Below are positions 1 through 44,350 of a stretch of 44,350 nucleotides of DNA, in pieces. The stretch lies in UHGV virus genome UHGV-0187309; one strand, 5' to 3'. Source of the stretch: a virus. Both the position numbers and the translations under genes were made by a program. How positions within the stretch are numbered: position 1 is the stretch's first letter; the number at the start of each line of letters is the position of its first letter. Below the pieces are notes generated by a model. That model made no database searches. It was not told the origin of the DNA and saw nothing but the letters and a program-made list of their open reading frames with translations.

Positions 1-344
1 TTACCTTTCTTAGAGATAACAGTGAGGACTCGACACTGCGATAATGATGCAGTTTTTAATCCTAAACCAAATCTTCCAAGGTCATTTGTAGCTCTTATAT
101 CTAATGGATTTCTGCTTCCATATTGCATAGCTTTATCAATTTCAGGTGCATCCATACCGTTACCATTATCTAGCACAGCTATGTAAGCATCACCGACAGG
201 GAAGAAAAATATATCTATATTCTCAGAGCAGGCAGCAATACTATTATCGATAATATCTGCTATTGCTGCATCTAACGTATAACCGATTGCCCTTGTAGAT
301 TCAATCAATGTGGGTGCATATGGCGGTAGTTCTATAGTGTGCAT
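1..344 (-). CDS. GHKL-type ATPase (histidine kinase-like ATPase fold), N-terminal part only; gene runs off the left edge of the window
   Basis: Reverse-strand translation from ATG at 342-344 reads MHTIELPPYAPTLIESTRAIGYTLDAAIADIIDNSIAA...VLDNGNGMD...GRFGLGLK, matching the N-box, G1 and G2 motifs of GHKL ATPases; GGAGGG RBS upstream on minus strand. Not in ORF track because truncated. Confidence 0.55.
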   Translation of the reverse strand, partial: MHTIELPPYAPTLIESTRAIGYTLDAAIADIIDNSIAACSENIDIFFFPVGDAYIAVLDNGNGMDAPEIDKAMQYGSRNPLDIRATNDLGRFGLGLKTASLSQCRVLTVISKKG

Positions 345-400
345 ATTTTCTCCCTCCAGTATAGATATAATTTGCGAACGGGTAAAATACCCCATAATCT

Positions 401-429
401 ACTATACCACAATCTGCTGATTTTTTCAA
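401..429 (-). promoter_or_regulatory. sigma70-like promoter for the GHKL ATPase gene (TTGAAA-17-TATAGT on minus strand)
   Basis: Reverse complement of 401-429 gives TTGAAA, 17 nt spacer, TATAGT, about 55 nt upstream of the ATG at 344. Confidence 0.4.
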
Positions 430-519
430 TACACGATCCGCACTTTTTCAGAAAAAAGTAGGTGTTTTGTTTCCTTTCATTTTGTAAAGAGTTACTTTTT
501 TCTCTTGACAAATCATGAT

Positions 520-573
520 AAGATGCGAAAAACTCTGTGCAAGCATCGGACATCAGTGTCCATTTGCACAGAG
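520..573 (-). terminator. Rho-independent terminator downstream of the HExxH protein gene
   Basis: Perfect 10 bp inverted repeat CTCTGTGCAA / TTGCACAGAG (533-542, 564-573) with a nested GGACA/TGTCC palindrome, followed on the minus strand by a T-run. Confidence 0.55.
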
Positions 574-607
574 TCTTATTCTATGATTTACTTTCTCTAC
601 GGACTTA

Positions 608-1705
608 TCACTCCGAATACTCTCTCGCCATCTCTTTTATCTTCTCAACCATCATATCGCTGATGCAGCTTCCGATCTTCTCTAAAGTGTCCTCGTCCAT
701 CAACCAGAAACCTTTCTTATTAAGGTGTGCATCAAGTATCTTATACATTTTCCACATATGCGGCTGATAACACTCTGGTATATCGCTGATGCAGGTCGGC
801 TCTATGTTTTCATCGGGATAAACGCCGCCATTGATCTTCAGCTTACCCTCGTTAGCGGCATTTACAAATAATATCGTCAGATCGTCTGTGAGCAATTTTG
901 CGAAGTAGTGGGCAAGCGCATACTCATCAATGGTGTGCGAATAGTAGTAAAGCGTTGCTTCAAGAAAATCCTCTAACTGATTTACTATCCCGCCCCATAC
1001 ATCTGTTGTCCAGTCGAGCATTTCCGGATGATAGCTGTCACCGCCGGAGCGAATCGTATAGCTGACATGGTTTGCGATTACTTCTGCGATAAACTCCTGC
1101 CAGAACCAGTAGCCTTCCTGCTTTCGGCGTTCACTGCTGTATCTGCAGCCGTCGATTGCTGCATCATATAAAGGAGAATCATCTATCAGACCGGGTTCAT
1201 TATAACGGTGCAGATCATCTACCTCTGCATTGATAGTGTAGAAATGCCCAAGTTCATGCCAGAAGAAATGTTCAAAATAAACACGCAGCTCGAAGTCGTC
1301 ATGCACAGGCAAGTCTGCCACAAGCTCCCTGCGAATCAGAATCGCATTGCCTTTCTCACCGTGTATGTATTCCATGATGGAGTCAGGCGGTTCCTCTGTA
1401 TGAGGACAGCCGATGCTTTTGATGATCTTCTTTCTTGTCCGGGAATAACTGCTTGCAGTTGAAGTATACACCGGCGGAAACGGAATGCCGAGATCAGGCA
1501 TGATCTGCTCAAACTGCATCTTTGCCATTTCAGCCCAGTAAAGAATCGTTGCTTCGGGTATCGGGCGCGGCTTTGGCAGTTCAGCAGGATGTGCGGTATC
1601 TTCGCCGTTAGTACGCTCGGCAAATTCAAGCATACTCTTTACAAAATCAAGCGGCAAGCCTTTTTCTTCTGCCAGCTTCTGTGCTTCGACTTCAAGTTCA
1701 TTCAT
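608..1705 (-). CDS. Hypothetical protein with HExxH zinc-metallopeptidase-like motif (WHELGH)
   Basis: 365 aa ORF; HELGH motif in FEHFFWHELGHFY; no other recognisable family by eye. Confidence 0.75.
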   Translation of the reverse strand: MNELEVEAQKLAEEKGLPLDFVKSMLEFAERTNGEDTAHPAELPKPRPIPEATILYWAEMAKMQFEQIMPDLGIPFPPVYTSTASSYSRTRKKIIKSIGCPHTEEPPDSIMEYIHGEKGNAILIRRELVADLPVHDDFELRVYFEHFFWHELGHFYTINAEVDDLHRYNEPGLIDDSPLYDAAIDGCRYSSERRKQEGYWFWQEFIAEVIANHVSYTIRSGGDSYHPEMLDWTTDVWGGIVNQLEDFLEATLYYYSHTIDEYALAHYFAKLLTDDLTILFVNAANEGKLKINGGVYPDENIEPTCISDIPECYQPHMWKMYKILDAHLNKKGFWLMDEDTLEKIGSCISDMMVEKIKEMAREYSE

Positions 1706-1851
1706 GCGCTTTACTCCTTGTAAAATAGTACAATAATTTATTTTTTATTATAGCACAATTGCCGCCTGTTTTCAAGCCTTTAGAGAGCGTTTTCATATAA
1801 AAACTCAGGCTCTGTGAGAAGACACTATACCTCTCACAGAGCCTCTATTCA

Positions 1852-2487
1852 TTATACAGCCTTTTCCATCACTACCTCAGTCAAAGCCCTCTTGCATATC
1901 TCAGCAGGATTCCCGTTCGGCTTTATCCAGCTTTCAACGTCCTCTCTACTCAGTATCACCGGCATTCGGTCGTGGATGCTTCTCAGTTCCTCGGTTGCGT
2001 CCCGTGTGATTACCGCAAACACCGGGCAATTAACTCCGTTTCTCTCCTCGATCCTATACAACAGCCCAGCAAGCAGCGTAGATTCGGCTCCTTTCGGCTG
2101 TATCAGGTATTTATCGCCAACCTTCTTCTTTTTCCCGTCCGGACTCCTGAAATGCTCCCATTCAAAGTACCAACTGCTCGGAATTACGCATCTACTTCGG
2201 AACCATGAGTCCTTCCACATTTCCTTCTGGTCAGCCGTTTCGAGGCGGCAGTTCACGATTGGAGCATCGGTCGCGTCATGACTGAAACCCCAGAGCATCG
2301 GAAAAACTTCCATTCTTCCGTCCTTATTCGGTGCTAAAACCGCAGCAACATCAGTCGGACGCAGTTCACCGGACATAAACAGCGGTTTGCCGAGTTTTAC
2401 CATGATAGTATTCGCTAGCTCCAGTTTCTGTGCCCGTGTGATCAGCGGAGCGAACTGAGCAGGCTCTACATAGAAGCGTGTACACAT
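1852..2487 (-). CDS. SOS-response-associated peptidase (SRAP / YedK / HMCES-like, DUF159) abasic-site processing protein
   Basis: 211 aa; N-terminal MCTRF with Cys2 (catalytic Cys of SRAP family), overall SRAP-like length and motif pattern. Confidence 0.8.
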   Translation of the reverse strand: MCTRFYVEPAQFAPLITRAQKLELANTIMVKLGKPLFMSGELRPTDVAAVLAPNKDGRMEVFPMLWGFSHDATDAPIVNCRLETADQKEMWKDSWFRSRCVIPSSWYFEWEHFRSPDGKKKKVGDKYLIQPKGAESTLLAGLLYRIEERNGVNCPVFAVITRDATEELRSIHDRMPVILSREDVESWIKPNGNPAEICKRALTEVVMEKAV

Positions 2488-2501
2488 AAGACCACGACCT
2501 T

Positions 2502-3059
2502 TCAGCCTTCGATCATTCTCAGCTTATAGTGTTTTCGGCAGAGTGCTGTATAACTCTCATTACCGCCGAGCTGTACCTGTTCTCCCTCTGTGACCATTTC
2601 ACCGTTCAGGAGTCTTGCATTGAAGTGCGCTCTTTTGCCGCACCAGCAGATGGTCTTGATCTGCTCAATATCGTCTGCAAGCTCCATGAGCCGCTGTGCG
2701 CCGGGAAACAGATGACTCTGGAAGTCTGTCCGCAGGCCGTAGCAGATAACTGTGATGCCATGAAAATCCACAAGATCACTGAGCTTGTCTATCATTTCAG
2801 GTGACAGGAACTGCACCTCGTCAACGATGATACAGTCATAATGCTCACCATTATAGTCAGCAAGGAAGTTTTCAGCAAACTCGCAGGGTTCTTCAAGTCC
2901 GATGCGGGATTTTAGGTTCTTCGCACCGTCCCTGTCCTCGCATCTCGGCTTCAGCAGAAGCACTTTTTTGTCTCTCTCATAGTAGTTATATCGAACCATA
3001 AGCGCATTGGCGGTCTTGGAGCTGCCCATTGCGCCGTATCTGAATATCAGTTTTGCCAT
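2502..3059 (-). CDS. tdk: Thymidine kinase
   Basis: 185 aa; P-loop YGAMGSSKT, IIVDEVQF Walker B, C-terminal Cys cluster (CWCG...C) typical of type II thymidine kinases. Confidence 0.9.
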   Translation of the reverse strand: MAKLIFRYGAMGSSKTANALMVRYNYYERDKKVLLLKPRCEDRDGAKNLKSRIGLEEPCEFAENFLADYNGEHYDCIIVDEVQFLSPEMIDKLSDLVDFHGITVICYGLRTDFQSHLFPGAQRLMELADDIEQIKTICWCGKRAHFNARLLNGEMVTEGEQVQLGGNESYTALCRKHYKLRMIEG

Positions 3060-3064
3060 CTGCC

Positions 3065-3955
3065 TTACTCCTCATCGTCCTCGTGCATGACTTCATATCG
3101 CTTGATATCTCTCTTGCTTGCAATGGAAGCGGGTTCAAGGATACCGAGAACGCGCCCGATCAGAGTGACATTGTCATATTCTGTGAATGTCATGGTATCA
3201 TACTTATCATTAAACGATACCAGACCTTCTTCCTCATATATCTTTATGTATGTACTGTTTCCAACCATGAAAGCGCCGACCTCATCGTATTGCAGCTCCG
3301 GACAGCCGGGATACTTCTCCACAAGAACAAGGTCGCCGTCATGATACTCAGGCTCCATACTGTCGCCGTTGACAGGAAACACAAGGTCTGCCTGCCGTAT
3401 TGCTGTGTTCGTATTCGGATACAGATAGATCGGTGTTCCGTTGTCCTCAAACTCCGCCCCGCCGTCAAAGCCTGCTGCAAGCCCCTTGTCGCAGAGTGTC
3501 AGTTTGATGATCTCCGGGAAGCTGCCGACAGTCTCTGCCGCTTCAAGCGAGGATAGCAGACTGTCCATTGCAAGCTGGTGCGGATACGACAGTCCACGGT
3601 ATCTCTCTACCATAGACTTTTCCTTATCAGTATAGGTATCTTGCTTGTTTTCGATGCCATATAGTTCATACAGCGTGATACCAAGTGCGTCACATAGCTT
3701 AGGAACAACGCTGAAATCCGGGCGGGTTCTTCCGTTCTCCCAGTTACTGATAGCATTTGAGGTCACGCCGATTTTTTCTGCAATCACTTTCTGATCTAAT
3801 TTTAGACGCTCCCTGTAGTATTTGATGCGACCGCCAACCGCGTGAGCGTCCTTACGGTGGGCAGGATCAGAGATGTTACTCTTAATATCCTTGCCTCCCT
3901 GTGAGACTGAGATATTCGGTTTCTTACGCTGTTTCATTACAAAGCTCTCCTTCAA
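3065..3955 (-). CDS. Phage CI/LexA-like repressor (XRE-type HTH plus S24 peptidase domain)
   Basis: 296 aa; N-terminal HTH (QKVIAEKIGVTSNAISNWENGRTRP), C-terminal S24 signature GDSMEP and a downstream Lys; divergent from the next gene with intervening promoters. Confidence 0.9.
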   Translation of the reverse strand: MKESFVMKQRKKPNISVSQGGKDIKSNISDPAHRKDAHAVGGRIKYYRERLKLDQKVIAEKIGVTSNAISNWENGRTRPDFSVVPKLCDALGITLYELYGIENKQDTYTDKEKSMVERYRGLSYPHQLAMDSLLSSLEAAETVGSFPEIIKLTLCDKGLAAGFDGGAEFEDNGTPIYLYPNTNTAIRQADLVFPVNGDSMEPEYHDGDLVLVEKYPGCPELQYDEVGAFMVGNSTYIKIYEEEGLVSFNDKYDTMTFTEYDNVTLIGRVLGILEPASIASKRDIKRYEVMHEDDEE

Positions 3956-4097
3956 GAATGTATGGGATAGTCAATCCTCAAAACGAACAAATATTCTTAT
4001 TGAAATCTGTGCAACCCTACAAAGTTTATCAAAGACTTTTCAACGCTGAAAACGTTAGAAATGCGAAATTTGGCGTAGGCATTGCATCTTTGATCAC

Positions 4098-4126
4098 ATT
4101 ATAGCACACAATCGGTGTTTTGTCAA
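4098..4126 (-). promoter_or_regulatory. Repressor promoter (TTGACA-17-TATAAT on minus strand)
   Basis: Reverse complement of 4098-4126 reads TTGACA, 17 nt, TATAAT with TGn extended -10. Confidence 0.6.
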
Positions 4127-4131
4127 TACAA

Positions 4132-4147
4132 AATTGCACTTGCAATT
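4132..4147. promoter_or_regulatory. Palindromic candidate operator AATTGCA-CT-TGCAATT overlapping the -35 of the rightward promoter
   Basis: Perfect 7 bp inverted repeat with 2 bp centre, located between the two divergent promoters. Confidence 0.5.
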
Positions 4148-4168
4148 CGTTTGACGGTGTGATATAAT
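4140..4168 (+). promoter_or_regulatory. Rightward promoter (TTGCAA-17-TATAAT) for the ImmA-like gene
   Basis: TTGCAA at 4140-4145, 17 nt spacer, TATAAT at 4163-4168; about 200 nt leader before ATG at 4370. Confidence 0.55.
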
Positions 4169-4369
4169 AGCAATGTCGGTATTCCGCCTACAGGAAAATG
4201 AGACCGAAGGCTGGTGCAGTGTGTCCGTCTTAAGGTGTGTGACAGGACAGACTGCCGGTCAGAGTACCGACAACTTCGCCATCAACCCACTTCGCCACGA
4301 TAGATATACAGAACAATAGAATGGAGCTAATGTTGGAAATACCATAAGTTGCGAAACAGGAGGGCGTAA

Positions 4370-6298
4370 ATGACTATATATCTTGATAGAGGACCGTTTC
4401 TCACCATTCCCGACAAGCTGCATTCGGGGCAGTACAGAGTGATCCGCAACCCCGACTGGCACGGAGTACTGCCGGAGATCGTGTCCTTCACCGATTTTCT
4501 CAAATGGAATTACACACTGGAGTATGGTCAGTATATCCGCAAATTGCACTACTACCACCAGCTTCCGCTGCCGTGGGTCGTTCCACAGGATGCCGAGATA
4601 GAAACTGTCATCATCGAGGAAGGCAGATATGACCGCATTGATCACAATTCCTTTGATATGTATGTGATATGCGATGTCGTGTTCGAGATGAACGGCTGCC
4701 GGCAGTGCCAGAAGTATATCGTACACGGCTTTTACTGCTCTTACGGCGGTTCAGACTTTCTGTGCGGTGCGGAGCTCTACAATGGTCAGTTTATCCGGCT
4801 GAACAATCCCTTAGATGAGTTTCTGGTTCCCATCCTTTCAAAGAAAGAATTTGCAAGCATTGCACAAGCAATCATCGACCACTACTATTCATACAAATCG
4901 AATTATCCCTGCCGCATCAATACTGCTTCAATTGCAAAGGCAATGGGTCACGATATAAAGTATGCCAGACTGTCAAAAAACGGAAATGTCAAGTCCAAGC
5001 TGATCCTGGACAAGCGGGATACGACCGTCTATGATAAGGAATACAAAGCTGTCAAAATGCGGATCGACAGTCCTACGATCCTTGTGGACGAGTCATTGGA
5101 GGAGGATGAAGCGCAGAACGCCATTATTCATGAGTGCGTTCACGCTTACCTTCACAACCTCTTCTATGAGCTGCAGAGCTACTATCGGAAAATGGTCGGC
5201 AGGAAGATGCCGGAGTTCAATGACTACTTCTATTCCAAGACGCAGCGTAGCTGCCTGAAATGGATGGAAACACAGGCAAATGCCATCCCACGCTTTATTC
5301 AGATGCCGGAGGAGCAGGCATCCGATGTCATCCTGAACTTCTTCGAGCGACTCCCCGGAGAGCCTGACTGGGACGATTACAGAGAACTGATCGACCTTGT
5401 GAAATGGAAGTTCGGAGTATCCCGCAATGCTGCGAAGAAGCGTATCATTGAGCTTGGCTGGCCGGAGGTGCGCGGTGTGTATGTCTACAACACCACAGGA
5501 TATGTTGAGGACTACGATGTAGAGCTAAGATTCCCGCAGGACTATACCTATACACTGTCATTCCGCCAAATCTCTGATGTGTTTGCATCCTGCGAGACCT
5601 TCGCAGAGCTTGTCCGTTCCAAGAAGTTCATCTATCTGGACGGTCATGTTGTGATCAACAGCGACAGGTATATCCGCAAGGAACACGGCTTAGCTATGGG
5701 CTTGACAGAGTATGCTAGACACCACATGGCAGAGTGCTGTCTGGATTTCAAGCGTATCTACGCAGAATTCGACTACAGCTATACCTATGGCGAGCTACAC
5801 AAGGATGACCTGACCGAGATCACGGCCGAAAACCGTTCGTTCAGCGATGAACAGCGAAAGAAGATCCGCATGGCAATGTATGAGATCACAGAAGAAAACT
5901 ATAAACTGACCGTTCCTTCAGATGTCAACGAATTCGGCAAGGCGGTGCGTTTCCATATGGAGAGATGCGGTCTCACCTCGGATCTGGTTGCAGACCGCAG
6001 CGGCATGGGTGTGAACACTGTCAATAAGATGCGCAGTGGCAAGAGAGTGAAGCTCGAAACAGTGCTAGCTTTTTGTGTCGCTTTGGAGCTTGAAGAGTCG
6101 TTCCGCATTGACCTTATGCAGAAAGCGAAGGTTGATTATGATATGAGCAATCCTGCCCATCGGCTCTATGTCACGATCTTTGAGCTGATGCCGAAGGCAA
6201 ATGTCTTTCAGATCAACGATCTGCTGAAGGCAGAAGGCTTTACGCCGTGGACGAGGGACTGCGAGGAAAAGAAGCGGTATGCTAAGAAAAGTATGTAA
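4370..6298 (+). CDS. Large ImmA/IrrE-like HExxH metallopeptidase-domain protein with C-terminal XRE-type HTH
   Basis: 642 aa; HExxH in IIHECVHAYLH; C-terminal HTH-like segment RSGMGVNTVNKMRSGKRVKLETVLAFCVALEL; AGGAGGG RBS. Confidence 0.8.
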   Translation: MTIYLDRGPFLTIPDKLHSGQYRVIRNPDWHGVLPEIVSFTDFLKWNYTLEYGQYIRKLHYYHQLPLPWVVPQDAEIETVIIEEGRYDRIDHNSFDMYVICDVVFEMNGCRQCQKYIVHGFYCSYGGSDFLCGAELYNGQFIRLNNPLDEFLVPILSKKEFASIAQAIIDHYYSYKSNYPCRINTASIAKAMGHDIKYARLSKNGNVKSKLILDKRDTTVYDKEYKAVKMRIDSPTILVDESLEEDEAQNAIIHECVHAYLHNLFYELQSYYRKMVGRKMPEFNDYFYSKTQRSCLKWMETQANAIPRFIQMPEEQASDVILNFFERLPGEPDWDDYRELIDLVKWKFGVSRNAAKKRIIELGWPEVRGVYVYNTTGYVEDYDVELRFPQDYTYTLSFRQISDVFASCETFAELVRSKKFIYLDGHVVINSDRYIRKEHGLAMGLTEYARHHMAECCLDFKRIYAEFDYSYTYGELHKDDLTEITAENRSFSDEQRKKIRMAMYEITEENYKLTVPSDVNEFGKAVRFHMERCGLTSDLVADRSGMGVNTVNKMRSGKRVKLETVLAFCVALELEESFRIDLMQKAKVDYDMSNPAHRLYVTIFELMPKANVFQINDLLKAEGFTPWTRDCEEKKRYAKKSM

Positions 6299-6312
6299 TA
6301 ACGGCATTTTCA

Positions 6313-6337
6313 GGAGGCTTTCGAGCCTCCTTTTTTT
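6313..6337 (+). terminator. Rho-independent terminator
   Basis: GGAGGCT-TTCG-AGCCTCC hairpin followed by TTTTTTT. Confidence 0.8.
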
Positions 6338-6946
6338 ATGCCCTGAAATATTTTCATGAAGCCCCCAGAAAAAATGGGGGCGATTTGCGTTTTTGAAATA
6401 GTTTAGAGACAGAATGTTCATAGAATATCCATTTAATTTAGATGATATGAACAAGTGAAGATGATATATCAAAGTTGAGATAAGCACAGTGCATAAAAAG
6501 CAGCCCCCATTTTTTATGTATGTAAAAGAAGATTCGGATATGTTATGATATAGACACGGTCAAGGACAGGCACCACCTTCCAAGACTGAAACACCACAAT
6601 GCCGGATGCATACGGCAGAGGATGTTCATATGATATCTGAACAGAATGCCATAGGTATACCCTGTGGTCGGAAGCCGATGTCATATGTCTACTCTGTGCT
6701 ATGCATCCGGCTATTTTTTTTGCCGCGGCATTCGGAGCATGGCAATTAGATCATTACATTTGTTAGTCAGGGCGCGCACTGGCGGACAGATGCTCATAGC
6801 GGAAATAACATCACGATTTGGAGTCTGTATAGACTGACAAGGTGTATTTCGTGTGGACATCGTCCCCTGCGTGCCTTTTTCTCTGGGACAGCAGTCGCGT
6901 TATGGGCATCTGCCGCTTGGTGTGTTCCTTGCAGAAAGGAACGATT

Positions 6947-7669
6947 ATGGAAAACGCAAATGTTCAGAATGCTGCCGCTATCACCGATAAGACCACCCTC
7001 GGCGAACTGCTTGCAATGCTTGACCTCGCTGATAAGGCAGGCAAGATGCCGACACCGAGAGAACTGTTTGAGACTGCCGGTTCGCCGATAGCCGATATGA
7101 ATGGCTGCACTCTCTTCAGCAACGGCTTCGCCATCTATCAGAATGTCACTGGGCGCACTGTTGTCTGGCTGCCGTACTGCAAGAGCTTCACCTATTACTT
7201 CGGCAAGCTCCGTGATTCCGAGAAAGACACGCTGACAGAGACCTATGAGCTGCCGGATGGATTTCTGGAAACACAGCCGTGGGTGATCGCAGTAACACTG
7301 ATCGGCGACCATCGTGTGGAGGCAAACAGCATGAACCGCACCGGCAGCCGCAAGGATACCACAGATTATGACAGCGCCGATAACGGCGATAAAGACGGTG
7401 ATGCAGAGGAGGCTTTGGCAGATCCGTATCGCAGGGCATTCAACTGGTATGACGGACGCATGGGCGAGAATCCGCAGGATGCCGTGGAGCGCAGAGAGAC
7501 ACGCGAGGAGATGCTTGCAGACATGACGGACAAGCAGCGTGAAGCCTTTATTATGTACTTCAGGGATGGTATGACGCAGGAAGAGATTGCTTCATATATA
7601 GGGGTAAGCCGTGATTCCATAAATGACAGGCTTGAAGGTGCTTTGAAAAAAGCAAAAAAATATTTTTAG
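6947..7669 (+). CDS. Sigma-70 region-4-like DNA-binding regulator
   Basis: C-terminal QREAFIMYFRDGMTQEEIASYIGVSRDSINDRLEGALKKAKK resembles sigma region 4 HTH; start at ATG 6947 (AAAGGAAC RBS) rather than the longer ORF start at 6842. Confidence 0.7.
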   Translation: MENANVQNAAAITDKTTLGELLAMLDLADKAGKMPTPRELFETAGSPIADMNGCTLFSNGFAIYQNVTGRTVVWLPYCKSFTYYFGKLRDSEKDTLTETYELPDGFLETQPWVIAVTLIGDHRVEANSMNRTGSRKDTTDYDSADNGDKDGDAEEALADPYRRAFNWYDGRMGENPQDAVERRETREEMLADMTDKQREAFIMYFRDGMTQEEIASYIGVSRDSINDRLEGALKKAKKYF

Positions 7670-7711
7670 GATACCCACAAAAAGACCTCTCCCACGACAG
7701 TATATGAGAGG
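7669..7711 (+). repeat. Copy 1 of a ~43 bp direct repeat (GGATACCCACAAAA-GCC-CTCTCCCACGACAGTATATGAG-GGG) containing a hairpin
   Basis: About 90 percent identical to 21496-21537; both copies lie just 3' of a gene end and are preceded by an A/T-rich run. Confidence 0.7.
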
Positions 7712-7806
7712 GCTTGAAAAGAAACCAAACCGCAAGCGGCTGCAAAGCCCTCGCAGCCGAACCATTATTACATCGGTCGAAAGACCTGAACAGAAAGGAA
7801 ATGCTT

Positions 7807-8169
7807 ATGCCTATGGAAAACAGAGTCCCGAAAAACCGCTACAACGGCGGTGCCGCAACCGATGCCGACAAGCAGGACAAGCCCGATGTGCTGAAGATGA
7901 TCGAAACGGCAATGGACAAGCGTGCGGCGGGCATCGCACAGACGGTCACGGATATGTTCCGTTTCATGTCGATGGCATCTGCCATGCTCCCGAATATGGA
8001 GATGGATGTCGGTGTGTTCCGTCTGAAGATCGACGATGACGGCATCTTTTTCGAGATCAACCATCCGTTCCGCAAGCGCAAGCAGCGTGATATCTCCAAT
8101 GACTGCTGTGCCGAGGAGCCGGACAACTATGATGATGACGAGGAGGGACTGATTTATGACGGAGACTGA
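7807..8169 (+). CDS. Hypothetical protein
   Basis: ORF 7714-8169; start placed at ATG 7807 after AAAGGA RBS; acidic C-terminus. Confidence 0.55.
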   Translation: MPMENRVPKNRYNGGAATDADKQDKPDVLKMIETAMDKRAAGIAQTVTDMFRFMSMASAMLPNMEMDVGVFRLKIDDDGIFFEINHPFRKRKQRDISNDCCAEEPDNYDDDEEGLIYDGD

Positions 8170-8650
8170 AAAGAAATTCCCTGTGCCGGGACCGCTTCCC
8201 GTAGACGCAAAGAAGCTGATCGATGGGCTTGGCACGATCTTCGGCGGCGTGATCCAGCTTCTGGCAGCAATGGAGCCGAACATGGCAAAGGAGCTGGCGG
8301 ACATGGCGATCAACGGTGTGCCAAAGGAGACTGCGCCGGAGGAAATCAATCCGGACGATTTCGAGGAGATCATCACCGCTGACGATCTGCCGTGGGATAC
8401 AGAGCCGGAGCAGCCCGAAGAGCCGAAACCTGCGGAAAAGCCCAAACCGAAGAAGGCGGCAAAGAGGGCGGAGCCTGCATCGGAGCTGACCGCTGATGAC
8501 CTCATCCGCGTGGTGACGCAGAAGATCAAGCAGAACCGTGCCAACAAGGACAAAGTGCTGGCGCTGCTGAAATCCTACGGTGCGGCAAAAGTCAGCGATA
8601 TACCTGCGGACAAGTACGAAGCGTTTCTCACTGACCTGTCGCAGCTCTGA
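8156..8650 (+). CDS. Hypothetical protein (Pro/Glu/Lys-rich central linker)
   Basis: 164 aa ORF with GAGGAGGGA RBS 7 nt upstream; overlaps previous stop. Confidence 0.7.
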   Translation: MTETEKKFPVPGPLPVDAKKLIDGLGTIFGGVIQLLAAMEPNMAKELADMAINGVPKETAPEEINPDDFEEIITADDLPWDTEPEQPEEPKPAEKPKPKKAAKRAEPASELTADDLIRVVTQKIKQNRANKDKVLALLKSYGAAKVSDIPADKYEAFLTDLSQL

Positions 8651-8664
8651 TCGGAGGTGGCACG

Positions 8665-9912
8665 ATGCCGGATGTTCATGCACTTCTGAGTGCATCCAGT
8701 TCCAAGCAATGGCTTCACTGTCCGCCGTCCGTCCGCCTGCAGGAGAACTTTCCGAACGAGAGCTCCGTGTATGCCGCCGAGGGAACATTCGCTCATGAGG
8801 TCTGCGAGTACAAGGTCCGCAAGTATCTGAAGGAGCGTGTGAAACGTCCGCAGTCCGAGGAATATGACACCGAGGAAATCGAGCAGATCACAGATGTGTA
8901 TGCGGAGTTCGTGATCTCCATCATTGAGCAGATGAAGGAGAACGGCTGTGAGTCGCTTGCTTTTGTTGAGGAGCGTGTGGACTACAGCCACATTGCCCCT
9001 TCCGGCTTTGGCACGGCAGATATGCTCATCATCGGTAAGGACGAGCAGGGACGCGGAATCCTTCATGTATGCGATTTCAAGACGGGTGCAGGCGTGTTTG
9101 TGGATGCAGACCACAACAGCCAGATGATGCTCTATGCGATCGGAGCTTTAGCCGCCTACGGCTTTTTGTATGATATTGAGATCGTGCGTATGAGCATCAT
9201 TCAGCCTCGTCTGGATAATATCAGCACATTCGAGTGCAGCAGAGCCGAGCTTGAGGAATGGGGCGAGAGCATCAAGCCCATTGCGAAACTTGCCTACGAG
9301 GGCAAGGGCGAACAAAGCCCCGGCGACTGGTGTCGGTTCTGCCGTGCAAAGCCTGTTTGCAAAGCGTGTGCCAATGAAGCACTGGCACTCTGCCGTGAGG
9401 ATTTCCTTGACCTCGATGCCGGAGCATTCGATGATACTGCGGAGGAAAGCGATATGACCGCACCCTACGAAGCGGATATACAGACTGCCGTATTCAAGCA
9501 GCCGGGACTGATTCCTATCAGCGAACTTGCGGAGATCCTGCCGACTCTGAACCGCATCAGCTCTTGGATCGAGGCGGTATTCGCATTCGTATCCTCCGAG
9601 GCGATCAATCACGGTGTACCGATTCCCGGCTATAAGGTGGTCGAAGGGCGCAGCAAGCGTGTATTCACAGATACAAAAGCTGTGGTCGATACCGCTGTTC
9701 AGAACGGGTACACCGACCTTTACAAGCAGACGCTCATCACGCTGACGGAATTTGAAAAGATGATGGGCAAGAAAAAGTTCAACGAGCTGCTCGGTGAGTA
9801 TGTCGCCAAGCCACCCGGAAAGCTGGCACTTGTGCCGGAGAGCGATCCGAGAGAACCCGTTGATCTCACAACACCCGGTCAGGAATTTGAAGTTCTCTCT
9901 GATGATGAGTGA
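8665..9912 (+). CDS. DUF2800-like PD-(D/E)xK nuclease (Cas4/RecB-like) with C-terminal Cys cluster
   Basis: 415 aa; CDFKTG nuclease-like core and CRFCRAKPVCKAC Cys cluster; sits in the phage replication arrangement DUF2800-DUF2815-PolA. Confidence 0.8.
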   Translation: MPDVHALLSASSSKQWLHCPPSVRLQENFPNESSVYAAEGTFAHEVCEYKVRKYLKERVKRPQSEEYDTEEIEQITDVYAEFVISIIEQMKENGCESLAFVEERVDYSHIAPSGFGTADMLIIGKDEQGRGILHVCDFKTGAGVFVDADHNSQMMLYAIGALAAYGFLYDIEIVRMSIIQPRLDNISTFECSRAELEEWGESIKPIAKLAYEGKGEQSPGDWCRFCRAKPVCKACANEALALCREDFLDLDAGAFDDTAEESDMTAPYEADIQTAVFKQPGLIPISELAEILPTLNRISSWIEAVFAFVSSEAINHGVPIPGYKVVEGRSKRVFTDTKAVVDTAVQNGYTDLYKQTLITLTEFEKMMGKKKFNELLGEYVAKPPGKLALVPESDPREPVDLTTPGQEFEVLSDDE

Positions 9913-9985
9913 GGATCATACAATAATGCCGCAATTATTCTGTTTGGTGAATACGCAAAATTGAATGAAATATAGGAGGTATACT

Positions 9986-10561
9986 ATGGCAAACACAACA
10001 CCCGCGACTAAAGTGGTTATTCCCTGTCGCATTTCTTTTGCGAACATCTGGGAGCCAAAATCAATTAATGGCAGCGAAGAGAAGTATTCCGTTTCCCTAC
10101 TGATCCCGAAGGATGACAAGGCAACGCTCGCCAAGATCAAGAAGGCAATTGAGGCGGCAAAGGAAGCGGCGAAGGAGAAGAAGTGGGGCGGCAAGATCCC
10201 GCCGAACCTCAAGCTGCCGATGCATGACGGCGACATCGACCGTCCTGATGACGAGAACTATGCCGGTCACTTCTTCTTCAATGCCACGAGCAAGGATGCA
10301 CCGCAGATCGTTGACCGCCATGTGCAGCCGATTCTCGATCCGATGGAGTGCGGCAGCGGTGACTATTGCAATGTCAGCGTGAACTTCTACGGTTTTGCAG
10401 CATCCGGCAACAAGGGCATCGCAGCAGGACTCCAGAACATCCAGCTTGTCCGCCACGGTGAGCGTCTTGCGGGCAGACCGACCGCAGCATCCGACTTCGT
10501 TGAGGTCGAGGGCGATGACACGGATGATCTCGCAGACGATGATCTGGATTTCCTGAACTGA
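9986..10561 (+). CDS. DUF2815-like phage protein (putative ssDNA-binding)
   Basis: About 191 aa from ATG 9986 (AGGAGGT RBS); acidic DDLDFLN tail typical of SSB-like proteins; conserved position between nuclease and polymerase. Confidence 0.75.
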   Translation: MANTTPATKVVIPCRISFANIWEPKSINGSEEKYSVSLLIPKDDKATLAKIKKAIEAAKEAAKEKKWGGKIPPNLKLPMHDGDIDRPDDENYAGHFFFNATSKDAPQIVDRHVQPILDPMECGSGDYCNVSVNFYGFAASGNKGIAAGLQNIQLVRHGERLAGRPTAASDFVEVEGDDTDDLADDDLDFLN

Positions 10562-10601
10562 CGCATAAGGGAGGCTTGCCTCCCTGTACATACACAAACA
10601 G

Positions 10602-13487
10602 GTGGTGATTTTATTGAGCAGACGTGTACTTTCCATCGACTTAGAGACCTATTCGGATGTAGACCTCCCGAACTGCGGTGTGTACCGCTATGTTGAGGGA
10701 GATTTCCATATCCTGCTGTTCGCATATGCATTTGACGATGAGGAGACAAAATGCGTGGATATGGCCTGCGGGGAGCAGCTCCCGGCAGAGGTCGTGGATG
10801 CGCTGCAGGATGACAGTATTATCAAATCGGCATGGAACGCACAGTTTGAGCGTACCTGCCTTTCAAAATATCTCGGTACGCAGATTTCTCCGGACTCGTG
10901 GCAATGCACGATGGTATGGGCGGCATCGCTTTCACTTCCGCTGAAGCTGGCAACGGCTGCACAGGCACTGAAAACTGCACAGCAGAAGGACGCTGTCGGT
11001 GAGCGTCTTATCCGTTATTTCTCTCTGCCCTGTAAGCCCACCAAAGCAAACGGCGGCAGAACAAGAAATCTGCCGGAACACGCCCCCGAAGACTGGAAGC
11101 TGTTCAAAAGCTACTGCATACAGGACGTGGAAACCGAGCGGGATATCCGCCGCAGGCTTGAAAAGTTCCCCCTGCTCCCGCAGGAATGGGACTACTACCA
11201 CATGGATCAGCGGATCAATGATCGCGGTATCCTGATCGACAAAGAGCTTGTGCAGCAGGCTATTATCTGCAATATGGCAATGTCCGAAGAAATGACAAAA
11301 CGTGCATACGCTCTGACAGGACTTGAAAATCCGAATTCCGTATCACAGCTCAAGGGATGGCTTGAGGAGCGTGGCATTGAGGTGGATTCCCTCGGCAAAA
11401 AGAATGTCGCTTCTCTTATCACAGACCTCGACAGGCACAGCGCAGACGGTGAGGCTCTGGATATGATGAAGCTGCGGTTGCAGATGGCAAAGTCCTCTGT
11501 GAAAAAGTATCAGGCGGCAGAGAGATACATCTGTCAGGACGGCAGGGCGCACGGACTGTTTCAGTTTTCCGGAGCTCAGCGAACACAGCGCTGGTGTCTT
11601 ACCGGCGATCATGAAATACTGACAGATAAAGGCTGGCTCAGGCTTGATAATTGGCAGGGCGGTAAGATTGCTTGTTGGAATCCTAATCAGGAAATGGTCT
11701 CGTTCCAGAAAGCGAACGTATTGTGCTTTGAATATGACGGTCCTATCTACCGCTATGAGGACAAACGGATCGATCAGATCAGCACGCCGGATCACAAAAT
11801 GCGTGTAAAGAAACGGTATAACGGCGAGTGGACGGATGACACTGTTGGCAATATGGAAAAGTATCGTCCTTCTATTCCGTTTACCGGACGCAGACAAACG
11901 ATGCCCGGCTTGGAGCACGCAGAACTGAGGGTACTGGTGATGACGCAGGCTGACGGCAGCTATAAAGAAGATGGAATGCTCTGCTTCCATTTCAAGAAGA
12001 AAAGGAAAATAGAACGGTGCAAACATCTGCTCAGACAGGCGGGCATTTATTTCACAGTGAATGAATGCAGGACAGATGGAACAACGCAGATCAAGATTCC
12101 TTCCCGTGAGCAGCCGATGTATCTAAGAATGTTTCATAACAAGACATTTGGAATGTGGCTTCTCGATGAAAGCCCGGATGTTTTCTTTGATGAGCTTCGG
12201 TATTGGGACGGATCGCAAAGCGCCAAAAACAGTATCCAATATACCACAACGAACAAAGTGAATGCCGATATTGTTCAGGCTTTTGCTCATACAAGTGGTC
12301 GCTGTGCAAAAATGAAAACGGTCATCCGGGATAAAGAACACCCGAATTGGAGCGATGCATACTATCTCGATATATGGCTCACTCCGAAAAACTGTCATGA
12401 AATCAGAGTGAAGCCGACTATCTCGCAATTCAGCGGCAAAATATACTGTGCTGAAACCCCAACCGGATACTTCCTTGTAAGACGTAATGGTAAAGTGTGG
12501 GTAACAGGAAACAGCGGGCGCGGCATTCAATTACAGAACCTGCCGCAGAACCACATCTCTACCCTCGATGAAGCAAGAGAACTTGTCAAAATGGGCTGCT
12601 TTGACATGATCGAAGCACTGTACGGCAATACGCCGGATATCCTGTCACAGCTTATCCGCACGATGCTCATTCCGAAGGACGGCTGTGAATTTATCGTGGC
12701 AGACTTCTCCGCCATTGAAGCGAGAGTACTTGCGTGGCTTGCCGGAGAACAGTGGCGGCTCGATGCCTTCAAGCGTGGCGAGGATATTTACTGTGCATCC
12801 GCATCGCAAATGTTCGGTGTTCCGGTCGTGAAGCACGGCATCAATGGAGAACTGCGGCAGAAAGGCAAGGTCGCTGAGCTTGCCTGTGGTTACGGAGGTG
12901 GCAGCGGTGCGCTGATCTCTATGGGTGCGCTGGATATGGGACTGAAAGAGGATGAACTTCCCGACATCATTTCAAGCTGGCGCGATGCAAACCCGGAGAT
13001 CGTGAAATTCTGGTATGCCGTGGAGAAAGCGGCGATCGAAACAGTCAAGGACCACGCGGAAAGAACGGTCGGCAGGATCGGTTTTCAGTTCTCTGCAAAT
13101 ACACTGTGGATCGTGCTGCCGTCCGGGCGCAGACTTGCCTACATCAAGCCGAGGTTACAGCCGAACCGTTTCGGGCGTATGGCGCTGACCTTTGAAGGAC
13201 TCGGTGCAAACAACAAATGGACGCGCGGTGAGACATACAGCGGCAAGCTGACGGAGAACATCACACAGGCGACCGCCCGTGACCTGCTTGCAGAGGCAAT
13301 GCACCGAATGGAGCTTGCGGGACTTGACATAGTCGGTCATGTGCATGATGAGGTCATTTTGGAAGTGCCGAAAAGACAATATACGGTCGATGATGTGTGC
13401 AATATCATGAATCAAAATCCGAGATGGGCAGACGGTCTGCCCTTATCATCTGCCGGATATACCGGCAATTACTACTTCAAAGACTGA
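10602..13487 (+). CDS. Family A DNA polymerase (3'-5' exonuclease plus polymerase domains) interrupted by an intein
   Basis: N-terminal LSIDLETYS exonuclease motif; after conceptual intein removal RTQRW|SGRGIQLQNLPQN resembles the PolA TGRLSSxxPNLQNIP motif; downstream HVHDEV motif C. Confidence 0.85.
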   Translation: MVILLSRRVLSIDLETYSDVDLPNCGVYRYVEGDFHILLFAYAFDDEETKCVDMACGEQLPAEVVDALQDDSIIKSAWNAQFERTCLSKYLGTQISPDSWQCTMVWAASLSLPLKLATAAQALKTAQQKDAVGERLIRYFSLPCKPTKANGGRTRNLPEHAPEDWKLFKSYCIQDVETERDIRRRLEKFPLLPQEWDYYHMDQRINDRGILIDKELVQQAIICNMAMSEEMTKRAYALTGLENPNSVSQLKGWLEERGIEVDSLGKKNVASLITDLDRHSADGEALDMMKLRLQMAKSSVKKYQAAERYICQDGRAHGLFQFSGAQRTQRWCLTGDHEILTDKGWLRLDNWQGGKIACWNPNQEMVSFQKANVLCFEYDGPIYRYEDKRIDQISTPDHKMRVKKRYNGEWTDDTVGNMEKYRPSIPFTGRRQTMPGLEHAELRVLVMTQADGSYKEDGMLCFHFKKKRKIERCKHLLRQAGIYFTVNECRTDGTTQIKIPSREQPMYLRMFHNKTFGMWLLDESPDVFFDELRYWDGSQSAKNSIQYTTTNKVNADIVQAFAHTSGRCAKMKTVIRDKEHPNWSDAYYLDIWLTPKNCHEIRVKPTISQFSGKIYCAETPTGYFLVRRNGKVWVTGNSGRGIQLQNLPQNHISTLDEARELVKMGCFDMIEALYGNTPDILSQLIRTMLIPKDGCEFIVADFSAIEARVLAWLAGEQWRLDAFKRGEDIYCASASQMFGVPVVKHGINGELRQKGKVAELACGYGGGSGALISMGALDMGLKEDELPDIISSWRDANPEIVKFWYAVEKAAIETVKDHAERTVGRIGFQFSANTLWIVLPSGRRLAYIKPRLQPNRFGRMALTFEGLGANNKWTRGETYSGKLTENITQATARDLLAEAMHRMELAGLDIVGHVHDEVILEVPKRQYTVDDVCNIMNQNPRWADGLPLSSAGYTGNYYFKD
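11595..12512 (+). mobile_element. Intein (about 306 aa) within the DNA polymerase
   Basis: Begins CLTGDHEILT (block A-like), ends YFLVRRNGKVWVTGN followed by Ser as +1 residue (block F/G-like); flanking exteins rejoin into a conserved polymerase motif. Confidence 0.65.
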
Positions 13488-13500
13488 GGAGGATATTCTT

Positions 13501-14550
13501 ATGAAACAGGGACGAGCATTACCGGAAGTGCTGACAGAGCTTCAGAGACAGAATGCAGCAAAGCAGGATTATATTGGCACGGCAGAGGCGTTCCGTCTGG
13601 ACGAGGACGGCAGCACCTTCCGGATCGGTGACGATCACAGCTTTGGTACCACACAGCTTTTCCATCGTCAGGTGGCATCGGCACTCGGCATTCCGGCGAA
13701 GTATTACGACATGATGCAGAAACAGAAGCCTGACCTTCTGGCAGACAATGTGAATGCATGGTTCAGTGACAAGGGCAGCAGCTACATGGTGCGTACCCTT
13801 GATTACGGCAGCGGACAGGTTGCGAGAGCCTTTCTGTCTGACCGTTACCGCCGTATCGATAACCTTGAAATTGCCTCGGCTGTTCTCCCGATTTTCGCCG
13901 GACAGGAAGGCATGGAGGTCATGAGCTGCGAGGTCACAGAGAATAAGCTGTATCTGAAGATCGTCAATCACCGTCTGGAAATGGCGTGTGTCGGTGACCG
14001 TGTGCAGGCAGGTGTCATCATCTCCAATTCGGAGGTTGGACTCGGTGCTGTGTCTGTTCAGCCGCTTGTCTATACACTTGCCTGCACCAACGGCATGGTG
14101 GTCAACAGTATGGGCGAACGCCGTACCCATGTCGGCAGGGCGGCGAAAGCACTGGAAGACAGCTTCAATATCTACACAAATGAAACCCTCGAAGCCGAAG
14201 ATAAGGCATTCATGCTGAAGCTCCGTGATACCACAATGGCAGCAATTGAAGAGGCTCGTTTCGCACAGATCATCGGTGTGTTGGAGCAGAGCCACGGCGC
14301 AAAGATCACAGGACGTGTGCAGGATGTCATCGAACTGACCGGCAAGGCGTATGACCTGAATCAGTCGGAACAGGACAGCATTCTGAACTATCTCATCAAG
14401 GGCGGCGATCTTTCCCTCTATGGTCTGAGCAATGCCATCACACGCGCTTCGCAGGATGTAGATTCCTACGACAGAGCCACTGCGTTAGAGGGCATCGGCT
14501 GGCAGGTGGCGACCATGCCTGCAAATCAGTGGAAGGAGATCAACGCATGA
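13501..14550 (+). CDS. Hypothetical phage protein (possibly DUF932-like)
   Basis: 349 aa, GAGGAGGA RBS; family assignment is from memory only. Confidence 0.75.
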   Translation: MKQGRALPEVLTELQRQNAAKQDYIGTAEAFRLDEDGSTFRIGDDHSFGTTQLFHRQVASALGIPAKYYDMMQKQKPDLLADNVNAWFSDKGSSYMVRTLDYGSGQVARAFLSDRYRRIDNLEIASAVLPIFAGQEGMEVMSCEVTENKLYLKIVNHRLEMACVGDRVQAGVIISNSEVGLGAVSVQPLVYTLACTNGMVVNSMGERRTHVGRAAKALEDSFNIYTNETLEAEDKAFMLKLRDTTMAAIEEARFAQIIGVLEQSHGAKITGRVQDVIELTGKAYDLNQSEQDSILNYLIKGGDLSLYGLSNAITRASQDVDSYDRATALEGIGWQVATMPANQWKEINA

Positions 14551-14780
14551 GCAGAACCTGGAAAGACAGAAAAGGATATAAAACACGCAGAAAACGACAC
14601 GGATATCCTGTGCCGGAGATCTGCAATTACACACGCGGCAGCTATGAAGATTATGACCACAGCGATGAGGAACTGTATGTCGATGACCAGTGCTGCGAGA
14701 ACTGCCGCTTTTGCGGATGTTGCCGTCATACACCGTTCCCGTCGGGCTGGTGCGAATACTGGAAGGACGGCACACATTGA
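14547..14780 (+). CDS. Small Cys-rich protein (putative zinc-binding)
   Basis: 77 aa from ATG 14547 overlapping previous stop; CCENCRFCGCCRH...WCEYW Cys cluster; GGAAGGAG RBS. Confidence 0.5.
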   Translation: MSRTWKDRKGYKTRRKRHGYPVPEICNYTRGSYEDYDHSDEELYVDDQCCENCRFCGCCRHTPFPSGWCEYWKDGTH

Positions 14781-15217
14781 GAGAATATGTTGTCGAAAAC
14801 GAGTTTGTCAAGGCGGTAAAAGCGGCAGGCGGTGTGGCATACAAGCTGACATCGCAGACCGCAAACGGACTGCCGGACAGACTCGTTCTGTTCCCGGCGG
14901 CAAAGACGATTTTCGTGGAGCTGAAAGCACCGGGGAAAATGATGCGACCGTTGCAGCGTAAAAGACGGTATCAGCTTATGAAACTCGGCTTTCCGGTGCT
15001 GTGCATTGACAGGATGCCGCAGATCAAGCCGTTCATATCAGCAGCATTGTCATGGACACCCGGTGAGCCGTTCCCGGAAGGCATCGGTGCGAAGATACCC
15101 GATCTGGAAAGGGCAACGCTGCCGACGGATATGGATAACTTCGGGGAAACGCTTGAACCCATCGATCCAGACAATCTGATAGAGTTTTATGAAATAGAGG
15201 ACGGTGATGATGCATGA
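14777..15217 (+). CDS. VRR-NUC domain nuclease
   Basis: ENEFVKAVKAAGGVAYKL...GLPDRLVLFP...FVELKAPGK pattern typical of VRR-NUC; likely TTG start at 14777 after GGAAGGACGG. Confidence 0.7.
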   Translation: MREYVVENEFVKAVKAAGGVAYKLTSQTANGLPDRLVLFPAAKTIFVELKAPGKMMRPLQRKRRYQLMKLGFPVLCIDRMPQIKPFISAALSWTPGEPFPEGIGAKIPDLERATLPTDMDNFGETLEPIDPDNLIEFYEIEDGDDA

Positions 15218-15711
15218 TTAACCCTAAACGCAGAGCTGTGAGAAAAAGCTGCTCATACTGCGGAACTGTCTTTACCTATGTCGGAAGTCATGGTACAAGA
15301 AATAAGCATTTTTTCTGTTCTCATGAATGCTATATTGCCTTTAAGACAAAGAAAGCAGAAGTGAAATGCGATTGGTGCGGCAAATCAATGCTGAAAAAAC
15401 GCTCTGATATATGGAGAACGGATCACAATTTCTGCTGCCCCGAATGCTGTTTACTGTATAGGCAAAAGCAAGGCGAAACTTCATGGAATCATCGTGTGAA
15501 TGGAATAACCGTACACAGGGGCATTTTGGAGAAGAAGCTCGGACGAGAACTGCGTGCGGATGAAGAAGTACACCTTATCGATGGTAACCATTTCAATAAT
15601 GATCCGGACAATCTCATCGCCCTTTCCAAATCGGAACACGCCAAAATTCATTCTTCTTGGAAAGCGAGGGACGAGTATGGAAAATACGTTAAAACGCAGT
15701 CAGATTCATGA
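15214..15711 (+). CDS. HNH homing-type endonuclease
   Basis: 165 aa; multiple CxxC pairs plus HLIDGNHFNNDPDNLIALSKSEHAKIH HNH motif. Confidence 0.85.
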   Translation: MINPKRRAVRKSCSYCGTVFTYVGSHGTRNKHFFCSHECYIAFKTKKAEVKCDWCGKSMLKKRSDIWRTDHNFCCPECCLLYRQKQGETSWNHRVNGITVHRGILEKKLGRELRADEEVHLIDGNHFNNDPDNLIALSKSEHAKIHSSWKARDEYGKYVKTQSDS

Positions 15712-17059
15712 ATACCAAAAATACTGTGTTGACTTTATTAAGTCTCATCCCGTATCAGCACTCTTTTTGGATTGCGGACTTGGAAAGACGATCATTTCAT
15801 TGACTGCAATATATGATCTAATGTTTGATGAGCTGAAGGTATCTAAAGTTCTTGTAATTGCCCCTCTAAGAGTGACAAATGTCTGGAAAGCGGAGGTTCA
15901 GAAATGGAGTCATCTGCAAGATGTTGATGTTGCGATAGTAGTCGGAACTGTAAAACAGCGGATTGCTGCGATTAACAGTAACGCTCTTGTTTACGCTGTC
16001 AACCGTGAAAATGTGAAGTGGCTCGTAGAGTATTACGAGAAGAACGGTCTTCGCTGGGATTACGATATGATCGTCATTGACGAGCTGAGTTCCTTCAAAA
16101 ACTACCAGTCACAGCGGTTCAAATGGTTGCGTAAGGTTCGGCCTTTCGTGAAGCGCTGGGTAGGATTGACAGGAACGCCGACTTCCAACGGTCTCATGGA
16201 CCTGTGGGCAGAGATCGGTATCCTTGACGGCGGTGAGCGGCTCGGACGGTTTATAGGCAGATTTCGTGAAAGCTATTTCAAGCCTGCGTCCATGAATCCG
16301 TCAACCGGTGTTGTTTTCAGCTACACCCCACGTCCCGTCGCAGAGGAGCAGATCTATAACAAAATCTCCGACATTACGATTTCCATGAAGGCACTGGATT
16401 ATCTGGATATGCCGGAATGTATCTTCGTCAATCATGAGGTCGAGATGAATGCAGCAGAGCGAAAACTATACGATCAGCTGAAACAGGATCTTATCATTCC
16501 GCTTGAGGACGGAGATATCGATGCTGCCAACGCTGCCTCTCTCTCCAACAAGCTGCTCCAGATGGCTAACGGCGCGGTCTATGACGAAAACAAGGAAGCC
16601 CGAATCATTCACAGCCGGAAACTGGAAATGCTGGAAGACCTGATCGAAGCCGCAAACGGACAGCCTGTTCTGGTCGGCTACTGGTTCAAGCATGACCGCA
16701 CTCGCATCATGGAGCATCTAACCGCCTGCGGTTACAGCCCTCGTGATATAAAGGATTCCGCCGACATCACAGACTGGAACGCCGGAAACATCCCGGTCGC
16801 TCTTATACACCCCGCTTCGGCAGGACACGGTCTGAACATTCAGTCCGGTGGCCATATCATGATCTGGTTCGGTCTGACATGGAGCTTAGAGCTTTATCAG
16901 CAGACAAATGCGCGTTTGTGGAGGCAGGGACAGAAGCACACTGTCACGATCCACCACATCGTAACAAAAGACAGTGTCGATGAGGATGTGCTTGCTGCTT
17001 TGGCCAATAAGGATGTAACACAGGAGAAATTGATCGCCGCTGTCAAGGCGAGATTATAG
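15677..17059 (+). CDS. SNF2-family (DEAD/DEAH-box type) helicase
   Basis: LDCGLGKT Walker A, VIDELSSFKN DExx box, C-terminal helicase motifs; commonly paired with VRR-NUC in phages. Confidence 0.85.
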   Translation: MENTLKRSQIHEYQKYCVDFIKSHPVSALFLDCGLGKTIISLTAIYDLMFDELKVSKVLVIAPLRVTNVWKAEVQKWSHLQDVDVAIVVGTVKQRIAAINSNALVYAVNRENVKWLVEYYEKNGLRWDYDMIVIDELSSFKNYQSQRFKWLRKVRPFVKRWVGLTGTPTSNGLMDLWAEIGILDGGERLGRFIGRFRESYFKPASMNPSTGVVFSYTPRPVAEEQIYNKISDITISMKALDYLDMPECIFVNHEVEMNAAERKLYDQLKQDLIIPLEDGDIDAANAASLSNKLLQMANGAVYDENKEARIIHSRKLEMLEDLIEAANGQPVLVGYWFKHDRTRIMEHLTACGYSPRDIKDSADITDWNAGNIPVALIHPASAGHGLNIQSGGHIMIWFGLTWSLELYQQTNARLWRQGQKHTVTIHHIVTKDSVDEDVLAALANKDVTQEKLIAAVKARL

Positions 17060-17144
17060 GATCATACTCTCCGTATGATCCGCACTGAAAAGACGACAAA
17101 GCGGCGACAAAACGGTTACACCGCACTCTATGGAGGTGAAAACT

Positions 17145-17648
17145 ATGGCGCGTAAGAACAAACGCCTGAAAACAGAATACCACAGAGGTCTCGGTTTTGA
17201 TCCGCGAAAGTATATGACTTCCTACTCCCACCAAACTCGCTGTGAATCAATTCCGACTCCCGACCGTGCTCCAAAGCGCGGCGATATCTGGTTTGCGCGG
17301 CTCGGCACACATCCGAATTCCAGTGTGCAGGGCGGCACCCGTCCCGTTATCATCATTTCTAACGACCTCGGCAACGAACACGCTGACACCGTCAATGTTG
17401 TGCCGATGACCAGACACCTGAAAAAGCCGGAGCTGCCTTGTCACACTCCGCTTTCTCCCGGCAGCATTACCGATAGCAGACAGCCGCTTGAACTGTCAAT
17501 GGTGCTGGCGGAGCAGCTCACAACTGTCAGCAAGAACGCACTTCGCTATTATGCAGGTCATATTTCCGATGACGAAGCTATGAACCGCATCGAAACCGCT
17601 GTTATTGCGCAGCTCAGTCTTGAAAGGAGATATTCCAAATGCCTGTGA
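17145..17648 (+). CDS. MazF/PemK-like endoribonuclease-fold protein with ~45 aa N-terminal extension
   Basis: KRGDIWFARLGTHPNSSVQGGTRPVIIISNDLGNEHADTVNVVPMT matches the PemK/MazF core pattern (GDIW...G.EQ.G.RPV.V.S...N....V.V.P.T); GGAGGTGA RBS. Confidence 0.65.
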   Translation: MARKNKRLKTEYHRGLGFDPRKYMTSYSHQTRCESIPTPDRAPKRGDIWFARLGTHPNSSVQGGTRPVIIISNDLGNEHADTVNVVPMTRHLKKPELPCHTPLSPGSITDSRQPLELSMVLAEQLTTVSKNALRYYAGHISDDEAMNRIETAVIAQLSLERRYSKCL

Positions 17649-20068
17649 ATTTTGTCAATATCCCAGATGTTCTGAAGCAGACCGCTTCTTTCTGTGTCTG
17701 GAAGCTGGAAAAGAGATCCGGCAGACCGACCAAAGTACCGTATAACCCTCGCACCGGTGCAATGGCGAGAACCAACGATCCGTCTACCTTTGCAGACTTC
17801 AATACAGCAATGAAATCCTATGCCATCGGCGGATGGGACGGTATCGGCTATCGTGTCAGCGAAGGCATCGGTGCAATCGACATCGACCACTGCATCCGTG
17901 AGGACGGCAGTCTCAATGATGTTGCAGCATCCATTCTCGGTATCTTCCCCGATGCGTACTTTGAGCGCAGCCCCTCTGGTACCGGCTTGCGCGGCTTTTT
18001 TCGCCTTTCTCCTGATTTCGCCTACGATAAGACTGTGTACTACATCAACAACCGAAAGCACGGTCTGGAGGTCTATCTTCCCGGTGTGACGAACCGCTTT
18101 GTGACTGTTACAGGAGATATGTTCCGCAATGGTGCAGTTACCCGAAATGACGGTTCCCTGCGCACACTACTTGATACCTTCATGAAGCGCAGCACCCGTG
18201 TATCTTCCAAGACTGTCGAGCCTGTGTCCTATCTCGATGATGACGGTGTTATCGCTCACGCATCGGCATCTGAATCCGGCGACAAGTTCAAAGCACTGTA
18301 TGCCGGTAACTGGGAGGAAGGCTACGATTCCCAGTCCGATGCAGATATGGCGCTTGTGTCTATCCTTGCATTCTGGTGCGGTAATGTCGAGGAGCAGATC
18401 GACCGTATCTTCCGAACTTCCGGTCTGATGCGTGATAAGTGGGATCGTATGACCGGAGACAGAACTTACGGACAGATCACGATCCGCAATGCTGTCGCTA
18501 CCAATTCCGCTGTCTATACACCGATTCAGGATTCTACGGCAGAAGATGACTTTGACGATATCGAGGGCGATGCGGAAAATGAGCAGCTTATGTTTGAGCC
18601 TGATCTCACCCATGTTTCCCTGACGCTGGAAGAAATGCAGCCGCACACGAATCCCCGCTATCAGCGTGACGAGATCGGCATCGGATATGCATTTGCGGAT
18701 TATTATAAGCCCATCGCTCGTTTTGACCGTGAGCGCGGCATCTGGTATGTCTTTGACGGGAAGGTGTGGCAGCCGGACGAGAATGCGCTTGCCGTGGCGG
18801 AGCTTGCAAAGCGTCTGGCAGACAGGCTGTATACCTTTGCCCTTCAGATCAAGGATGAGGACACACGCAACCGCTATATCAAGCGAGTGCAGAAGCTGCA
18901 AATGCGGAAGAACCGCCGCACCATGATCGAAGATGCGAAATCCGTGTATCCAGTGCCGCACGCTATCTTTGACCGCAATACCTACCTTTTCAACTGTCAG
19001 AACGGGACACTGAACCTCACCACAGGTGAATTCCGTCCGCACGATCCGGCAGACTTTCTCACCATGATGTCCGGTGTCACTTATGATCCGAACGCCACCT
19101 GTCCACGATGGGAGCAGTTCATTTCCGAAGTTATGTGTAATGATGCTGACCTCGCATTATACTTGCAAAAAGCCCTCGGATATGCGCTTACCGGCGACAC
19201 ATCACTGGAATGCCTGTTCATCCTCTACGGTGCAACATCCAGAAACGGCAAAGGCACCACAATGGAGACCTTTCTCAAAATCATGGGCGACTACGGCAAA
19301 ACCTCCAATCCGGAGATGCTGTCTACGAAATTCGGCAACACCAATGCTTCCGGACCGTCCGAAGAGATCGCCCGGCTTGCGGGTGTCCGTTTTGTCAATA
19401 TCTCCGAGCCGGAGAAGAAGATCACCTTCAATGCGGCACTGGTAAAGCGTATGACGGGTAATGATACACTGAATGCACGTTTCCTGCATGAGAATTCCTT
19501 CGACTTCCGACCGAATTTCAAGATCTTCATCAATACGAATTACAAACCGTCCGTTTCTGATATGACACTGTTTTACTCCAACCGTCTGAAGCTCATTCCG
19601 TTCAAACGCCATTTTGAGGAGCATGAGCAGGACAAAGGTCTGAAAGCATTTTTCAGTACGTATGTCTGCCTCTCTGCCATCTTCAACTGGTGCTATGAAG
19701 GATATAAGCGGTTCCGTTCCGAAGATCTGGAAGATCCGGCTGCTGTATCTCAAGCAACCAAGGAGTATCAGGAGGAGTCTGACCGTATCGGGCAGTTTGT
19801 GGATGCGTGGCTCGAAGAAGGCGAAGCATTTGAAGTCCGTACCTCTGCGGCATATAAGCTGTACGGTGAATGGTGCGATAAATATGGCTACCGCAAGGAA
19901 AACAGCACCAACTTCAATAACGCGATCCAGCGTTTCTTCCCCATCGTGCGTAAGCGCCCGAACGATACTAAGGGTGCGCAGAAAACAACGATGCTTGTGG
20001 GCTGTCGTTTTCTGGAGCATGAAAACGGCGAAGCTGACGAACCAGAGGAGTTTGCAGCTTTGGAGTAA
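17639..20068 (+). CDS. Phage/plasmid primase (prim-pol N-terminal domain plus D5-like SF3 helicase region)
   Basis: 809 aa; Walker A YGATSRNGKGT, primase C-terminal region, typical phage replication-module position. Confidence 0.85.
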   Translation: MPVNFVNIPDVLKQTASFCVWKLEKRSGRPTKVPYNPRTGAMARTNDPSTFADFNTAMKSYAIGGWDGIGYRVSEGIGAIDIDHCIREDGSLNDVAASILGIFPDAYFERSPSGTGLRGFFRLSPDFAYDKTVYYINNRKHGLEVYLPGVTNRFVTVTGDMFRNGAVTRNDGSLRTLLDTFMKRSTRVSSKTVEPVSYLDDDGVIAHASASESGDKFKALYAGNWEEGYDSQSDADMALVSILAFWCGNVEEQIDRIFRTSGLMRDKWDRMTGDRTYGQITIRNAVATNSAVYTPIQDSTAEDDFDDIEGDAENEQLMFEPDLTHVSLTLEEMQPHTNPRYQRDEIGIGYAFADYYKPIARFDRERGIWYVFDGKVWQPDENALAVAELAKRLADRLYTFALQIKDEDTRNRYIKRVQKLQMRKNRRTMIEDAKSVYPVPHAIFDRNTYLFNCQNGTLNLTTGEFRPHDPADFLTMMSGVTYDPNATCPRWEQFISEVMCNDADLALYLQKALGYALTGDTSLECLFILYGATSRNGKGTTMETFLKIMGDYGKTSNPEMLSTKFGNTNASGPSEEIARLAGVRFVNISEPEKKITFNAALVKRMTGNDTLNARFLHENSFDFRPNFKIFINTNYKPSVSDMTLFYSNRLKLIPFKRHFEEHEQDKGLKAFFSTYVCLSAIFNWCYEGYKRFRSEDLEDPAAVSQATKEYQEESDRIGQFVDAWLEEGEAFEVRTSAAYKLYGEWCDKYGYRKENSTNFNNAIQRFFPIVRKRPNDTKGAQKTTMLVGCRFLEHENGEADEPEEFAALE

Positions 20069-20374
20069 AAGTAGACTTTTCTCCGTATTTACGCTGTTTT
20101 CCGCAGTTGGGGCAGCGTGGGGCAAGTTTTTTCGGTGGTTATTATTATTACTTCTCTTTATATATATTACTATTTTTACTTGCCCCTACTTGCCCCAAAT
20201 AAATAAAAACAATAGAAAAGATAAGAAGAATAGAGGATTTTCACTGATTTGAACCATTACCCATTTTGCACTGTTTTGAACCTTGCCCGATGCTGTCACT
20301 GACAAAGAGTGTGTAAGCGACAAAGCGTGGCAAGGTCAAAATCCAATAAACAATCATACAGGAGGAACACGAAT

Positions 20375-21469
20375 ATGAGAATCATTACTTCAGAACAGGT
20401 ATCCGCAGGACATCCCGACAAGATCTGTGACCAAATCGCGGATGCCATCGTGACAGACTGCCTTCAGCATGACCGCAGCAGTCGTGTTGCGATAGAGTGT
20501 CTTTTCAAGAACCGCTGTCTTGTGATCGCCGGTGAGCTGACCAGTACCCATGAGCCGGACTACAAGGCTCTGGTGCAGCAGGTGTTCGACCGTATCAACA
20601 ACGGCGGAGCTGAGAACAGCGATGCGGGACTTGACTACAAGCTGGACTTCACCGCCGATGATCTGGACATTGCGATTCTGGTCGATCACCAGAGCAATGA
20701 CATTGCGCTCGGTGTGAATGTCGGCGGTGCAGGAGATCAGGGTATGATGTACGGCTATGCGACCAACGAAACGCCGGAGATGCTCCCGATCCCCTTCGTG
20801 CTGGCTACCAGATTTCTGGAACTGCTGAAAGCCTACCCCTGCCGTATGCTGAAAGCCGATGCAAAGGCACAGGTCAGCTATGACTATGACAGCGGTCGCA
20901 TTACCACCTTCCTCTGCTCGGTGCAGCATACACACGATGTGGATGTTGAGGACTTCAAGCCCATCATCGAAAAGCTGATGGTGAGAACGGCAACCGAATA
21001 CGGGCTGAATACAGACTTTGCAAAGCTCGTCAACCCGACCGGCAGATTTGTCATAGGCAGTTCCTTTGCGGACTGCGGCGTTACCGGACGCAAGCTCGCC
21101 TGCGATACCTATGGCGGTATCGGGCATATCGGCGGCGGTGCAATGTCCGGCAAAGATCCGTCTAAGGTTGACCGCAGCGGCGCATATGCAGCAAGAAAAA
21201 TCGCAAGGGATATCGTCAGCGCCGGATATTCAGACAAGGCAGAGGTGCAGATCGCATACGCCATCGGTGTGGCAGAGCCCGTATCCGTGTATGTAGAGAC
21301 TTTTGGCACGGAGCATCAGGATACGGAGTTCATCAACCAGTATGTTCGTGAGAATTATGACCTCACGCCGAGGGGAATCATCGAAGGGCTGCATCTGCTC
21401 GATGTGGACTATAACGCCATTTCCGCATACGGACACTTCGGAAAACAGAACCTTCCGTGGGAACTATAA
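20375..21469 (+). CDS. metK: S-adenosylmethionine synthetase
   Basis: GHPDKICDQIADAI, GGGAMSGKDPSKVDRSGAYAAR and overall MetK architecture; AGGAGGA RBS. Confidence 0.9.
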   Translation: MRIITSEQVSAGHPDKICDQIADAIVTDCLQHDRSSRVAIECLFKNRCLVIAGELTSTHEPDYKALVQQVFDRINNGGAENSDAGLDYKLDFTADDLDIAILVDHQSNDIALGVNVGGAGDQGMMYGYATNETPEMLPIPFVLATRFLELLKAYPCRMLKADAKAQVSYDYDSGRITTFLCSVQHTHDVDVEDFKPIIEKLMVRTATEYGLNTDFAKLVNPTGRFVIGSSFADCGVTGRKLACDTYGGIGHIGGGAMSGKDPSKVDRSGAYAARKIARDIVSAGYSDKAEVQIAYAIGVAEPVSVYVETFGTEHQDTEFINQYVRENYDLTPRGIIEGLHLLDVDYNAISAYGHFGKQNLPWEL

Positions 21470-21495
21470 TAAATTTTTTGAAATTTTTTTTGATT

Positions 21496-21537
21496 GGATA
21501 CCCACAAAATGCCCTCTCCCACGACAGTATATGAGGG
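21496..21537 (+). repeat. Copy 2 of the ~43 bp direct repeat seen at 7669-7711
   Basis: GGATACCCACAAAATGCCCTCTCCCACGACAGTATATGAGGGG; lies between metK and the HNH gene. Confidence 0.7.
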
Positions 21538-21632
21538 GCGTTGTTCAGACCGACCACAAACACACTACAAACCAAGCGGGACTGACCGCCCCTATCACTA
21601 TGCAACACCACTGTGGAAAGGAGGCAGAGACA

Positions 21633-21992
21633 ATGCCAAGCAGACCAAAAACACCATGCAGACACCCCGGCTGTGCTGCGCTCGTACCTTATGGCACCAA
21701 GTATTGTGACAAGCACCGTTCTCTCCATCCGGAGGACACACGCTCCGCAGGCAGTCGAGGCTATGGCACCACATGGAACAAGACCCGCAAGCGTTACCTT
21801 GAGACGCATCCGCTGTGCGTGGAGTGCATGAAGCAAGGGCGCTATATCAAGGCGACCGATGTCGATCACATCATGCCGCACCGAGGAGACAATGTTCTCT
21901 TCTGGGATCAGAGCAACTGGCAGAGCCTCTGCCACCGACACCACAGCATCAAGACCCGAAATGAGGATCACACCCCCGAGTACAAGTACTAA
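21633..21992 (+). CDS. HNH endonuclease
   Basis: 119 aa; CxxC pairs plus DVDHIMPHRGDNVLFWDQSNWQSLCHRHH HNH core; AAAGGAGG RBS. Confidence 0.8.
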   Translation: MPSRPKTPCRHPGCAALVPYGTKYCDKHRSLHPEDTRSAGSRGYGTTWNKTRKRYLETHPLCVECMKQGRYIKATDVDHIMPHRGDNVLFWDQSNWQSLCHRHHSIKTRNEDHTPEYKY

Positions 21993-22450
21993 ACGCAAGC
22001 CACACTCACTATCGTTGCAGTTCAGGCAGTCTCAGGGGTGTACCTATGGGCGGGGCTGGGGGCTGGGGTTGCCCGCCGGGGCGGGTTCACTTCTCTGTGT
22101 GAAAGCGAACACAAGACCGTCGGCCCCTCTCGTGTGAAAAAACGCGAATTTGCAAGGGCCCCGGTCATTTGGGACCCTGACAGAGATATATTAGCTGTAA
22201 ATGAAATACTGTGCAGAAAACAGAAAACGCAGATTTTTCGTGCTTTTCCATATGCTGCCGTAGGAAACTGCGGCGGCAGGATACATACAGAGTTTCGTTA
22301 CAAAATGCACTGTAAAACGGCGAATTTACGTCAAAAAGCGATAGAATTAGCACATTTTTAGCGCCAAACCGCATTTTACAGTTTTATTCTTGGCGGAGCC
22401 CGTGTGGATACCGAAAACCGCATAAAATCAGAAGTTTCGAGGTGAATCAG

Positions 22451-22756
22451 ATGACAGATTCTCAAAAATATCAAGTACGAATTATGCGGATGCAGGGCAT
22501 TGGATATAAGGCAATAGCAAGGTCGCTGGGCTTGAAAACCAATCAGGTGCAGCTCTTTTGCAAGGCTCACGGTCTTGCAGGAGACAATCATCTGGTCGAT
22601 GTCAACTATCAAATCTGGTGTCAGCAAAACAACCGCTGTCCGGTCTGCGGTGCAAAGGTCACCCAGCCGAGGACAGGACGGCGAAAACGCTTCTGTTCCG
22701 GACGGTGCAGAACAAGATATTATCGTGAAAAACTGGAGGAATCAAAATGCTTGTAA
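22451..22756 (+). CDS. Small HTH plus zinc-ribbon DNA-binding protein
   Basis: HTH-like GIGYKAIARSLGLKTNQVQLF and Cys4 ribbon CPVCG...CSGRC; GAGGTGA RBS. Confidence 0.65.
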   Translation: MTDSQKYQVRIMRMQGIGYKAIARSLGLKTNQVQLFCKAHGLAGDNHLVDVNYQIWCQQNNRCPVCGAKVTQPRTGRRKRFCSGRCRTRYYREKLEESKCL

Positions 22757-22932
22757 CCGTTTTGTGCCTTACTTACATGATGATCATCATCCTGATCCAT
22801 GCGATCTGGATATCTTCGATCATCAAGCATGACGGGAAATGCCACTACAACGACTGCGGTCACTGTCCGTATGACGCCTGGTGTCCGATGCAGGAGGAAA
22901 AACATGACACTGACAGAGAACTTCATTCGTGA
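22747..22932 (+). CDS. Small hydrophobic/Cys-containing hypothetical protein
   Basis: 61 aa ORF overlapping neighbours; hydrophobic N-terminus LVTVLCLTYMMIIILIHAIWI; weak support. Confidence 0.35.
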   Translation: MLVTVLCLTYMMIIILIHAIWISSIIKHDGKCHYNDCGHCPYDAWCPMQEEKHDTDRELHS

Positions 22933-23389
22933 TGCGATACAGCTTGACAGCGGTGCAGAGGTCATGTACGGCAGCGATCAGATCTATGACACCTACCCCT
23001 GCCGCTTTCCGACTGTCGAGTTCCAGCTCATGGCAACGGATGCACTTGCGGAGGTCGCAGACCGCATCCGAATGGAGAAAGGCTATCTCCCGATGCATCC
23101 GAGGGACGGGCGCACGGACGATGTTGACAATGACGGCTGGTACGACTTTTATATCGGGATTAGCAAGCTCCCCAGCGATCATAAGGAATGCAAACTTGAC
23201 AGCAGCATTAGTTTCGTGGTCGTCAATTCAGATTCCGATGACAACGAGGATATGTACAGCATTGACCTGACTGAAACAGAGCAGGCGTATGTGTATGAAA
23301 TACTGAACCGGCAATGCCGGAGATATCACGGGAAGGACTGTGCCACGCTTCTGGCAGAGTCTGAAAAGGAGCTGATGGATACAGCATGA
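22904..23389 (+). CDS. Hypothetical protein
   Basis: 161 aa from ATG 22904 with CAGGAGGAAA RBS; stop overlaps nrdD start. Confidence 0.65.
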   Translation: MTLTENFIRDAIQLDSGAEVMYGSDQIYDTYPCRFPTVEFQLMATDALAEVADRIRMEKGYLPMHPRDGRTDDVDNDGWYDFYIGISKLPSDHKECKLDSSISFVVVNSDSDDNEDMYSIDLTETEQAYVYEILNRQCRRYHGKDCATLLAESEKELMDTA

Positions 23390-25527
23390 GGATAATAAAA
23401 CGAAACGGCGCTGAGGTGCCGTATGACTGCGAAAAGATACGAGCCGCAATATCAGCGGCAAATGATGAAGTGCCGGAGAAGATATCAGATACAGTGATCG
23501 GATTCATTGTCGGGAATGTAGAAAAACGCTGTCATGCCCTTGCAAGACCTGTCCATGTCGAAGAAGTCCAGGACATGGTTCTTGATGAACTGGACAAGGC
23601 CGAGGCTTACAAACTTGCACGGCACTACAGTGAGTACCGCCTGTGGCATGAGCAGCAGCGCCGTATGAACACCACCGACGGCAAGATTCTCAGTCTGCTG
23701 GAACGCAACAACGAGGAGGCAAAGCAGGAGAACGCCAACAAGAACCCCATCATCAACAGCACGCTCCGTGACTATATGGCGGGAGAAGTCAGTCGGGATA
23801 TATGTCGGCGCTTCCTGTTTCCGGAGGATGTGATCGCCGCCCATGATGACGGCATCATTCATGTGCATGACCTCGACTACATCGCAGAGCCGATGCACAA
23901 TTGCTGTCTGGTGAATCTGGAGGATATGCTTCAAAACGGCACAGTGGTATCCGGTACTATGATTGAGAAGCCGCACAGCTTTTCGACTGCCTGCAATATC
24001 GCAACGCAGATCATTGCACAGGTGGCATCAAATCAGTACGGCGGACAGACGGTATCTCTGGCACATCTTGCGCCTTTCGTGGATATCAGCCGACAGAAAA
24101 TTCGTGCCGAGGTGTTCGAGGATGTGAACTGCGACTGCGGTGCAAAGCTGTCTGAAAAAGAACTGGACTACATCGTAGAAAAGCGCGTGCGACGGGAAGT
24201 CAAGCGAGGCGTACAAACGATCCAGTATCAGATCAACACGCTCCTGACAACCAACGGTCAGACACCGTTCGTGACGGTATTCATGTATCTGGACGAGGCA
24301 CCGGAGGGACAGACCAGAGATGACCTTGCACTCATTATCGAGGAAACGCTGCTTCAGCGTATCGAGGGCGTGAAAAACGAGAAGGGCGTGTGGATCACAC
24401 CGGCATTCCCGAAGCTGATCTATGTTCTCGATGAGGACAACATTCAGCCCGGTTCCAAGTATTACTACCTCACCGAGCTTGCGGCGAAGTGTACCGCAAA
24501 GCGTATGGTTCCCGACTATATTTCCGCAAAGGTGATGAAACGTCTGAAGGGTGATGTGTATGCCTGCATGGGCTGCCGGTCATTCCTGACACCTTCTGCC
24601 GACCACAAATACTACGGCAGATTCAATCAGGGAGTCGTCACGATCAACCTTGTGGATGTTGCGTGTAGCGCAGGCGGAGACGAAGATAAATTCTGGCAGC
24701 TTCTTGATGAACGCTGCGAACTGTGCCGCAAGGCTCTGATGTGCAGGCATGAACGTCTGAAAGGTACGCCGTCCGATGTTGCACCGATCCTCTGGCAGTA
24801 TGGCGCACTTGCGAGACTGAAGAACGGTGAGGTCATTGACAATTTGCTGTATAACAACTACAGCACGATCTCCCTCGGCTATGCCGGCATCGCGGAAATG
24901 ACCTACCGCATGACAGGCTGTTCGCATACAGAGTCGGAGGGAAAATCCTTCGCCATTTCAGTGATGCATTTTCTGAACGATAAGTGCAGCAAATGGAGAG
25001 CTGAAAGCAATATCTCGTTCTCGCTATACGGCACGCCGATGGAATCTGTGACCTACAAATTTGCAAAGTGTCTGCAAAGGCGGCATGGTATTATTCCGCA
25101 CGTCACGGACAGGAGCTACATTACCAACAGCTATCATGTCCATGTGACAGAGCCGATCGACGCCTTCAGCAAGTTGTCCTTTGAAGCGGAGTTTCAGGAG
25201 CTTTCTCCCGGCGGTGCGATTTCGTATGTAGAAGTGCCGAACCTTCAGAACAACATTCCTGCGGTTCTGGCACTCATGAAACACATTTACGAAACGATTT
25301 TATATGCTGAACTCAACACTAAGTCCGACTACTGTCAGGCTTGTGGCTATGACGGGGAGATGCAGATCGTGGAAGAGGACGGCAAGCTGATCTGGGAATG
25401 CCCGAACTGCGGCAACCGTGACCAGCGGACAATGAATGTCTGCCGCCGCACCTGCGGATATCTCGGAACGCAGTTCTGGAATCAAGGGCGCACACAGGAG
25501 ATCGCAGAAAGGGTGATGCACCTGTGA
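23386..25527 (+). CDS. nrdD: Anaerobic ribonucleoside-triphosphate reductase (class III RNR)
   Basis: N-terminal ATP-cone, C-terminal Zn ribbon CQACGY...CPNCG, glycyl-radical motif RRTCGYLG. Confidence 0.9.
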   Translation: MRIIKRNGAEVPYDCEKIRAAISAANDEVPEKISDTVIGFIVGNVEKRCHALARPVHVEEVQDMVLDELDKAEAYKLARHYSEYRLWHEQQRRMNTTDGKILSLLERNNEEAKQENANKNPIINSTLRDYMAGEVSRDICRRFLFPEDVIAAHDDGIIHVHDLDYIAEPMHNCCLVNLEDMLQNGTVVSGTMIEKPHSFSTACNIATQIIAQVASNQYGGQTVSLAHLAPFVDISRQKIRAEVFEDVNCDCGAKLSEKELDYIVEKRVRREVKRGVQTIQYQINTLLTTNGQTPFVTVFMYLDEAPEGQTRDDLALIIEETLLQRIEGVKNEKGVWITPAFPKLIYVLDEDNIQPGSKYYYLTELAAKCTAKRMVPDYISAKVMKRLKGDVYACMGCRSFLTPSADHKYYGRFNQGVVTINLVDVACSAGGDEDKFWQLLDERCELCRKALMCRHERLKGTPSDVAPILWQYGALARLKNGEVIDNLLYNNYSTISLGYAGIAEMTYRMTGCSHTESEGKSFAISVMHFLNDKCSKWRAESNISFSLYGTPMESVTYKFAKCLQRRHGIIPHVTDRSYITNSYHVHVTEPIDAFSKLSFEAEFQELSPGGAISYVEVPNLQNNIPAVLALMKHIYETILYAELNTKSDYCQACGYDGEMQIVEEDGKLIWECPNCGNRDQRTMNVCRRTCGYLGTQFWNQGRTQEIAERVMHL

Positions 25528-25991
25528 ATTACTGCGGTCTGAATAAAAACGATATTGCCAACGGTGAAGGTGTGCGTGTGTCGCTGTTCGTGTCCGGATG
25601 CCGGAATCACTGCATCGGCTGTCACAATCCCGAAGCATGGGATTTCGGCTACGGTCAGCCGTTTACCAAAGAAACCGAAAAAGAGATCATCGAAGCCCTG
25701 CGTCCTTCTTGGATACAGGGCATTTCTATACTCGGCGGTGAACCCTGCGAGGAGGAAAACGAGCGTGTTCTGATACCGTTTCTGAAACGGATAAAACTTG
25801 AGTCTCCGAATTCGGACACTTGGCTGTTCTCCGGATACACCTACGAAATGCTTCAGAATGATGAGATTCTCAAATACATTGATGTGCTTGTGGACGGGCC
25901 GTTCCTGATGGAACAGAAGAACATCTCCCTTGCATTCCGGGGCAGTCGGAATCAACGAATCCTCCGATTAAGAAATGGGGTGCGTGTATGA
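25524..25991 (+). CDS. nrdG: Anaerobic RNR activating protein (radical SAM)
   Basis: CRNHCIGCHN radical-SAM-type Cys motif; size and position immediately after nrdD. Confidence 0.85.
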   Translation: MNYCGLNKNDIANGEGVRVSLFVSGCRNHCIGCHNPEAWDFGYGQPFTKETEKEIIEALRPSWIQGISILGGEPCEEENERVLIPFLKRIKLESPNSDTWLFSGYTYEMLQNDEILKYIDVLVDGPFLMEQKNISLAFRGSRNQRILRLRNGVRV

Positions 25992-26305
25992 GAGCCAGAC
26001 TGAAACCGCCGGGAGATGCTGTCCGCTGCGATGCCTGCGGATGTGCCTTTGTGCCGGAGCCGAAAATGCAGCGTGAGGGAGAGATCGAATACAGCTTCCT
26101 CAACTGTGATTACTGTGGCAAAGCGTATATCGTGTCTGTGACCGATGCCGCACTCCGCCGGAGCATCCGCAAGTACCGGACGCTTGCCGAAAAGCTGAAG
26201 GGCAAGCCGTTGAGTGAAGATACGCTCCGTGAGGTCACGGCGCTGAAGGATGCGAACACAAAAAGAGCCGCAGAGCTGCGGCAGATGTATATTCGGGAGG
26301 GATGA
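25988..26305 (+). CDS. Small zinc-ribbon hypothetical protein
   Basis: CDACGC...CDYCG Cys4; translationally coupled between nrdG and the methyltransferase. Confidence 0.6.
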   Translation: MRARLKPPGDAVRCDACGCAFVPEPKMQREGEIEYSFLNCDYCGKAYIVSVTDAALRRSIRKYRTLAEKLKGKPLSEDTLREVTALKDANTKRAAELRQMYIREG

Positions 26306-26306
26306 G

Positions 26307-27578
26307 ATGAAAACAGCAGAACTTCGCATGATCCCTGTCTCGGAGCTGAAGCCTGCGGAATACAATCCGCGTAAAAAGCTGAAGCCCGGCGACAAGGAAT
26401 ACGAGAAGATCAAAAACAGCATCGAGGAATTCGGCTTTGCCGACCCGCTTGTTGTCAACGCCGACATGACGATCATCGGCGGACACCAGAGACTGACCGT
26501 AGCAACGGCGCTCGGTTACACGGAAGTTCCGTGTGCGGTGGTGGACATCGACAAAGTCCGTGAGAAGGCACTGAACATTGCGCTGAATAAGATCACGGGT
26601 GCATGGGACGAGAATCTTCTGGCGGAACTTCTCGAAGATATCCAGAGCAGCGATTTCGACCTCGGCAAGACCGGCTTTGATCCGCCGGAGATCGAGCAGC
26701 TTTTCAATGCCGTTCATGACAAGCAGGTCAGTGAGGACAGCTTCGATGTGGAGGAGGAGCTGCAAAAGCCGACATTCTCGCAGCCGGGAGATATCTGGAT
26801 TCTCGGCAGGCACAAAGTCATCTGCGGCGATAGTACAATCGCAGAGACATACACCAAGCTGATGGACGGGCAGAAGGCAAACCTCGTCCTGACCGATCCT
26901 CCGTACAATGTGGATGTTGAGGAAACTGCCGGAAAGATCATGAATGACAACATGAGCGACAGTGATTTCTATAGCTTCCTGCTTTCCGCTTACAAGTGTA
27001 TGTATGACAGTCTTGCCGATGACGGCAGCATTTATGTATGGCACGCCGACACCGAGGGGCTGAACTTCCGCAGAGCGTTCAAGGAGGCAGGCTTCCAGCT
27101 TTCTGGCTGCTGTATCTGGAAGAAGAATTCTCTGGTGCTGGGCAGAAGCCCCTATCAGTGGATTCATGAGCCGTGTCTCTTCGGGTGGAAACAGAAGGGC
27201 AAGCATCAGTGGTATGCCGACCGCAAGCAGACAACTGTATGGGAGTATGACAAGCCCAAGAGCAGCCCCGATCATCCGACCACAAAGCCTATCCCGCTGA
27301 TGGCGTACCCGATCAAGAACAGCACCATGACCAACGGCATCGTTCTCGATCCGTTCCTCGGCAGCGGTTCGACACTGATCGCCTGTTGCGAGACAGACCG
27401 TGTTTGTCGGGGCATCGAGCTTGATCCGAAGTTCGTGGATGTCATTGTCAAGAGGTATCTGGCATGGTGCCAAGAGAAGCAGACCGCCGAGGTCGCATAT
27501 GTCATTCGTGATGGACAGAAGCTCACCTATGAGGAGGCTATCGCAGCGATGCCGCAGGGCGGTGATGCAGTTGAGTGA
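26307..27578 (+). CDS. ParB-like nuclease-domain / DNA amino-methyltransferase fusion (N6-adenine or N4-cytosine)
   Basis: N-terminal ParB-like segment (IPVSELKPAEYNPRK...GGHQR); methyltransferase motif IV TDPPY and motif I DPFLGSGST near the C-terminus. Confidence 0.85.
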   Translation: MKTAELRMIPVSELKPAEYNPRKKLKPGDKEYEKIKNSIEEFGFADPLVVNADMTIIGGHQRLTVATALGYTEVPCAVVDIDKVREKALNIALNKITGAWDENLLAELLEDIQSSDFDLGKTGFDPPEIEQLFNAVHDKQVSEDSFDVEEELQKPTFSQPGDIWILGRHKVICGDSTIAETYTKLMDGQKANLVLTDPPYNVDVEETAGKIMNDNMSDSDFYSFLLSAYKCMYDSLADDGSIYVWHADTEGLNFRRAFKEAGFQLSGCCIWKKNSLVLGRSPYQWIHEPCLFGWKQKGKHQWYADRKQTTVWEYDKPKSSPDHPTTKPIPLMAYPIKNSTMTNGIVLDPFLGSGSTLIACCETDRVCRGIELDPKFVDVIVKRYLAWCQEKQTAEVAYVIRDGQKLTYEEAIAAMPQGGDAVE

Positions 27579-28350
27579 TGTGAAGTGTGTATTATATCAC
27601 GACAACTTCCAAAACTTCAAAGGCTACAGCATCCCGAAAGCGCAGCTCGTCATCGCTGACATCCCGTACAACATCGGCGGCGATTTTTACGCAAGCCGCC
27701 CCGACTGGTATGTGGACGGTGACAATCAGAACGGCGAAAGCAGCAAAGCACATAAGGCGGCATTCCATACAGATTACAGCTTTAACATTGCTGAATACTT
27801 CGCCTTCTGCAACCGACTGCTCAAAAAAGAGCCGCCAAAAGGTGAAAAGGATGCGCCGTGCATGATCGTGTTCTGTGCCTTTCAGCAGATACCGGAAGTC
27901 ATCCGGCAGGCGGAGAAATACGGCTTCAAGAAGTATCAGTTTTTGTGTTTTATGAAGAATTACAGTCCGCAGGTGTTGAAGGCGAACATGAGGATCGTGG
28001 GCGCAACGGAATACGCTCTGGTGCTGTACCGGGGCAAGCTGCCGAAATTCCGAAACACGGATGAGAATGGCAAACACCACATGATCTTCGACCATTTTGA
28101 CTGGATGCGGGACGGCAAGGATATCCCGAAGATACATCCTTCGCAGAAGCCGGTAAATCTCCTGAAACGGCTGATCGGGATATTTACCGACGAGGGTGAT
28201 GTGGTCATCGATCCCTGCGCCGGTTCCGGCTCAACGCTGCGTGCGGCGAGGGAGCTTGGCAGACACAGCTACGGCTTTGAAGTCAGCCGGGATTTTTATA
28301 ATAAAGCCTGTGAACTGATGCTTGGGGAGGATACCGATGACGAAGCATGA
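27565..28350 (+). CDS. DNA amino-methyltransferase (N6-adenine or N4-cytosine)
   Basis: ADIPYN (DPPY-like motif IV), C-terminal DPCAGSGST motif I; start ATG 27565 overlapping the upstream gene. Confidence 0.8.
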   Translation: MQLSDVKCVLYHDNFQNFKGYSIPKAQLVIADIPYNIGGDFYASRPDWYVDGDNQNGESSKAHKAAFHTDYSFNIAEYFAFCNRLLKKEPPKGEKDAPCMIVFCAFQQIPEVIRQAEKYGFKKYQFLCFMKNYSPQVLKANMRIVGATEYALVLYRGKLPKFRNTDENGKHHMIFDHFDWMRDGKDIPKIHPSQKPVNLLKRLIGIFTDEGDVVIDPCAGSGSTLRAARELGRHSYGFEVSRDFYNKACELMLGEDTDDEA

Positions 28351-28582
28351 ATGTGCGGTCGTGACCGCTTACACAGAGATTTCTATGCTCAAGGGCGACG
28401 ATCTGAAATATCTGTATGACTATCTTTCCGGCTTTATCGGCAGACCGGTGTATACACACGAGATTTCTGCTGTGGTGATGGCTTACAGAGAGCAGATCAG
28501 GGAGGACTTCCTCGATCTGTGCAGGAACGCAAAGGAGGCGGATGATGGATCAGAAACACTTGACTCTCGGCAGCTTATTTGA
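28337..28582 (+). CDS. Small hypothetical protein
   Basis: 81 aa ORF from ATG 28337; overlaps both neighbouring genes; no recognisable motif. Confidence 0.45.
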   Translation: MTKHECAVVTAYTEISMLKGDDLKYLYDYLSGFIGRPVYTHEISAVVMAYREQIREDFLDLCRNAKEADDGSETLDSRQLI

Positions 28583-31145
28583 CGGCTCCGGTGGCTTTCC
28601 GCTTGGCGGCATCCTTGCAGGGATCGAGCCGAAGTGGAGCAGCGAAATTGAACCATTCCCGGTGCTTGTCACGCACAAGCGGCTGCCGCAGGTGAAGCAC
28701 TACGGCGATGTATCCAAACTGAACGGAGCAGAGCTTCCGCCGGTGGATATCATCACCTTCGGCAGCCCGTGTCAGGATCTGTCCATAGCGGGCAAGCGCG
28801 CCGGAATCCATGACGGTGATCGGTCAAACCTGTTCTTTCAGGCGATCCGCATCATCAAAGAAATGAGGGATGCAACAAATGGACGATATCCGCGATACTG
28901 CGTCTGGGAAAATGTCCCCGGCGCTTTCTCATCCAACGGAGGAAACGACTTCAAGGCTGTCCTCGAAGCAGTTATCGGAGTTAAAGAAAAAGGGATCGAG
29001 GTGCCTGCGCCTGAAAATCACAGATGGGCAAAATCAGACGTATATCTGGGAGACGGATGGAGCGTGGCTTACCGAGTTTTCGATGCTCAATACTGGGGTG
29101 TCCCCCAACGCAGAGCAAGAATCTACCTTGTCGCAGATCTTGCTGGTGGAAGTGCCGGAGAAGTATTATTTAAGTCCGAAGGCGTGTCTGGGTATACTCC
29201 GCAGGGCTTCCGTGCGTGGCAAGGAGCTGCCGGAGGTGCTGAAGAAGGCACTGGAGAGACAGGCGGGCGGTCTGACGCTGGAGGTGGAACCCTCTGCCTG
29301 AATACACAGGGCAACAGCGGCGTCGGCATCACCGAGAACAAGGCTCTCGCACTGGTCGCACAGGATCATGGCAATCATCCGGCTGTGCTTCATGCGGTCG
29401 GTATCGACGGCTACAATGCTGCGGTCACCGATGATACGGCAGCAACGCTTGGTGTGAACTGCGGAATGTCCACAGGCAGAAACGGTGTCCTGCAGGCGGC
29501 GGGATTTTCCACAGAACACAGTGCAAAAGCAAGGAGCATCGGCTACGAGGAAGAGGTATCTCCCACACTTCGAGCCGGTGTTGTTCCGGCGGCAATGGAG
29601 TTATATGAAAATCATGGGCAGGACAGCAGATTCAGAGGACCTTTGGATGTAGCACAGCCTGTGACTGCTACCTACGGCATGGGCGGCAACAATCAGCCGC
29701 TTGTGGTAGAGAACAATCCCACGGACGGCAGAGCGAAGATCAATCCCGACGGTGTGTTTCAGACGCTCTGCGGACGAGCCGGAACAGGCGGAAACAACAC
29801 GCCGCTTGTTGCTGAACCGGTCACGCTGAAAATCAGGTCGGGATGTGAGGGCGGTGGCAAGGGTGCTTTATGGCAGACCGACAAGTCTGCTACGCTCGGC
29901 ACAAACAATGACCAGAGTGTATTTGTTCCGTTCGTCAAGGGAACACGTCCGCACTCTGCTGAAGAGGGGCAAACATGGAAACCCGGCGAGGTCGCCAATA
30001 CACTGAATACCTTTGATGTCGGTGAAAGTCGCTGCAATGAACTTGTGGTGGAAGAGCCGCAGATCAGGGCTTTCGGTGTATGCAGCAAGCATTCCAATGC
30101 GATGATGTCCGACAATCCGCACAGCGGATTCTATGAGGCGACCACAAGCAGAACGCTCGACCAAAGTGGTGGAAATTCTGTGACATCGAATCAGGGCGGC
30201 ATCTGCGTGGTAGCACCTGCGCCTGAAACCTTCGATGTGCGTTTCACATCAGACGGTACAAAAAACGCTCGTGGGCATTGCTATCCGACAGACATCTCCC
30301 GATGCCTTGATACGAGCGAGGGATCGCCAGACTCGAATCACGGCGGTGTCGCTGTGGTGGCTCTTGAACCGGGGGCTGCATCACGTGTCGGCGGTCATGT
30401 ATACAGTGACGGCAAAAGCGGTACGCTTCGAGCCAATGCCGGCGATAATCAGCAGGCTGTTGTGGTCGCCGAGCCGGAGACCTATGCTCTGCAAGGCTCG
30501 ATGATCGGTCGTGCCGACAAGAACGGTCCGCAGGGTGATGGCATCAACGAGGATGTGTGCTTTACGCTCAATACATCGGACAGACACGCCATTGCCGCAC
30601 CTGATCCGTCCTTCACAATTTCCCGCGACAACCATTTTGCCGTTTCGGAGGATGTATCCGTTACAGCCGTGGCAAGAGGCCCTGCGGCAGTCGCAGCACC
30701 GGCAGACCACTATTGCACCAGTAAGAATTCGCATCATACGGTCGCCGCCCATGAGCAGGCAAACACGCTGGTCGCTTCCGACTGGAAGGATCCGCCGCTT
30801 GTGAACGACCTTCCGAATGACGAGCCAGTATATATCGTTCGCCGCTTGACTCCGGTTGAGTGCGCCAGATTGCAGGGATTCCCTGACTGGTGGTGTGCCG
30901 ACCTTGCAATTACTGATCCTTCCGATGAGGAGATCGCCTTCTGGACGGAGGTCTGGGAGACATGGCGGCAGGTCACAAATCCCAAGGGCAAGCCGAAAAC
31001 GGAAAAGCAGATCCGCAAATGGCTGGCTGATCCGTACACGGATTCAGCGGAGTACAAGCTGTGGGGCAACGGTGTCTCAGAGCCGGTCGTATACTTCGTG
31101 CTTTCCGGCATCGCATGGGCAGCGCAGAGAGATACACAAAAGTGA
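28542..31145 (+). CDS. DNA cytosine-5 methyltransferase with an unusually long, internally repetitive variable (target-recognition) region
   Basis: Motif I LFDGSGGF, motif IV GSPCQDLS, motif VI ENVPG in first ~130 aa; motifs IX/X (RRLTPVECARLQGFPDWW ... LWGNGVSEPVVYF) only in the last ~100 aa; ~600 aa in between with recurring TL-containing modules. True start may be ATG 28545. Confidence 0.85.
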   Translation: MMDQKHLTLGSLFDGSGGFPLGGILAGIEPKWSSEIEPFPVLVTHKRLPQVKHYGDVSKLNGAELPPVDIITFGSPCQDLSIAGKRAGIHDGDRSNLFFQAIRIIKEMRDATNGRYPRYCVWENVPGAFSSNGGNDFKAVLEAVIGVKEKGIEVPAPENHRWAKSDVYLGDGWSVAYRVFDAQYWGVPQRRARIYLVADLAGGSAGEVLFKSEGVSGYTPQGFRAWQGAAGGAEEGTGETGGRSDAGGGTLCLNTQGNSGVGITENKALALVAQDHGNHPAVLHAVGIDGYNAAVTDDTAATLGVNCGMSTGRNGVLQAAGFSTEHSAKARSIGYEEEVSPTLRAGVVPAAMELYENHGQDSRFRGPLDVAQPVTATYGMGGNNQPLVVENNPTDGRAKINPDGVFQTLCGRAGTGGNNTPLVAEPVTLKIRSGCEGGGKGALWQTDKSATLGTNNDQSVFVPFVKGTRPHSAEEGQTWKPGEVANTLNTFDVGESRCNELVVEEPQIRAFGVCSKHSNAMMSDNPHSGFYEATTSRTLDQSGGNSVTSNQGGICVVAPAPETFDVRFTSDGTKNARGHCYPTDISRCLDTSEGSPDSNHGGVAVVALEPGAASRVGGHVYSDGKSGTLRANAGDNQQAVVVAEPETYALQGSMIGRADKNGPQGDGINEDVCFTLNTSDRHAIAAPDPSFTISRDNHFAVSEDVSVTAVARGPAAVAAPADHYCTSKNSHHTVAAHEQANTLVASDWKDPPLVNDLPNDEPVYIVRRLTPVECARLQGFPDWWCADLAITDPSDEEIAFWTEVWETWRQVTNPKGKPKTEKQIRKWLADPYTDSAEYKLWGNGVSEPVVYFVLSGIAWAAQRDTQK

Positions 31146-31222
31146 ACGCATAACGTGCCCGTTTTGAAACGATGAAACGAAAACTCCCGAATCTGCGTTA
31201 CTTTGATTTCGCAAAGATACAC

Positions 31223-31405
31223 TCATTCAGATTTCTTGTCTCCGCCAAGCTCGATCTTTCCGTGCTTTTCCTCATATTTTTCAATGCAGTCACGGATCAG
31301 GATCAGAACCTGACTGTTGGCAGAACGACCTTCGTAATCGGCAACAACGTGAAGTTTATCAAGCATCTCCTGTTCGATACGGATGGATACACTTTTAATA
31401 GCCAT
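31223..31405 (-). CDS. Ribbon-helix-helix (CopG/Arc/MetJ-like) DNA-binding protein
   Basis: 60 aa; MAIKSVSIRIEQEMLDKL N-terminal beta-strand plus helices typical of RHH; only minus-strand gene in a long plus-strand block. Confidence 0.7.
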   Translation of the reverse strand: MAIKSVSIRIEQEMLDKLHVVADYEGRSANSQVLILIRDCIEKYEEKHGKIELGGDKKSE

Positions 31406-31518
31406 AAAACAACTTCCTTTCAGATATATTATGACTTTATTTTAGACCTGTTTTGTGGTATAATGTTTGAAATGGATATAAAGTGTATCTAAAATATATC
31501 TATAAGAAGTTGTACGAT

Positions 31519-31857
31519 ATGAAAATAGCAATTATTGGCTCACGGGGACTTCATGTGAATGACCTTGAACGGTATCTTCCGGAAGATGTCACAGAAATCG
31601 TCAGCGGAGGAGCAAGGGGCATTGATTCGGATGCGCGGGCATACGCACAGGCACACGGCATTCCGCTGAAGGAGTTTCTGCCGGATTATGAACGCTTCGG
31701 CAGGAGCGCCCCGCTGAAACGGAATCTTGAGATCATCGCTTATGCCGATGTGGTGCTTGCATTCTGGGACGGACAGTCACGCGGCACGAAATATGTGATA
31801 GACCATTGCCGGGAACAGCACGTTCCGGTCAGGGTTTTCGCACCGAGAAAGAAATAG
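31519..31857 (+). CDS. SLOG-superfamily (DprA/LOG-like, DUF2493-like) small Rossmann-fold protein
   Basis: KIAIIGSRG ... VSGGARGIDSDA ... AFWDGQSRGT pattern shared with DprA/LOG-type domains; extended -10 TGGTATAAT promoter just upstream. Confidence 0.65.
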   Translation: MKIAIIGSRGLHVNDLERYLPEDVTEIVSGGARGIDSDARAYAQAHGIPLKEFLPDYERFGRSAPLKRNLEIIAYADVVLAFWDGQSRGTKYVIDHCREQHVPVRVFAPRKK

Positions 31858-31861
31858 TAAT

Positions 31862-31935
31862 AAAGAAGCCATGCAGCAAATTGTGAACATTCTGATACTA
31901 AATCAGATGTTCTGCCGCAGGGCTTCTTTCTATTC
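31862..31935 (+). terminator. Long hairpin terminator after the SLOG gene
   Basis: AAAGAAGCC ... GGCTTCTTTC inverted repeat with inner CTGAT/ATCAG hairpin, followed by T-rich tract. Confidence 0.5.
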
Positions 31936-31991
31936 TGTACTATGCACAATCTAAAGGGCAGACACGCCCCGTACATTCTCCGTTTTACAGT

Positions 31992-32035
31992 CTTGCATTC
32001 CGGGGCAAAAGACGGTAATATGTGACTACGAAAAC
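31992..32035 (+). promoter_or_regulatory. Cassette promoter P1 (CTTGCA-18-TAATAT) with conserved GTGAC downstream box
   Basis: First of nine near-identical promoter units; precedes ATG 32090. Confidence 0.6.
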
Positions 32036-32089
32036 GCCGCAGCCCAACGCACAAGGCTGAGGGGCGGCAGTAAAAACGGAGGTAATCAT

Positions 32090-32998
32090 ATGGAAATCAA
32101 GTTCAATATTGAAAAGAGCCAGCGCAAGGCACTGGCACAGAAAATCGGCGAGCTGACAGGAGCAGAGGTCAAGTACCTCGGTGTACCGGGCTGCAGATAC
32201 CAGATCGACTTCTTCACCCTGGACAAAAACGCAGTCCTCAGTTTCAGCGACCGCATCGACACAGATATCGTGGAGAAGGTACTGAATGGGCTTGCAGAGG
32301 CAGGATATGAAAGCAAAACAGTAGCACCGCCGGAAGAAACGGATGCTTCGGCTGAATCAGAGCCGGATATCCCTGACGAACCGAGCAGCGGATTTCCGCT
32401 GCTCGCAAGCATCAGCTTCCCGATTGCAGAGCACACGGTGCAGAGCCTTACAAACCTTATCTGCATGATCCACTCCCGCGGCGCACTTCTCAGCAAGGCG
32501 ACCGGCGGACAGTTCTTCGCAGACAAGAGCCTCGCCGATGCGATCCTCGATGACAAGACCTTCCGCAGCATCCACGAGCTTATCGCCTACATCAGAGTAT
32601 GGGAGGAAACGAATCCCGAACTGAAGGGCATCCGTTTCGCCGATGACAAGCTGATCTTTGACGGCTTCGGTGCAGCGCAGGATGCCGAAACGGTGCAGAC
32701 CTTCACCAAGCTCGCCACAGCCATGAACAGGATGGCGATCACGCAGAAACGTGTGCAGGCAAAGGATGTCGATGACAGCAACGAAAAGTACGCACTCCGC
32801 ATCTGGCTGATCCGCCTTGGGCTGAACGGCGCAGACTGCAAGGTTGACCGCAAGCGCCTCATGGCTCCGCTTTCCGGACACACCGCATTCCGCAACGATG
32901 CGGAGCGTGTGCGCTGGGAGGCAAAGCAAAAGGCAAAGCGTGATGCTGCCAGAACCGAACTGACCGAGGAGGATGAAAACGATGCAGTTTCCGAATGA
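32090..32998 (+). CDS. Hypothetical protein
   Basis: 302 aa; ACGGAGGTAA RBS; no recognisable motif. Confidence 0.75.
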   Translation: MEIKFNIEKSQRKALAQKIGELTGAEVKYLGVPGCRYQIDFFTLDKNAVLSFSDRIDTDIVEKVLNGLAEAGYESKTVAPPEETDASAESEPDIPDEPSSGFPLLASISFPIAEHTVQSLTNLICMIHSRGALLSKATGGQFFADKSLADAILDDKTFRSIHELIAYIRVWEETNPELKGIRFADDKLIFDGFGAAQDAETVQTFTKLATAMNRMAITQKRVQAKDVDDSNEKYALRIWLIRLGLNGADCKVDRKRLMAPLSGHTAFRNDAERVRWEAKQKAKRDAARTELTEEDENDAVSE

Positions 32999-33230
32999 AA
33001 GACAGCTCAGAGCCTTGCGGGAGCGTTATCCCGCAGGCACCCGCATCCGACTGAAGCATATGGATGACCCTTATGCACCCGTACCGCCCGGCACGGTCGG
33101 CGAGGTTCAGATGGTTGATGACGGCGGCAACATACACATGGTCTGGGAGAATGGCAGAACGCTCTCCCTTATAGACGGTGTCGATGATTTCCAGGTCATT
33201 TCTGACCGCAATGGGGGCTCCGGAAAATAA
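32982..33230 (+). CDS. DUF4314-like small protein
   Basis: PAGTRIRLKHMDDPYAPVPPGTVGEVQMVDDGGNIHMVWENGRTLSLIDGVDDF matches the DUF4314 pattern as I recall it; start at ATG 32982. Confidence 0.65.
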   Translation: MQFPNERQLRALRERYPAGTRIRLKHMDDPYAPVPPGTVGEVQMVDDGGNIHMVWENGRTLSLIDGVDDFQVISDRNGGSGK

Positions 33231-33341
33231 GAGATCCTATTCCATTGTATCCGAGTATACCATAGAATTTCAAGTATATCAAGTGTACACATACACCAGA
33301 TATGAGCAATGTATTTTCCTCGATATTCTGTGGTTTTAGCG

Positions 33342-33402
33342 GCTTGCTATATCCTCCGAAAGACGGTAATATGTGACACAACGGAAGGGCAAACGCCCAC
33401 CG
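33342..33402 (+). promoter_or_regulatory. Cassette promoter P2 (CTTGCT-19-TAATAT) plus conserved leader hairpin
   Basis: TAATATGTGACACAACGGAAGGGCAAACGCCCACCGAAAA leader. Confidence 0.6.
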
Positions 33403-33427
33403 AAAAACCGAATCGGAGGATACCAAA

Positions 33428-34372
33428 ATGACTGAGAAAACCGCACAGCAGATCAACAGAATGAAGGAGCAGACCATCGGGGTTGAGATCGAGATGAACA
33501 ACATCACCCGCAAGGCTGCCGCAAAGCTCGCCGCCGACTTCTTCGGCACGAACCGCTACGAGGACACGGCCTGCCGCAACGGCTACGAAACCTACAGTGC
33601 TTGGGACGCACAGGGACGCGAGTGGAAATTCCAGAAGGACGTCAGCATCGCAGGCCCCGACAGCGAAAAGTGCGAACTGGTCACACCGATCCTGCACTAC
33701 GCAGACATCGAAACCCTGCAGGAGCTTGTGAGAAGGCTCAGAAAGGCAGGAGCGCGCAGTGATTACACGCGGGGATGTGGAGTCCACTGCCACATTGGAG
33801 CCCAGGGACACACACCGCAGAGCCTCAGAAACCTCGCAAACCTTATGGCAAGCCACGAAACCCTGATCGCCGAGGCAATCAGAGTAGACCAGAGCAGAAT
33901 GCACCGCTACTGCAGAACAGTTGACCCGAGATTCCTTGAACAGCTCAACCGCAAAAAGCCCACCACGATGGCACAGCTTGCGGACATCTGGTACGGCGCA
34001 CAGGGCTGCGAATACGGCAGAACCCACCACTACAACGACAGCCGCTATCACATGCTCAACCTCCACGCTACCTTCACCAAAGGCACGGTCGAGTTCAGAC
34101 TTTTCCAGTTCGCACCGCCTTCCAACGGCAAGCAGAACGGGCTCCACGCAGGCAAGCTCAAGAGCTACATTCAGCTCTGCCTCGCAATGAGCCAGATGGC
34201 AAAGGACCTGCGGAGCGCCAGCCCCAAGGAACAGCAGAAGGAAAACAAAAAGTTCGCCATGCGGACTTGGCTGATGAGAATGGGATTCATCGGGGATGAA
34301 TTCGCAACGGCGAGAGAGGTCCTCACTGAGAACCTTACGGGCGACAACAGCTTCCGCTTCGGCAGATCTTAA
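33428..34372 (+). CDS. Putative amidoligase (glutamine-synthetase-like fold, Amidoligase_2-type)
   Basis: 314 aa; GVEIEMNN (ExE motif) and GCGVHCHIGAQGH (HxH motif) as in GS-like amidoligases of phages and conjugative elements; family call from memory. Confidence 0.7.
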   Translation: MTEKTAQQINRMKEQTIGVEIEMNNITRKAAAKLAADFFGTNRYEDTACRNGYETYSAWDAQGREWKFQKDVSIAGPDSEKCELVTPILHYADIETLQELVRRLRKAGARSDYTRGCGVHCHIGAQGHTPQSLRNLANLMASHETLIAEAIRVDQSRMHRYCRTVDPRFLEQLNRKKPTTMAQLADIWYGAQGCEYGRTHHYNDSRYHMLNLHATFTKGTVEFRLFQFAPPSNGKQNGLHAGKLKSYIQLCLAMSQMAKDLRSASPKEQQKENKKFAMRTWLMRMGFIGDEFATAREVLTENLTGDNSFRFGRS

Positions 34373-34636
34373 AGGCCTGCCCTTCGGGGCGGAAGAACAA
34401 GCGGAACGGCACGGCGGCGCACACAGCCGCCACGGTCTCGGCTCTCGCCTCGGTCGGTGCTTCTGCTTCGCAGAGGTTGCCACTGGCAACCCGCACCCCC
34501 GTGTGTGGCGGAAAGGGTATCCTCCGAATCGGTATCCCATCTCAGTCAACCGCGCCACACAGCGCAAATGTAGGCAAGGCATAAAATGCACAACATACGG
34601 CACAGAATCGCCCTCGATGATCTGTTCATTTACCCG

Positions 34637-34666
34637 CTTGATAATGCCGCCGAAATGAGTTAACAT
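34637..34666 (+). promoter_or_regulatory. Cassette promoter P3 (CTTGAT-18-TAACAT)
   Basis: Same -35/18/-10 geometry as other cassette promoters; precedes ATG 34706. Confidence 0.5.
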
Positions 34667-34705
34667 AGCACTACCGCAAGGAAAAAACGCAAAGGAGAAC
34701 ATAGC

Positions 34706-35173
34706 ATGAACAAGAAAAAATACTACATAGCCTACGGCAGCAACCTCAACATCCGCCAGATGCGATTCCGCTGCTCAGGCGCAAAGCCCATCGGCATTTC
34801 CGCGATTCCTGACTACGAACTGCTCTTCAAGGGCAGCAAGACGGGAGCGTACCTCACCATCGAGCCGAAGGACGGCGGGCTTGTTCCGGTCGCCGTGTGG
34901 GAAGTGACAGCCGACGATGAGAAGCACCTCGACATCTACGAGGGCTACCCGAACTTCTACTACAAGAAGGAAGTCCGCCTGCCAATCAGGCTGGCAAACG
35001 GCAAGACCAAAAAGGTCACGGCATTTGTCTACATCATGCACGAGGAGCGTGAGATTGCGATCCCGTCAATGACCTACATCCGCACCTGCGAGGAAGGCTA
35101 CCGCAACTTCGGCTTCGACACCAAGTTCCTTGATGCCGCCTACGAGATCAGCGCAAAGGAGGTACAGCGATGA
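34706..35173 (+). CDS. Gamma-glutamyl cyclotransferase-like (GGCT/AIG2-like) protein
   Basis: N-terminal YYIAYGSNLN signature and YEGYP Glu-containing motif. Confidence 0.8.
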   Translation: MNKKKYYIAYGSNLNIRQMRFRCSGAKPIGISAIPDYELLFKGSKTGAYLTIEPKDGGLVPVAVWEVTADDEKHLDIYEGYPNFYYKKEVRLPIRLANGKTKKVTAFVYIMHEEREIAIPSMTYIRTCEEGYRNFGFDTKFLDAAYEISAKEVQR

Positions 35174-35370
35174 AAGACCGCAACAAAGAGCCGCACATCT
35201 GCCCGAAATGCGGGCAGGCGTACACCGCCCGACCAGCTCTTTCCCGCGTGGATAACAGCCCAATCTGCCCCGACTGCGGAACGCGTGAAGCGCTTGAAAG
35301 CATCGGCGTCGGACGCGAGGAACAGGACAAGATTCTCGGCATCATCCACGAGAAGTACGAAGGCGAATAA
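35170..35370 (+). CDS. Small zinc-ribbon protein
   Basis: 66 aa; CPKCG...CPDCG Cys4; start overlaps the GGCT-like stop (ATGA). Confidence 0.6.
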   Translation: MKDRNKEPHICPKCGQAYTARPALSRVDNSPICPDCGTREALESIGVGREEQDKILGIIHEKYEGE

Positions 35371-35378
35371 GTCGGCAC

Positions 35379-35402
35379 AAAGGGGCGTTACAGCCCCTTT
35401 CC
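35379..35402 (+). terminator. Hairpin AAGGGGC-GTTACA-GCCCCTT after the zinc-ribbon gene (candidate terminator)
   Basis: 7 bp GC-rich stem with weak T-tract. Confidence 0.4.
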
Positions 35403-35526
35403 GCATTCTCAGGGATAACTTATCCCCCACTTTCCGGGCGTGACACGGCGCGTTCTGGCGCAAACTATGTACCTGTTCAGCTTGCTGAAAACGGCGATTC
35501 TTCTACGATTTATTTTGCACATAGGC

Positions 35527-35590
35527 GTGGACTTTTCAGGCAAAAGGCGGTAGTATGTGACACAACGGAAGGGCAGACAGCCCACCGGAA
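35527..35590 (+). promoter_or_regulatory. Cassette promoter P4 (GTGGAC-18-TAGTAT) plus conserved leader hairpin
   Basis: TAGTATGTGACACAACGGAAGGGCAGACAGCCCACCGG. Confidence 0.55.
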
Positions 35591-35613
35591 TTCATAACAT
35601 GGAGGATACGAAC

Positions 35614-36084
35614 ATGAACGACAGCTACTTTGAGGAGATGACCTTCCAGTGCGCCGCCTATGAACGCGCCAAAAAGGAGCGCGCCGAGCGCAAGGCTCAG
35701 ATTGCCGAAGCCCACGGCTACGACAGCCCGGAGGTGGACGCTTGGTACGCTGAGGAGAAGGCGGCAGGTCCTTACCCCTACAGCGGCAATGAGATGAAAG
35801 CCTACTGGGTGTACAAGATGCGCCGCGAGAACGACGGTGACGAGTTCGAGATGAGCGATTACTGCTGGGACAAGGAATTCCACGATTTCATCGAAACGCT
35901 CCGCAAGCTAGGCATCACCGAGTTCACGATCACCAATCAGAGCACGGCGCTGATGGAGAACATCTACGGATTTATTGCAGAAGGCTGCACGATGGTCGGA
36001 ACGCACACCATCACCAAGAAGAGCCTGCGCTGGGGCGAGGAAGAATACGAAACGGCACAGGGCATCCTTTTCAAGGTGAACTGA
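35614..36084 (+). CDS. Hypothetical protein
   Basis: 156 aa from ATG 35614 (GGAGGATACGAAC RBS). Confidence 0.7.
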   Translation: MNDSYFEEMTFQCAAYERAKKERAERKAQIAEAHGYDSPEVDAWYAEEKAAGPYPYSGNEMKAYWVYKMRRENDGDEFEMSDYCWDKEFHDFIETLRKLGITEFTITNQSTALMENIYGFIAEGCTMVGTHTITKKSLRWGEEEYETAQGILFKVN

Positions 36085-36092
36085 TATCGACA

Positions 36093-36130
36093 GGAGCAGG
36101 GCTTCGGCTCTGCTCCCCTCCCCCTTTTCC
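36093..36130 (+). terminator. Rho-independent terminator-like hairpin (10 bp stem, TTCG loop)
   Basis: GGAGCAGGGC-TTCG-GCTCTGCTCC followed by CCTCCCCCTTTTCC; near-identical hairpin also after 38529. Confidence 0.55.
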
Positions 36131-36200
36131 TCATGTGTAAATCCTACAATACGAAAGGCTGAGATCGGCGATTCTTCTACGTTTTATTTTGCACATAGGC

Positions 36201-36270
36201 GTGGACTTATCAGCAGGATCATGGTAATATGTGACACAACGGAAGGGCAGAACGCCTACCGAAAAACGAA
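36201..36270 (+). promoter_or_regulatory. Cassette promoter P5 (GTGGAC-18-TAATAT) plus leader hairpin
   Basis: TAATATGTGACACAACGGAAGGGCAGAACGCCTACCGAAAA. Confidence 0.55.
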
Positions 36271-36285
36271 ACGGAGGATAACACC

Positions 36286-36606
36286 ATGAACCCCTACACA
36301 CTGAGAAAGAGCCTGAACCTGATTGATGCCAACACGGCGATCACCCGCGAGGACTTCGAGAGCCTCTTCTGCAAGACTGCAGAGCGTGTCACCTTTACCT
36401 TCAACGGTTGGGACGGCAAGAGCTATGATGGCGAGAGGCGCAGCGGTTACGTTTACCGCACCATCATCGAGGGCTACGAGAATGTGAGATTCGTTAAGGT
36501 CGGCAAGGGACTGCATTACATCGATGAGGACAGCAGCATTACCGAGAAGGCTACGGGCATCGCCCACAAGGAAGCAGAGTGGCTGGTCGATGTGAAGAGA
36601 GCATAA
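36286..36606 (+). CDS. Hypothetical protein
   Basis: 106 aa; ACGGAGGATAA RBS. Confidence 0.7.
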   Translation: MNPYTLRKSLNLIDANTAITREDFESLFCKTAERVTFTFNGWDGKSYDGERRSGYVYRTIIEGYENVRFVKVGKGLHYIDEDSSITEKATGIAHKEAEWLVDVKRA

Positions 36607-36672
36607 GCAAAACAGCGGAGCCCTTCCTGCGGGGAGGGCTTACCGCAGAAAAAAACATGGAGGTTTACGAAC

Positions 36673-37056
36673 ATGAGTACGAATTCAAGAGTCGGAATTC
36701 TGCATCAGGACGGCGTCACGGAGACAATCTACTGCCATTGGGACGGCTACCCCGAACACCAGATGCCCATCCTCACCGAGCATTATAACACCGCCGAGAA
36801 GGTCAAGGCACTGCTTGCCCTTGGAGACATCAGCATCCTCGGCGAGCGCCTTGCTCCCGATGCGGATGAGCCGCACAGCTTTGAAAAGCCTGCCGATGGT
36901 GTGACGGTTGCTTACCACCGCGACCGCAAAGAGCCGATGCAGCCTGCGGTCACCCACAAGAGCGTTGTTTCCCTGATGAGCGATGACTGGGGCATTCCGT
37001 ATTACTACCTTTTCGATGAGGAAAAAGGAGCATGGCTTCCGCCGACCGAGGACTGA
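36673..37056 (+). CDS. Hypothetical protein
   Basis: 127 aa; GGAGG RBS; co-transcribed position after 36286 gene. Confidence 0.7.
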   Translation: MSTNSRVGILHQDGVTETIYCHWDGYPEHQMPILTEHYNTAEKVKALLALGDISILGERLAPDADEPHSFEKPADGVTVAYHRDRKEPMQPAVTHKSVVSLMSDDWGIPYYYLFDEEKGAWLPPTED

Positions 37057-37235
37057 TAGGTTCAGCCCTGCGGGGCTGACTTGCCCCACGTTGTCCTTTG
37101 TGCGGTTTTCCTGCGATAAGCTTGCCCCTGCGGAAAGCCGCCTCACACGGCGCGTTTGTGTGCCTCCTGTGGGCTTGGTGCTATGTATACAACAAATGGC
37201 GCAGATACGCCGATTTTGTTCTGAACATTTAGCCG

Positions 37236-37300
37236 CTTGCTATTCCGGAAAGATCATGGTAATATGCTACACAACGGAAGGGCAAACGCCCACCGAATAC
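37236..37300 (+). promoter_or_regulatory. Cassette promoter P6 (CTTGCT-18-TAATAT) plus leader hairpin
   Basis: TAATATGCTACACAACGGAAGGGCAAACGCCCACCGAATAC. Confidence 0.55.
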
Positions 37301-37321
37301 AAAACACGGAGGTAAACCACC

Positions 37322-37687
37322 ATGACAAAGAAGGAAATGAAAGCCGCAGTTGCCAAGCTGAAGATGCTGCAGAACGGCAAAGCCGCCCTTGAGGGAATGA
37401 CCGAAGCGGACTGCCTTGAGCTTTTCGGGATCAGCAGAGCGCAGGCACTTGCAAACACAAACGCCGCCCTTGCCAAAACCGAGCAGGAGATTTTCAGAGC
37501 CGAGCATCCGCTGACAGGCATCGACAAACAGCTCTTCGAGATCGCAGCAAAGCACCTGATCACGGTGCAGGAGCGCGGAGACCTTGAAGCCCGCCACTGC
37601 GACAGCGAGGACTTCATCGAGGGTTCGGTCTGGGGGCTGGAAGCCGCCCTCAAGGATGCCTACGAGGCAGGACGCAAGAGCAAGTAA
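37322..37687 (+). CDS. Hypothetical protein
   Basis: 121 aa; ACGGAGGTAAACC RBS. Confidence 0.7.
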   Translation: MTKKEMKAAVAKLKMLQNGKAALEGMTEADCLELFGISRAQALANTNAALAKTEQEIFRAEHPLTGIDKQLFEIAAKHLITVQERGDLEARHCDSEDFIEGSVWGLEAALKDAYEAGRKSK

Positions 37688-37749
37688 CCAAACGGAACAG
37701 CGCAGCCCTTCCGCAGGGAGGGGCTGCCAATCCCGAAGGAGGAAAGAAC

Positions 37750-37929
37750 ATGGATACATACGCACAGCTTGAAATGCTGACCGCAGTCATCGCAAACCTG
37801 TCGGCCACGGGAACATGGACGGAGCGAGAAGTGATGGAAACGCTGCTGGATGTCTTTGAACCGAAGGAGCTTGAACAGCTCGGCTACGGCGACTGCGTGA
37901 ACGCATACTTGGAAGAGTACGGCGGATAG
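37750..37929 (+). CDS. Small hypothetical protein (59 aa), absent from the supplied ORF track
   Basis: ATG 37750 preceded by GAAGGAGGAAAG RBS; translation MDTYAQLEMLTAVIANLSATGTWTEREVMETLLDVFEPKELEQLGYGDCVNAYLEEYGG; TAG at 37927-37929. Confidence 0.55.
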   Translation: MDTYAQLEMLTAVIANLSATGTWTEREVMETLLDVFEPKELEQLGYGDCVNAYLEEYGG

Positions 37930-38098
37930 CGACGACACACGCACCACGTTGCCTCGTGTGGGGCGGTGCCGGGGAGATGCGTACAGCTTGCCCCTGCGAA
38001 AAGCCGCCTTACACGGCGCGTTCTGGCGCGTCCTATACGATGTACAATTCCGCCCGACTTCCCGCCTCATGTTTGTCACATTTATTTTGCAGACAGAC

Positions 38099-38135
38099 GT
38101 GGACTTTTCTGCGAAAAGACGGTAATATGTGACTA
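38099..38135 (+). promoter_or_regulatory. Cassette promoter P7 (GTGGAC-18-TAATAT)
   Basis: GACGGTAATATGTGACTAC core as in P1. Confidence 0.55.
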
Positions 38136-38175
38136 CCGCAAGAGAAGCGGAATCAATCAAAAGGAGCGAATCTAC

Positions 38176-38529
38176 ATGAAAATTCTGGTATGCGAACCCG
38201 GCAAGCACCCCTACGTCAAGGACATCGAGTCGGGGCTGGAGAACCTTCAGCACGAGGTGGACGGACTGATTCAGGCCCTCTACCCATTTTCCGAAGAGGC
38301 GGCTGTTGTGTGCAACGAAGAAGGGCTGTTCCGCGATGACCTCGAATGGAACAGAACGGTCGATCCCTATGGTCCGATCAAGGGAACATTCTTCATTTGT
38401 GGGCTCGGCTTTGAAGATTTTACAGGACTGACCGATGAACAGATCGAAAAGTACACTAAGCTCTTCTGGCCTCCTGAGCTTTTCATCCCGACACCGAACG
38501 GCATGGTGGTGCTTCACATTGTGGAATGA
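38176..38529 (+). CDS. Hypothetical protein
   Basis: 117 aa from ATG 38176 (AAAAGGAGCG RBS). Confidence 0.7.
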   Translation: MKILVCEPGKHPYVKDIESGLENLQHEVDGLIQALYPFSEEAAVVCNEEGLFRDDLEWNRTVDPYGPIKGTFFICGLGFEDFTGLTDEQIEKYTKLFWPPELFIPTPNGMVVLHIVE

Positions 38530-38631
38530 CCGCAACAGGGGCAGGGCTTCGGCTCTGCTCCGCACTATTCCCCGGTCATAATGTACACAACTGAACGCCG
38601 AAAAATGCAGAAATGATCGTGATTACTCACG

Positions 38632-38695
38632 CTTGATAATGTAGGCAAGAAGAGTTATACTGTGTACAACGGAAGGGCGGAAAGCCCAGCCGAAA
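38632..38695 (+). promoter_or_regulatory. Cassette promoter P8 (CTTGAT-18-TATACT) plus leader hairpin
   Basis: TATACTGTGTACAACGGAAGGGCGGAAAGCCCAGCCGAAAA. Confidence 0.55.
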
Positions 38696-38718
38696 ACGAA
38701 AATGCGGAGGTACACACC

Positions 38719-38898
38719 ATGAAAACGAAGCAGGAACTGATCGAGAAGGCAAAGAAAGAGTGGGGCGAGACTTGGAACGAGGGCATGATCGAGTACGATG
38801 CCGAGTACAACGAGTACATCGTCTGGGTAGGCAAGCCGGACATCTACAAAGCCTTCTTCGATGCCGACACCCTCAGATGCATTGGCACGAAGTGCTGA
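38719..38898 (+). CDS. Small hypothetical protein (59 aa)
   Basis: ATG 38719 with GCGGAGGTACAC RBS. Confidence 0.6.
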   Translation: MKTKQELIEKAKKEWGETWNEGMIEYDAEYNEYIVWVGKPDIYKAFFDADTLRCIGTKC

Positions 38899-38953
38899 GA
38901 ACAACCGCCGCCCTTCGGGGCGGCACAACACCAATACTAAGGAGGACATTTAC

Positions 38954-39226
38954 ATGAGCGAGAACACAGAAAAGCGCGATGCAGCCGAAGAACTAGAACT
39001 TACCGATGCACAGGCAGACCGCAACGATGACATCTACGAGGCAGCTTTTGAATTCTGCAAGGTGCTGACCGAGAACCCCGACCTCGAATGGGACATGGCG
39101 TTCCTCGGTGAGATCGCCGACCTTGCCGCTGGCATCATGACCGAGCAGGGACACAAGGTGCGGTTCCCCAGTGTGGTCACCGAGCAGGACGGCACGCAGT
39201 ACATTGAAGAATACTACGGCGGCTGA
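38954..39226 (+). CDS. Small acidic hypothetical protein (90 aa)
   Basis: ATG 38954 with AAGGAGGACA RBS; highly acidic. Confidence 0.65.
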   Translation: MSENTEKRDAAEELELTDAQADRNDDIYEAAFEFCKVLTENPDLEWDMAFLGEIADLAAGIMTEQGHKVRFPSVVTEQDGTQYIEEYYGG

Positions 39227-39426
39227 TCGGCAAAACGGAGCAGTCCTTCTGCGGAGGGGCTGTTCCACGCCACGTTCGCTTGTGTGGGGGGCTTACGGCT
39301 TTCTGCGGATATCTTGCCCCGCGATAAAAGCCGCCCACACGGCGCATTTGTGTGCCTCCTGTGGCAAGGCATAATATGTACAACAACCGACAAAAAATCG
39401 CCTTGCACATTCTGGTAGTTTAGCCG

Positions 39427-39490
39427 CTTGATATATCTGCCGAAAAGAGTTATAGTGTGTACAACGGAACGGGAAACCGAGCCGAAAACT
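39427..39490 (+). promoter_or_regulatory. Cassette promoter P9 (CTTGAT-18-TATAGT) plus leader hairpin
   Basis: TATAGTGTGTACAACGGAACGGGAAACCGAGCCGAAAA. Confidence 0.55.
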
Positions 39491-39512
39491 ACGAAAGAAC
39501 GAGGTAAACACT

Positions 39513-39749
39513 ATGTGGCACGAAGGCACGATTCTGGCACCGACCAAGGAAGGCAAGACGGTGGTTCACTACTGGGCAAAGGTCTACGACGAGGGCAGCC
39601 AGTACGGCATCAACGAGGGCAGAATCAGTAAACTGACACTCAAGGAGAATGGCAAGGTCATCTACAACTATGACAGAGGCGAGGATGTACCCGAGCAGAA
39701 CGAGGCTGCGGAGATTGCCCTTGCGATCCTGATGTACGAGTACAAGTAA
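39513..39749 (+). CDS. Small hypothetical protein (78 aa)
   Basis: ACGAGGTAAACACT RBS. Confidence 0.65.
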   Translation: MWHEGTILAPTKEGKTVVHYWAKVYDEGSQYGINEGRISKLTLKENGKVIYNYDRGEDVPEQNEAAEIALAILMYEYK

Positions 39750-39834
39750 ATAGAACGGTCGGTAGGCGGTAGCATTAAGCCGCCCATCCAAACCAAGACG
39801 GACACACATATAAATTCAAGGTGGATATACATAG

Positions 39835-39870
39835 GAGAGGCTTGCAGCACGCAGGCCTTTTCTTTATGCA
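39835..39870 (+). terminator. Candidate terminator hairpin before the packaging genes
   Basis: AGGCTTGC-AGCAC-GCAGGCCT stem-loop followed by TTTTCTTTAT. Confidence 0.45.
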
Positions 39871-39897
39871 GATTTTTTGAGAAAAGGAGTGATGCGG

Positions 39898-40371
39898 ATG
39901 GCTCAGAGAGGCAGAAAACCGACGCCGACAGCAATCAAGGAACTGGAAGGCAATCCCGGAAAACGACCGCTGAATGATGCAGAGCCGAAGCCGGAACGCA
40001 AGGCACCGCCCTGTCCGAAGTGGCTGGAGCCCGAAGCAAAAAAGGAATGGCGCAGGCTGTCAAAGCAACTGGAGCAGATTGGTGTGCTGACCGAGGTCGA
40101 TCAGGCGGCATTCGCATCCTACTGTCAGGCATACGCACGATGGAAAGAAGCCGAGGAATTCATGACCCAGCACGGCACGATCGTAAAAACAAAATCAGGT
40201 TACTGGCAGCAGGTTCCGCAGGTATCCATTGCGCAAACTTATCTGAAGATCATGAACAAGATCGCAGAGCAGTTTGGCCTGACCCCGGCGGCAAGAAGCC
40301 GTATCACTGCCGGCGCAGATATGAAAAACGCTGCCGTTGACGATATGGATGAACTTCTCGGAGGTGGCTGA
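39898..40371 (+). CDS. Terminase small subunit (P27-family-like)
   Basis: MAQRGRKPTPTAIKELEGNPGKRP N-terminus and FGLTPAARSRI near the C-terminus; immediately upstream of and overlapping terminase large subunit. Confidence 0.8.
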   Translation: MAQRGRKPTPTAIKELEGNPGKRPLNDAEPKPERKAPPCPKWLEPEAKKEWRRLSKQLEQIGVLTEVDQAAFASYCQAYARWKEAEEFMTQHGTIVKTKSGYWQQVPQVSIAQTYLKIMNKIAEQFGLTPAARSRITAGADMKNAAVDDMDELLGGG

Positions 40372-43037
40372 TGGCGAGAACGGCAAAGGCAAGAGAAAGA
40401 CCTGCCAACTATCCGAAACTGAAGGATTATAAACCGACACGCTTTATGCTGCCGGAATCGCACTACGATGCGGCAAAGGCTGACCGAGCTGTGCGGTTCA
40501 TCGAGAATCTCTGCCATACCAAAGGACGCTGGGCAGGCAAACCGTTCTGGCTGCTTCCGTGGCAGGAACAGATCATCCGGGATATTTTCGGCATCGTCAA
40601 AGAGGACGATATGCGGCAATTTCGTACCGCCTATGTCGAAATTCCAAAGAAAAATGGGAAGCAGCTTGCACTGGATACACCGATCCCGACTCCGCAGGGA
40701 TTCACCAATATGGGAGATCTGAAGGTCGGAGATACAGTATTCGATGAAAACGGCATTCCGTGCCATGTGGTTGCGAAAAGTCCTGTGGATGATACAGAGC
40801 AAGCCTACAAGCTGACCTTCAAGGACGGCACCTCGATCATTGCCGGGGAAAGGCATCTGTGGAACTGTCAGTATATTTACGGCAAACGCAAGGATGTTCT
40901 CTGGACGACCGGCGAGATCTATCGCAGGACAACGGAATACAGACAGCGTTTTTCCGACAGACCACAGACAAAGCGGGATTCCCTTATCCGAATTCCGGTG
41001 TGCGGTGTCCTTCAGACAGAAGCGGCAGTTTTACCGATTGATCCGTATCTGTACGGCTACTGGCTCGGAAACGGTAATGTGACCATGCCGGAGATCACTG
41101 TTCGGACGGAGGATGTCGAGGATATCATCTCGAATATTCCGTATAAGGTACACAACCGTTATCCGCAGAAATGCGGCGGCAGTGAGATCATAAAGTACAA
41201 TGAACTGAAAGCAGTACTACTTGACAGCTTCCGTGAAAAGAAGATCCGACCAGAATATCTGAGGGCATCCGCAGAGCAGAGATGGGCATTACTGCAAGGG
41301 CTTATGGATTCGGACGGCTGTATCGGCGAACGCAAAGGGCAAAGTGTGTATGTCACAACGCTGCGAGAGCTGGCGCTTTCCGTCAGAGAACTGCTGTGGT
41401 CACTCGGCATCAAAAATGCAGTGAAATGTGAGCCTTCTACACGGCATGGGTGGCCGACCGGCGAGATTTTGTATATCGTCCGTTTTACAACCTTTGATGG
41501 CCAACCGACATCAAGGCTTAAACGCAAAAATACACGCACACAGGCGCGGTTAAAGGAAACTCGCTCCTGTTTTCATTATCTGCTGGATATTCAACCTGTA
41601 AATCATCCTGTAAAAATGCAGTGCATTCAGGTGGACAGTCCGAGTCACCAATATCTCGCAGGACCGTCATTTGTGCCTACGCACAACAGTGAGCTTGCAG
41701 CGGCAATTGCACTGTATCTGCTCTACGCCGACAACGAGCCGTCTGCTGAGGTCTACGGCGCTGCTGCTGATCGTGGGCAGGCATCCATTGTATTCGATGT
41801 CGCCAAAAGAATGGTTGAGATGACACCGGCACTTCTGAAACGCTCAAAAATCATGGCGGCGACAAAGCGTCTGGTGAATTACAGTAATGTTGGCTTTTAT
41901 CAGGTGCTTTCAGCGGAAGTCGGTACAAAGCACGGATTGAATGTATCCGGTCTGGTTTTGGATGAACTTCATGCCCAACCGAACCGCAGCCTTGTGGATG
42001 TTCTCACAAAGGGTTCCGGTGATGCCCGTACTCAGCCGCTGTACTTCCTGATCACAACCGCCGGAACGGATCGCAACAGCATCTGCTACGAGTATCACAC
42101 GAAAGCAAAAGATATTCTGGACGGCAGGCGCATTGATCCGTCCTTCTATCCTGTGATCTACGGCTTGAACGATGATGACGACTGGAACGCAGAGGAGTCA
42201 TGGTATAAGGCAAATCCCTCGCTCGGATACACTATCGCCATCGACCGAGTCCGCGATGCTCACCGGGAAGCCCTTACAAATCCCGCTGAAGAAAATGTAT
42301 TCCGTCAGCTGAGGCTTGACCAGTGGGTAGGCAGTGCGGTGGCATGGATTCCGGAGCATATCTACGACAGGGGCAATCTTCCGATCGACCTCGAAAAGCT
42401 CCGGGGACGGGAGTGCTACGCAGGTCTTGACCTATCCAGCACATCGGATATCACGGCATTTGTGCTGGTGTTCCCTCCGCTGCATGACGGCGAGAAATAC
42501 ATCGTTGTCCCGCACTTCTGGCTGCCGAGAGAAACGCTCGATTTGCGAGTACGGCGAGACCATGTTCCCTACGATGTATGGGAGCGCATGGGATTATTTC
42601 ATATCACCGAGGGCAATGTGGTCGATTACAATTTCGTGCGGAAAACGATCAACGAGCTGCACACGATGTACAACATCAAGGAAATTGCTGCCGACCGCTG
42701 GAATGCCACACAGCTTATCACAGACCTTGAGGGAGACGGATTTACCGTTGTTCCGATGGGTATGGGCTTCAAGGATATGTCCCCGCCGATGAAGGAACTG
42801 TACAAGCTCATACTCGAGGGGCAGTTTATCCACGGCGGCAACCCTGTACTCCGCTGGATGGCAGGAAATGTGGTCGCTGAAATTGATGCAGCGGAGAACA
42901 TCAAACCAAGTAAAAAGAAAAGTACAGAAAAGATTGACGGTATCGTGGCATGGATCATGGCACTTGACCGCTGCATCCGCCACGAAATGCAGGGCAGTGT
43001 CTATGACGAACCCGGCCACGATCTTGTGGTCATCTGA
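40371..43037 (+). CDS. Terminase large subunit interrupted by an intein in the Walker A P-loop
   Basis: N-extein ends YVEIPKKNGK and C-extein resumes SELAAAIALYLLYADNEPSAEVYGAA, together restoring PKKNGKS; downstream VLDELH Walker B and nuclease domain. Confidence 0.9.
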   Translation: MARTAKARERPANYPKLKDYKPTRFMLPESHYDAAKADRAVRFIENLCHTKGRWAGKPFWLLPWQEQIIRDIFGIVKEDDMRQFRTAYVEIPKKNGKQLALDTPIPTPQGFTNMGDLKVGDTVFDENGIPCHVVAKSPVDDTEQAYKLTFKDGTSIIAGERHLWNCQYIYGKRKDVLWTTGEIYRRTTEYRQRFSDRPQTKRDSLIRIPVCGVLQTEAAVLPIDPYLYGYWLGNGNVTMPEITVRTEDVEDIISNIPYKVHNRYPQKCGGSEIIKYNELKAVLLDSFREKKIRPEYLRASAEQRWALLQGLMDSDGCIGERKGQSVYVTTLRELALSVRELLWSLGIKNAVKCEPSTRHGWPTGEILYIVRFTTFDGQPTSRLKRKNTRTQARLKETRSCFHYLLDIQPVNHPVKMQCIQVDSPSHQYLAGPSFVPTHNSELAAAIALYLLYADNEPSAEVYGAAADRGQASIVFDVAKRMVEMTPALLKRSKIMAATKRLVNYSNVGFYQVLSAEVGTKHGLNVSGLVLDELHAQPNRSLVDVLTKGSGDARTQPLYFLITTAGTDRNSICYEYHTKAKDILDGRRIDPSFYPVIYGLNDDDDWNAEESWYKANPSLGYTIAIDRVRDAHREALTNPAEENVFRQLRLDQWVGSAVAWIPEHIYDRGNLPIDLEKLRGRECYAGLDLSSTSDITAFVLVFPPLHDGEKYIVVPHFWLPRETLDLRVRRDHVPYDVWERMGLFHITEGNVVDYNFVRKTINELHTMYNIKEIAADRWNATQLITDLEGDGFTVVPMGMGFKDMSPPMKELYKLILEGQFIHGGNPVLRWMAGNVVAEIDAAENIKPSKKKSTEKIDGIVAWIMALDRCIRHEMQGSVYDEPGHDLVVI
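40662..41687 (+). mobile_element. Intein (about 342 aa) with LAGLIDADG-like homing endonuclease region, class-3-like features
   Basis: Begins QLALDTPI (block A-like, Gln not Cys/Ser at position 1), block B GTSIIAGERHLW, LAGLIDADG-like LLQGLMDSDGCIGE, block F/G MQCIQVDSPSHQYLAGPSFVPTHN then Ser. Confidence 0.65.
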
Positions 43038-43052
43038 CAGGAGGTAATGTTT

Positions 43053-44350
43053 ATGAGCTTTTTAAGCTGGCTCGGCATCAGCAAGCCGAGAGATGCGCCG
43101 ATGCTGCCTGATATTCAGGACAATGTCCGTGATTCTGGAAATCTGTTCGTATTCGGCATGACGCACAGCGGTGAACGTGTCGATGAGCGCACGGCGATGC
43201 AGATCGTGACTGTTTACGCCTGTGTTCGACTGCTCTCCAACACCATCGCAGGACTGCCGCTGCACCTATACAGATACACCGGCAAAGGCGATGATAAGGA
43301 ATTAGCCATTGACCATCCGCTGTACAAAATACTCTATCGGCAGCCGAATCCCGAAATGAGTTCATTCTCGTTCTGGGAAGCACTGATGTGCCACCTTTTA
43401 CTATGGGGCAACGCCTATGCACAGATTGTCCGGGACGGCAAAAACGGCATCCTCGGTCTCTATCCCCTGCTTCCCGAAAATGTCGAGATCGACCGTGATC
43501 CGAAATCCGGCGACCTGATCTACACTTACCACGCCTACACCGACGAAAAGCCCGGTGAGCATGACAAGGATATTATCTTCCGCAGGGATGAAATCTTACA
43601 CATCCCCGGTCTGGGATTCAATGGACTGGTCGGTTTCTCACCGATAGCGATGATGAAAAATGCACTCGGTGCGGTCATGGCAGTAGAGCGATACGGCAGC
43701 GCCTTCTTCAAAAACGGAGCGCAGCCTGCCGGAGTTCTCGAACATCCGGGCGTGCTGAAGGATCCGCAGAAGATCCGCGACAACTGGACAAAGGCATACG
43801 GCGGCGCACGGAACGCACACCGCATCGCAGTCCTCGAAGAAGGTATGCAGTATAAGCCAATCTCCCTGCCGCCGGAGGATTCGCAGTTTCTGTCCACAAG
43901 AGAATTCGATGTGGAGGAAATCTGCCGGATGTTTCAGGTTCCGCCGCATCTGGTACAAGACCTCAAACGCAGTACCTTCAATAACATCGAGCATCAGGGT
44001 ATTGCATTTGTGCAGTATTCTCTTATGCCGTGGATCATTCGCATCGAAAAGGGCATCATGAAAGACCTTCTTCTGGAGGAAGAACAGAATGTATATTTCC
44101 CGAAATTCAATGTGGACGGTCTGATGCGCGGCGACTACCAGAGCCGAATGAACGCCTACGCTATCGGTGTCGGCAACGGCTTTATGTCGCCCAATGATGT
44201 GCGCCGTCTTGAAAATATGGACTTGATCCCTGACGATCAGGGCGGCAACGACTACTACCTGAACGGCTCGTATAACAAGCTGGAGGATGCAGGTGCGGCA
44301 TATGCTCTGAATCAGCCGCAGGAACAGCCGGATACCGAGGAACAGGATGA
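43053..44350 (+). CDS. Portal protein (HK97-family-like); 3' end beyond window
   Basis: ATG 43053 with ACAGGAGGTAA RBS; open to the end of the window; position right after terminase large subunit. Confidence 0.8.
   Translation, partial: MSFLSWLGISKPRDAPMLPDIQDNVRDSGNLFVFGMTHSGERVDERTAMQIVTVYACVRLLSNTIAGLPLHLYRYTGKGDDKELAIDHPLYKILYRQPNPEMSSFSFWEALMCHLLLWGNAYAQIVRDGKNGILGLYPLLPENVEIDRDPKSGDLIYTYHAYTDEKPGEHDKDIIFRRDEILHIPGLGFNGLVGFSPIAMMKNALGAVMAVERYGSAFFKNGAQPAGVLEHPGVLKDPQKIRDNWTKAYGGARNAHRIAVLEEGMQYKPISLPPEDSQFLSTREFDVEEICRMFQVPPHLVQDLKRSTFNNIEHQGIAFVQYSLMPWIIRIEKGIMKDLLLEEEQNVYFPKFNVDGLMRGDYQSRMNAYAIGVGNGFMSPNDVRRLENMDLIPDDQGGNDYYLNGSYNKLEDAGAAYALNQPQEQPDTEEQD

Follow-up and report, generated by a model that had tools for sequence, protein, structure and literature searches.

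The window, a 44,350-nucleotide stretch of the virus genome UHGV-0187309, belongs to a tailed phage that has TerS and TerL and encodes CI-like S24 repressor, ImmA-like, sigma-70 region-4, and MazF/PemK-like proteins. This phage is best explained as temperate and Ca. Heliusvirales-like, with Clostridia of the rumen or gut as hosts. The methylase genes and terS (39892-40371) flank a gene block that ends, just upstream of terS, in a strong intrinsic-terminator-like hairpin (39833-39868, + strand, -19.6 kcal/mol, with a U tract). A sequence-only reading had placed an array of nine co-oriented promoter and leader units here, and the array is present at 31993-39515, with all units on the + strand and each made up of a -35 box, a spacer, a -10 box, a Shine-Dalgarno (SD) sequence, and an ATG. 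The -35 hexamers are TTGCAT, TTGCTA, TTGATA, or TGGACT, and the -10 hexamers are TAATAT, TAGTAT, TAACAT, TATACT, or TATAGT. The spacer, previously given as 18 or 19 bp, is 17 bp in 9/9 units in the canonical TTGACA/TATAAT frame.

The first unit, P1 (31993-32092), has TTGCAT at 31993-98 and TAATAT at 32016-21, followed by a variant long hairpin (32036-68, -14.9 kcal/mol), GGAGG at 32078-82, and an ATG at 32090; a gene for a 302-aa protein (PHROG 'amidoligase enzyme' region) comes first, followed by one for DUF4314. P2 (33344-33430) combines TTGCTA and TAATAT (33367-72) with a canonical two-tier hairpin (33382-33402, z -3.1; 69.1 bits with the covariance model discussed below) and GGAGG (33415-19) ahead of the 314-aa Amidoligase_2 gene (ATG 33428). 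The spacer of the P2 promoter, TATCCTCCGA, and the P2 SD region are reverse complements of each other. P3 (34638-34708) is a degenerate member with TTGATA, TAACAT (34661-66), no credible hairpin, and an AGGA SD, and it precedes genes for a GGACT cyclotransferase (ATG 34706) and a 66-aa zinc ribbon. P4 (35528-35616) has TGGACT, TAGTAT (35551-56), a hairpin at 35566-87 (z -3.7; 67.1 bits), GGAGG (35601-05), and the ATG of a DUF7698 gene at 35614. In P5 (36202-36288), TGGACT is followed by a spacer with the TG of an extended -10, TAATAT (36225-30), a hairpin with a G.U closing pair (36240-61; 71 bits), GGAGG (36273-77), and an ATG at 36286, with genes for 106-aa and then 127-aa proteins.

The spacer of P6 (37237-37324) also carries TG, between TTGCTA and TAATAT (37260-65); a hairpin (37275-95; 73.8 bits) and GGAGG (37308-12) lead to genes for DUF6900 (ATG 37322) and a 59-aa protein. 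P7 (38100-38178) has TGGACT, TAATAT (38123-28), a variant hairpin, CCGC-N7-GCGG (38136-50, z -2.4), and an AGGA SD before a DUF3846 gene (ATG 38176). P8 (38633-38721) has TTGATA, TATACT (38656-61), a hairpin at 38670-92 (-13 kcal/mol, z -3.6; 55.3 bits), and GGAGG (38706-10), followed by genes for a 59-aa protein (ATG 38719) and a 90-aa protein. The last unit, P9 (39428-39515), has TTGATA, TATAGT (39451-56), a GAAA-loop hairpin whose inner stem is the alternative CGG/CCG (39465-84, z -4.2; 47.6 bits), and a GAGG SD before a DUF7678 gene (ATG 39513).

These repeats are far above chance. Searching with ACAACGGAASGGS at ≤1 mismatch gave 6 matches against 0.13 expected, and GGTAATATGTGAC at ≤2 mismatches gave 6 against 0.75. 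The covariance model R1 scored six units at 47.6-73.8 bits (E-values 1e-12 to 1e-20); P7 and P1 reached 18.5 and 17.6 bits, and the 6.1 bits of P3 (E = 3.8) fell short of significance. Scanning the window with the model found the unit type nowhere outside the block. The leader ACAACGGAAGGGC...GCCC had been ascribed to the whole array and holds for six units only (P2, P4, P5, P6, P8, and P9). It fails for P1, with its different, longer hairpin; for P7, with its 4-bp CCGC/GCGG hairpin; and for P3, where folding gave -1.1 kcal/mol (z = -0.05). The term 'near-identical' overstates the likeness: non-orthologous units of the family are ~67% identical over roughly 100 nt. The earlier observation is real and partly confirmed, and its interpretation is partly supported.

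The unit is found well beyond this genome. Its exact 25-mer occurs in 48 IMG/VR loci, the unit recurs in ~40 other viral contigs, and the covariance model finds 227 units at E <= 1e-3, in a sample biased to canonical units because relatives were fetched via the exact 25-mer. Seven matches come from rumen Clostridia metagenome-assembled genomes. Ca. Heliusvirales phages in GenBank carry divergent copies; these apart, searches of Rfam, GenBank phages, and PLSDB (the last by blastn) gave no match. Blocks hold 4 to 11 units and are flanked by conserved methylase and terminase genes, and units are kept in phages whose amidoligase DNA is only ~73% identical. At least 17 gene families lie directly downstream of a unit, and one gene family is preceded by up to 7 combinations of -35/-10 types. 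In line with the check suggested for related genomes, the same unit precedes different genes and is not confined to one genome.

The sequence-only reading had stressed compensatory changes in the leader hairpin, and within the window the case is thin: the P8 inner stem is GGGC/GCCC as in other units, with a different loop, and the only stem differences are P9 (CGG/CCG) and one G.U pair in P5. A second, outer tier of the hairpin, CGG...CCG, had been overlooked. The six canonical window copies fold with z-scores of -3.1 to -4.2, and 127/140 unique family leaders fold at <= -5 kcal/mol, with the stem starting 0-4 nt past the assumed transcription start in 119/127 of them. Once relatives are added, covariation is real. 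The outer stem is CGG:CCG versus CCG:CGG or CGC:GCG, and the inner stem is GGGC:GCCC versus GGC:GCC, CGG:CCG, AGGC:GCCU, or GGG:CCC. Stem cells are paired at 89% in a structure-blind MAFFT alignment and at 92% in the model alignment, both-sided changes occur in 5/7 stem pairs, and pairing falls to 42-49% when the partner is shifted by a single column. The covariation score of 0.175 compares with 0.042 in shuffles and was reached by 0/500 of them, a control that does not amount to a probability because the alignment rows are related sequences. Compensatory changes are thus present across the family when the aligned units are scored against shuffles, and the G.U pairs of the stem are sensible on + strand RNA only. 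With the family sampled, the proposal that the leader RNA structure is under selection is supported. The leader sequence ACAACGGAAGGGC is conserved beyond what structure alone would need, and this excess may point to a sequence-specific partner. P3-type units persist even without a hairpin.

The earlier proposal of promoters driving short transcription units stands as a prediction, since the units resemble sigma-70/sigma-A promoters joined to a structured 5' leader and a strong SD. Among 138 unique family units, the -35 box reads T(0.99) T/G G(0.90), 110/138 have TAATAT as the -10 box, the TG of an extended -10 occurs in 36%, and the upstream tract is 69% A+T. Judged by hexamers, 17-bp spacing, and the A+T-rich tract upstream, the units fit a housekeeping sigma, so the reading factor, previously left undecided, can probably be narrowed down to this type; the phage also encodes a sigma-70 region 4 protein. 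Most units match the sigma-70 consensus at 8/12 positions only, and a generic promoter scan detected only three of them. The linker between hairpin and SD is 64% A and 6% G across the family, and no particular openness is predicted for the SD (mean probability unpaired 0.47). Promoter activity, start sites, promoter strength, and expression timing are predictions here.

Cassette exchange can be read from junctions between close relatives. Two cassettes, P7-DUF3846 and P8-59aa-90aa, make up a segment of ~1.25 kb on the + strand (38023-39269) that this genome shares with two other loci (L024 and L026) and that is missing from six loci otherwise 92-99% identical. The junction in these six has a 78-nt overlap inside the repeat D3, a + strand intergenic module that forms a stem-loop between cassettes (GCTTGCCCC..AAAGCCGCC.CACACGGCGC.TTTGTGTGCCTCCTGTGG) and has three copies, at 37108-37172, 37974-38038, and 39300-39364. 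The second is the left recombination site of the indel, with homology in relatives reaching 38022; the third (fold z -3.7) is the right site, with homology restarting at 39270. The crossover maps to the shared AAAAGCCGCC. In two loci (L010 and L019), homology stops directly past the hairpin of P4, where another SD and another gene take over, and in another (L004), a deletion of 37164-37774 has one end only in a repeat. Indel and replacement junctions thus fall inside repeated modules, as cassette exchange had implied, and related phages appear to have gained, lost, and swapped cassette genes via recombination at repeated control sequences. Covariation, recurrence in other contigs, and these junctions together run counter to both outcomes that had been set against the sequence-only reading, namely a lack of covariation and confinement to a single genome without exchange.

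The block also holds four + strand 'ghost' units. The one upstream of P3 (34573-34612) has a -10-like box and ACAAC without hairpin, SD, or gene; the one upstream of P6 (37172-37211, E 0.83) ends in a small GGCG-N6-CGCC hairpin and then a T-run; the others lie upstream of P8 (38570-38609, E 0.1) and P9 (39363-39402). Behind most genes of the block stands a G+C-rich 3' stem-loop, for example on the + strand at 36089-36120, with others at 35379-35402, 36615-46, 37058-82, 37700-27, 38538-61, 38907-24, and 39237-66.

The region is probably a hyperplastic accessory block assembled from self-contained expression cassettes of the sigma-A type, with a stabilizing 5' hairpin and repeated control DNA that serves as recombination homology. 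Each cassette would start with a housekeeping-sigma (sigma-A/sigma-70-type) promoter, composed of an A+T-rich upstream tract, TTGnnn, 17 bp, and TAnnnT, and the predicted start of transcription would lie within ACAAC, a conserved stretch free of G. A small two-tier RNA hairpin, made of a 3-bp outer stem and a 3-5-bp inner stem with an internal loop between them, would follow ~0-4 nt on, and after it an A-rich linker, the GGAGG SD, the ATG, and one to three small ORFs, mostly with a G+C-rich 3' stem-loop behind them as a putative terminator. The 5' hairpin and strong ribosome-binding site may act as a 5' mRNA stabilizer that would restrict access of RppH, RNase J, and RNase Y and thereby allow good expression of every inserted gene, independent of its neighbors. 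[quoted passage not shown] Because promoter, leader, and the upstream D3 module are repeated between unrelated genes, the control DNA could provide homology for recombination by which related phages lose, gain, and exchange cassettes. What is directly observed is the repeat family with its conserved geometry, the conservation and covariation of its hairpin, and the recombination junctions.

A possible but unlikely alternative is that the units are mainly a regulatory target, where a phage factor (the repressor, the sigma-region-4 protein, or the MazF-like endoribonuclease) binds DNA around +1 or the RNA hairpin and controls a nine-cassette regulon. Transient expression on entry would then resemble that from the EGeRS2 promoters of pLS20-family plasmids or aca-controlled anti-CRISPR promoters, and repeated regulatory sequences upstream of several establishment operons are a precedent (PMC8708921). 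The phage encodes such candidates along with an ImmA-like protein, the unit type is absent elsewhere in the window, short palindromes (TGTACA, GTGACAC, and CGTGA-N4-TCACG) recur near -50 and +1, and ACAACGGAA and the stem sequences are near-invariant in most units despite differing -35 modules, spacers, and loops. However, no one dyad-symmetric operator is kept across the -35 module types, P6 and P9 have no TGTACA boxes, the block holds no candidate regulator gene, and compensatory stem changes fit a requirement for shape rather than fixed sequence. Such control and self-contained cassettes are not mutually exclusive. An attenuator or insulator blocking read-through or antisense transcription, in place of a stabilizer, is improbable. 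The stem-loops of the T4 promoter-early stem-loop (PeSL) cassettes do terminate transcription, some just downstream of a -10 box (PMC2839356), and a partly T-rich stretch, TTCCGTTGTGT, comes after the hairpin on the minus strand. On the + strand, however, CCGAAAAC follows without a U tract, and an attenuator past its own promoter would also stop its own transcript. The + strand G.U pairs become A.C mismatches on the minus strand, and separate, stronger stem-loops already stand at gene 3' ends and in D3.

It is likewise improbable that these are ordinary promoters whose similarity is a neutral by-product of duplication and recombination in a fast-evolving region. Unit identity between orthologs does track the coding sequence (0.87 with CDS ~0.9, 0.66 with CDS ~0.5), no sign of homogenization is seen within a genome, and the ghosts are decayed copies. 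Nonetheless, non-orthologous units beside unrelated genes share their geometry and are still ~67% identical, the hairpin survives both-sided changes and stays at a fixed distance from the -10 box, and units persist where amidoligase DNA is only ~73% identical. The likeness to plasmid leading regions fared worst. That the units are single-strand (Frpo/ssi-type) promoters or single-stranded hairpin sites akin to integron attC is largely refuted and hardly credible, even with conjugative-element-like content (ParB-methylase, C5 methylase, SLOG, DUF3846, DUF4314, and amidoligase) and a DUF3846-ArdA fusion elsewhere. DNA folds of neither strand set the -35/-10 in a long imperfect hairpin, the DNA that a tailed phage with TerS and TerL delivers is double-stranded, neither a relaxase nor an integron integrase is found among the phage genes, the junctions lie in extended homology rather than at a core site, and blastn against PLSDB gave no match.

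The cassettes compare better with other phage systems. The suggested parallel with the T4 PeSL holds functionally, as a non-homologous analogue, and T4-like phages exchange genes by recombination at repeated control sequences, as is proposed here; lambdoid morons are another non-homologous analogue. All cassette proteins are DUFs or have no assigned function, and their genes would at most be putative 'anti-defence' genes. The one hint in that direction comes from an Oscillospiraceae element, whose conjugative-element-like region encodes a DUF3846-ArdA fusion.

The block between the methylase genes and terS carries nine promoter-leader units (P1-P9, 31993-39515) on the plus strand, each ending at an ATG with a Shine-Dalgarno (SD) site before it. 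Reading 31800-39800 and aligning the nine upstream regions confirmed the number and position of the units proposed in the sequence-only reading. R1, a covariance model of the unit, detects no copy in the window outside this block, whose 7.5 kb hold all nine. In the canonical frame, the -35 hexamers are TTGCAT, TTGCTA, TTGATA or TGGACT, and the -10 hexamers are TAATAT, TAGTAT, TAACAT, TATACT or TATAGT. The boxes are separated by exactly 17 bp in all nine units; the 18 or 19 bp originally reported resulted from hexamers taken one base off. The 13-mer ACAACGGAASGGS occurs six times with at most one mismatch (0.13 expected) and GGTAATATGTGAC six times with at most two (0.75 expected), and six copies score 47.6-73.8 bits with R1. 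The repeated units are not a product of chance. The leader as first quoted holds for six units (P2, P4, P5, P6, P8 and P9) and fails for the other three: P1 has a different and longer hairpin, P7 a hairpin of 4 bp and P3 none. These three score 17.6, 18.5 and 6.1 bits, respectively, the P3 match not being significant (E = 3.8). A generic promoter scan of the window recovered only P3, P8 and P9, because the remaining six match the consensus at only 8 of 12 positions, and the terminator count from the generic scan was no higher in the window than in shuffles.

Several features of the unit were measured across the wider family. The DNA upstream of the -35 box averages 69% A+T in 138 unique units, the phage itself having ~49% A+T; the boxes follow the consensus TTG... 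/ TA...T, and an extended -10 (TG in the spacer) is found in 36% of members. The -10 box is followed by a variable 4-5 nt and then by a G-free ACAAC (or ACTAC), within which the transcription start is predicted to lie. The linker between the hairpin and the SD is A-rich (64% A, 6% G), and the unit closes with GGAGG, 7-10 nt and the ATG. An exposed SD was considered as a further feature of the unit and dropped, given that its mean predicted unpaired probability across the family is only 0.47. Many family units read GGAGG-N3-5-(A)CCACC-ATG, for example at 37308-37324, where a weak SD-occluding hairpin is possible. In P2, the promoter spacer TATCCTCCGA (33350-33359) and the SD region TCGGAGGATA (33414-33423) are exact reverse complements of each other. 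Only RNA that reads through from upstream could form this pairing, which could silence translation of that RNA; the same pair also occurs in the amidoligase units of other contigs.

A hairpin in the leader had been recognized from the sequence, yet only in part, as its outer CGG...CCG tier was missed. The full structure has two tiers, with an outer stem CGG...CCG, an internal loop AA/R, an inner stem GGGC...GCCC and a loop of 3-5 nt, and an energy of -8 to -13 kcal/mol. In the six canonical units the hairpin leaves a 5' single-stranded tail of 2-3 nt, if the start is the seventh nucleotide after the -10 box, and all six beat dinucleotide shuffles (z -3.1 to -4.2). The proposal that the leader is selected for RNA structure is thin within the window, where compensation is limited to the CGG/CCG stem of P9 plus one G.U pair; it gains its strength across the family. 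Searching by way of the -10 box instead of the leader recovered varied leaders, many of which differ in sequence while keeping shape and position. The outer stem appears as CGG:CCG, CCG:CGG (a full flip, ACTACCGAAAGGC...GCCUGCGG), CGC:GCG or CGGC:GCCG, and the inner stem as GGGC:GCCC, GGC:GCC, CGG:CCG, AGGC:GCCU or GGG:CCC. A fold of -5 kcal/mol or lower is found in 127 of 140 unique leaders, and in 119 of these 127 the stem begins 0-4 nt (+/-1 nt) from the assumed start.

An R1 alignment of the top 150 matches was too uniform to reveal covariation; loci with less redundancy were therefore used. In a structure-blind MAFFT alignment (A2) of sequences that are related to one another and come from a sample seeded with an exact word, 89% of cells are paired and five of seven pairs have changed on both sides, with the observed pairing values reached by none of 500 shuffles. 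In the less redundant model alignment (A4), which shares these properties and itself leans towards structure, 92% of cells are paired, against 42-49% after a one-column slide; five of seven pairs and 25 cells have changed on both sides, and the covariation score is 0.175 versus 0.042 in shuffles (0/500 reach the observed value). G.U pairs are tolerated in the stem (GGGC...GCCU), where the opposite strand would have A.C mismatches, indicating that the plus-strand RNA is the form concerned. Together, the alternative stems, two-sided changes and G.U pairs argue that structure is conserved in the leader more than sequence.

The unit family extends well beyond this genome. The exact 25-mer GTAATATGTGACACAACGGAAGGGC is present in 48 loci on ~40 IMG/VR contigs, with no locus exceeding four copies, and R1, built from 106 unique units, finds 227 units at E <= 1e-3 in the 547 kb searched. 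A 20-mer scan of GTDB genomes gave seven loci, in rumen metagenome-assembled genomes of Clostridia, Ruminococcus and Oscillospiraceae and in one short contig binned as Bacteroidales. Divergent units are also present in Ca. Heliusvirales phages in GenBank, which were reached via their amidoligase genes and not via the unit motif. Ruminococcus phage NatCom_23091 has four (56, 39, 35 and 17.5 bits), and some other Heliusvirales phages have a minimal leader, ACTACC-N5-GG. With the whole unit as query, blastn found no match in 50,697 GenBank phage records or in the PLSDB plasmids. No Rfam family reached its gathering score anywhere in the window; at E <= 1, the only Rfam match in 31.8-39.9 kb was a chance-level one to PhotoRC-I (17.5 bits, gathering score 45). 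A tRNA/tmRNA search found none. The Heliusvirales literature does not mention promoters, intergenic repeats or stem-loops.

Comparison of related loci, in all of which plus-strand ORFs were called and clustered, shows the cassettes (a unit plus its gene or genes) being gained, lost and replaced within a fixed frame. The flanking order is conserved: ParB-methylase and C5-methylase families precede the block and TerS, TerL and portal follow it, while the number of units in between varies from 4 (L010) through 9 in the window to 11 (L035, L043 and L044). At least 17 gene families lie directly behind a unit, and as many as seven combinations of -35 and -10 types occur in front of a single gene family. 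The 1.25-kb stretch 38023-39269, made up of the DUF3846 cassette and a cassette encoding 59-aa and 90-aa proteins, is missing from six loci (L004, L029, L031, L034, L042 and L050) with 92-99% identity to the window. At the resulting junction the alignments of the six loci overlap by 78 nt. The junction sequence corresponds on the left to the second copy and on the right to the third copy of D3, a 65-nt intergenic repeat, and the crossover falls in their shared AAAAGCCGCC. Direct repeats that recombine homologously leave this signature. In loci L010 and L019, homology with the window spans the P4 promoter and hairpin and ends right after the hairpin; the linker, SD and gene beyond it differ from those in the window, and homology returns in D3 copy 3. 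The same unit therefore precedes different genes. Not all events are repeat-mediated, since only one end of a deletion in L004 (37164-37774) falls in a repeat. There was no signal of concerted evolution within a genome, as identity among nonorthologous units is 67% within a locus and 66% between loci, and the identity of orthologous units follows that of the adjacent coding DNA.

The long spacers of the block are mosaics of a few repeated modules: D3 (three copies, at 37108-37172, 37974-38038 and 39300-39364), a 56-nt module carrying the TGGACT box and a 90-nt module. D3 was rejected as a strongly structured element, with one of three copies clearly beating shuffles (z = -3.7; the others -1.4 and -1.3), as was the G+C-rich 333-nt spacer at 34373-34705 as a structured RNA (z -1.3 and -1.7), which is explained by composition. 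A G+C-rich stem-loop lies 3' of most block genes, and terS is separated from the block by a strong U-tract hairpin (39833-68, -19.6 kcal/mol). Four decayed unit copies, or ghosts, were seen at 34573-34612, 37172-37211, 38570-38609 and 39363-39402, ~75 nt upstream of P3, P6, P8 and P9. They have a -10-like box and ACAAC and lack a hairpin, SD or gene; they may be tandem promoters or remnants left by lost cassettes.

The gene content of the window points to a temperate phage, including a CI-like HTH-S24 repressor and an ImmA-like protein, along with DUF2800, SSB, DNA polymerase A, an SNF2 helicase and a D5 primase. A 275-aa protein (6842-7669), recognizable only through sigma-70 region 4 (aa ~186-274), may be a phage sigma-like activator. 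A MazF/PemK-like toxin gene (17130-17648) overlaps the start of the D5 primase gene and has no obvious antitoxin; the annotation "MazF-like growth inhibitor" recurs in further Heliusvirales phages (L051, L053 and L054). Directly upstream of the block, 20309-31857 encodes MetK (SAM synthetase), the anaerobic ribonucleotide reductase NrdD, a ParB-N6 methylase fusion, an 867-aa multidomain C5 methylase and a SLOG/DprA-like protein. The block is followed by TerS (Terminase_4) and an 888-aa TerL (40371-43037), which carries LAGLIDADG_3 (aa 303-369) ahead of its ATPase and nuclease domains. Relatives have either this LAGLIDADG_3 TerL cluster or another (families 30 and 12 in the clustering), which suggests an intein or homing-endonuclease polymorphism.

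Searches of Pfam, PHROG and NCBIfam left most of the cassette proteins without a function. A 302-aa protein matches part of a PHROG "amidoligase" profile, and others belong to DUF4314, Amidoligase_2, GGACT, zinc ribbon, DUF7698, DUF6900, DUF3846 and DUF7678; five small proteins have no Pfam family, four of them also having no PHROG match. In a Vescimonas fastidiosa replicon (L062, NZ_AP023416.1 627426-629198), DUF3846 is found inside a 590-aa gene annotated as ArdA whose neighbors are conjugative-element genes (Topo III, DUF4366, TnpV-like and SLOG). This fusion is a hint of an anti-restriction link for DUF3846.

A composite explanation seems somewhat more likely right than wrong: the block would consist of autonomous expression cassettes whose repeated control DNA aids recombination. 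The promoters would be read by the host housekeeping sigma factor, because the TTG/TAnnnT positions, 17-bp spacing, TG extension and UP-like tract fit sigma-A and not ECF-type or known phage-specific promoters. Transcripts beginning in the G-free ACAAC would have no G at position 2, and B. subtilis RppH prefers G at this position (PMC3997798). The hairpin and strong RBS would then shield the 5' end of the mRNA much as in the aprE leader, where a stem-loop and RBS are protective (references in PMC3997798). Taken by itself, this stabilizer role could about equally well be right or wrong. The 3' stem-loops, D3 and the terminal terminator are envisaged as insulating the cassettes from one another and from the packaging operon. 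Any gene put behind a unit would gain autonomous expression, and the repeated control DNA would ease gene gain, loss and exchange; recombination is the best-supported part of the explanation.

Other accounts were considered. Neutral duplication leaves the compensatory changes and fixed position of the hairpin unaccounted for. The units could share a regulatory target, recognized by a repressor, a sigma-like protein or an RNA-binding or RNA-cleaving factor; the near-invariance of ACAACGGAAGGGC would suit such a target, but no common dyad operator was seen and there is no regulator inside the block. This reading is rather unlikely. A bolder version, which must be thought quite improbable, casts the block as the phage counterpart of a plasmid "establishment regulon," with the ACAAC-hairpin leader as a recognition tag for a phage-encoded factor, a role going beyond passive stabilization. 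Insulated, individually promoted host-takeover or anti-defense genes would lie at the genome end by the packaging site. The factor might, for example, be the lineage-conserved MazF-like endoribonuclease, cleaving read-through transcripts at ACA immediately 5' of the hairpin, or the sigma-region-4 protein; either way, all cassettes would be processed or coregulated together. A captured gene would, if this were true, join the program merely by recombining behind a unit.

The leader hairpin is also unlikely to be a terminator of the kind found in the promoter-early stem-loops (PeSLs) of T4-type phages, given that it lacks a U tract, sits 3' of its own promoter and shows a strand bias in its G.U pairs. 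Integron cassettes are promoterless, bounded by attC and adjoin an IntI integrase. An integron-like reading was rejected, as every cassette here has its own predicted promoter and the junctions lie in extended homology; no tyrosine recombinase was found in or adjoining the block. In a single-strand promoter of the Frpo/ssi type, the -35 and -10 boxes pair with a complementary arm in a long imperfect hairpin of single-stranded DNA. This type was likewise set aside, since DNA folds of three units on both strands give only the small leader hairpin and leave the -35 and -10 boxes outside any long stem.

For the composite explanation of mobile expression cassettes, one close known parallel is the PeSL system (Arbiol et al. 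2010, PMC2839356; Comeau et al. 2014, PMC4122927). Both have a sigma-70-like promoter with an upstream A+T-rich tract, a stem-loop, an SD and a start codon; both populate a hyperplastic region, with copies upstream of small genes of unknown function; in both, indel and replacement junctions between close relatives fall in the motifs (in the block, D3 and the end of the P4 hairpin); and a terminator, predicted in the block, sets the region apart from virion genes. The likeness drawn in the sequence-only reading thus stands as an analogy in working. The block is not a member of the PeSL group, because the two are not homologous and belong to different phage orders: there is no sequence relationship, and the block resides in a temperate siphovirus-like Heliusvirales phage, with Clostridia as a different host phylum. 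It has 4-11 copies in one region compared with ~50 PeSLs over several. The formation of cassette mini-circles also counts among the defining features of PeSLs. In addition, the PeSL stem-loop terminates or attenuates transcription, whereas the stem-loop conserved in the units is predicted to form a 5'-UTR hairpin that lacks a U tract, and termination is probably left to the separate 3' stem-loops and D3.

[quoted passage not shown] Morons, however, are single unrelated insertions with dissimilar signals, usually of atypical G+C, while the block has many cassettes sharing one homologous control module and a G+C content near that of the remaining phage (0.52-0.56 vs 0.51-0.55 in neighboring DNA). 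Like the 5' stabilizers of Firmicutes and E. coli (aprE, ermC and ompA; PMC3997798), the units have a small stable hairpin near a predicted 5' end, followed by a strong SD, with shape kept more than sequence; the stabilizers are single-gene leaders with measured half-life effects, in contrast to a multicopy mobile module whose 5' end and effect are predicted.

Plasmids offer a parallel in EGeRS1 and EGeRS2 of the pLS20 family (PMC8708921), where one regulatory sequence likewise precedes several short operons of mosaic genes. EGeRS and plasmid leading-region anti-defense islands (PMC11541004) also share with the block methylases and DUF3846 linked to ArdA. These systems belong to conjugative plasmids and have no sequence likeness to the units. 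EGeRS1 lacks a strong sigma-A promoter and spans 400-600 bp, EGeRS2 depends on a plasmid repressor, and Frpo elements are single-strand hairpin promoters, all unlike the units. The SAS and ESAS of Cluster K mycobacteriophages (PMC3203893) are short repeats directly before many start codons, associated with different gene families across related phages and in some cases with an inverted repeat, as in the units. They differ in that the 13-bp SAS motif overlaps the ribosome-binding site and has no promoter, ESAS has 17-bp inverted repeats, and both are genome-wide with no role in recombination shown.

The feature is real and well delimited, an independent and conceptually unsurprising example of a known principle. 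Mobile regulatory cassettes extend beyond the T4-like phages that infect Gram-negative hosts; temperate Clostridia phages of an unrelated and widespread lineage reached the same solution independently, and the unit delimits their hyperplastic region. R1 provides a simple marker for accessory and candidate anti-defense genes in gut and rumen viromes. As compact natural promoter, 5'-UTR and RBS parts, the units are candidate tools for the hard-to-engineer Oscillospiraceae and Ruminococcus, and they present a testable case of 5'-hairpin-dependent mRNA stabilization in phage genes.

Two minor observations were made in the block. The AT-rich spacer before P2 has two overlapping sigma-70-like sites on the minus strand (33244-33282), TTGATA-17-TATACT with TG and TTGAAA-18-TACAAT, which could form an antisense promoter. 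The plus-strand AT skew is 0.19-0.27 in 32000-40000 versus ~0.03-0.13 in the other plus-strand-coded parts of the window, and this richness of A over T is only partly due to the A-rich leaders.

Follow-up and report, generated by a model that had tools for sequence, protein, structure and literature searches.

What a phage gains from encoding an ATP-dependent amide-bond ligase next to an enzyme of a family that cleaves gamma-glutamyl amides, and which of the small proteins encoded around them belong with the pair, is the question raised by the locus studied here, which lies in a viral DNA stretch of 44,350 nucleotides (UHGV-0187309; hereafter, the window). A preliminary description of the sequence had recognized three genes, encoding an amidoligase-like protein, a gamma-glutamyl cyclotransferase (GGCT)/AIG2-like protein and a Cys4 zinc-ribbon protein, and had proposed that the two enzymes write and erase a gamma-glutamyl-type modification. 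Our analysis found these ORFs exactly where they had been placed, but the set was incomplete, as two more general partners had been overlooked, namely a predicted inactive paralog of the ligase (pAL) and a DUF4314 protein. The unit consists of five genes, pAL, DUF4314, ligase, GGCT and zinc ribbon (Table 1), and the region is best explained as an example of a five-gene module that is very common among temperate phages of Clostridia (Heliusvirales and relatives).

Table 1. Features of the five-gene module and its surroundings in the window.
Feature	Coordinates	Strand	Details and basis
Promoter-like element and leader of the pAL gene	31975-32089	+	Repeat family D8; alignment A3
pAL, predicted catalytically inactive amidoligase paralog	32090-32998	+	302 aa; phrog_2443 at 1.3e-43
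DUF4314 small protein	32982-33230	+	82 aa; Pfam DUF4314 at 7e-29
Promoter-like element, conserved leader and Shine-Dalgarno of the ligase gene	33326-33427	+	Repeat families D1, D2, D7, D8; alignment A3
Amidoligase_2 GS/GCL-fold carboxylate-amine ligase, active-looking	33428-34372	+	314 aa; Pfam Amidoligase_2
Ligase-GGCT spacer, 334 bp	34373-34705	+	Sequence, repeats, alignment
GC hairpin in spacer, no T tract	34377-34392	+	Sequence
Conserved 18-nt motif in spacer, containing an anti-Shine-Dalgarno	34516-34533	+	Conservation
Promoter-like site in spacer, TTGATA-17-TAACAT	34638-34666	+	Repeat/promoter scan
GGCT/AIG2-like gamma-glutamyl cyclotransferase	34706-35173	+	155 aa; Pfam GGACT, phrog_2520
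Cys4 zinc-ribbon protein	35170-35370	+	66 aa; phrog_2945 at 4e-23
GC-rich hairpin just past the zinc-ribbon stop, AAGGGGC-GTTACA-GCCCCTT	35380-35399	+	Read from sequence

Results

Phage setting and gene content

The window belongs to a temperate Heliusvirales-type phage of Clostridia (gut or rumen). It encodes an S24 repressor, a DUF2800 nuclease, PolA, a D5 primase, SNF2, MetK and NrdD, together with three methyltransferases, TerS and TerL, and this content of replication, methyltransferase and terminase genes bears out the phage setting assumed at the outset. Each of the three genes first recognized is preceded by a GGAGG-type Shine-Dalgarno sequence, and independent gene callers predicted the same genes in 14 public contigs harboring an identical ligase; antisense and overlapping ORFs gave no family match. 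A search of NCBIfam matched no model to four of the module's proteins, and for the fifth it returned sub-threshold zinc-ribbon matches only.

The module is always found between DNA methyltransferases and terminase genes, a location that would fit a role in DNA or nucleotide modification, in which an amine- or carboxyl-bearing base or nucleotide would be modified, with the module belonging to the neighboring anti-restriction block of methyltransferases; moreover, some viral contigs carry amidoligase and amidotransferase genes together with genes for thymidine hypermodification. We consider such a role very improbable, given that the scanned ORFs of the window contained no gene for a 5-hmdU kinase, aGPT-Pplase or dUMP hydroxymethylase and no deazaguanine gene, and that the position may merely correspond to the usual accessory-gene slot of these phages.

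Transcriptional organization

Nine homologous copies of the promoter/leader element were identified in the accessory region, and the genes of the module follow three distinct copies of the same promoter/leader type, an arrangement that would be consistent with co-regulation. In this window, the ligase and GGCT genes do not form one operon but are predicted to be separate transcription units. As had been claimed, the start of the zinc-ribbon gene overlaps the GGCT stop, in an ATGA at 35170-35173 through which both genes are predicted to be translationally coupled. The hairpin past the zinc-ribbon stop possibly marks the end of the transcription unit, and was not picked up by a consensus terminator scan. 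Two candidates for the content of the ligase-GGCT spacer, which the preliminary description had not mentioned, were rejected: a structured RNA, as there was no Rfam match and the folding z-scores (-1.1 and -1.3) showed no more structure than in shuffled sequence, and an antisense gene, as the spacer ORFs had no family matches. From these checks, nothing emerged in the spacer beyond the conserved 18-nt motif.

The ligase and the cyclotransferase

The ligase matched the Pfam family Amidoligase_2 (PF12224) with an E-value of 1.1e-55 (189.7 bits; cut-off 22), covering positions 1-244 of the 245 in the model. Its GVEIE and HCH motifs correspond to aa 18-22 and 120-122, and the site pattern searched for, i.e., a GxExE strand, a second Glu, HxH and ExR, was found complete; residues E20, E22, E83, H120, H122, E222 and R224 were invariant in 44 sequences from two clades, as well as in 139 locus-derived homologs. 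We take these residues to be the metal/ATP/acyl-phosphate site, with catalytic roles assigned by homology. In a structure search, the AF2 model (pLDDT 86) displayed the GS/GCL catalytic-domain fold, its nearest relatives being glutamate-cysteine ligases and YbdK, with only 10-13% identity; a sequence search of the PDB returned no relative. The protein has a minimal single domain followed by a C-terminal helical extension of approximately 60 aa, also present in pAL, for which a Pfam search retrieved nothing even at E 10. Profile and structure searches thus leave no doubt that the 314-aa protein belongs among the GS/GCL-like ligases, as initially proposed. An intron or intein in sister-clade ligase genes was considered and rejected, since the tblastn match of ~1310 nt, compared with 888 nt, ran into the adjacent pAL and contained no insertion.

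The GGCT/AIG2 assignment was likewise upheld, with matches above the cut-off to Pfam GGACT (E-value 6.3e-13; 49.8 bits, cut-off 22.8) and AIG2_2 (E-value 9.6e-07; 29.6 bits, cut-off 27), a match to phrog_2520 at 1e-53, and both expected motifs present (YIAYGSNL, aa 7-14; YEGYP, aa 78-82). Among proteins of solved structure, the best sequence match is to human GGCT, and the phage YGSNL (aa 10-14) and E79 align with the YGSNL and the EG glutamate (the catalytic position) of the human enzyme; the substrate-binding motif and the glutamate were kept in 140 homologs. The substrates of human GGCT are free gamma-glutamyl amino acids, and the enzyme requires a free alpha-amine on the glutamyl residue.

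This requirement bears on a possible remodeling of cell-wall peptides, in which unusual amide links would be added to or removed from peptidoglycan stems, providing the lysogen or infected cell with superinfection resistance. Such a function has been put forward for the phiEco32/LUZ24-type cassette, and again for prophages of Clostridia, and peptidoglycan stems do contain gamma-linked D-glutamate. For the present module it seems unlikely: the alpha-amine of the stem-peptide Glu is blocked by L-Ala, whereas GGCT needs it free; the scanned ORFs include neither the ATP-grasp nor the GATase II enzyme found in the proteobacterial cassette; and no signal peptides or transmembrane segments were detected in any of the five proteins, all of which are best explained as soluble cytoplasmic products, as predicted from their sequences.

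Non-catalytic partners

No Pfam match was obtained for pAL, whose homology to the ligase rests on a full-length profile-profile alignment with the ligase family (99.9% probability, E-value 1.5e-31). In this alignment the ExE, CELVTP, HxH and ExR motifs are replaced or deleted, and the protein is predicted to be a catalytically dead ligase paralog. It is fast-evolving, and its homologs in other phage records are annotated as 'virulence-related protein'. The structural model (pLDDT 80, pTM 0.58) gave a best Foldseek E-value of 0.12, with matches to GS at low probability only.

The DUF4314 gene overlaps the end of pAL and has an alternative ATG at 32973, its product being called as 82 aa in public contigs; our search found no literature on this domain. 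In 23 sister-clade loci DUF4314 is joined to the C-terminus of GGCT. Furthermore, pAL and DUF4314 are found alone, without the rest of the module, in many Streptococcus prophages, which indicates that the function of both is independent of catalysis.

The zinc-ribbon protein carries two conserved CxxC knuckles (C11, C14, C33 and C36) within the core CPxCG...PALSRxDN...ICPDCGTREAL. All of its 12 matches to named Pfam zinc-ribbon families were below the cut-offs, the one good match being phrog_2945, whose function is not annotated, and sequence matches to C2H2 fingers in the PDB were judged spurious, reflecting knuckle/linker similarity. The protein of this phage ends in ...KYEGE, and Glu is the last residue in 54 of 91 distinct sequences, the others ending in R, A, L, P, G, K or V.

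The presence of small conserved ORFs, and the frequent terminal Glu of one of them, recall Pup-like tagging, where the zinc ribbon or DUF4314 would be a tag whose glutamate is ligated to target lysines, and pAL would be the counterpart of Dop. Several observations make this highly doubtful, and a zinc-ribbon tag was rejected on account of its variable C-terminus. The zinc-ribbon protein is folded around four cysteines rather than disordered like a tag, and the sister clade lacks it altogether; the C-termini of DUF4314 proteins vary, and the domain is also fused behind GGCT; pAL, without any catalytic residue, cannot act like Dop; and a glutamate with its alpha-amine tied up in a peptide bond is no substrate for GGCT. 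The most plausible roles for pAL, DUF4314 and the zinc ribbon are those of partners that bind, adapt or regulate, not of tags.

Linkage across related loci

Gene linkage was counted in approximately 130 related loci of this clade and in 74 loci of a sister clade, whose ligase is 45% identical. GGCT accompanies the ligase in all 129 loci of this clade and in 73/74 of the sister clade. The inactive paralog is also present in both (128/131 and 62/62, respectively), and DUF4314 was found in 122 of 131 loci of this clade. The zinc ribbon, present in 128/129 loci here, is absent from the sister clade (0/74). The expected co-occurrence of ligase, GGCT and zinc ribbon in related elements was hence found in this clade. 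Regarding the suggestion that the zinc ribbon is a target or partner, a partner within this clade is plausible and a universal one is not supported, and the case for a modification target is weak because the ribbon is missing from the sister clade, stays by the ligase when GGCT moves, and has no conserved C-terminus.

The gene order is changed in 12 loci while the ligase-GGCT linkage is kept, and where GGCT sits upstream, the zinc ribbon remains downstream of the ligase. In addition, a ligase match was present in 41 of the 45 phage records that carry this GGCT, and the pairing recurs in Arthrobacter and Pseudomonas phages; the idea that the adjacency is confined to one recently spread cassette is already contradicted by these phages and by the sister clade. 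That each unit has its own promoter-like element, with 334 bp separating ligase and GGCT, could be taken to mean that these are unrelated neighboring accessory genes with no functional coupling. This reading is effectively refuted, with a residual probability close to nil, by the near-perfect co-occurrence in two clades, the survival of the linkage through changes in gene order, the gene fusion inside the module, and the recurrence of the pair in phages of Actinobacteria and Proteobacteria.

Both ligase clades are abundant, with at least 8000 protein-search candidates each, nearly all significant, and the ligase is present in at least 34 reference genomes of Ca. Heliusvirales, a lineage reported to be of great age and wide distribution in the human gut.

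Discussion

Proposed chemistry and its acceptor

From the protein families involved, the following chemistry may be proposed. The ligase would use ATP to phosphorylate the gamma-carboxyl of L-glutamate and join it to a primary amine, forming a gamma-glutamyl amide; GGCT would promote attack of the free alpha-amine of the glutamyl group on the same bond, yielding the amine and 5-oxoproline. Together, both enzymes could set the level of a gamma-glutamyl group on an amine, or install it transiently. The write/erase idea was therefore a reasonable inference from the sequence, essentially the one published in 2008 (see below), and the searched literature yielded no biochemical data or experimental characterization of family members. 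As the best explanation of the module, partners included, a putative system for writing and removing gamma-glutamyl groups has in our judgment even chances of being correct. Several points count against it: some phages, such as FP_Taranis, carry the ligase with no detectable GGCT; pAL and DUF4314 occur by themselves in Streptococcus prophages; the pAL model found no significant structural match; ligase and GGCT are predicted to be transcribed separately in this window; and if both enzymes acted on the same free small molecule they would run a futile cycle converting Glu and ATP to 5-oxoproline, from which a gain for the phage is hard to see.

As for the acceptor, a small metabolite such as an amino acid or polyamine is the leading candidate, at somewhat under even odds; a protein or other macromolecule is a serious though less probable candidate, and a cell-wall precursor or other compound takes the remaining share.

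A pathway limited to small molecules, with the ligase producing a gamma-glutamyl dipeptide or a secondary metabolite of glutathione-like or peptide type for GGCT to recycle or trim, and with no macromolecular target, has perhaps one chance in a few. This is how the family was interpreted by Iyer et al. (2008; PMC2588565), and it agrees with the nearest structures of the ligase, i.e., glutamate-cysteine ligases and YbdK, and with human GGCT as the nearest relative of the cyclotransferase, an enzyme acting on free gamma-glutamyl amino acids. Nevertheless, it leaves unexplained the three co-conserved non-catalytic proteins, the GGCT-DUF4314 fusion and the fast-evolving dead paralog; an enzyme pair in which one member makes what the other breaks down again amounts to a futile cycle; and a profile scan of the window ORFs found no transporter or further biosynthetic enzyme in the cassette.

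The five genes could carry out reversible gamma-glutamylation of a host macromolecule, in which pAL, DUF4314 and the zinc ribbon would recognize the target or act as adaptors, bringing the ligase and the eraser to it, a proposal that we regard as speculative and rather unlikely in this complete form. If true, a lineage that ranks among the most widespread of gut phages could use it to counter defenses or to take over the host. The counter-defense role initially suggested is pure conjecture, since none of the five proteins matched PADLOC defense models and the literature offered no support.

Comparison with known systems

The ligase-GGCT pair itself is already known, and as a discovery the locus is ordinary, with modest increments. 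Iyer, Burroughs and Aravind described the neighborhood of ligase and Aig2 genes for Firmicutes (Biol Direct, 2008; PMC2588565), and a specialist in the comparative genomics of conflict systems would be unsurprised by the pair. The present locus shares with that neighborhood the ligase family, the GGCT partner, the host phylum and the inferred chemistry, the GGCT gene lying 334 bp downstream of the ligase in a Firmicutes phage. Iyer et al. are said to have given an expanded account in Mol Biosyst in 2009. The 2008 text states that the pair comes with no small conserved ORFs (PMC2588565), whereas here the dead paralog, DUF4314 and a clade-specific zinc ribbon belong to the unit. Module B of C. 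difficile Tn6164 is annotated identically (MetK, methylase, 'virulence-related protein', amidoligase, AIG2/GGCT, terminase), and the ligase and GGCT, without the full flanking layout, are annotated in C. clostridioforme LM41 prophages and Terrisporobacter phage TPDSL_ph1, the latter reported to be active as a prophage.

The phiEco32/LUZ24-type cassette, constituted by Amidoligase_2, COOH-NH2 ligase, GATase II, ATP-grasp and AIG2, also combines an Amidoligase_2 and an AIG2-like protein in a phage. Unlike this cassette, the scanned ORFs of the window include no GATase II, ATP-grasp or second (COOH-NH2) ligase; pAL, DUF4314 and the zinc ribbon are found instead, and the phage is a temperate one of Firmicutes, not a lytic podovirus. 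The gamma-glutamyl cycle (GCL/YbdK of the GCS2 type and human GGCT, C7orf24) provides the best cyclotransferase match, with the same bond expected to be made and broken, but the phage ligase is 10-13% identical and has a minimal single domain plus the ~60-aa extension. PafA/Dop/Pup resembles the module in having a ligase with a paralog and small proteins encoded nearby, and differs in that the paralog here is predicted to be dead, no C-terminal Gln/Glu tag is conserved, and the partner is a GGCT instead of a depupylase.

In butirosin biosynthesis, a gamma-glutamyl protecting group is put on by the ligase BtrJ and taken off by the GGCT-like enzyme BtrG, and in the PuuA/PuuD polyamine pathway an amine is gamma-glutamylated at the expense of ATP, a step later undone by a dedicated enzyme. 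Both systems resemble the module in this logic of ATP-dependent gamma-glutamylation followed by dedicated removal, a likeness of described function; BtrJ is an ATP-grasp, PuuA a full-length GS and PuuD a GATase-type hydrolase, whereas neither a carrier protein nor downstream enzymes are present in the phage module.

The module is extremely common, and its neighborhood was first described some eighteen years ago. Compared with the systems above, what is added here is a sharper unit, with pAL and DUF4314 as general partners, the zinc ribbon restricted to one clade, and GGCT-DUF4314 fusions, a definition that provides concrete candidates for binding and mass-spectrometry work.

A five-gene module around the ligase

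The preliminary description had recognized three ORFs in this region, encoding an amidoligase-like protein (ligase), a gamma-glutamyl cyclotransferase/AIG2-like protein (GGCT) and a Cys4 zinc ribbon, and our analysis confirmed all three with their coordinates and motifs (see table), including the ATGA overlap shared by the GGCT stop and the zinc-ribbon start. Shine-Dalgarno sequences precede each gene (3/3), and on 14 public contigs carrying an identical ligase the gene callers yield the same gene set. The overlapping and antisense ORFs around these genes matched no family; one of them, a 451-aa antisense ORF, is most likely a by-product of sense-gene codon composition.

Features of the window and of comparison loci (locus-internal coordinates for the latter)
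Feature	Position	Length	Remarks
642-aa ORF	4370-6298 (+)	642 aa	adjoins repressor region; no Pfam or PADLOC match
C5 cytosine methyltransferase	28542-31145 (+)	867 aa	Pfam coverage aa 9-143 only
Arc-like ribbon-helix-helix protein	31223-31405 (-)	60 aa	weak Pfam Arc match on public contigs
SLOG/YAcAr protein	31483-31857 (+)		adjoins Arc-like gene; weakly similar to PADLOC PsyrA and ShosA models
Accessory stretch	31975-39515 (+)		nine promoter-plus-leader copies
pAL	32090-32998	302 aa	PHROG 'amidoligase' family, 1.3e-43
DUF4314 protein		82 aa	overlaps pAL gene end
Antisense ORF	33347-34702 (-)	451 aa	covers entire ligase gene
Ligase Shine-Dalgarno region	33407-33424	
Ligase	33428-34372	314 aa	GVEIE aa 18-22; HCH aa 120-122
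Inverted copy of Shine-Dalgarno region	34516-34533	18 nt	in ligase–GGCT spacer
GGCT	34706-35173	155 aa	YIAYGSNL, YEGYP
Zinc ribbon	35170-35370	66 aa	two CxxC knuckles: C11, C14, C33, C36
Large terminase subunit	40371-43037 (+)	888 aa	LAGLIDADG_3 aa 303-369
Zinc-ribbon relative, FP_Mushu	1986-2237		alone, early region of Mu-like phage
Zinc-ribbon relative, Faecalibacterium phage FP_Taranis	3275-3520		with ligase, without GGCT
pAL + DUF4314, Streptococcus phage Javan191	3551-4454		between methyltransferases and terminase; also in 159 phage records

Profile searches bore out the assignment of the 314-aa protein, which matched Pfam Amidoligase_2 over its full length (E 1.1e-55) and phrog_2443 (4e-113). 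Its AlphaFold2 model (pLDDT 86, pTM 0.87), built from a 44-sequence alignment spanning both the window clade and a sister clade, agreed with this, as Foldseek ranked YbdK first; residues E20, E22, E83, H120, H122, E222 and R224 are invariant in the alignment. GGCT exceeded both the GGACT and AIG2_2 cut-offs of Pfam and matched phrog_2520 'gamma-glutamyl cyclotransferase' (1e-53). Among proteins of solved structure, human GGCT is the closest to it in sequence, and the two align at the YGSNL motif and at the glutamate in the catalytic position.

The true unit consists of five genes rather than three, the other two being pAL and the small DUF4314 protein. pAL matched no Pfam model, and its BLASTP similarity to the ligase is confined to its last ~70 residues (E 4e-10). 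A profile-profile alignment built from 139 sequences of the ligase and 126 of the paralog related the two over their whole length (99.9% probability, E 1.5e-31), with the ExE strand, the CELVTP segment and the HxH and ExR motifs substituted or lost in pAL, which marks it as an inactivated ligase paralog; this homology rests on sequence profiles, since the pAL AlphaFold2 model gave no significant structural match. Hydrophobic segments were found in none of the five module proteins. The pAL–DUF4314 pair is itself a widespread module of Streptococcus prophages, many of which carry it without ligase or GGCT, with pAL annotated as 'virulence-related protein'.

Genomic context and regulatory signals

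The window is a temperate phage encoding an S24/HTH repressor, SRAP, thymidine kinase, a DUF2800 nuclease, a family A polymerase, a D5-type primase-helicase, an SNF2 helicase, SAM synthetase, an anaerobic ribonucleotide reductase, three DNA methyltransferases and both terminase subunits (small and large); the annotated entries nearest to it are 'Ca. Heliusvirales' genomes from the human gut, along with Terrisporobacter phage TPDSL_ph1. The module occupies an accessory stretch with methyltransferases on one side and terminase genes on the other. The C5 methyltransferase, whose homologs precede the module in most related loci, carries a C-terminal motif, RRLTPVECARLQGFPDWW, ~650 aa beyond the Pfam-covered part, and may contain a giant or multi-specific target-recognition region. 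The large terminase subunit has its LAGLIDADG_3 segment before its ATPase and nuclease domains; this segment probably represents an intein or an inserted homing endonuclease.

Within the accessory stretch, nine homologous promoter-plus-leader copies precede successive genes or operons, combining a -35-like element (CTTGCT / GTGGACT / CTTGATA), 17 nt, a -10-like element (TAATAT / TATACT) and the leader GACACAACGGAAGGGCA..GCCC..GGAGG..ATG, an arrangement that suggests one regulon of cassette-like units. These copies place three module units behind similar signals in the window, namely pAL–DUF4314, ligase alone, and GGCT–zinc ribbon. The Arc-like protein may regulate the repeated promoters, and the SLOG protein may be a nucleotide-binding accessory protein. 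At 334 bp, the ligase–GGCT spacer of the window exceeds the median length among relatives (about 125 nt); it showed no more structure than shuffled sequence and no Rfam match. In 16 close relatives the spacer motif GGTATCCTCCGAATCGGT is kept ~90 nt past the stop codon of the ligase gene, and its upstream partner is not conserved in every one.

Conservation of the module across related loci

The window-clade sample comprised 160 loci with a ligase identity of 74% or more, divided evenly between viral contigs (80) and bacterial genomes (80). Most of the bacterial loci came from Ruminococcus, Oscillospiraceae or Lachnospiraceae; other Bacillota (Peptostreptococcaceae, Longibaculum, Anaerofustis) contributed a few. 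Co-occurrence of the three originally reported genes was upheld: among loci with enough flank, GGCT was present in 129/129 and the zinc ribbon in 128/129, while pAL was found in 128/131 and DUF4314 in 122/131. The commonest order, pAL–DUF4314–ligase–GGCT–zinc ribbon, was displayed by 98 loci; in 12 others GGCT lies upstream of the ligase and the zinc ribbon still downstream, with no part lost. In the sister clade (80 viral contigs, ligase ~45% identical to that of the window), GGCT (73/74), pAL (62/62) and DUF4314 (48/62) recurred, the zinc ribbon was found in 0/74 loci, and 23 loci encode a single-polypeptide GGCT–DUF4314 fusion.

In a phage reference collection, 41 of the 45 records bearing this GGCT also matched the ligase, and published annotations place AIG2 beside an amidoligase in Arthrobacter cluster AL and LUZ24-like Pseudomonas phages. 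FP_Taranis has a ligase 38% identical and a zinc-ribbon-like ORF with no detectable GGCT; this locus, together with the solitary ribbon of FP_Mushu, points to a GGCT-independent role for the zinc ribbon. Where the ligase is 73-80% identical to that of the window, median identities were 76% for the ligase, 63% for the zinc ribbon, 62% for GGCT, 45% for DUF4314 and 31% for pAL; the ligase is strongly constrained and pAL evolves fast.

Predicted chemistry and target

Both enzymes belong to their assigned families and keep intact active-site motifs, the ligase model has the expected fold, the two genes are strongly linked in genomes, and they are accompanied by a dead ligase paralog and, in some loci, by the GGCT–DUF4314 fusion. 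Going by what is established for enzymes of these folds, the ligase would join glutamate to an amine with ATP, yielding a gamma-glutamyl amide, and GGCT would take the gamma-glutamyl group off as 5-oxoproline. We give an even chance to such make-and-remove chemistry, leaving the acceptor unspecified. A small-metabolite acceptor is favored by the resemblance of both proteins to enzymes of free small molecules; a bound, probably macromolecular target is favored by the co-conservation of three non-catalytic proteins, the fusion, the speed at which pAL evolves, and the futile cycle that would result if a free dipeptide were made only to be destroyed. The rival readings weighed were a pathway confined to metabolites, remodelling of the cell wall, Pup-like tagging, modification of DNA, and adjacency by chance. 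The initial proposal of a write/erase pair with the zinc ribbon as target or partner thus stands in part: the chemistry is plausible, whereas the ribbon is a weak candidate target given its absence from the sister clade.

Comparison with known systems

Exactly this ligase family was described by Iyer, Burroughs and Aravind (2008, PMC2588565), with C. perfringens CJD_1902 as an example, in conserved neighborhoods where the partner is a peptidase resembling glutamine amidotransferases (Proteobacteria) or a GGCT of the Aig2 family (Firmicutes), and synthesis of a peptide or glutathione-like metabolite was proposed. Later papers echo a cell-wall or superinfection-exclusion idea, credited to Iyer et al. 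2009. The searched literature yielded no experimental work on the ligase–GGCT pair, no account identifying pAL as an inactivated paralog of the ligase, no DUF4314 link (fusions included) and no clade-restricted zinc ribbon, and the 2024 Heliusvirales paper does not mention the module genes. The interest of the module lies mainly in the abundance, within a dominant lineage of gut phages, of a pair of uncharacterized enzymes, and in a clearer partner list for testing. The layout of the module is also annotated in C. difficile Tn6164, whereas the C. clostridioforme LM41 prophages and TPDSL_ph1 have annotated ligase and GGCT without the full flanking layout; given these annotations and the 2008 description, the ligase–GGCT pair was already known as a predicted system.

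Follow-up and report, generated by a model that had tools for sequence, protein, structure and literature searches.

A repeated hairpin and promoter-like module at cassette borders in the accessory region of a Clostridia phage

A composite repeat of ~120 nt, here called family A, occupies the spacers between gene cassettes upstream of terS in the genome of a gut-type Clostridia phage, and gene-content differences among related phages end in its copies. Each full copy consists of an ~80-nt imperfect inverted repeat followed by a promoter-like core. With roughly even confidence, we read family A as a linker between cassettes resembling the promoter-early stem-loops (PeSLs) of T4-like phages, which would combine a sense-strand RNA hairpin with an auxiliary promoter and whose repetition would drive modular recombination. 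The stretch analyzed (the window) comprises 44,350 nt of UHGV virus genome UHGV-0187309.

RESULTS

Two repeat families in the spacers of the accessory region

The window encodes NrdD, methylases, an amidoligase, GGACT, and small DUF genes, followed by TerS and TerL. It also encodes a lysogeny-type repressor, a sigma-70 region-4 protein (6842-7669), and a 66-aa zinc-ribbon protein (35170-35370). The best explanation is a temperate-type phage of Clostridia (Oscillospiraceae associated) with a hyperplastic accessory-gene region. All cassette genes lie on the + strand, and each cassette is preceded by its own promoter unit. A canonical intrinsic terminator separates the last cassette from terS, and no obvious late promoter follows it.

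A preliminary description of the window had proposed two intergenic repeat families in this region, and a repeat finder, a core-motif count, and nhmmer searches bore this out; both families are real and far beyond chance. The repeat finder returned three 65-nt copies of family A (37108-37172, 37974-38038, and 39300-39364) at 74 to 75% identity, as well as a 90-nt match pairing 34573-34662 with 39363-39452. The core motif occurred twice versus 0.03 times expected, and nhmmer E values for the family A copies in the window were 1e-28 to 1e-34. Each of the five positions previously assigned to family A holds a full or partial copy. The locations were right but the boundaries were not: full copies begin 35 to 45 nt further 5' (at 37086, 37944, and 39270), and the added sequence supplies a long hairpin with its 5' arm. 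What had been described as a 60- to 75-bp GC-rich element is indeed a repeat, but its hairpin nature and the promoter-like character of its 3' part had been overlooked. The copy placed at 34556-34612 is homologous to the others but is a divergent variant, with homology spanning 34489-34643 and a different interior; variants of this type are also present in relatives. The family A features and the neighboring signals are as follows.

34496-34570, + strand: family A hairpin, divergent variant, foot kept and interior replaced by GGGTATCCTCCGAATCGGTATCCC (nhmmer match, 34489-34643)
34573-34596, + strand: promoter-like core GGCAAGGCATAAAATGCACAACAT (90-nt repeat match with 39363-39452)
35438-35475, + strand: partial family A copy, 3' arm alone plus CTATGTACC (35438-35468 is 84% identical to 38006-38036)
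37086-37162, + strand: family A hairpin in the spacer after a 127-aa gene (covariance model [CM] match, 37086-37197; fold)
37171-37195, + strand: degenerate promoter-like core (GCTATGTATACAACAA)
37944-38026, + strand: family A hairpin with a different interior (nhmmer match, 37943-38050; fold, -50.6 kcal/mol, z = -2.9)
38032-38049, + strand: degenerate core (CCTATACGATGTACAATT)
38574-38591, + strand: solitary promoter-like core (GGTCATAATGTACACAAC) without a hairpin
39270-39354, + strand: family A hairpin, best copy (CM match, 39270-39388, 121 bits; fold)
39363-39386, + strand: promoter-like core GGCAAGGCATAATATGTACAACAA, -10-like CATAAT/TAATAT, no -35
39428-39456, + strand: main promoter (sigma-70 type, TTGATA-17-TATAGT) of the cassette that follows, 42 nt 3' of the family A core (39386 to 39428)
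39834-39867, + strand: canonical intrinsic terminator just upstream of terS, hairpin plus UUUUCUUUAU (z = -4.5)

The hairpin at 37944-38026 begins 15 nt past the stop codon of a 59-aa gene, with no other hairpin between them. Family A was found only in the accessory-gene region upstream of terS: all 112 CM matches lie upstream of terS and are co-oriented with it, and related loci carry up to 9 copies. More than 100 copies have the same orientation and the same class of position, with a stop codon on one side and a promoter on the other. Truncated copies exist in the window (35438-35475) and in relatives, some of which (L015, L060, and L063) carry the 3' half alone. Family A diverges at about the rate of the neighboring genes (76 to 87% between relatives). 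Rfam, a phage database, and plasmids yielded no match to family A; no Rfam 15 covariance model matched the window at gathering score, the sole hit being a chance-level PhotoRC-I (E = 0.64). The core pattern was matched by 96 genome stretches, two of which carry family A, both in prophage-like arrays. Among 80 terS loci plus 24 earlier ones, no case of precise presence or absence of family A alone was found. REP-, ERIC-, and MITE-like mobile palindromes were considered and rejected, as there was neither chromosomal dispersal in both orientations nor filled and empty sites with target duplications.

The core has the consensus GGCAAGG-CATAAT-(AT)GTACAAC, with the -10-to-start geometry of the main promoter units. 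Its -10-like CATAAT and start region are conserved, even in the most distant family A copies, with no conserved -35, and a canonical promoter lies ~40 nt downstream in IGR10. The GGCAAG/CTTGCC motif recurs in the hairpin loop, in the core, and in the spacer that follows; neither the region before terS nor the rest of the window contains it.

Family A has the potential to form one long hairpin

The inverted repeat folds as one long, bulged, irregular hairpin of ~28 bp in which the foot and the apical loop (GGATAACTTGCC) are conserved and the interior varies. On the sense strand, CCACGUU..CCGUGUGGGG of the foot pairs with CCCCACACGG..GCG..UGUG, and the apical loop GGAUAACUUGCC is conserved; in DNA, the ends read CCACGTT... 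and ...GCGYRTTTGTG, and the conserved blocks include the loop sequence ACTTGCC. In the apical loop and the foot, nucleotides are conserved to the same degree as in the stems, and the loop, foot, and core motifs are kept while adjacent columns vary. Such loop and foot sequences, superfluous for a mere stabilizer hairpin, hint at specific recognition. Almost all of 57 distinct copies from relatives form one long hairpin (mean z of -2.5 versus dinucleotide shuffles), and the interiors of diverged copies differ yet stay complementary, as in L226 (CGCCGUUCUG/CAGAACGGCG). Single-copy values in the window were modest (z of -1.4 to -2.9), and the 34.5-kb variant (z of +0.8) folded no better than shuffles. 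Because folding is about as good on the antisense strand (-35.5 kcal/mol) as on the sense strand (-36.3 kcal/mol), a DNA-level or antisense role for family A is conceivable.

The significant covariation signal comes solely from the alignment fitted to the covariance model. Across the 78 distinct copies in that alignment, 82.3% of cells were paired, compared to 77.2% ± 0.4% after shuffling (0/500) and 28 to 52% in slid controls, and compensatory changes were present in 19 of 28 pairs versus 13.3 expected (0/500). Sense-strand GU/UG cells numbered 178 versus 107 AC/CA cells. On unfitted MAFFT alignments, the signal was weak (RNAalifold covariation term, -0.51) and shuffles were not exceeded. When one candidate pair (C-G / U.G / U-A) was tested without an alignment, the result was not significant (p = 0.35), and a proposed loop-tail pseudoknot showed no covariation.

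Family B consists of short, very stable hairpins

The family B hairpins lie directly after stop codons, are 80% identical, and have minimum free energies of -25 to -27.5 kcal/mol; two of the three have a UGCG cap.

36615-36646, + strand: family B hairpin, C(UGCG)G loop, intercistronic, followed by an A-tract and ribosome binding site
37702-37727, + strand: family B hairpin, GCAG loop, intercistronic
39237-39266, + strand: family B hairpin, C(UGCG)G loop, directly upstream of family A

As had been described, two of the copies lie between genes and lack a T-tract; their spacers are short (66 and 62 nt) and contain no promoter, and the third copy likewise has no T-tract. No U-tract or T-tract was found 3' of family A or family B hairpins on the + strand. 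Both families were therefore rejected as intrinsic (Rho-independent) terminators, in contrast to the canonical terminator at 39834-39867, which served as an internal comparison for hairpins lacking a U-tract. Most likely, family B would protect or punctuate mRNA, as a 3'-end barrier or partial attenuator, without efficient termination. An RNA-level function of both families would fit the way the hairpins are built, the UNCG loops, and an orientation that is strictly sense. Protein binding, another role put forward in the preliminary description, is conceivable but gained no support.

Gene-content differences among relatives end in family A modules

The preliminary description had suggested that the repeats could be recombination sites for cassette shuffling, and comparison with related phages showed that they do mark the boundaries of gene-content differences, which end in intergenic family A modules. 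A block of ~1.3 kb (about 38022-39270) is missing in 14 contigs, in which 38022 is joined to 39270 inside two family A copies; the 78- to 79-nt overlap is the repeat itself, and there are two crossover variants. Other similarity breakpoints fall at the hairpin 5' edge (37078/37080, 37944, and 39266-39270) or in the hairpin loop (39314). Gene-order maps of 27 loci contained the same gene families in changed order and copy number, with family A at nearly every junction. A recombination role of family A is thus observed in natural relatives. Relatives also carry repeat-independent deletions: in one (37163 to 37775), a family A copy is joined via microhomology to a point inside the next gene, and another (37856 to 39164) lies inside genes. 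Given that the position of the junction differs among recombinants and that microhomology within genes underlies other deletions, exchange looks homology driven rather than the work of a dedicated site-specific system.

DISCUSSION

PeSLs are composite promoter/stem-loop motifs that mediate such cassette shuffling in T4-like phages (Arbiol et al. 2010, PMC2839356; Comeau et al. 2014, PMC4122927). Family A is likewise a repeated composite, of a promoter-like core and a stem-loop, that fills spacers in a hyperplastic region and precedes small genes whose function is unknown; a stable stem-loop adjoins the core, and where close relatives differ by an indel or a replacement, the motifs mark its limits. 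This likeness draws on sequence features and on relatives; PeSLs are also recognized by promoter and terminator activity in reporters and by mini-circles. There are differences: T4-like phages are myoviruses, whereas family A belongs to a Clostridia phage that has a lysogeny-type repressor, and the two kinds of motif share no sequence homology; at ~80 nt, the family A hairpin is bulged and has a conserved loop, whereas the PeSL has a short GC stem; and the promoter-like part of family A has no -35 and lies upstream of a second, canonical promoter.

The linker follows the stop codon of one cassette (or a short UNCG hairpin), and the next cassette's sigma-70-type promoter begins ~40 nt beyond it (IGR10). 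We propose that, as no U-tract terminator precedes it, the hairpin would be carried at the 3' end of mRNA from the upstream cassette, where it may act as a stabilizer or attenuator that insulates neighboring cassettes, and the core may serve as an auxiliary start site, probably factor dependent. Phage recombination between copies would delete, duplicate, and exchange cassettes, because nearly the same 100 to 290 bp recurs, always in one direction, from one cassette spacer to another. Lambdoid phages have linker or boundary sequences, which are short, conserved, and intergenic, lie at module borders, and likewise favor homologous exchange; those are single copy per module border, whereas family A is a multicopy structured family within one genome.

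For family B, the nearest parallel is with phage T4, which carries C(UUCG)G intercistronic hairpins. Family B and other short hairpins here similarly have GC stems and UNCG loops (UGCG and UUCG) between phage genes. However, one family B copy has a GCAG loop in place of C(UGCG)G, and the three copies share sequence beyond the loop, which indicates that they are paralogous.

Several other readings of family A were weighed. It is conceivable but unlikely that the hairpin is a specific cis-acting RNA signal with a phage or host reader, either a nut-, put-, or EAR-like processive antitermination element that would allow polymerases initiating in the cassette region to pass the terminator before terS or a defined processing site for RNase III or another endonuclease. 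RNase III reportedly processes T7 early and late mRNAs and SP82 early mRNA; the hairpins there are similarly long, irregular, and sense oriented between genes of polycistronic phage transcripts, and the ~28 bp of family A is the size of an RNase III substrate, but there is no sequence similarity, a promoter follows each family A hairpin, and family A cleavage is hypothetical. The strict sense orientation, the loop and foot that are as conserved as the stems, the canonical terminator before terS with no obvious late promoter after it, and the UNCG loops of neighboring hairpins, which point to RNA-level selection on the + strand, all speak for such a signal. Against it are the lack of any Rfam match, known antitermination RNAs included, a single long hairpin unlike the two-stem put architecture, relatives that carry only the 3' half, a loop-tail pseudoknot without covariation, and the fact that no candidate RNA-binding partner was identified. 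Family A could instead be functionless, a leftover copied along with promoters whose hairpin potential is a by-product of a GC-rich inverted duplication. The copies are indeed paralogous, evolve about as fast as adjacent genes, include tolerated truncations (35438-35475 and L015-type copies), and show no significant covariation on unfitted alignments; we nevertheless judge this improbable, since interiors too diverged to be recognized still retain complementarity, conservation of the loop, foot, and core contrasts with the variable columns beside them, and >100 copies hold one position class and one orientation.

Two DNA-level readings fare less well. Family A might be a -35-less promoter that a phage protein switches on or off by binding the dyad upstream of it, much as at P2 Ogr-type late promoters; the candidate binders are the sigma-70 region-4 protein and the 66-aa zinc-ribbon protein that the phage encodes. 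The conserved -10-like CATAAT and start region without a -35, the recurrence of GGCAAG/CTTGCC, and the equal folding of both strands are consistent with this, but ~50 bp separates the dyad halves, more than a simple dimer site would allow, and the variable interior stays complementary, which duplex DNA binding would not need; as G.U-type changes also exceed A.C-type changes on the sense strand and the motif is missing before terS and elsewhere in the window, we regard this reading as quite improbable. Family A also resembles integron attC sites: it is imperfectly palindromic, its ends are conserved whereas its center varies, and it is located on the cassette 3' side in a single orientation. 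Several similarity breakpoints coincide with the hairpin 5' edge. That a dedicated recombinase cuts it as a single-stranded DNA (ssDNA) hairpin, excising and inserting cassettes, is nonetheless highly improbable: a comparison of 40 window open reading frames with Pfam found no tyrosine recombinase, IntI-type integrase, or HUH domain; the RYYYAAC/GTTRRRY core sites (R'/R'' boxes) are absent; the cassettes carry their own promoters rather than being mostly promoterless; and the junction nucleotide is not fixed, with two crossovers in the same copy pair and one in the loop. Finally, there is a slim chance that the family A hairpin founds a class of its own among structured cis elements and has a dedicated reader, either as an RNA that would enable polymerase or transcripts to pass the terminator before the packaging and late genes or as a folded ssDNA site for an unrecognized recombinase. 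If the latter holds, the phage would carry in its accessory region a cassette array that is integron-like and actively shuffled.

Phage accessory regions contain many small genes of unknown function, often for counterdefense, and their fast turnover is only partly understood. Family A provides a clear natural example outside the T4-like phages, with a structured multicopy linker at almost every cassette border and, in related genomes, recombinants whose crossovers fall inside the linker. Its covariance model offers a handle for delimiting cassettes in uncultivated Oscillospiraceae-type phages, and family A itself is a testable RNA motif absent from Rfam. It may serve as a system for asking whether one sequence can support both regulation, by insulating cassettes, and evolvability, by recombination.

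Two repeat families in the accessory region upstream of terS

The window is a segment of a phage genome, with genes arranged as follows.

Genes and gene blocks in the window
Left end, minus strand: LexA/CI-type HTH-S24 repressor, thymidine kinase, SRAP peptidase
6842-7669, plus strand: sigma-70 region-4 protein of 275 aa, at the start of the plus-strand block
17130-17648, in the plus-strand block: MazF/PemK-like endoribonuclease
Long plus-strand block: DUF2800 nuclease, Enc34-type ssDNA-binding protein, PolA, SNF2 helicase, D5-type primase, MetK, NrdD, two DNA methylases
33.4-39.8 kb, plus strand: small-gene run with amidoligase, GGACT, zinc ribbon, DUF7698, DUF6900, DUF3846 and DUF7678 genes
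39877 (start): TerS, after the small-gene run
40371-43037: TerL, after TerS, carrying a LAGLIDADG insertion

Several genes of the small-gene run have no Pfam family, and it is in the spacers of this accessory run that both repeat families lie. The preliminary description had reported these families, and our analysis confirms and extends that observation. For family A, the inter-cassette composite, a repeat finder returned three 65-nt copies at 37108, 37974, and 39300 (74-75% identity) together with a partial one at 35438; it also matched 34573 to 39363 over 90 nt. Its core motif was observed twice, against 0.03 expected, and a profile built from the three copies recovered the window copies with E values of 1e-28 to 1e-34. 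The copies thus stand, but their starts had been placed too far downstream; the true start lies 35-45 nt upstream, at a conserved CCACGTT. Family B consists of short hairpins that share 80% identity and fold into 9-13 bp with energies of -25 to -27.5 kcal/mol.

Family B hairpins
36615-36646
37702-37727
39237-39266

Two of these copies occupy 62-66-nt gene-to-gene spacers without a promoter and, as originally described, lack a T-tract; nor does a T-tract follow the third.

Two further features of the region were noted. In the spacer after the amidoligase gene, a stretch of ~60-70 nt (34428-34496) is missing from, or altered in, most close relatives, with alignments skipping from 34427/34434 to 34497. 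Within terL, the LAGLIDADG-domain insertion spans 40865-41569, and ~700 nt there are replaced by ~150 nt in many close relatives, indicating that this putative intein or homing-endonuclease insertion is polymorphic in the lineage.

Family A contains a predicted long hairpin with a conserved foot and loop

Related sequences were collected by an exact-pattern scan of IMG/VR (22 true loci of 65), by a scan of 185,579 species genomes (96 stretches, 2 true loci), and from 80 loci encoding a close TerS relative; the profile hit the pooled sequences 319 times, and 57 of the hairpin cores obtained were distinct. Of the two true species-genome loci, one was in an Oscillospiraceae MAG, where 8 copies fall within 8 kb, and the other in a rumen Clostridia MAG. 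A host-genome repeat was rejected, the element being present in only 2 of the 96 pattern-matched stretches, both of them prophage-like arrays.

Nearly every distinct copy forms a single long bulged hairpin of about 80 nt, with a mean z of -2.5 relative to dinucleotide shuffles. The foot is conserved, CCACG..CGCC-CGUGUGGGG pairing with CCCCACACGG-C-GCG..UGUG, and the interior comes in several unrelated yet self-complementary versions: a common type (CGGCUUUCUGCG/CGCAGAAAGCCG), GCGGUUUUCC/GGAAAGCCGC, CGCCGUUCUG/CAGAACGGCG in the related locus L226, and the GGGUAUCCUCCGAAUCGGUAUCCC version of the 34.5-kb copy. Conservation of the apical loop, GGAUAACUUGCC, equals that of the stems. A local hairpin, GGCGC-N6-GYGCC, and the extended foot scored about equally.

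Support for this structure depended on the alignment used. On unfitted MAFFT alignments the consensus fold was weak (covariation term, -0.51), and our hand-drawn 28-pair structure, with 86% of cells paired, did not outperform column shuffles, the sequences being too similar. A covariance model was built from the same 28 pairs and used to align 112 hits, 78 of them distinct. On this model-fitted alignment, 82.3% of cells were paired, whereas shuffles reached 77.2 +/- 0.4% (0/500) and controls with slid partners 28-52%; changes on both sides were found in 19 of the 28 pairs (13.3 +/- 1.7 expected; 0/500), and the covariation score was 0.175 versus 0.115. Because the model shaped the alignment and the sequences share ancestry, we regard these statistics as supportive of the predicted structure but not conclusive. 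In an alignment-free test of one pair (C-G/U.G/U-A beside the GUGUG/CACAC helix), covariation was not significant. A pseudoknot between loop and tail (CUUGCC with the downstream GGCAAG) was rejected, with 74.9% paired cells against 76.1% in shuffles and hence no covariation.

All 112 covariance-model hits are located upstream of terS and point in the same direction as that gene. The count of G.U/U.G cells (178) exceeds that of A.C/C.A cells (107), which leans weakly towards the sense strand; folding energy did not separate the strands, sense and antisense being equal within 1 kcal/mol. The copy at 37944 starts 15 nt past a stop codon, and as no other hairpin separates the two, the mRNA from upstream would be expected to continue into the family A hairpin.

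Copies differ by 1- to 2-nt indels, and coding on either strand is thereby excluded. A small minus-strand ORF in the 39.3-kb copy (AGGAGG 7 nt before ATG) was dismissed, the ATG being ACG or TTG in other copies, as were short plus-strand ORFs from a conserved ATGTAC, which vary in length (8-30 codons) and in their stops. Family A had no match in Rfam, at the gathering score or at permissive E values, BLAST against deposited phages and plasmids found no match for the whole spacer, and a literature search on the nearest deposited phages (PV0364xx records) found nothing.

Part of the hairpin of the copy downstream of the amidoligase gene (34516-34533, GGTATCCTCCGAATCGGT, in the variant interior) is complementary to the amidoligase 5' untranslated region and ribosome binding site (33407-33424, ACCGAATCGGAGGATACC), with a predicted duplex energy of -32 kcal/mol. 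A 10-17-bp version of this complementarity (GUAUCCUCCG with CGGAGGAUAC) is kept in several relatives, and the pairing could constitute a 3'-5' anti-RBS interaction.

A promoter-like core follows the hairpin

About 10-20 nt past the hairpin lies the second module of family A, GGCAAGG-CATAAT-(AT)GTACAAC, which is kept even in the most distant copies (e.g., GGCAAGGCATAAACTACACAA). It consists of a hexamer (A in second and T in sixth place), a gap of 0-2 nt, and GTACA(CA)AC, a geometry shared with the main promoter units in their -10/start region, as in TATAGT-GT-GTACAACGG and TAATAT-G-TGACACAACGG. No conserved -35 was found before this module, and a promoter consensus scan therefore does not call it. 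One solitary core without a hairpin lies at 38574-38591; elsewhere in the window, neither the core nor the ATGTACAAC motif has copies above chance.

The main promoters have features of their own. Each is followed by the same leader, a 5' hairpin of the form ACAACGGAAGGGC-loop-GCCC, at 33378, 35562, 36236, 37271, 38666, and 39461 (6 copies versus 0.9 expected). Palindromes in their start regions (GTGTACAC, TGTGACACA) are possible operator sites. The repeated promoter and leader motifs could be targets of either the phage sigma-70 region-4 protein or the MazF/PemK-like endoribonuclease; the UACA inside the conserved GUACAAC resembles known MazF sites. On the minus strand, the spacer upstream of the amidoligase gene holds two strong, overlapping sigma-70-like matches (10 of 12; 33244-33282), which are directed away from that gene.

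Family B and capped hairpins resemble RNA-level elements

An intrinsic terminator and several capped hairpins accompany family B.

Other hairpins
39834-39867: intrinsic terminator, hairpin plus UUUUCUUUAU, z -4.5, directly before terS
34375, 36093, 38538, 38907: UUCG-capped hairpins
37062: UGCG-capped hairpin

Given the textbook terminator at 39834-39867, the hairpins that lack a U-tract are unlikely to act efficiently as intrinsic terminators here. With no obvious promoter between this terminator and terS, one may ask what drives transcription of the packaging and late genes. C(UNCG)G intercistronic hairpins are known from T4, and we liken family B and the UUCG- and UGCG-capped hairpins to them; by this analogy, they look like sense-strand RNA-level elements that punctuate or protect messages. 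AAAAC precedes each family B hairpin on the plus strand (e.g., 39227-39266), so that a minus-strand hairpin would be followed by GUUUU, and these hairpins could also stop antisense transcription.

Family A repeats are sites of recombination among relatives

BLAST comparisons revealed heavy mosaicism of the relatives with respect to the window. Fourteen contigs are 99% identical to it up to 38022 and then match from 39270 onwards, and they lack the DUF3846 gene and two small genes; the junction overlap of 78-79 nt is the family A repeat, within which there are two crossover variants (CCTTACACGGCGC|ATTTG and GCCGCC|CACACGG). Similarity also breaks off along the hairpin's 5' edge (37078/37080, 37944, 39266-39270), inside the loop (39314), and at short hairpins or stop/start codons. 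Gene-order maps were drawn from protein families, k-mer flank clustering being too coarse. Across 27 loci (TerS 84-100% identical), they showed the same gene families recurring in differing order and copy number, and almost every junction carried a family A element, full or partial.

Two deletions did not make use of repeat homology. That from 37856 to 39164 (related loci L048/L166) lies within genes and fuses two small ORFs, and in that from 37163 to 37775 (L007/L047), microhomology links a family A copy to the interior of the next gene. Their junction overlaps are 2-3 nt, indicating that illegitimate recombination also remodels the accessory region.

Family A as a proposed composite inter-cassette linker

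The preliminary description had suggested recombination, RNA processing, or protein binding at the repeats. This interpretation is supported in part. Cassette shuffling is borne out by the gene-content breakpoints and by crossovers within the repeat, and a role of family A in recombination is observed; that the element is a dedicated recombination site is, however, unlikely. Conservation of the loop and foot would allow for a specific reader, acting in antitermination, in processing, or as a recombinase on folded DNA, but we consider such a reader improbable.

The best-supported reading is that family A is a composite inter-cassette linker of the kind represented by the promoter-early stem-loops (PeSLs) of T4-like phages, repeated motifs of hyperplastic regions that combine a promoter with a stem-loop and mediate modular shuffling (PMC2839356, PMC4122927). 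In contrast with PeSLs, the family A stem-loop is much larger and structured, and its promoter-like part has no -35 and is followed by a second, canonical promoter. As part of such a linker, the core may be active as a promoter, and at the RNA level the hairpin would serve as a 3' stabilizer, an attenuator, or an insulator between cassettes.

Follow-up and report, generated by a model that had tools for sequence, protein, structure and literature searches.

Class 3 inteins have been found in the large terminase subunits (TerL) of phages, and most of them occupy a P-loop (PMC2807308); examples in terminase P-loops were reported between 2009 and 2016 (PMC2807308, PMC5050341). Their prototype is the intein of phage Bethlehem, the "MP-Be DnaB intein" of Tori et al. 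(2010), now called TerL1-c (Kelley et al., 2016). In this prototype, the cysteine at block position F:4 is absolutely required, and a branched intermediate linked through that cysteine has been demonstrated (PMC2807308). The Bethlehem endonuclease cuts DNA (PMC5050341). In reporter constructs, the TerL inteins of mycobacteriophages splice with high efficiency; their P-loop site K/T (a slash in a sequence marks the insertion point) goes under the name "TerL1-a" (PMC5050341).

The closest solved structures of a splicing domain of this kind are those of the mycobacterial DnaB mini-inteins (Msm DnaBi1, 6BS8; Mch DnaB1, 6RIX and 6RIY). These likewise sit in a P-loop, before a Ser+1, and carry the tryptophan-cysteine-threonine (WCT) triplet as Trp67, Cys118 and Thr137. 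Class 2 inteins, of the KlbA type, are also without an N-terminal nucleophile; they have an Asp at F:4, no WCT triplet and a Cys+1, and are known from archaeal KlbA only (PMC2807308).

The DNA analyzed here (the window) is UHGV-0187309, a stretch of 44,350 nucleotides. It belongs to a temperate phage, or to a prophage, of Clostridia that live in the gut (Oscillospiraceae, Ruminococcus or Lachnospiraceae). In the Walker A motif, its large terminase gene carries an insert that is, with a probability of roughly 0.85, a class 3 intein bearing a LAGLIDADG domain, its splicing route being assigned by homology. The anatomy, the boundaries, the homology, the conservation of all catalytic positions, the fold and the allele polymorphism are observed here; splicing, the class 3 route and endonuclease activity are predicted. 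The element is an ordinary one, belonging to a large and well-described family of phage inteins (some 15,000 cluster representatives). Conceptually it brings nothing new: that the P-loops of terminases can harbor class 3 inteins is already established, as is the phage origin proposed for them.

The Bethlehem intein aligns with the present one over the full length (341 and 342 amino acids, 30% identity, E=2e-35). It can be identified with the prototype of Tori et al. because its Gln-1, Pro1, Ser62, His65, Trp67, Cys320, Thr339, Asn341 and Thr+1 match the published numbering (PMC2807308). Both elements join a HINT splicing domain to a LAGLIDADG domain within a phage large terminase, both start with a residue that is no nucleophile and are followed, at +1, by one with a hydroxyl group, and their key residues correspond (His65, Trp67, Cys320/321, Thr339/340 and Asn341/342). 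The Bethlehem intein, however, lies in a poorly conserved helix, begins with Pro1 and is followed by Thr+1, where the present intein lies in the P-loop, begins with Gln1 and is followed by Ser+1. It also has an Asp in LAGLIDADG motif 1 and an endonuclease that is experimentally active, against Asn137 here, and its phage is actinobacterial rather than clostridial.

Closer in position are the P-loop inteins of Mycobacterium phage Cjw1 (gp8, the "TerL1-a" type), Bacteroides phage B124-14, Vibrio phage 489E54-1 and Gordonia phage Zipp. These interrupt TerL at the same point, GK/T or GK/S, with a homologous WCT intein that carries a LAGLIDADG domain and is 31-36% identical to the present one. In Cjw1 the extein is homologous too, reading ARKNGK/.../TELLAGIMLYLLVADG against PKKNGK/.../SELAAAIALYLLYADN here. 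Residue 1 in these phages is Ala, Glu, Arg, Leu, Ser or Cys, in contrast to Gln here; most of them keep the Asp of motif 1, and their hosts differ. More generally, full-length homologues of the intein occur in 602 phage records (tblastn), and 8/8 sampled phage terminases have a homologous intein at GK/S, GK/T or the aligned site. The mycobacterial DnaB inteins differ in having no endonuclease, an Ala1 and a helicase as host.

Terminase locus and boundaries of the insert

The interrupted protein is a Terminase_1-type large terminase (Pfam PF03354 and PF20441; PHROG 9), with an N-terminal ATPase domain containing a Walker A motif GK[ST] and a C-terminal nuclease domain (Table 1). Its gene directly follows that of the small subunit (TerS), the TGA stop of TerS and the ATG of TerL sharing one base as the sequence reads, and in related loci a portal gene lies downstream. 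Megablast of positions 36000-44350 of the window against the phage collection gave zero matches. A CI-like repressor is encoded in the window.

A first-pass annotation, made from the letters of the sequence, had placed the element at 40662-41687, and these limits proved exact: codon 98 (CAG, Gln) starts at the one and codon 439 (AAC, Asn) ends at the other, and the intein-free alleles agree. The insert, QLALDT...VPTHN, lies in frame between TerL Lys97 and the Walker A serine (PKKNGK/S). Intein-free terminases have 546 amino acids, the length predicted for the spliced product, and are 94-97% identical in the exteins. They run PKKNGK/SELAAA, with a gap that covers residues 98-439 exactly, and their junction reads ...PKKNGK/SELAAAIALYLLY... 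Near-identical terminases therefore exist that lack precisely this insert, which is the opposite of what the annotation had named as counting against an intein, homologues retaining some 340 amino acids unspliced. Its expectation that removal would restore a canonical Walker A motif was borne out as well. In the unspliced protein, TerL_ATPase is a split match in two stretches (Pfam, 71 bits); after in-silico excision it is one contiguous match over profile positions 1-177 of 178 (90 bits).

At the DNA level, the intein-less terminase target around the insertion site is AAGAAAAATGGGAAG/AGTGAGCTTGCAGCG, where the natural empty alleles (L003 and L005) have TCT; the DNA of P0004 and P0006 served as the intein-free alleles for comparison. 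A synthetic intein-less version of the phage's own terminase gene has the junction …AAAAATGGGAAG/AGTGAGCTTGCA….

Table 1. Features of the terminase locus and of a further intein in the window
Feature	Position	Strand	Basis or remark
TerS gene	39877..40371	+	Pfam Terminase_4, E=2.9e-31
TerL gene, intein included	40371..43037	+	888-aa ORF
TerL N-extein, residues 1-97	40371..40661	+	ends ...EIPKKNGK, first half of Walker A; N-terminal TerL_ATPase stretch
Whole intein, 342 aa, Gln1-Asn342	40662..41687	+	gap in intein-free alleles; 6BS8 match; AF2; Foldseek PI-SceI E=3e-17
N-terminal splicing region, blocks A and B, residues 1-70	40662..40871	+	residues 2-71 align ungapped to 6BS8
His65 (B:10)	40854-40856	+	inside GTSIIAGERHLW
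Trp67 (B:12)	40860-40862	+	inside GTSIIAGERHLW
LAGLIDADG homing-endonuclease domain, about residues 120-295	41019..41546	+	Pfam LAGLIDADG_3, Foldseek
LAGLIDADG motif 1, YLYGYWLGNGN, residues 128-139	41043-41078	+	alignment with Bethlehem intein
Asn137, acidic position of motif 1 (WLGNG)	41070-41072	+	alignment with Bethlehem intein
LAGLIDADG motif 2, LLQGLMDSDG, residues 209-220	about 41286-41321	+	alignment with Bethlehem intein
Asp218, motif 2 (DSDG)	41313-41315	+	alignment with Bethlehem intein
C-terminal splicing region, blocks F and G, residues 304-342	41571..41687	+	residues 317-342 align to 6BS8 114-139
Cys321 (F:4)	41622-41624	+	in MQCIQVD
Thr340 (G:5)	41679-41681	+	in PTHN, before His341
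Asn342	41685-41687	+	intein C-terminal residue, preceded by His341
Ser+1 (AGT), C-extein nucleophile	41688..41690	+	Walker A GKS Ser once spliced; sequence, intein-free alignment
TerL C-extein, remaining ATPase domain and nuclease domain	41688..43037	+	Pfam TerL_ATPase 442-580, TerL_nuclease 589-872
Second intein, class 1, in DNA polymerase gene	11595-12512		sequence unrelated to terminase intein

Splicing domain and class assignment

In a phmmer search of the PDB, the solved class 3 inteins 6BS8, 6RIX and 6RIY match the insert at E=1e-21 to 6e-18, and the gp41-1 intein is matched as well. With 6BS8, the class 3 intein of DnaB from M. smegmatis (E=1.3e-21), the Trp, the Cys and the Thr-His-Asn align residue for residue. 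An AF2 model of the intein (pLDDT 94.6, pTM 0.92) consists of a HINT fold and a LAGLIDADG domain and, by Foldseek, resembles PI-SceI, the yeast VMA1 intein. The splicing domain of the model superimposes on 6BS8 with a TM-score, normalized to the target, of 0.88-0.90; the endonuclease part matches I-DmoI and PI-SceI. PI-SceI is the best match for the fold of the whole molecule (E=3e-17; TM-score 0.71, normalized to the query) and is likewise a single chain of HINT and LAGLIDADG domains, but it is of class 1 (Cys1), shares only about 15% identity and keeps both catalytic Asp residues. The HINT fold, with its blocks A, B, F and G, is thus supported by the phmmer matches, by the AF2 model and by Foldseek, whose matches for this fold are to inteins only.

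The domain libraries see much less of this. Pfam gives no splicing-domain match for either the full intein or the mini-intein described below, and NCBIfam gives intein-containing equivalogs only, far below threshold. Thus, the libraries show just a LAGLIDADG domain in a split terminase, and public copies are labeled "terminase large subunit." Unless the 342 codons are taken out first, gene callers and phage classifiers will therefore over-size this TerL and assign it a wrong place in terminase phylogenies.

The positions that define the class were set by alignment to the solved class 3 inteins and to the biochemically characterized prototype. Residue 1 is Gln, which is non-nucleophilic; Trp stands at B:12, Cys at F:4, Thr at G:5 and Ser at +1, and the intein ends in His341-Asn342/Ser. 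The Trp comes two residues after the block B His, in His65-Leu-Trp67, which aligns with a His65-x-Trp67 in both 6BS8 and the Bethlehem prototype. Block position B:7 is Gly, instead of Thr, Ser or Asn; B:7 is dispensable in the class 3 prototype (PMC2807308). The first-pass annotation had read the WCT signature and the Gln1 from the strings GTSIIAGERHLW, MQCIQVD and PTHN, and had quoted YGYWLGNGN and LLQGLMDSDGCIGE besides. All of these strings are present, and the comparison with class 3 inteins that it had proposed upholds the signature, both against 6BS8 (E=1e-21) and against the Bethlehem prototype over its full length.

The WCT triplet by itself is, of course, no proof of class 3, since grafting it onto a class 1 intein is insufficient for class 3 splicing (PMC7664689). 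The assignment is supported here by the sequence signature taken together with homology.

Conservation was counted in 110 diverse relatives and, separately, in 41-42 members of the clade. Among the diverse relatives, His65, Cys321 and Asn342 are found in 110/110, Thr340 in 108/110 and Trp67 in 107/110; residue 1 is a nucleophile (Cys) in only 2 of the 110, and the +1 residue is Ser in 60, Thr in 47 and Cys in 3. Within the clade, His65 and Trp67 are invariant across 42 members, as is Cys34 in the clade. Residue 1 is Gln in 33 of its members, Glu and Ala in 3 each, and Leu and Met in 1 each. Features specific to the clade are Gln1 and the Asn that replaces Asp in LAGLIDADG motif 1.

Alleles, endonuclease domain and alternative readings

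In closely related terminases, the same insertion site may be empty, may carry the full intein, or may carry a mini-intein of 157 amino acids. Among the best 120 terminase matches, 35 have 703 amino acids (the mini-intein form) and 29 have about 888. The same allele is found on many independent contigs, viral assemblies among them, and contigs of Mb size carry related alleles. At the DNA level, the element acts as a mobile or optional allele.

The intein is under purifying selection, strongly so in the splicing regions, as are the exteins. Measured against allele L006, the endonuclease domain has a dN/dS of 0.13, and the C-terminal splicing region one of 0.04. Where pS is saturated, pN is 0.07-0.21, the endonuclease having an only slightly higher pN than the splicing domain. 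The 5' 123 codons of the intein are identical to those of L006, while the flanks differ. A co-conversion tract at the insertion site was looked for as a sign of homing. Over the full length of the terminase gene, however, stretches that are identical give way to diverged ones and back again; a patchwork of this kind is general mosaic recombination, from which nothing follows about co-conversion.

The LAGLIDADG motifs suggested by the first-pass annotation do belong to such a domain. Pfam LAGLIDADG_3 matches residues 206-273 at 31.6 bits, against a curated cut-off of 22.5, and the motifs, Pfam and Foldseek together indicate the two-motif, pseudo-dimeric fold (alpha-beta-beta-alpha-beta-beta-alpha). 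A qualification concerns the catalytic Asp of motif 1. An acidic residue should end each motif; motif 2 has Asp218, but motif 1 has Asn137, at a position that is Asp in 101/110 diverse relatives and Asn in 34/41 clade members. Because Asn replaces the catalytic Asp, endonuclease activity is uncertain. To judge from its residues, the domain is a structural member of the family whose catalytic competence is doubtful, and it may not cut.

This bears directly on a reading that has a substantial chance of being right, if somewhat short of even: that the intein splices while its endonuclease is dead or only nicks, the element being inherited vertically and spread through the usual recombination among phages, without active homing. 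Asn137 sits at the position of a metal-binding Asp that is kept by nearly all the diverse relatives and by the DNA-cutting Bethlehem intein (PMC5050341), and the replacement prevails in the clade. The site holds mini-inteins, which have no endonuclease, about as often as full ones, as counted above, and the sampled empty alleles encode the +1 Ser by TCT, of a different codon family from the AGT/AGC of the others. A dead enzyme would sit less easily, however, with purifying selection on the domain, whose pN exceeds that of the splicing domain by only a little. Also counting against this reading are the Asp218 retained in motif 2 and the recurrence of the motif 1 Asn in unrelated members such as that of Acidovorax phage ACF1. 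Presence and absence of the intein among proteins 94-97% identical also fits recent mobility, yet the DNA is much more diverged (dS about 0.9-1.9).

Two other readings concern the splicing itself. It is extremely unlikely that the element follows a class 2 (KlbA-like) route, in which Ser+1 would attack the N-terminal junction directly with Cys321 merely assisting. The missing N-terminal nucleophile is indeed what class 2 would have, but the Ala1, Asp F:4 and Cys+1 of class 2 are here Gln1, Cys F:4 and Ser+1; class 2 is reported from archaeal KlbA only and lacks the WCT triplet (PMC2807308), which is complete here, in an element homologous over its whole length to a prototype in which Cys F:4 is obligate. 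Very unlikely, too, is a remnant dead for splicing, or a domain permanently retained, so that the terminase would be inactive (as in a defective prophage) or would work with its insert. The window may, it is true, be an integrated prophage, given its CI-like repressor and the related alleles on Mb-size contigs. All of the catalytic positions are nevertheless intact and conserved, the splicing regions and exteins are under strong purifying selection, and the allele recurs on numerous independent contigs, some of them viral assemblies. Moreover, 342 amino acids between GK and S would presumably be incompatible with nucleotide binding, as has been argued elsewhere (PMC5050341).

Proposed splicing route and wider context

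For the preferred reading, a class 3 intein, the route can be modeled on the class 3 inteins of phage Bethlehem and of mycobacterial DnaB. Starting from the folded precursor of 888 amino acids, Cys321, aided by His65, Trp67 and Thr340, would attack the Lys97-Gln98 bond, thereby placing the N-extein on Cys321 as a thioester. The N-extein would then pass to the side chain of Ser+1, and cyclization of Asn342 would free the intein. An O-to-N acyl shift would finally give a terminase of 546 amino acids, its P-loop PKKNGKS intact. Packaging should depend on splicing, because a 39-kDa insert splits the ATP-binding loop until it is excised.

It is a long shot that Gln1, the invariant Cys34 and the fixed Asn137, the last in an endonuclease motif that purifying selection maintains, mark a functional specialization rather than drift. 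Such a specialization could take the form of a LAGLIDADG domain with an Asn/Asp pair, for example a nickase that drives homing or a co-opted DNA-binding module. It could also, conceivably, lie in the thiol-dependent class 3 chemistry: the host being an obligate anaerobe, redox state or oxygen might gate the maturation of the terminase and so switch DNA packaging. This would have a parallel in the control by oxidative stress that has reportedly been shown for the class 3 intein of M. smegmatis DnaB. In that intein (Msm DnaBi1) the redox partner is Cys48, which is Ala48 in the present intein, whose invariant Cys34 sits elsewhere on the hairpin.

By tblastn, no second copy of the terminase intein was found in the window. 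An 867-aa C5 methylase with a long insert was considered as a further intein carrier and rejected, as it has no intein features. The window does hold the class 1 intein in its DNA polymerase gene. The empty, mini and full alleles from gut metagenomes, together with this polymorphic polymerase intein, make a convenient natural data set on the intein homing cycle in phages of Clostridia.

Boundaries of the terminase insert

The large terminase gene carries its insert in frame. Codon 98 (CAG, Gln) begins at 40662 and codon 439 (AAC, Asn) ends at 41687, which are the limits that the first-pass annotation had read; every motif that it quoted is present in the translated insert, a segment of 342 amino acids that runs QLALDT...VPTHN and is followed by Ser. 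On the ORF, Pfam finds TerL_ATPase in two stretches and a terminase nuclease domain, and within the insert LAGLIDADG_3. G+C content does not set the insert (50.1%) apart from the exteins, the flanking terminase parts (51-52.5%).

Features discussed in the text (window coordinates)
Feature	Position	Strand	Length (aa)	Remark
Large terminase ORF	40371..43037	+	888	intein-bearing
DNA polymerase intein	11595-12512	+	306	inside DNA polymerase A ORF 10602-13487
C5 cytosine methyltransferase	28542-31145	+	867	

The in-silico spliced terminase was used to search gut and rumen metagenomes. This returned hundreds of near-identical terminases in three lengths: 546, 703, and 888 amino acids. The shortest have exactly the length predicted for the spliced protein. 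They show 94-97% extein identity, read ...EIPKKNGK and then directly SELAAAIALYLLY..., and have a gap at precisely residues 98-439 in the protein alignment, with which the gap in the DNA alignment of these empty alleles agrees. Excision turns the TerL_ATPase match from two stretches (71 bits) into a single one (90 bits) covering profile positions 1-177 of 178. Removal of the segment had been proposed to restore a canonical terminase Walker A. The case named against the proposal was that of homologues in which the segment is conserved and stays unspliced; the opposite was found, near-identical terminases without it.

Class 3 features and their breadth

The reading of the insert as a class 3 intein with LAGLIDADG motifs is supported by residue alignment, the LAGLIDADG_3 match, a structural model, and full-length homology to the class prototype. 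With phmmer, the best matches among all PDB sequences are class 3 DnaB inteins, from M. smegmatis (6BS8, E=1.3e-21) and from M. chimaera (6RIX/6RIY), followed by the related gp41-1 intein. Against 6BS8, the first 70 residues give an ungapped alignment, and the last 26 residues align too; His65, Trp67, Cys321, and Thr340-His341-Asn342 fall on His65, Trp67, Cys118, and Thr137-His-Asn, the roles of these residues being taken from PMC6195587 and PMC7664689. The AlphaFold model, made with 42 homologues, is confident (pLDDT 94.6, pTM 0.92). The whole model resembles PI-SceI (E=3e-17, TM-score normalised to query 0.71); the splicing domain resembles 6BS8 (TM-score normalised to target 0.88-0.90), the central domain I-DmoI.

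Class 3 was defined on the "MP-Be DnaB intein" (PMC2807308). Searched by tblastn, the genome of phage Bethlehem gives a single full-length match, in its terminase gene, with Gln-1, Pro1, Ala47, Tyr49, Ser62, His65, Trp67, Lys319, Cys320, Asp324, His328, Phe330, Thr339, Asn341, and Thr+1. They agree exactly, in residue and number, with those published for MP-Be. From this numbering, the "MP-Be DnaB intein" would be the Bethlehem terminase intein, TerL1-c of PMC5050341, and the class 3 prototype would therefore sit in a gene now annotated as a terminase. The window intein and this prototype align over their whole lengths at 30% identity, the catalytic residues displaced by at most one position.

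The window intein belongs to an already known kind of element. Inteins without an N-terminal nucleophile occur in DnaB, RecG, SNF2, and phage terminase large subunits, "most inserted in an ATPase P-loop" (PMC2807308); the "classic" TerL1-a site lies between the Walker A Lys and Thr (PMC5050341). In actinobacteriophages, LAGLIDADG-bearing class 3 inteins are almost entirely found in terminases and Cas4 (bioRxiv 10.1101/2025.01.02.630785). Full-length homologues appear by tblastn in 602 of 50,697 phage records, at 23-36% identity, hosted by terminases, Cas4/RecB exonucleases, and helicases. Eight phage terminases were sampled (Bacteroides B124-14, Rhodobacter RcKickapoo, Mycobacterium Cjw1 and Omega, Vibrio 489E54-1, Acidovorax ACF1, E. 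coli ph0011, Gordonia Zipp). In all eight, a homologous Trp/Cys/Thr intein at the aligned position separates the Walker A Lys from the Ser/Thr that follows; the preceding residues are GK in seven and FK in Omega. For Cjw1, the extein too is homologous to the window terminase.

HMMER, run exhaustively over 1.84 billion cluster representatives, gave 14,949 matches at E<=1e-3, of which 2,527 reach E<=1e-30. Among 110 full-length representatives, His65, Cys321, and Asn342 are conserved in all, Thr340 in 108, and Trp67 in 107. The +1 residue is Ser (60), Thr (47), or Cys (3), and Gly-Lys stands at -2/-1 in 56. Residue 1 is mostly Ala (75), then Pro (8), Leu (7), Gly (6), Gln (2), or Cys (2). Gln1, rare here, is the common residue in the close clade, where 33 of 42 have it and the remainder Glu, Ala, Leu, or Met.

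Splicing by the class 3 route would begin with attack of Cys321 on the Lys97-Gln98 bond, giving a thioester branch at block F. The N-extein would then move to Ser+1, Asn342 would cyclise, and an O-to-N shift would complete the peptide bond, making Ser+1 the Ser of GKS. Because a 342-residue insert in the P-loop should block nucleotide binding, DNA packaging should depend on splicing. The same argument is made in PMC5050341, where splicing of TerL inteins was seen in reporters.

LAGLIDADG motif 1 reads WLGNG, with Asn137 in place of the Asp present in 101 of 110 relatives. The Bethlehem intein, with an active endonuclease (PMC5050341), is among those with Asp; 34 of 41 clade members have Asn. 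The predicted endonuclease domain is constrained despite Asn137: dN/dS is 0.13 against the allele of L006, an intein-bearing metagenomic locus, and pN is 0.13-0.21 in comparisons where synonymous sites are saturated.

Cys34 (40761-40763) is invariant in all 42 clade members; distant class 3 inteins have Thr, His, Val, or Ala there. It does not occupy the position of Cys48, the redox partner in Msm DnaBi1, which is Ala48 in the window intein.

Alleles in the population

The 703-residue alleles (for example, proteins P0002 and P0013; locus L001, 3001-5112) hold a 157-residue class 3 mini-intein at the identical terminase site. It shares its first 69 and last ~40 residues with the full intein, keeps the Trp, Cys, and Thr, and matches 6BS8 at E=7.5e-23. 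Its middle of ~48 residues is unrelated in sequence to the corresponding full-intein region. An unrelated middle between near-identical ends rules out a simple, recent deletion of the endonuclease. The best 120 terminase matches comprise roughly 29 full, 35 mini (about a third), and about 54 empty alleles.

The Ser+1 codon (41688-41690) is AGT/AGC in full and mini alleles and TCT in the sampled empty alleles (loci L003 and L005). These are separate Ser codon families, with no single synonymous step between them; empty alleles also differ at several third positions flanking the insertion site. Compared with L006, the first 123 intein codons (40662-41030) have zero synonymous differences; pS is 0.33 in the adjoining N-extein and 0.25 in the endonuclease domain. 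Similar identical and diverged patches alternate along the entire terminase gene, a sign that these phages recombine frequently.

Species-representative genomes with this intein clade are MAGs, including Oscillospiraceae (3), Ruminococcus (2), Lachnospiraceae, Eubacteriales, an unclassified bacterium, and one Fretibacterium bin. In intein-bearing loci the portal gene directly follows the terminase; empty L003 and L004 have HTH/MazE-like and acyltransferase_3 genes between them on the opposite strand. In L009, the locus of the intein-bearing relative P0071, a free-standing HNH_3/AP2 homing-endonuclease-like gene (3663-4388) directly follows the terminase.

A second intein and other genes

The window, a temperate phage or prophage, has genes for a CI-like S24 repressor, a DUF2800 nuclease, an Enc34-type SSB, DNA polymerase A, an SNF2 helicase, a D5-type primase-helicase, MetK, NrdD, three DNA methyltransferases, TerS, and TerL. 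The C5 methyltransferase has about 500 Gly/Ser/Thr/Asn-rich residues between its N-terminal catalytic motifs (through ENV) and its C-terminal motifs, far exceeding the usual target-recognition domain; no intein features were found in this long insert.

The polymerase intein is unrelated to that of the terminase. Its junctions read ...GAQRTQRW followed by CLTGDHEILT, and ...GKVWVTGN followed by SGRGIQLQNLPQN. It has Cys1 (class 1 type), TPDH at block B, LAGLIDADG-like LVMTQADGS and ELRYWDGS, and a C-terminal Gly-Asn without the penultimate His. It interrupts the Pfam and PHROG polymerase matches, and its own sequence matches PhoH and RNR PHROGs in their internal parts. The homologous polymerases fall into three size classes: 651-655 (empty), about 957-961, and about 1270-1300 residues, the last possibly carrying two inteins. 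Empty alleles read RTQRW followed by AGRGIQ, with Ala in place of the Ser+1 nucleophile of the intein allele.
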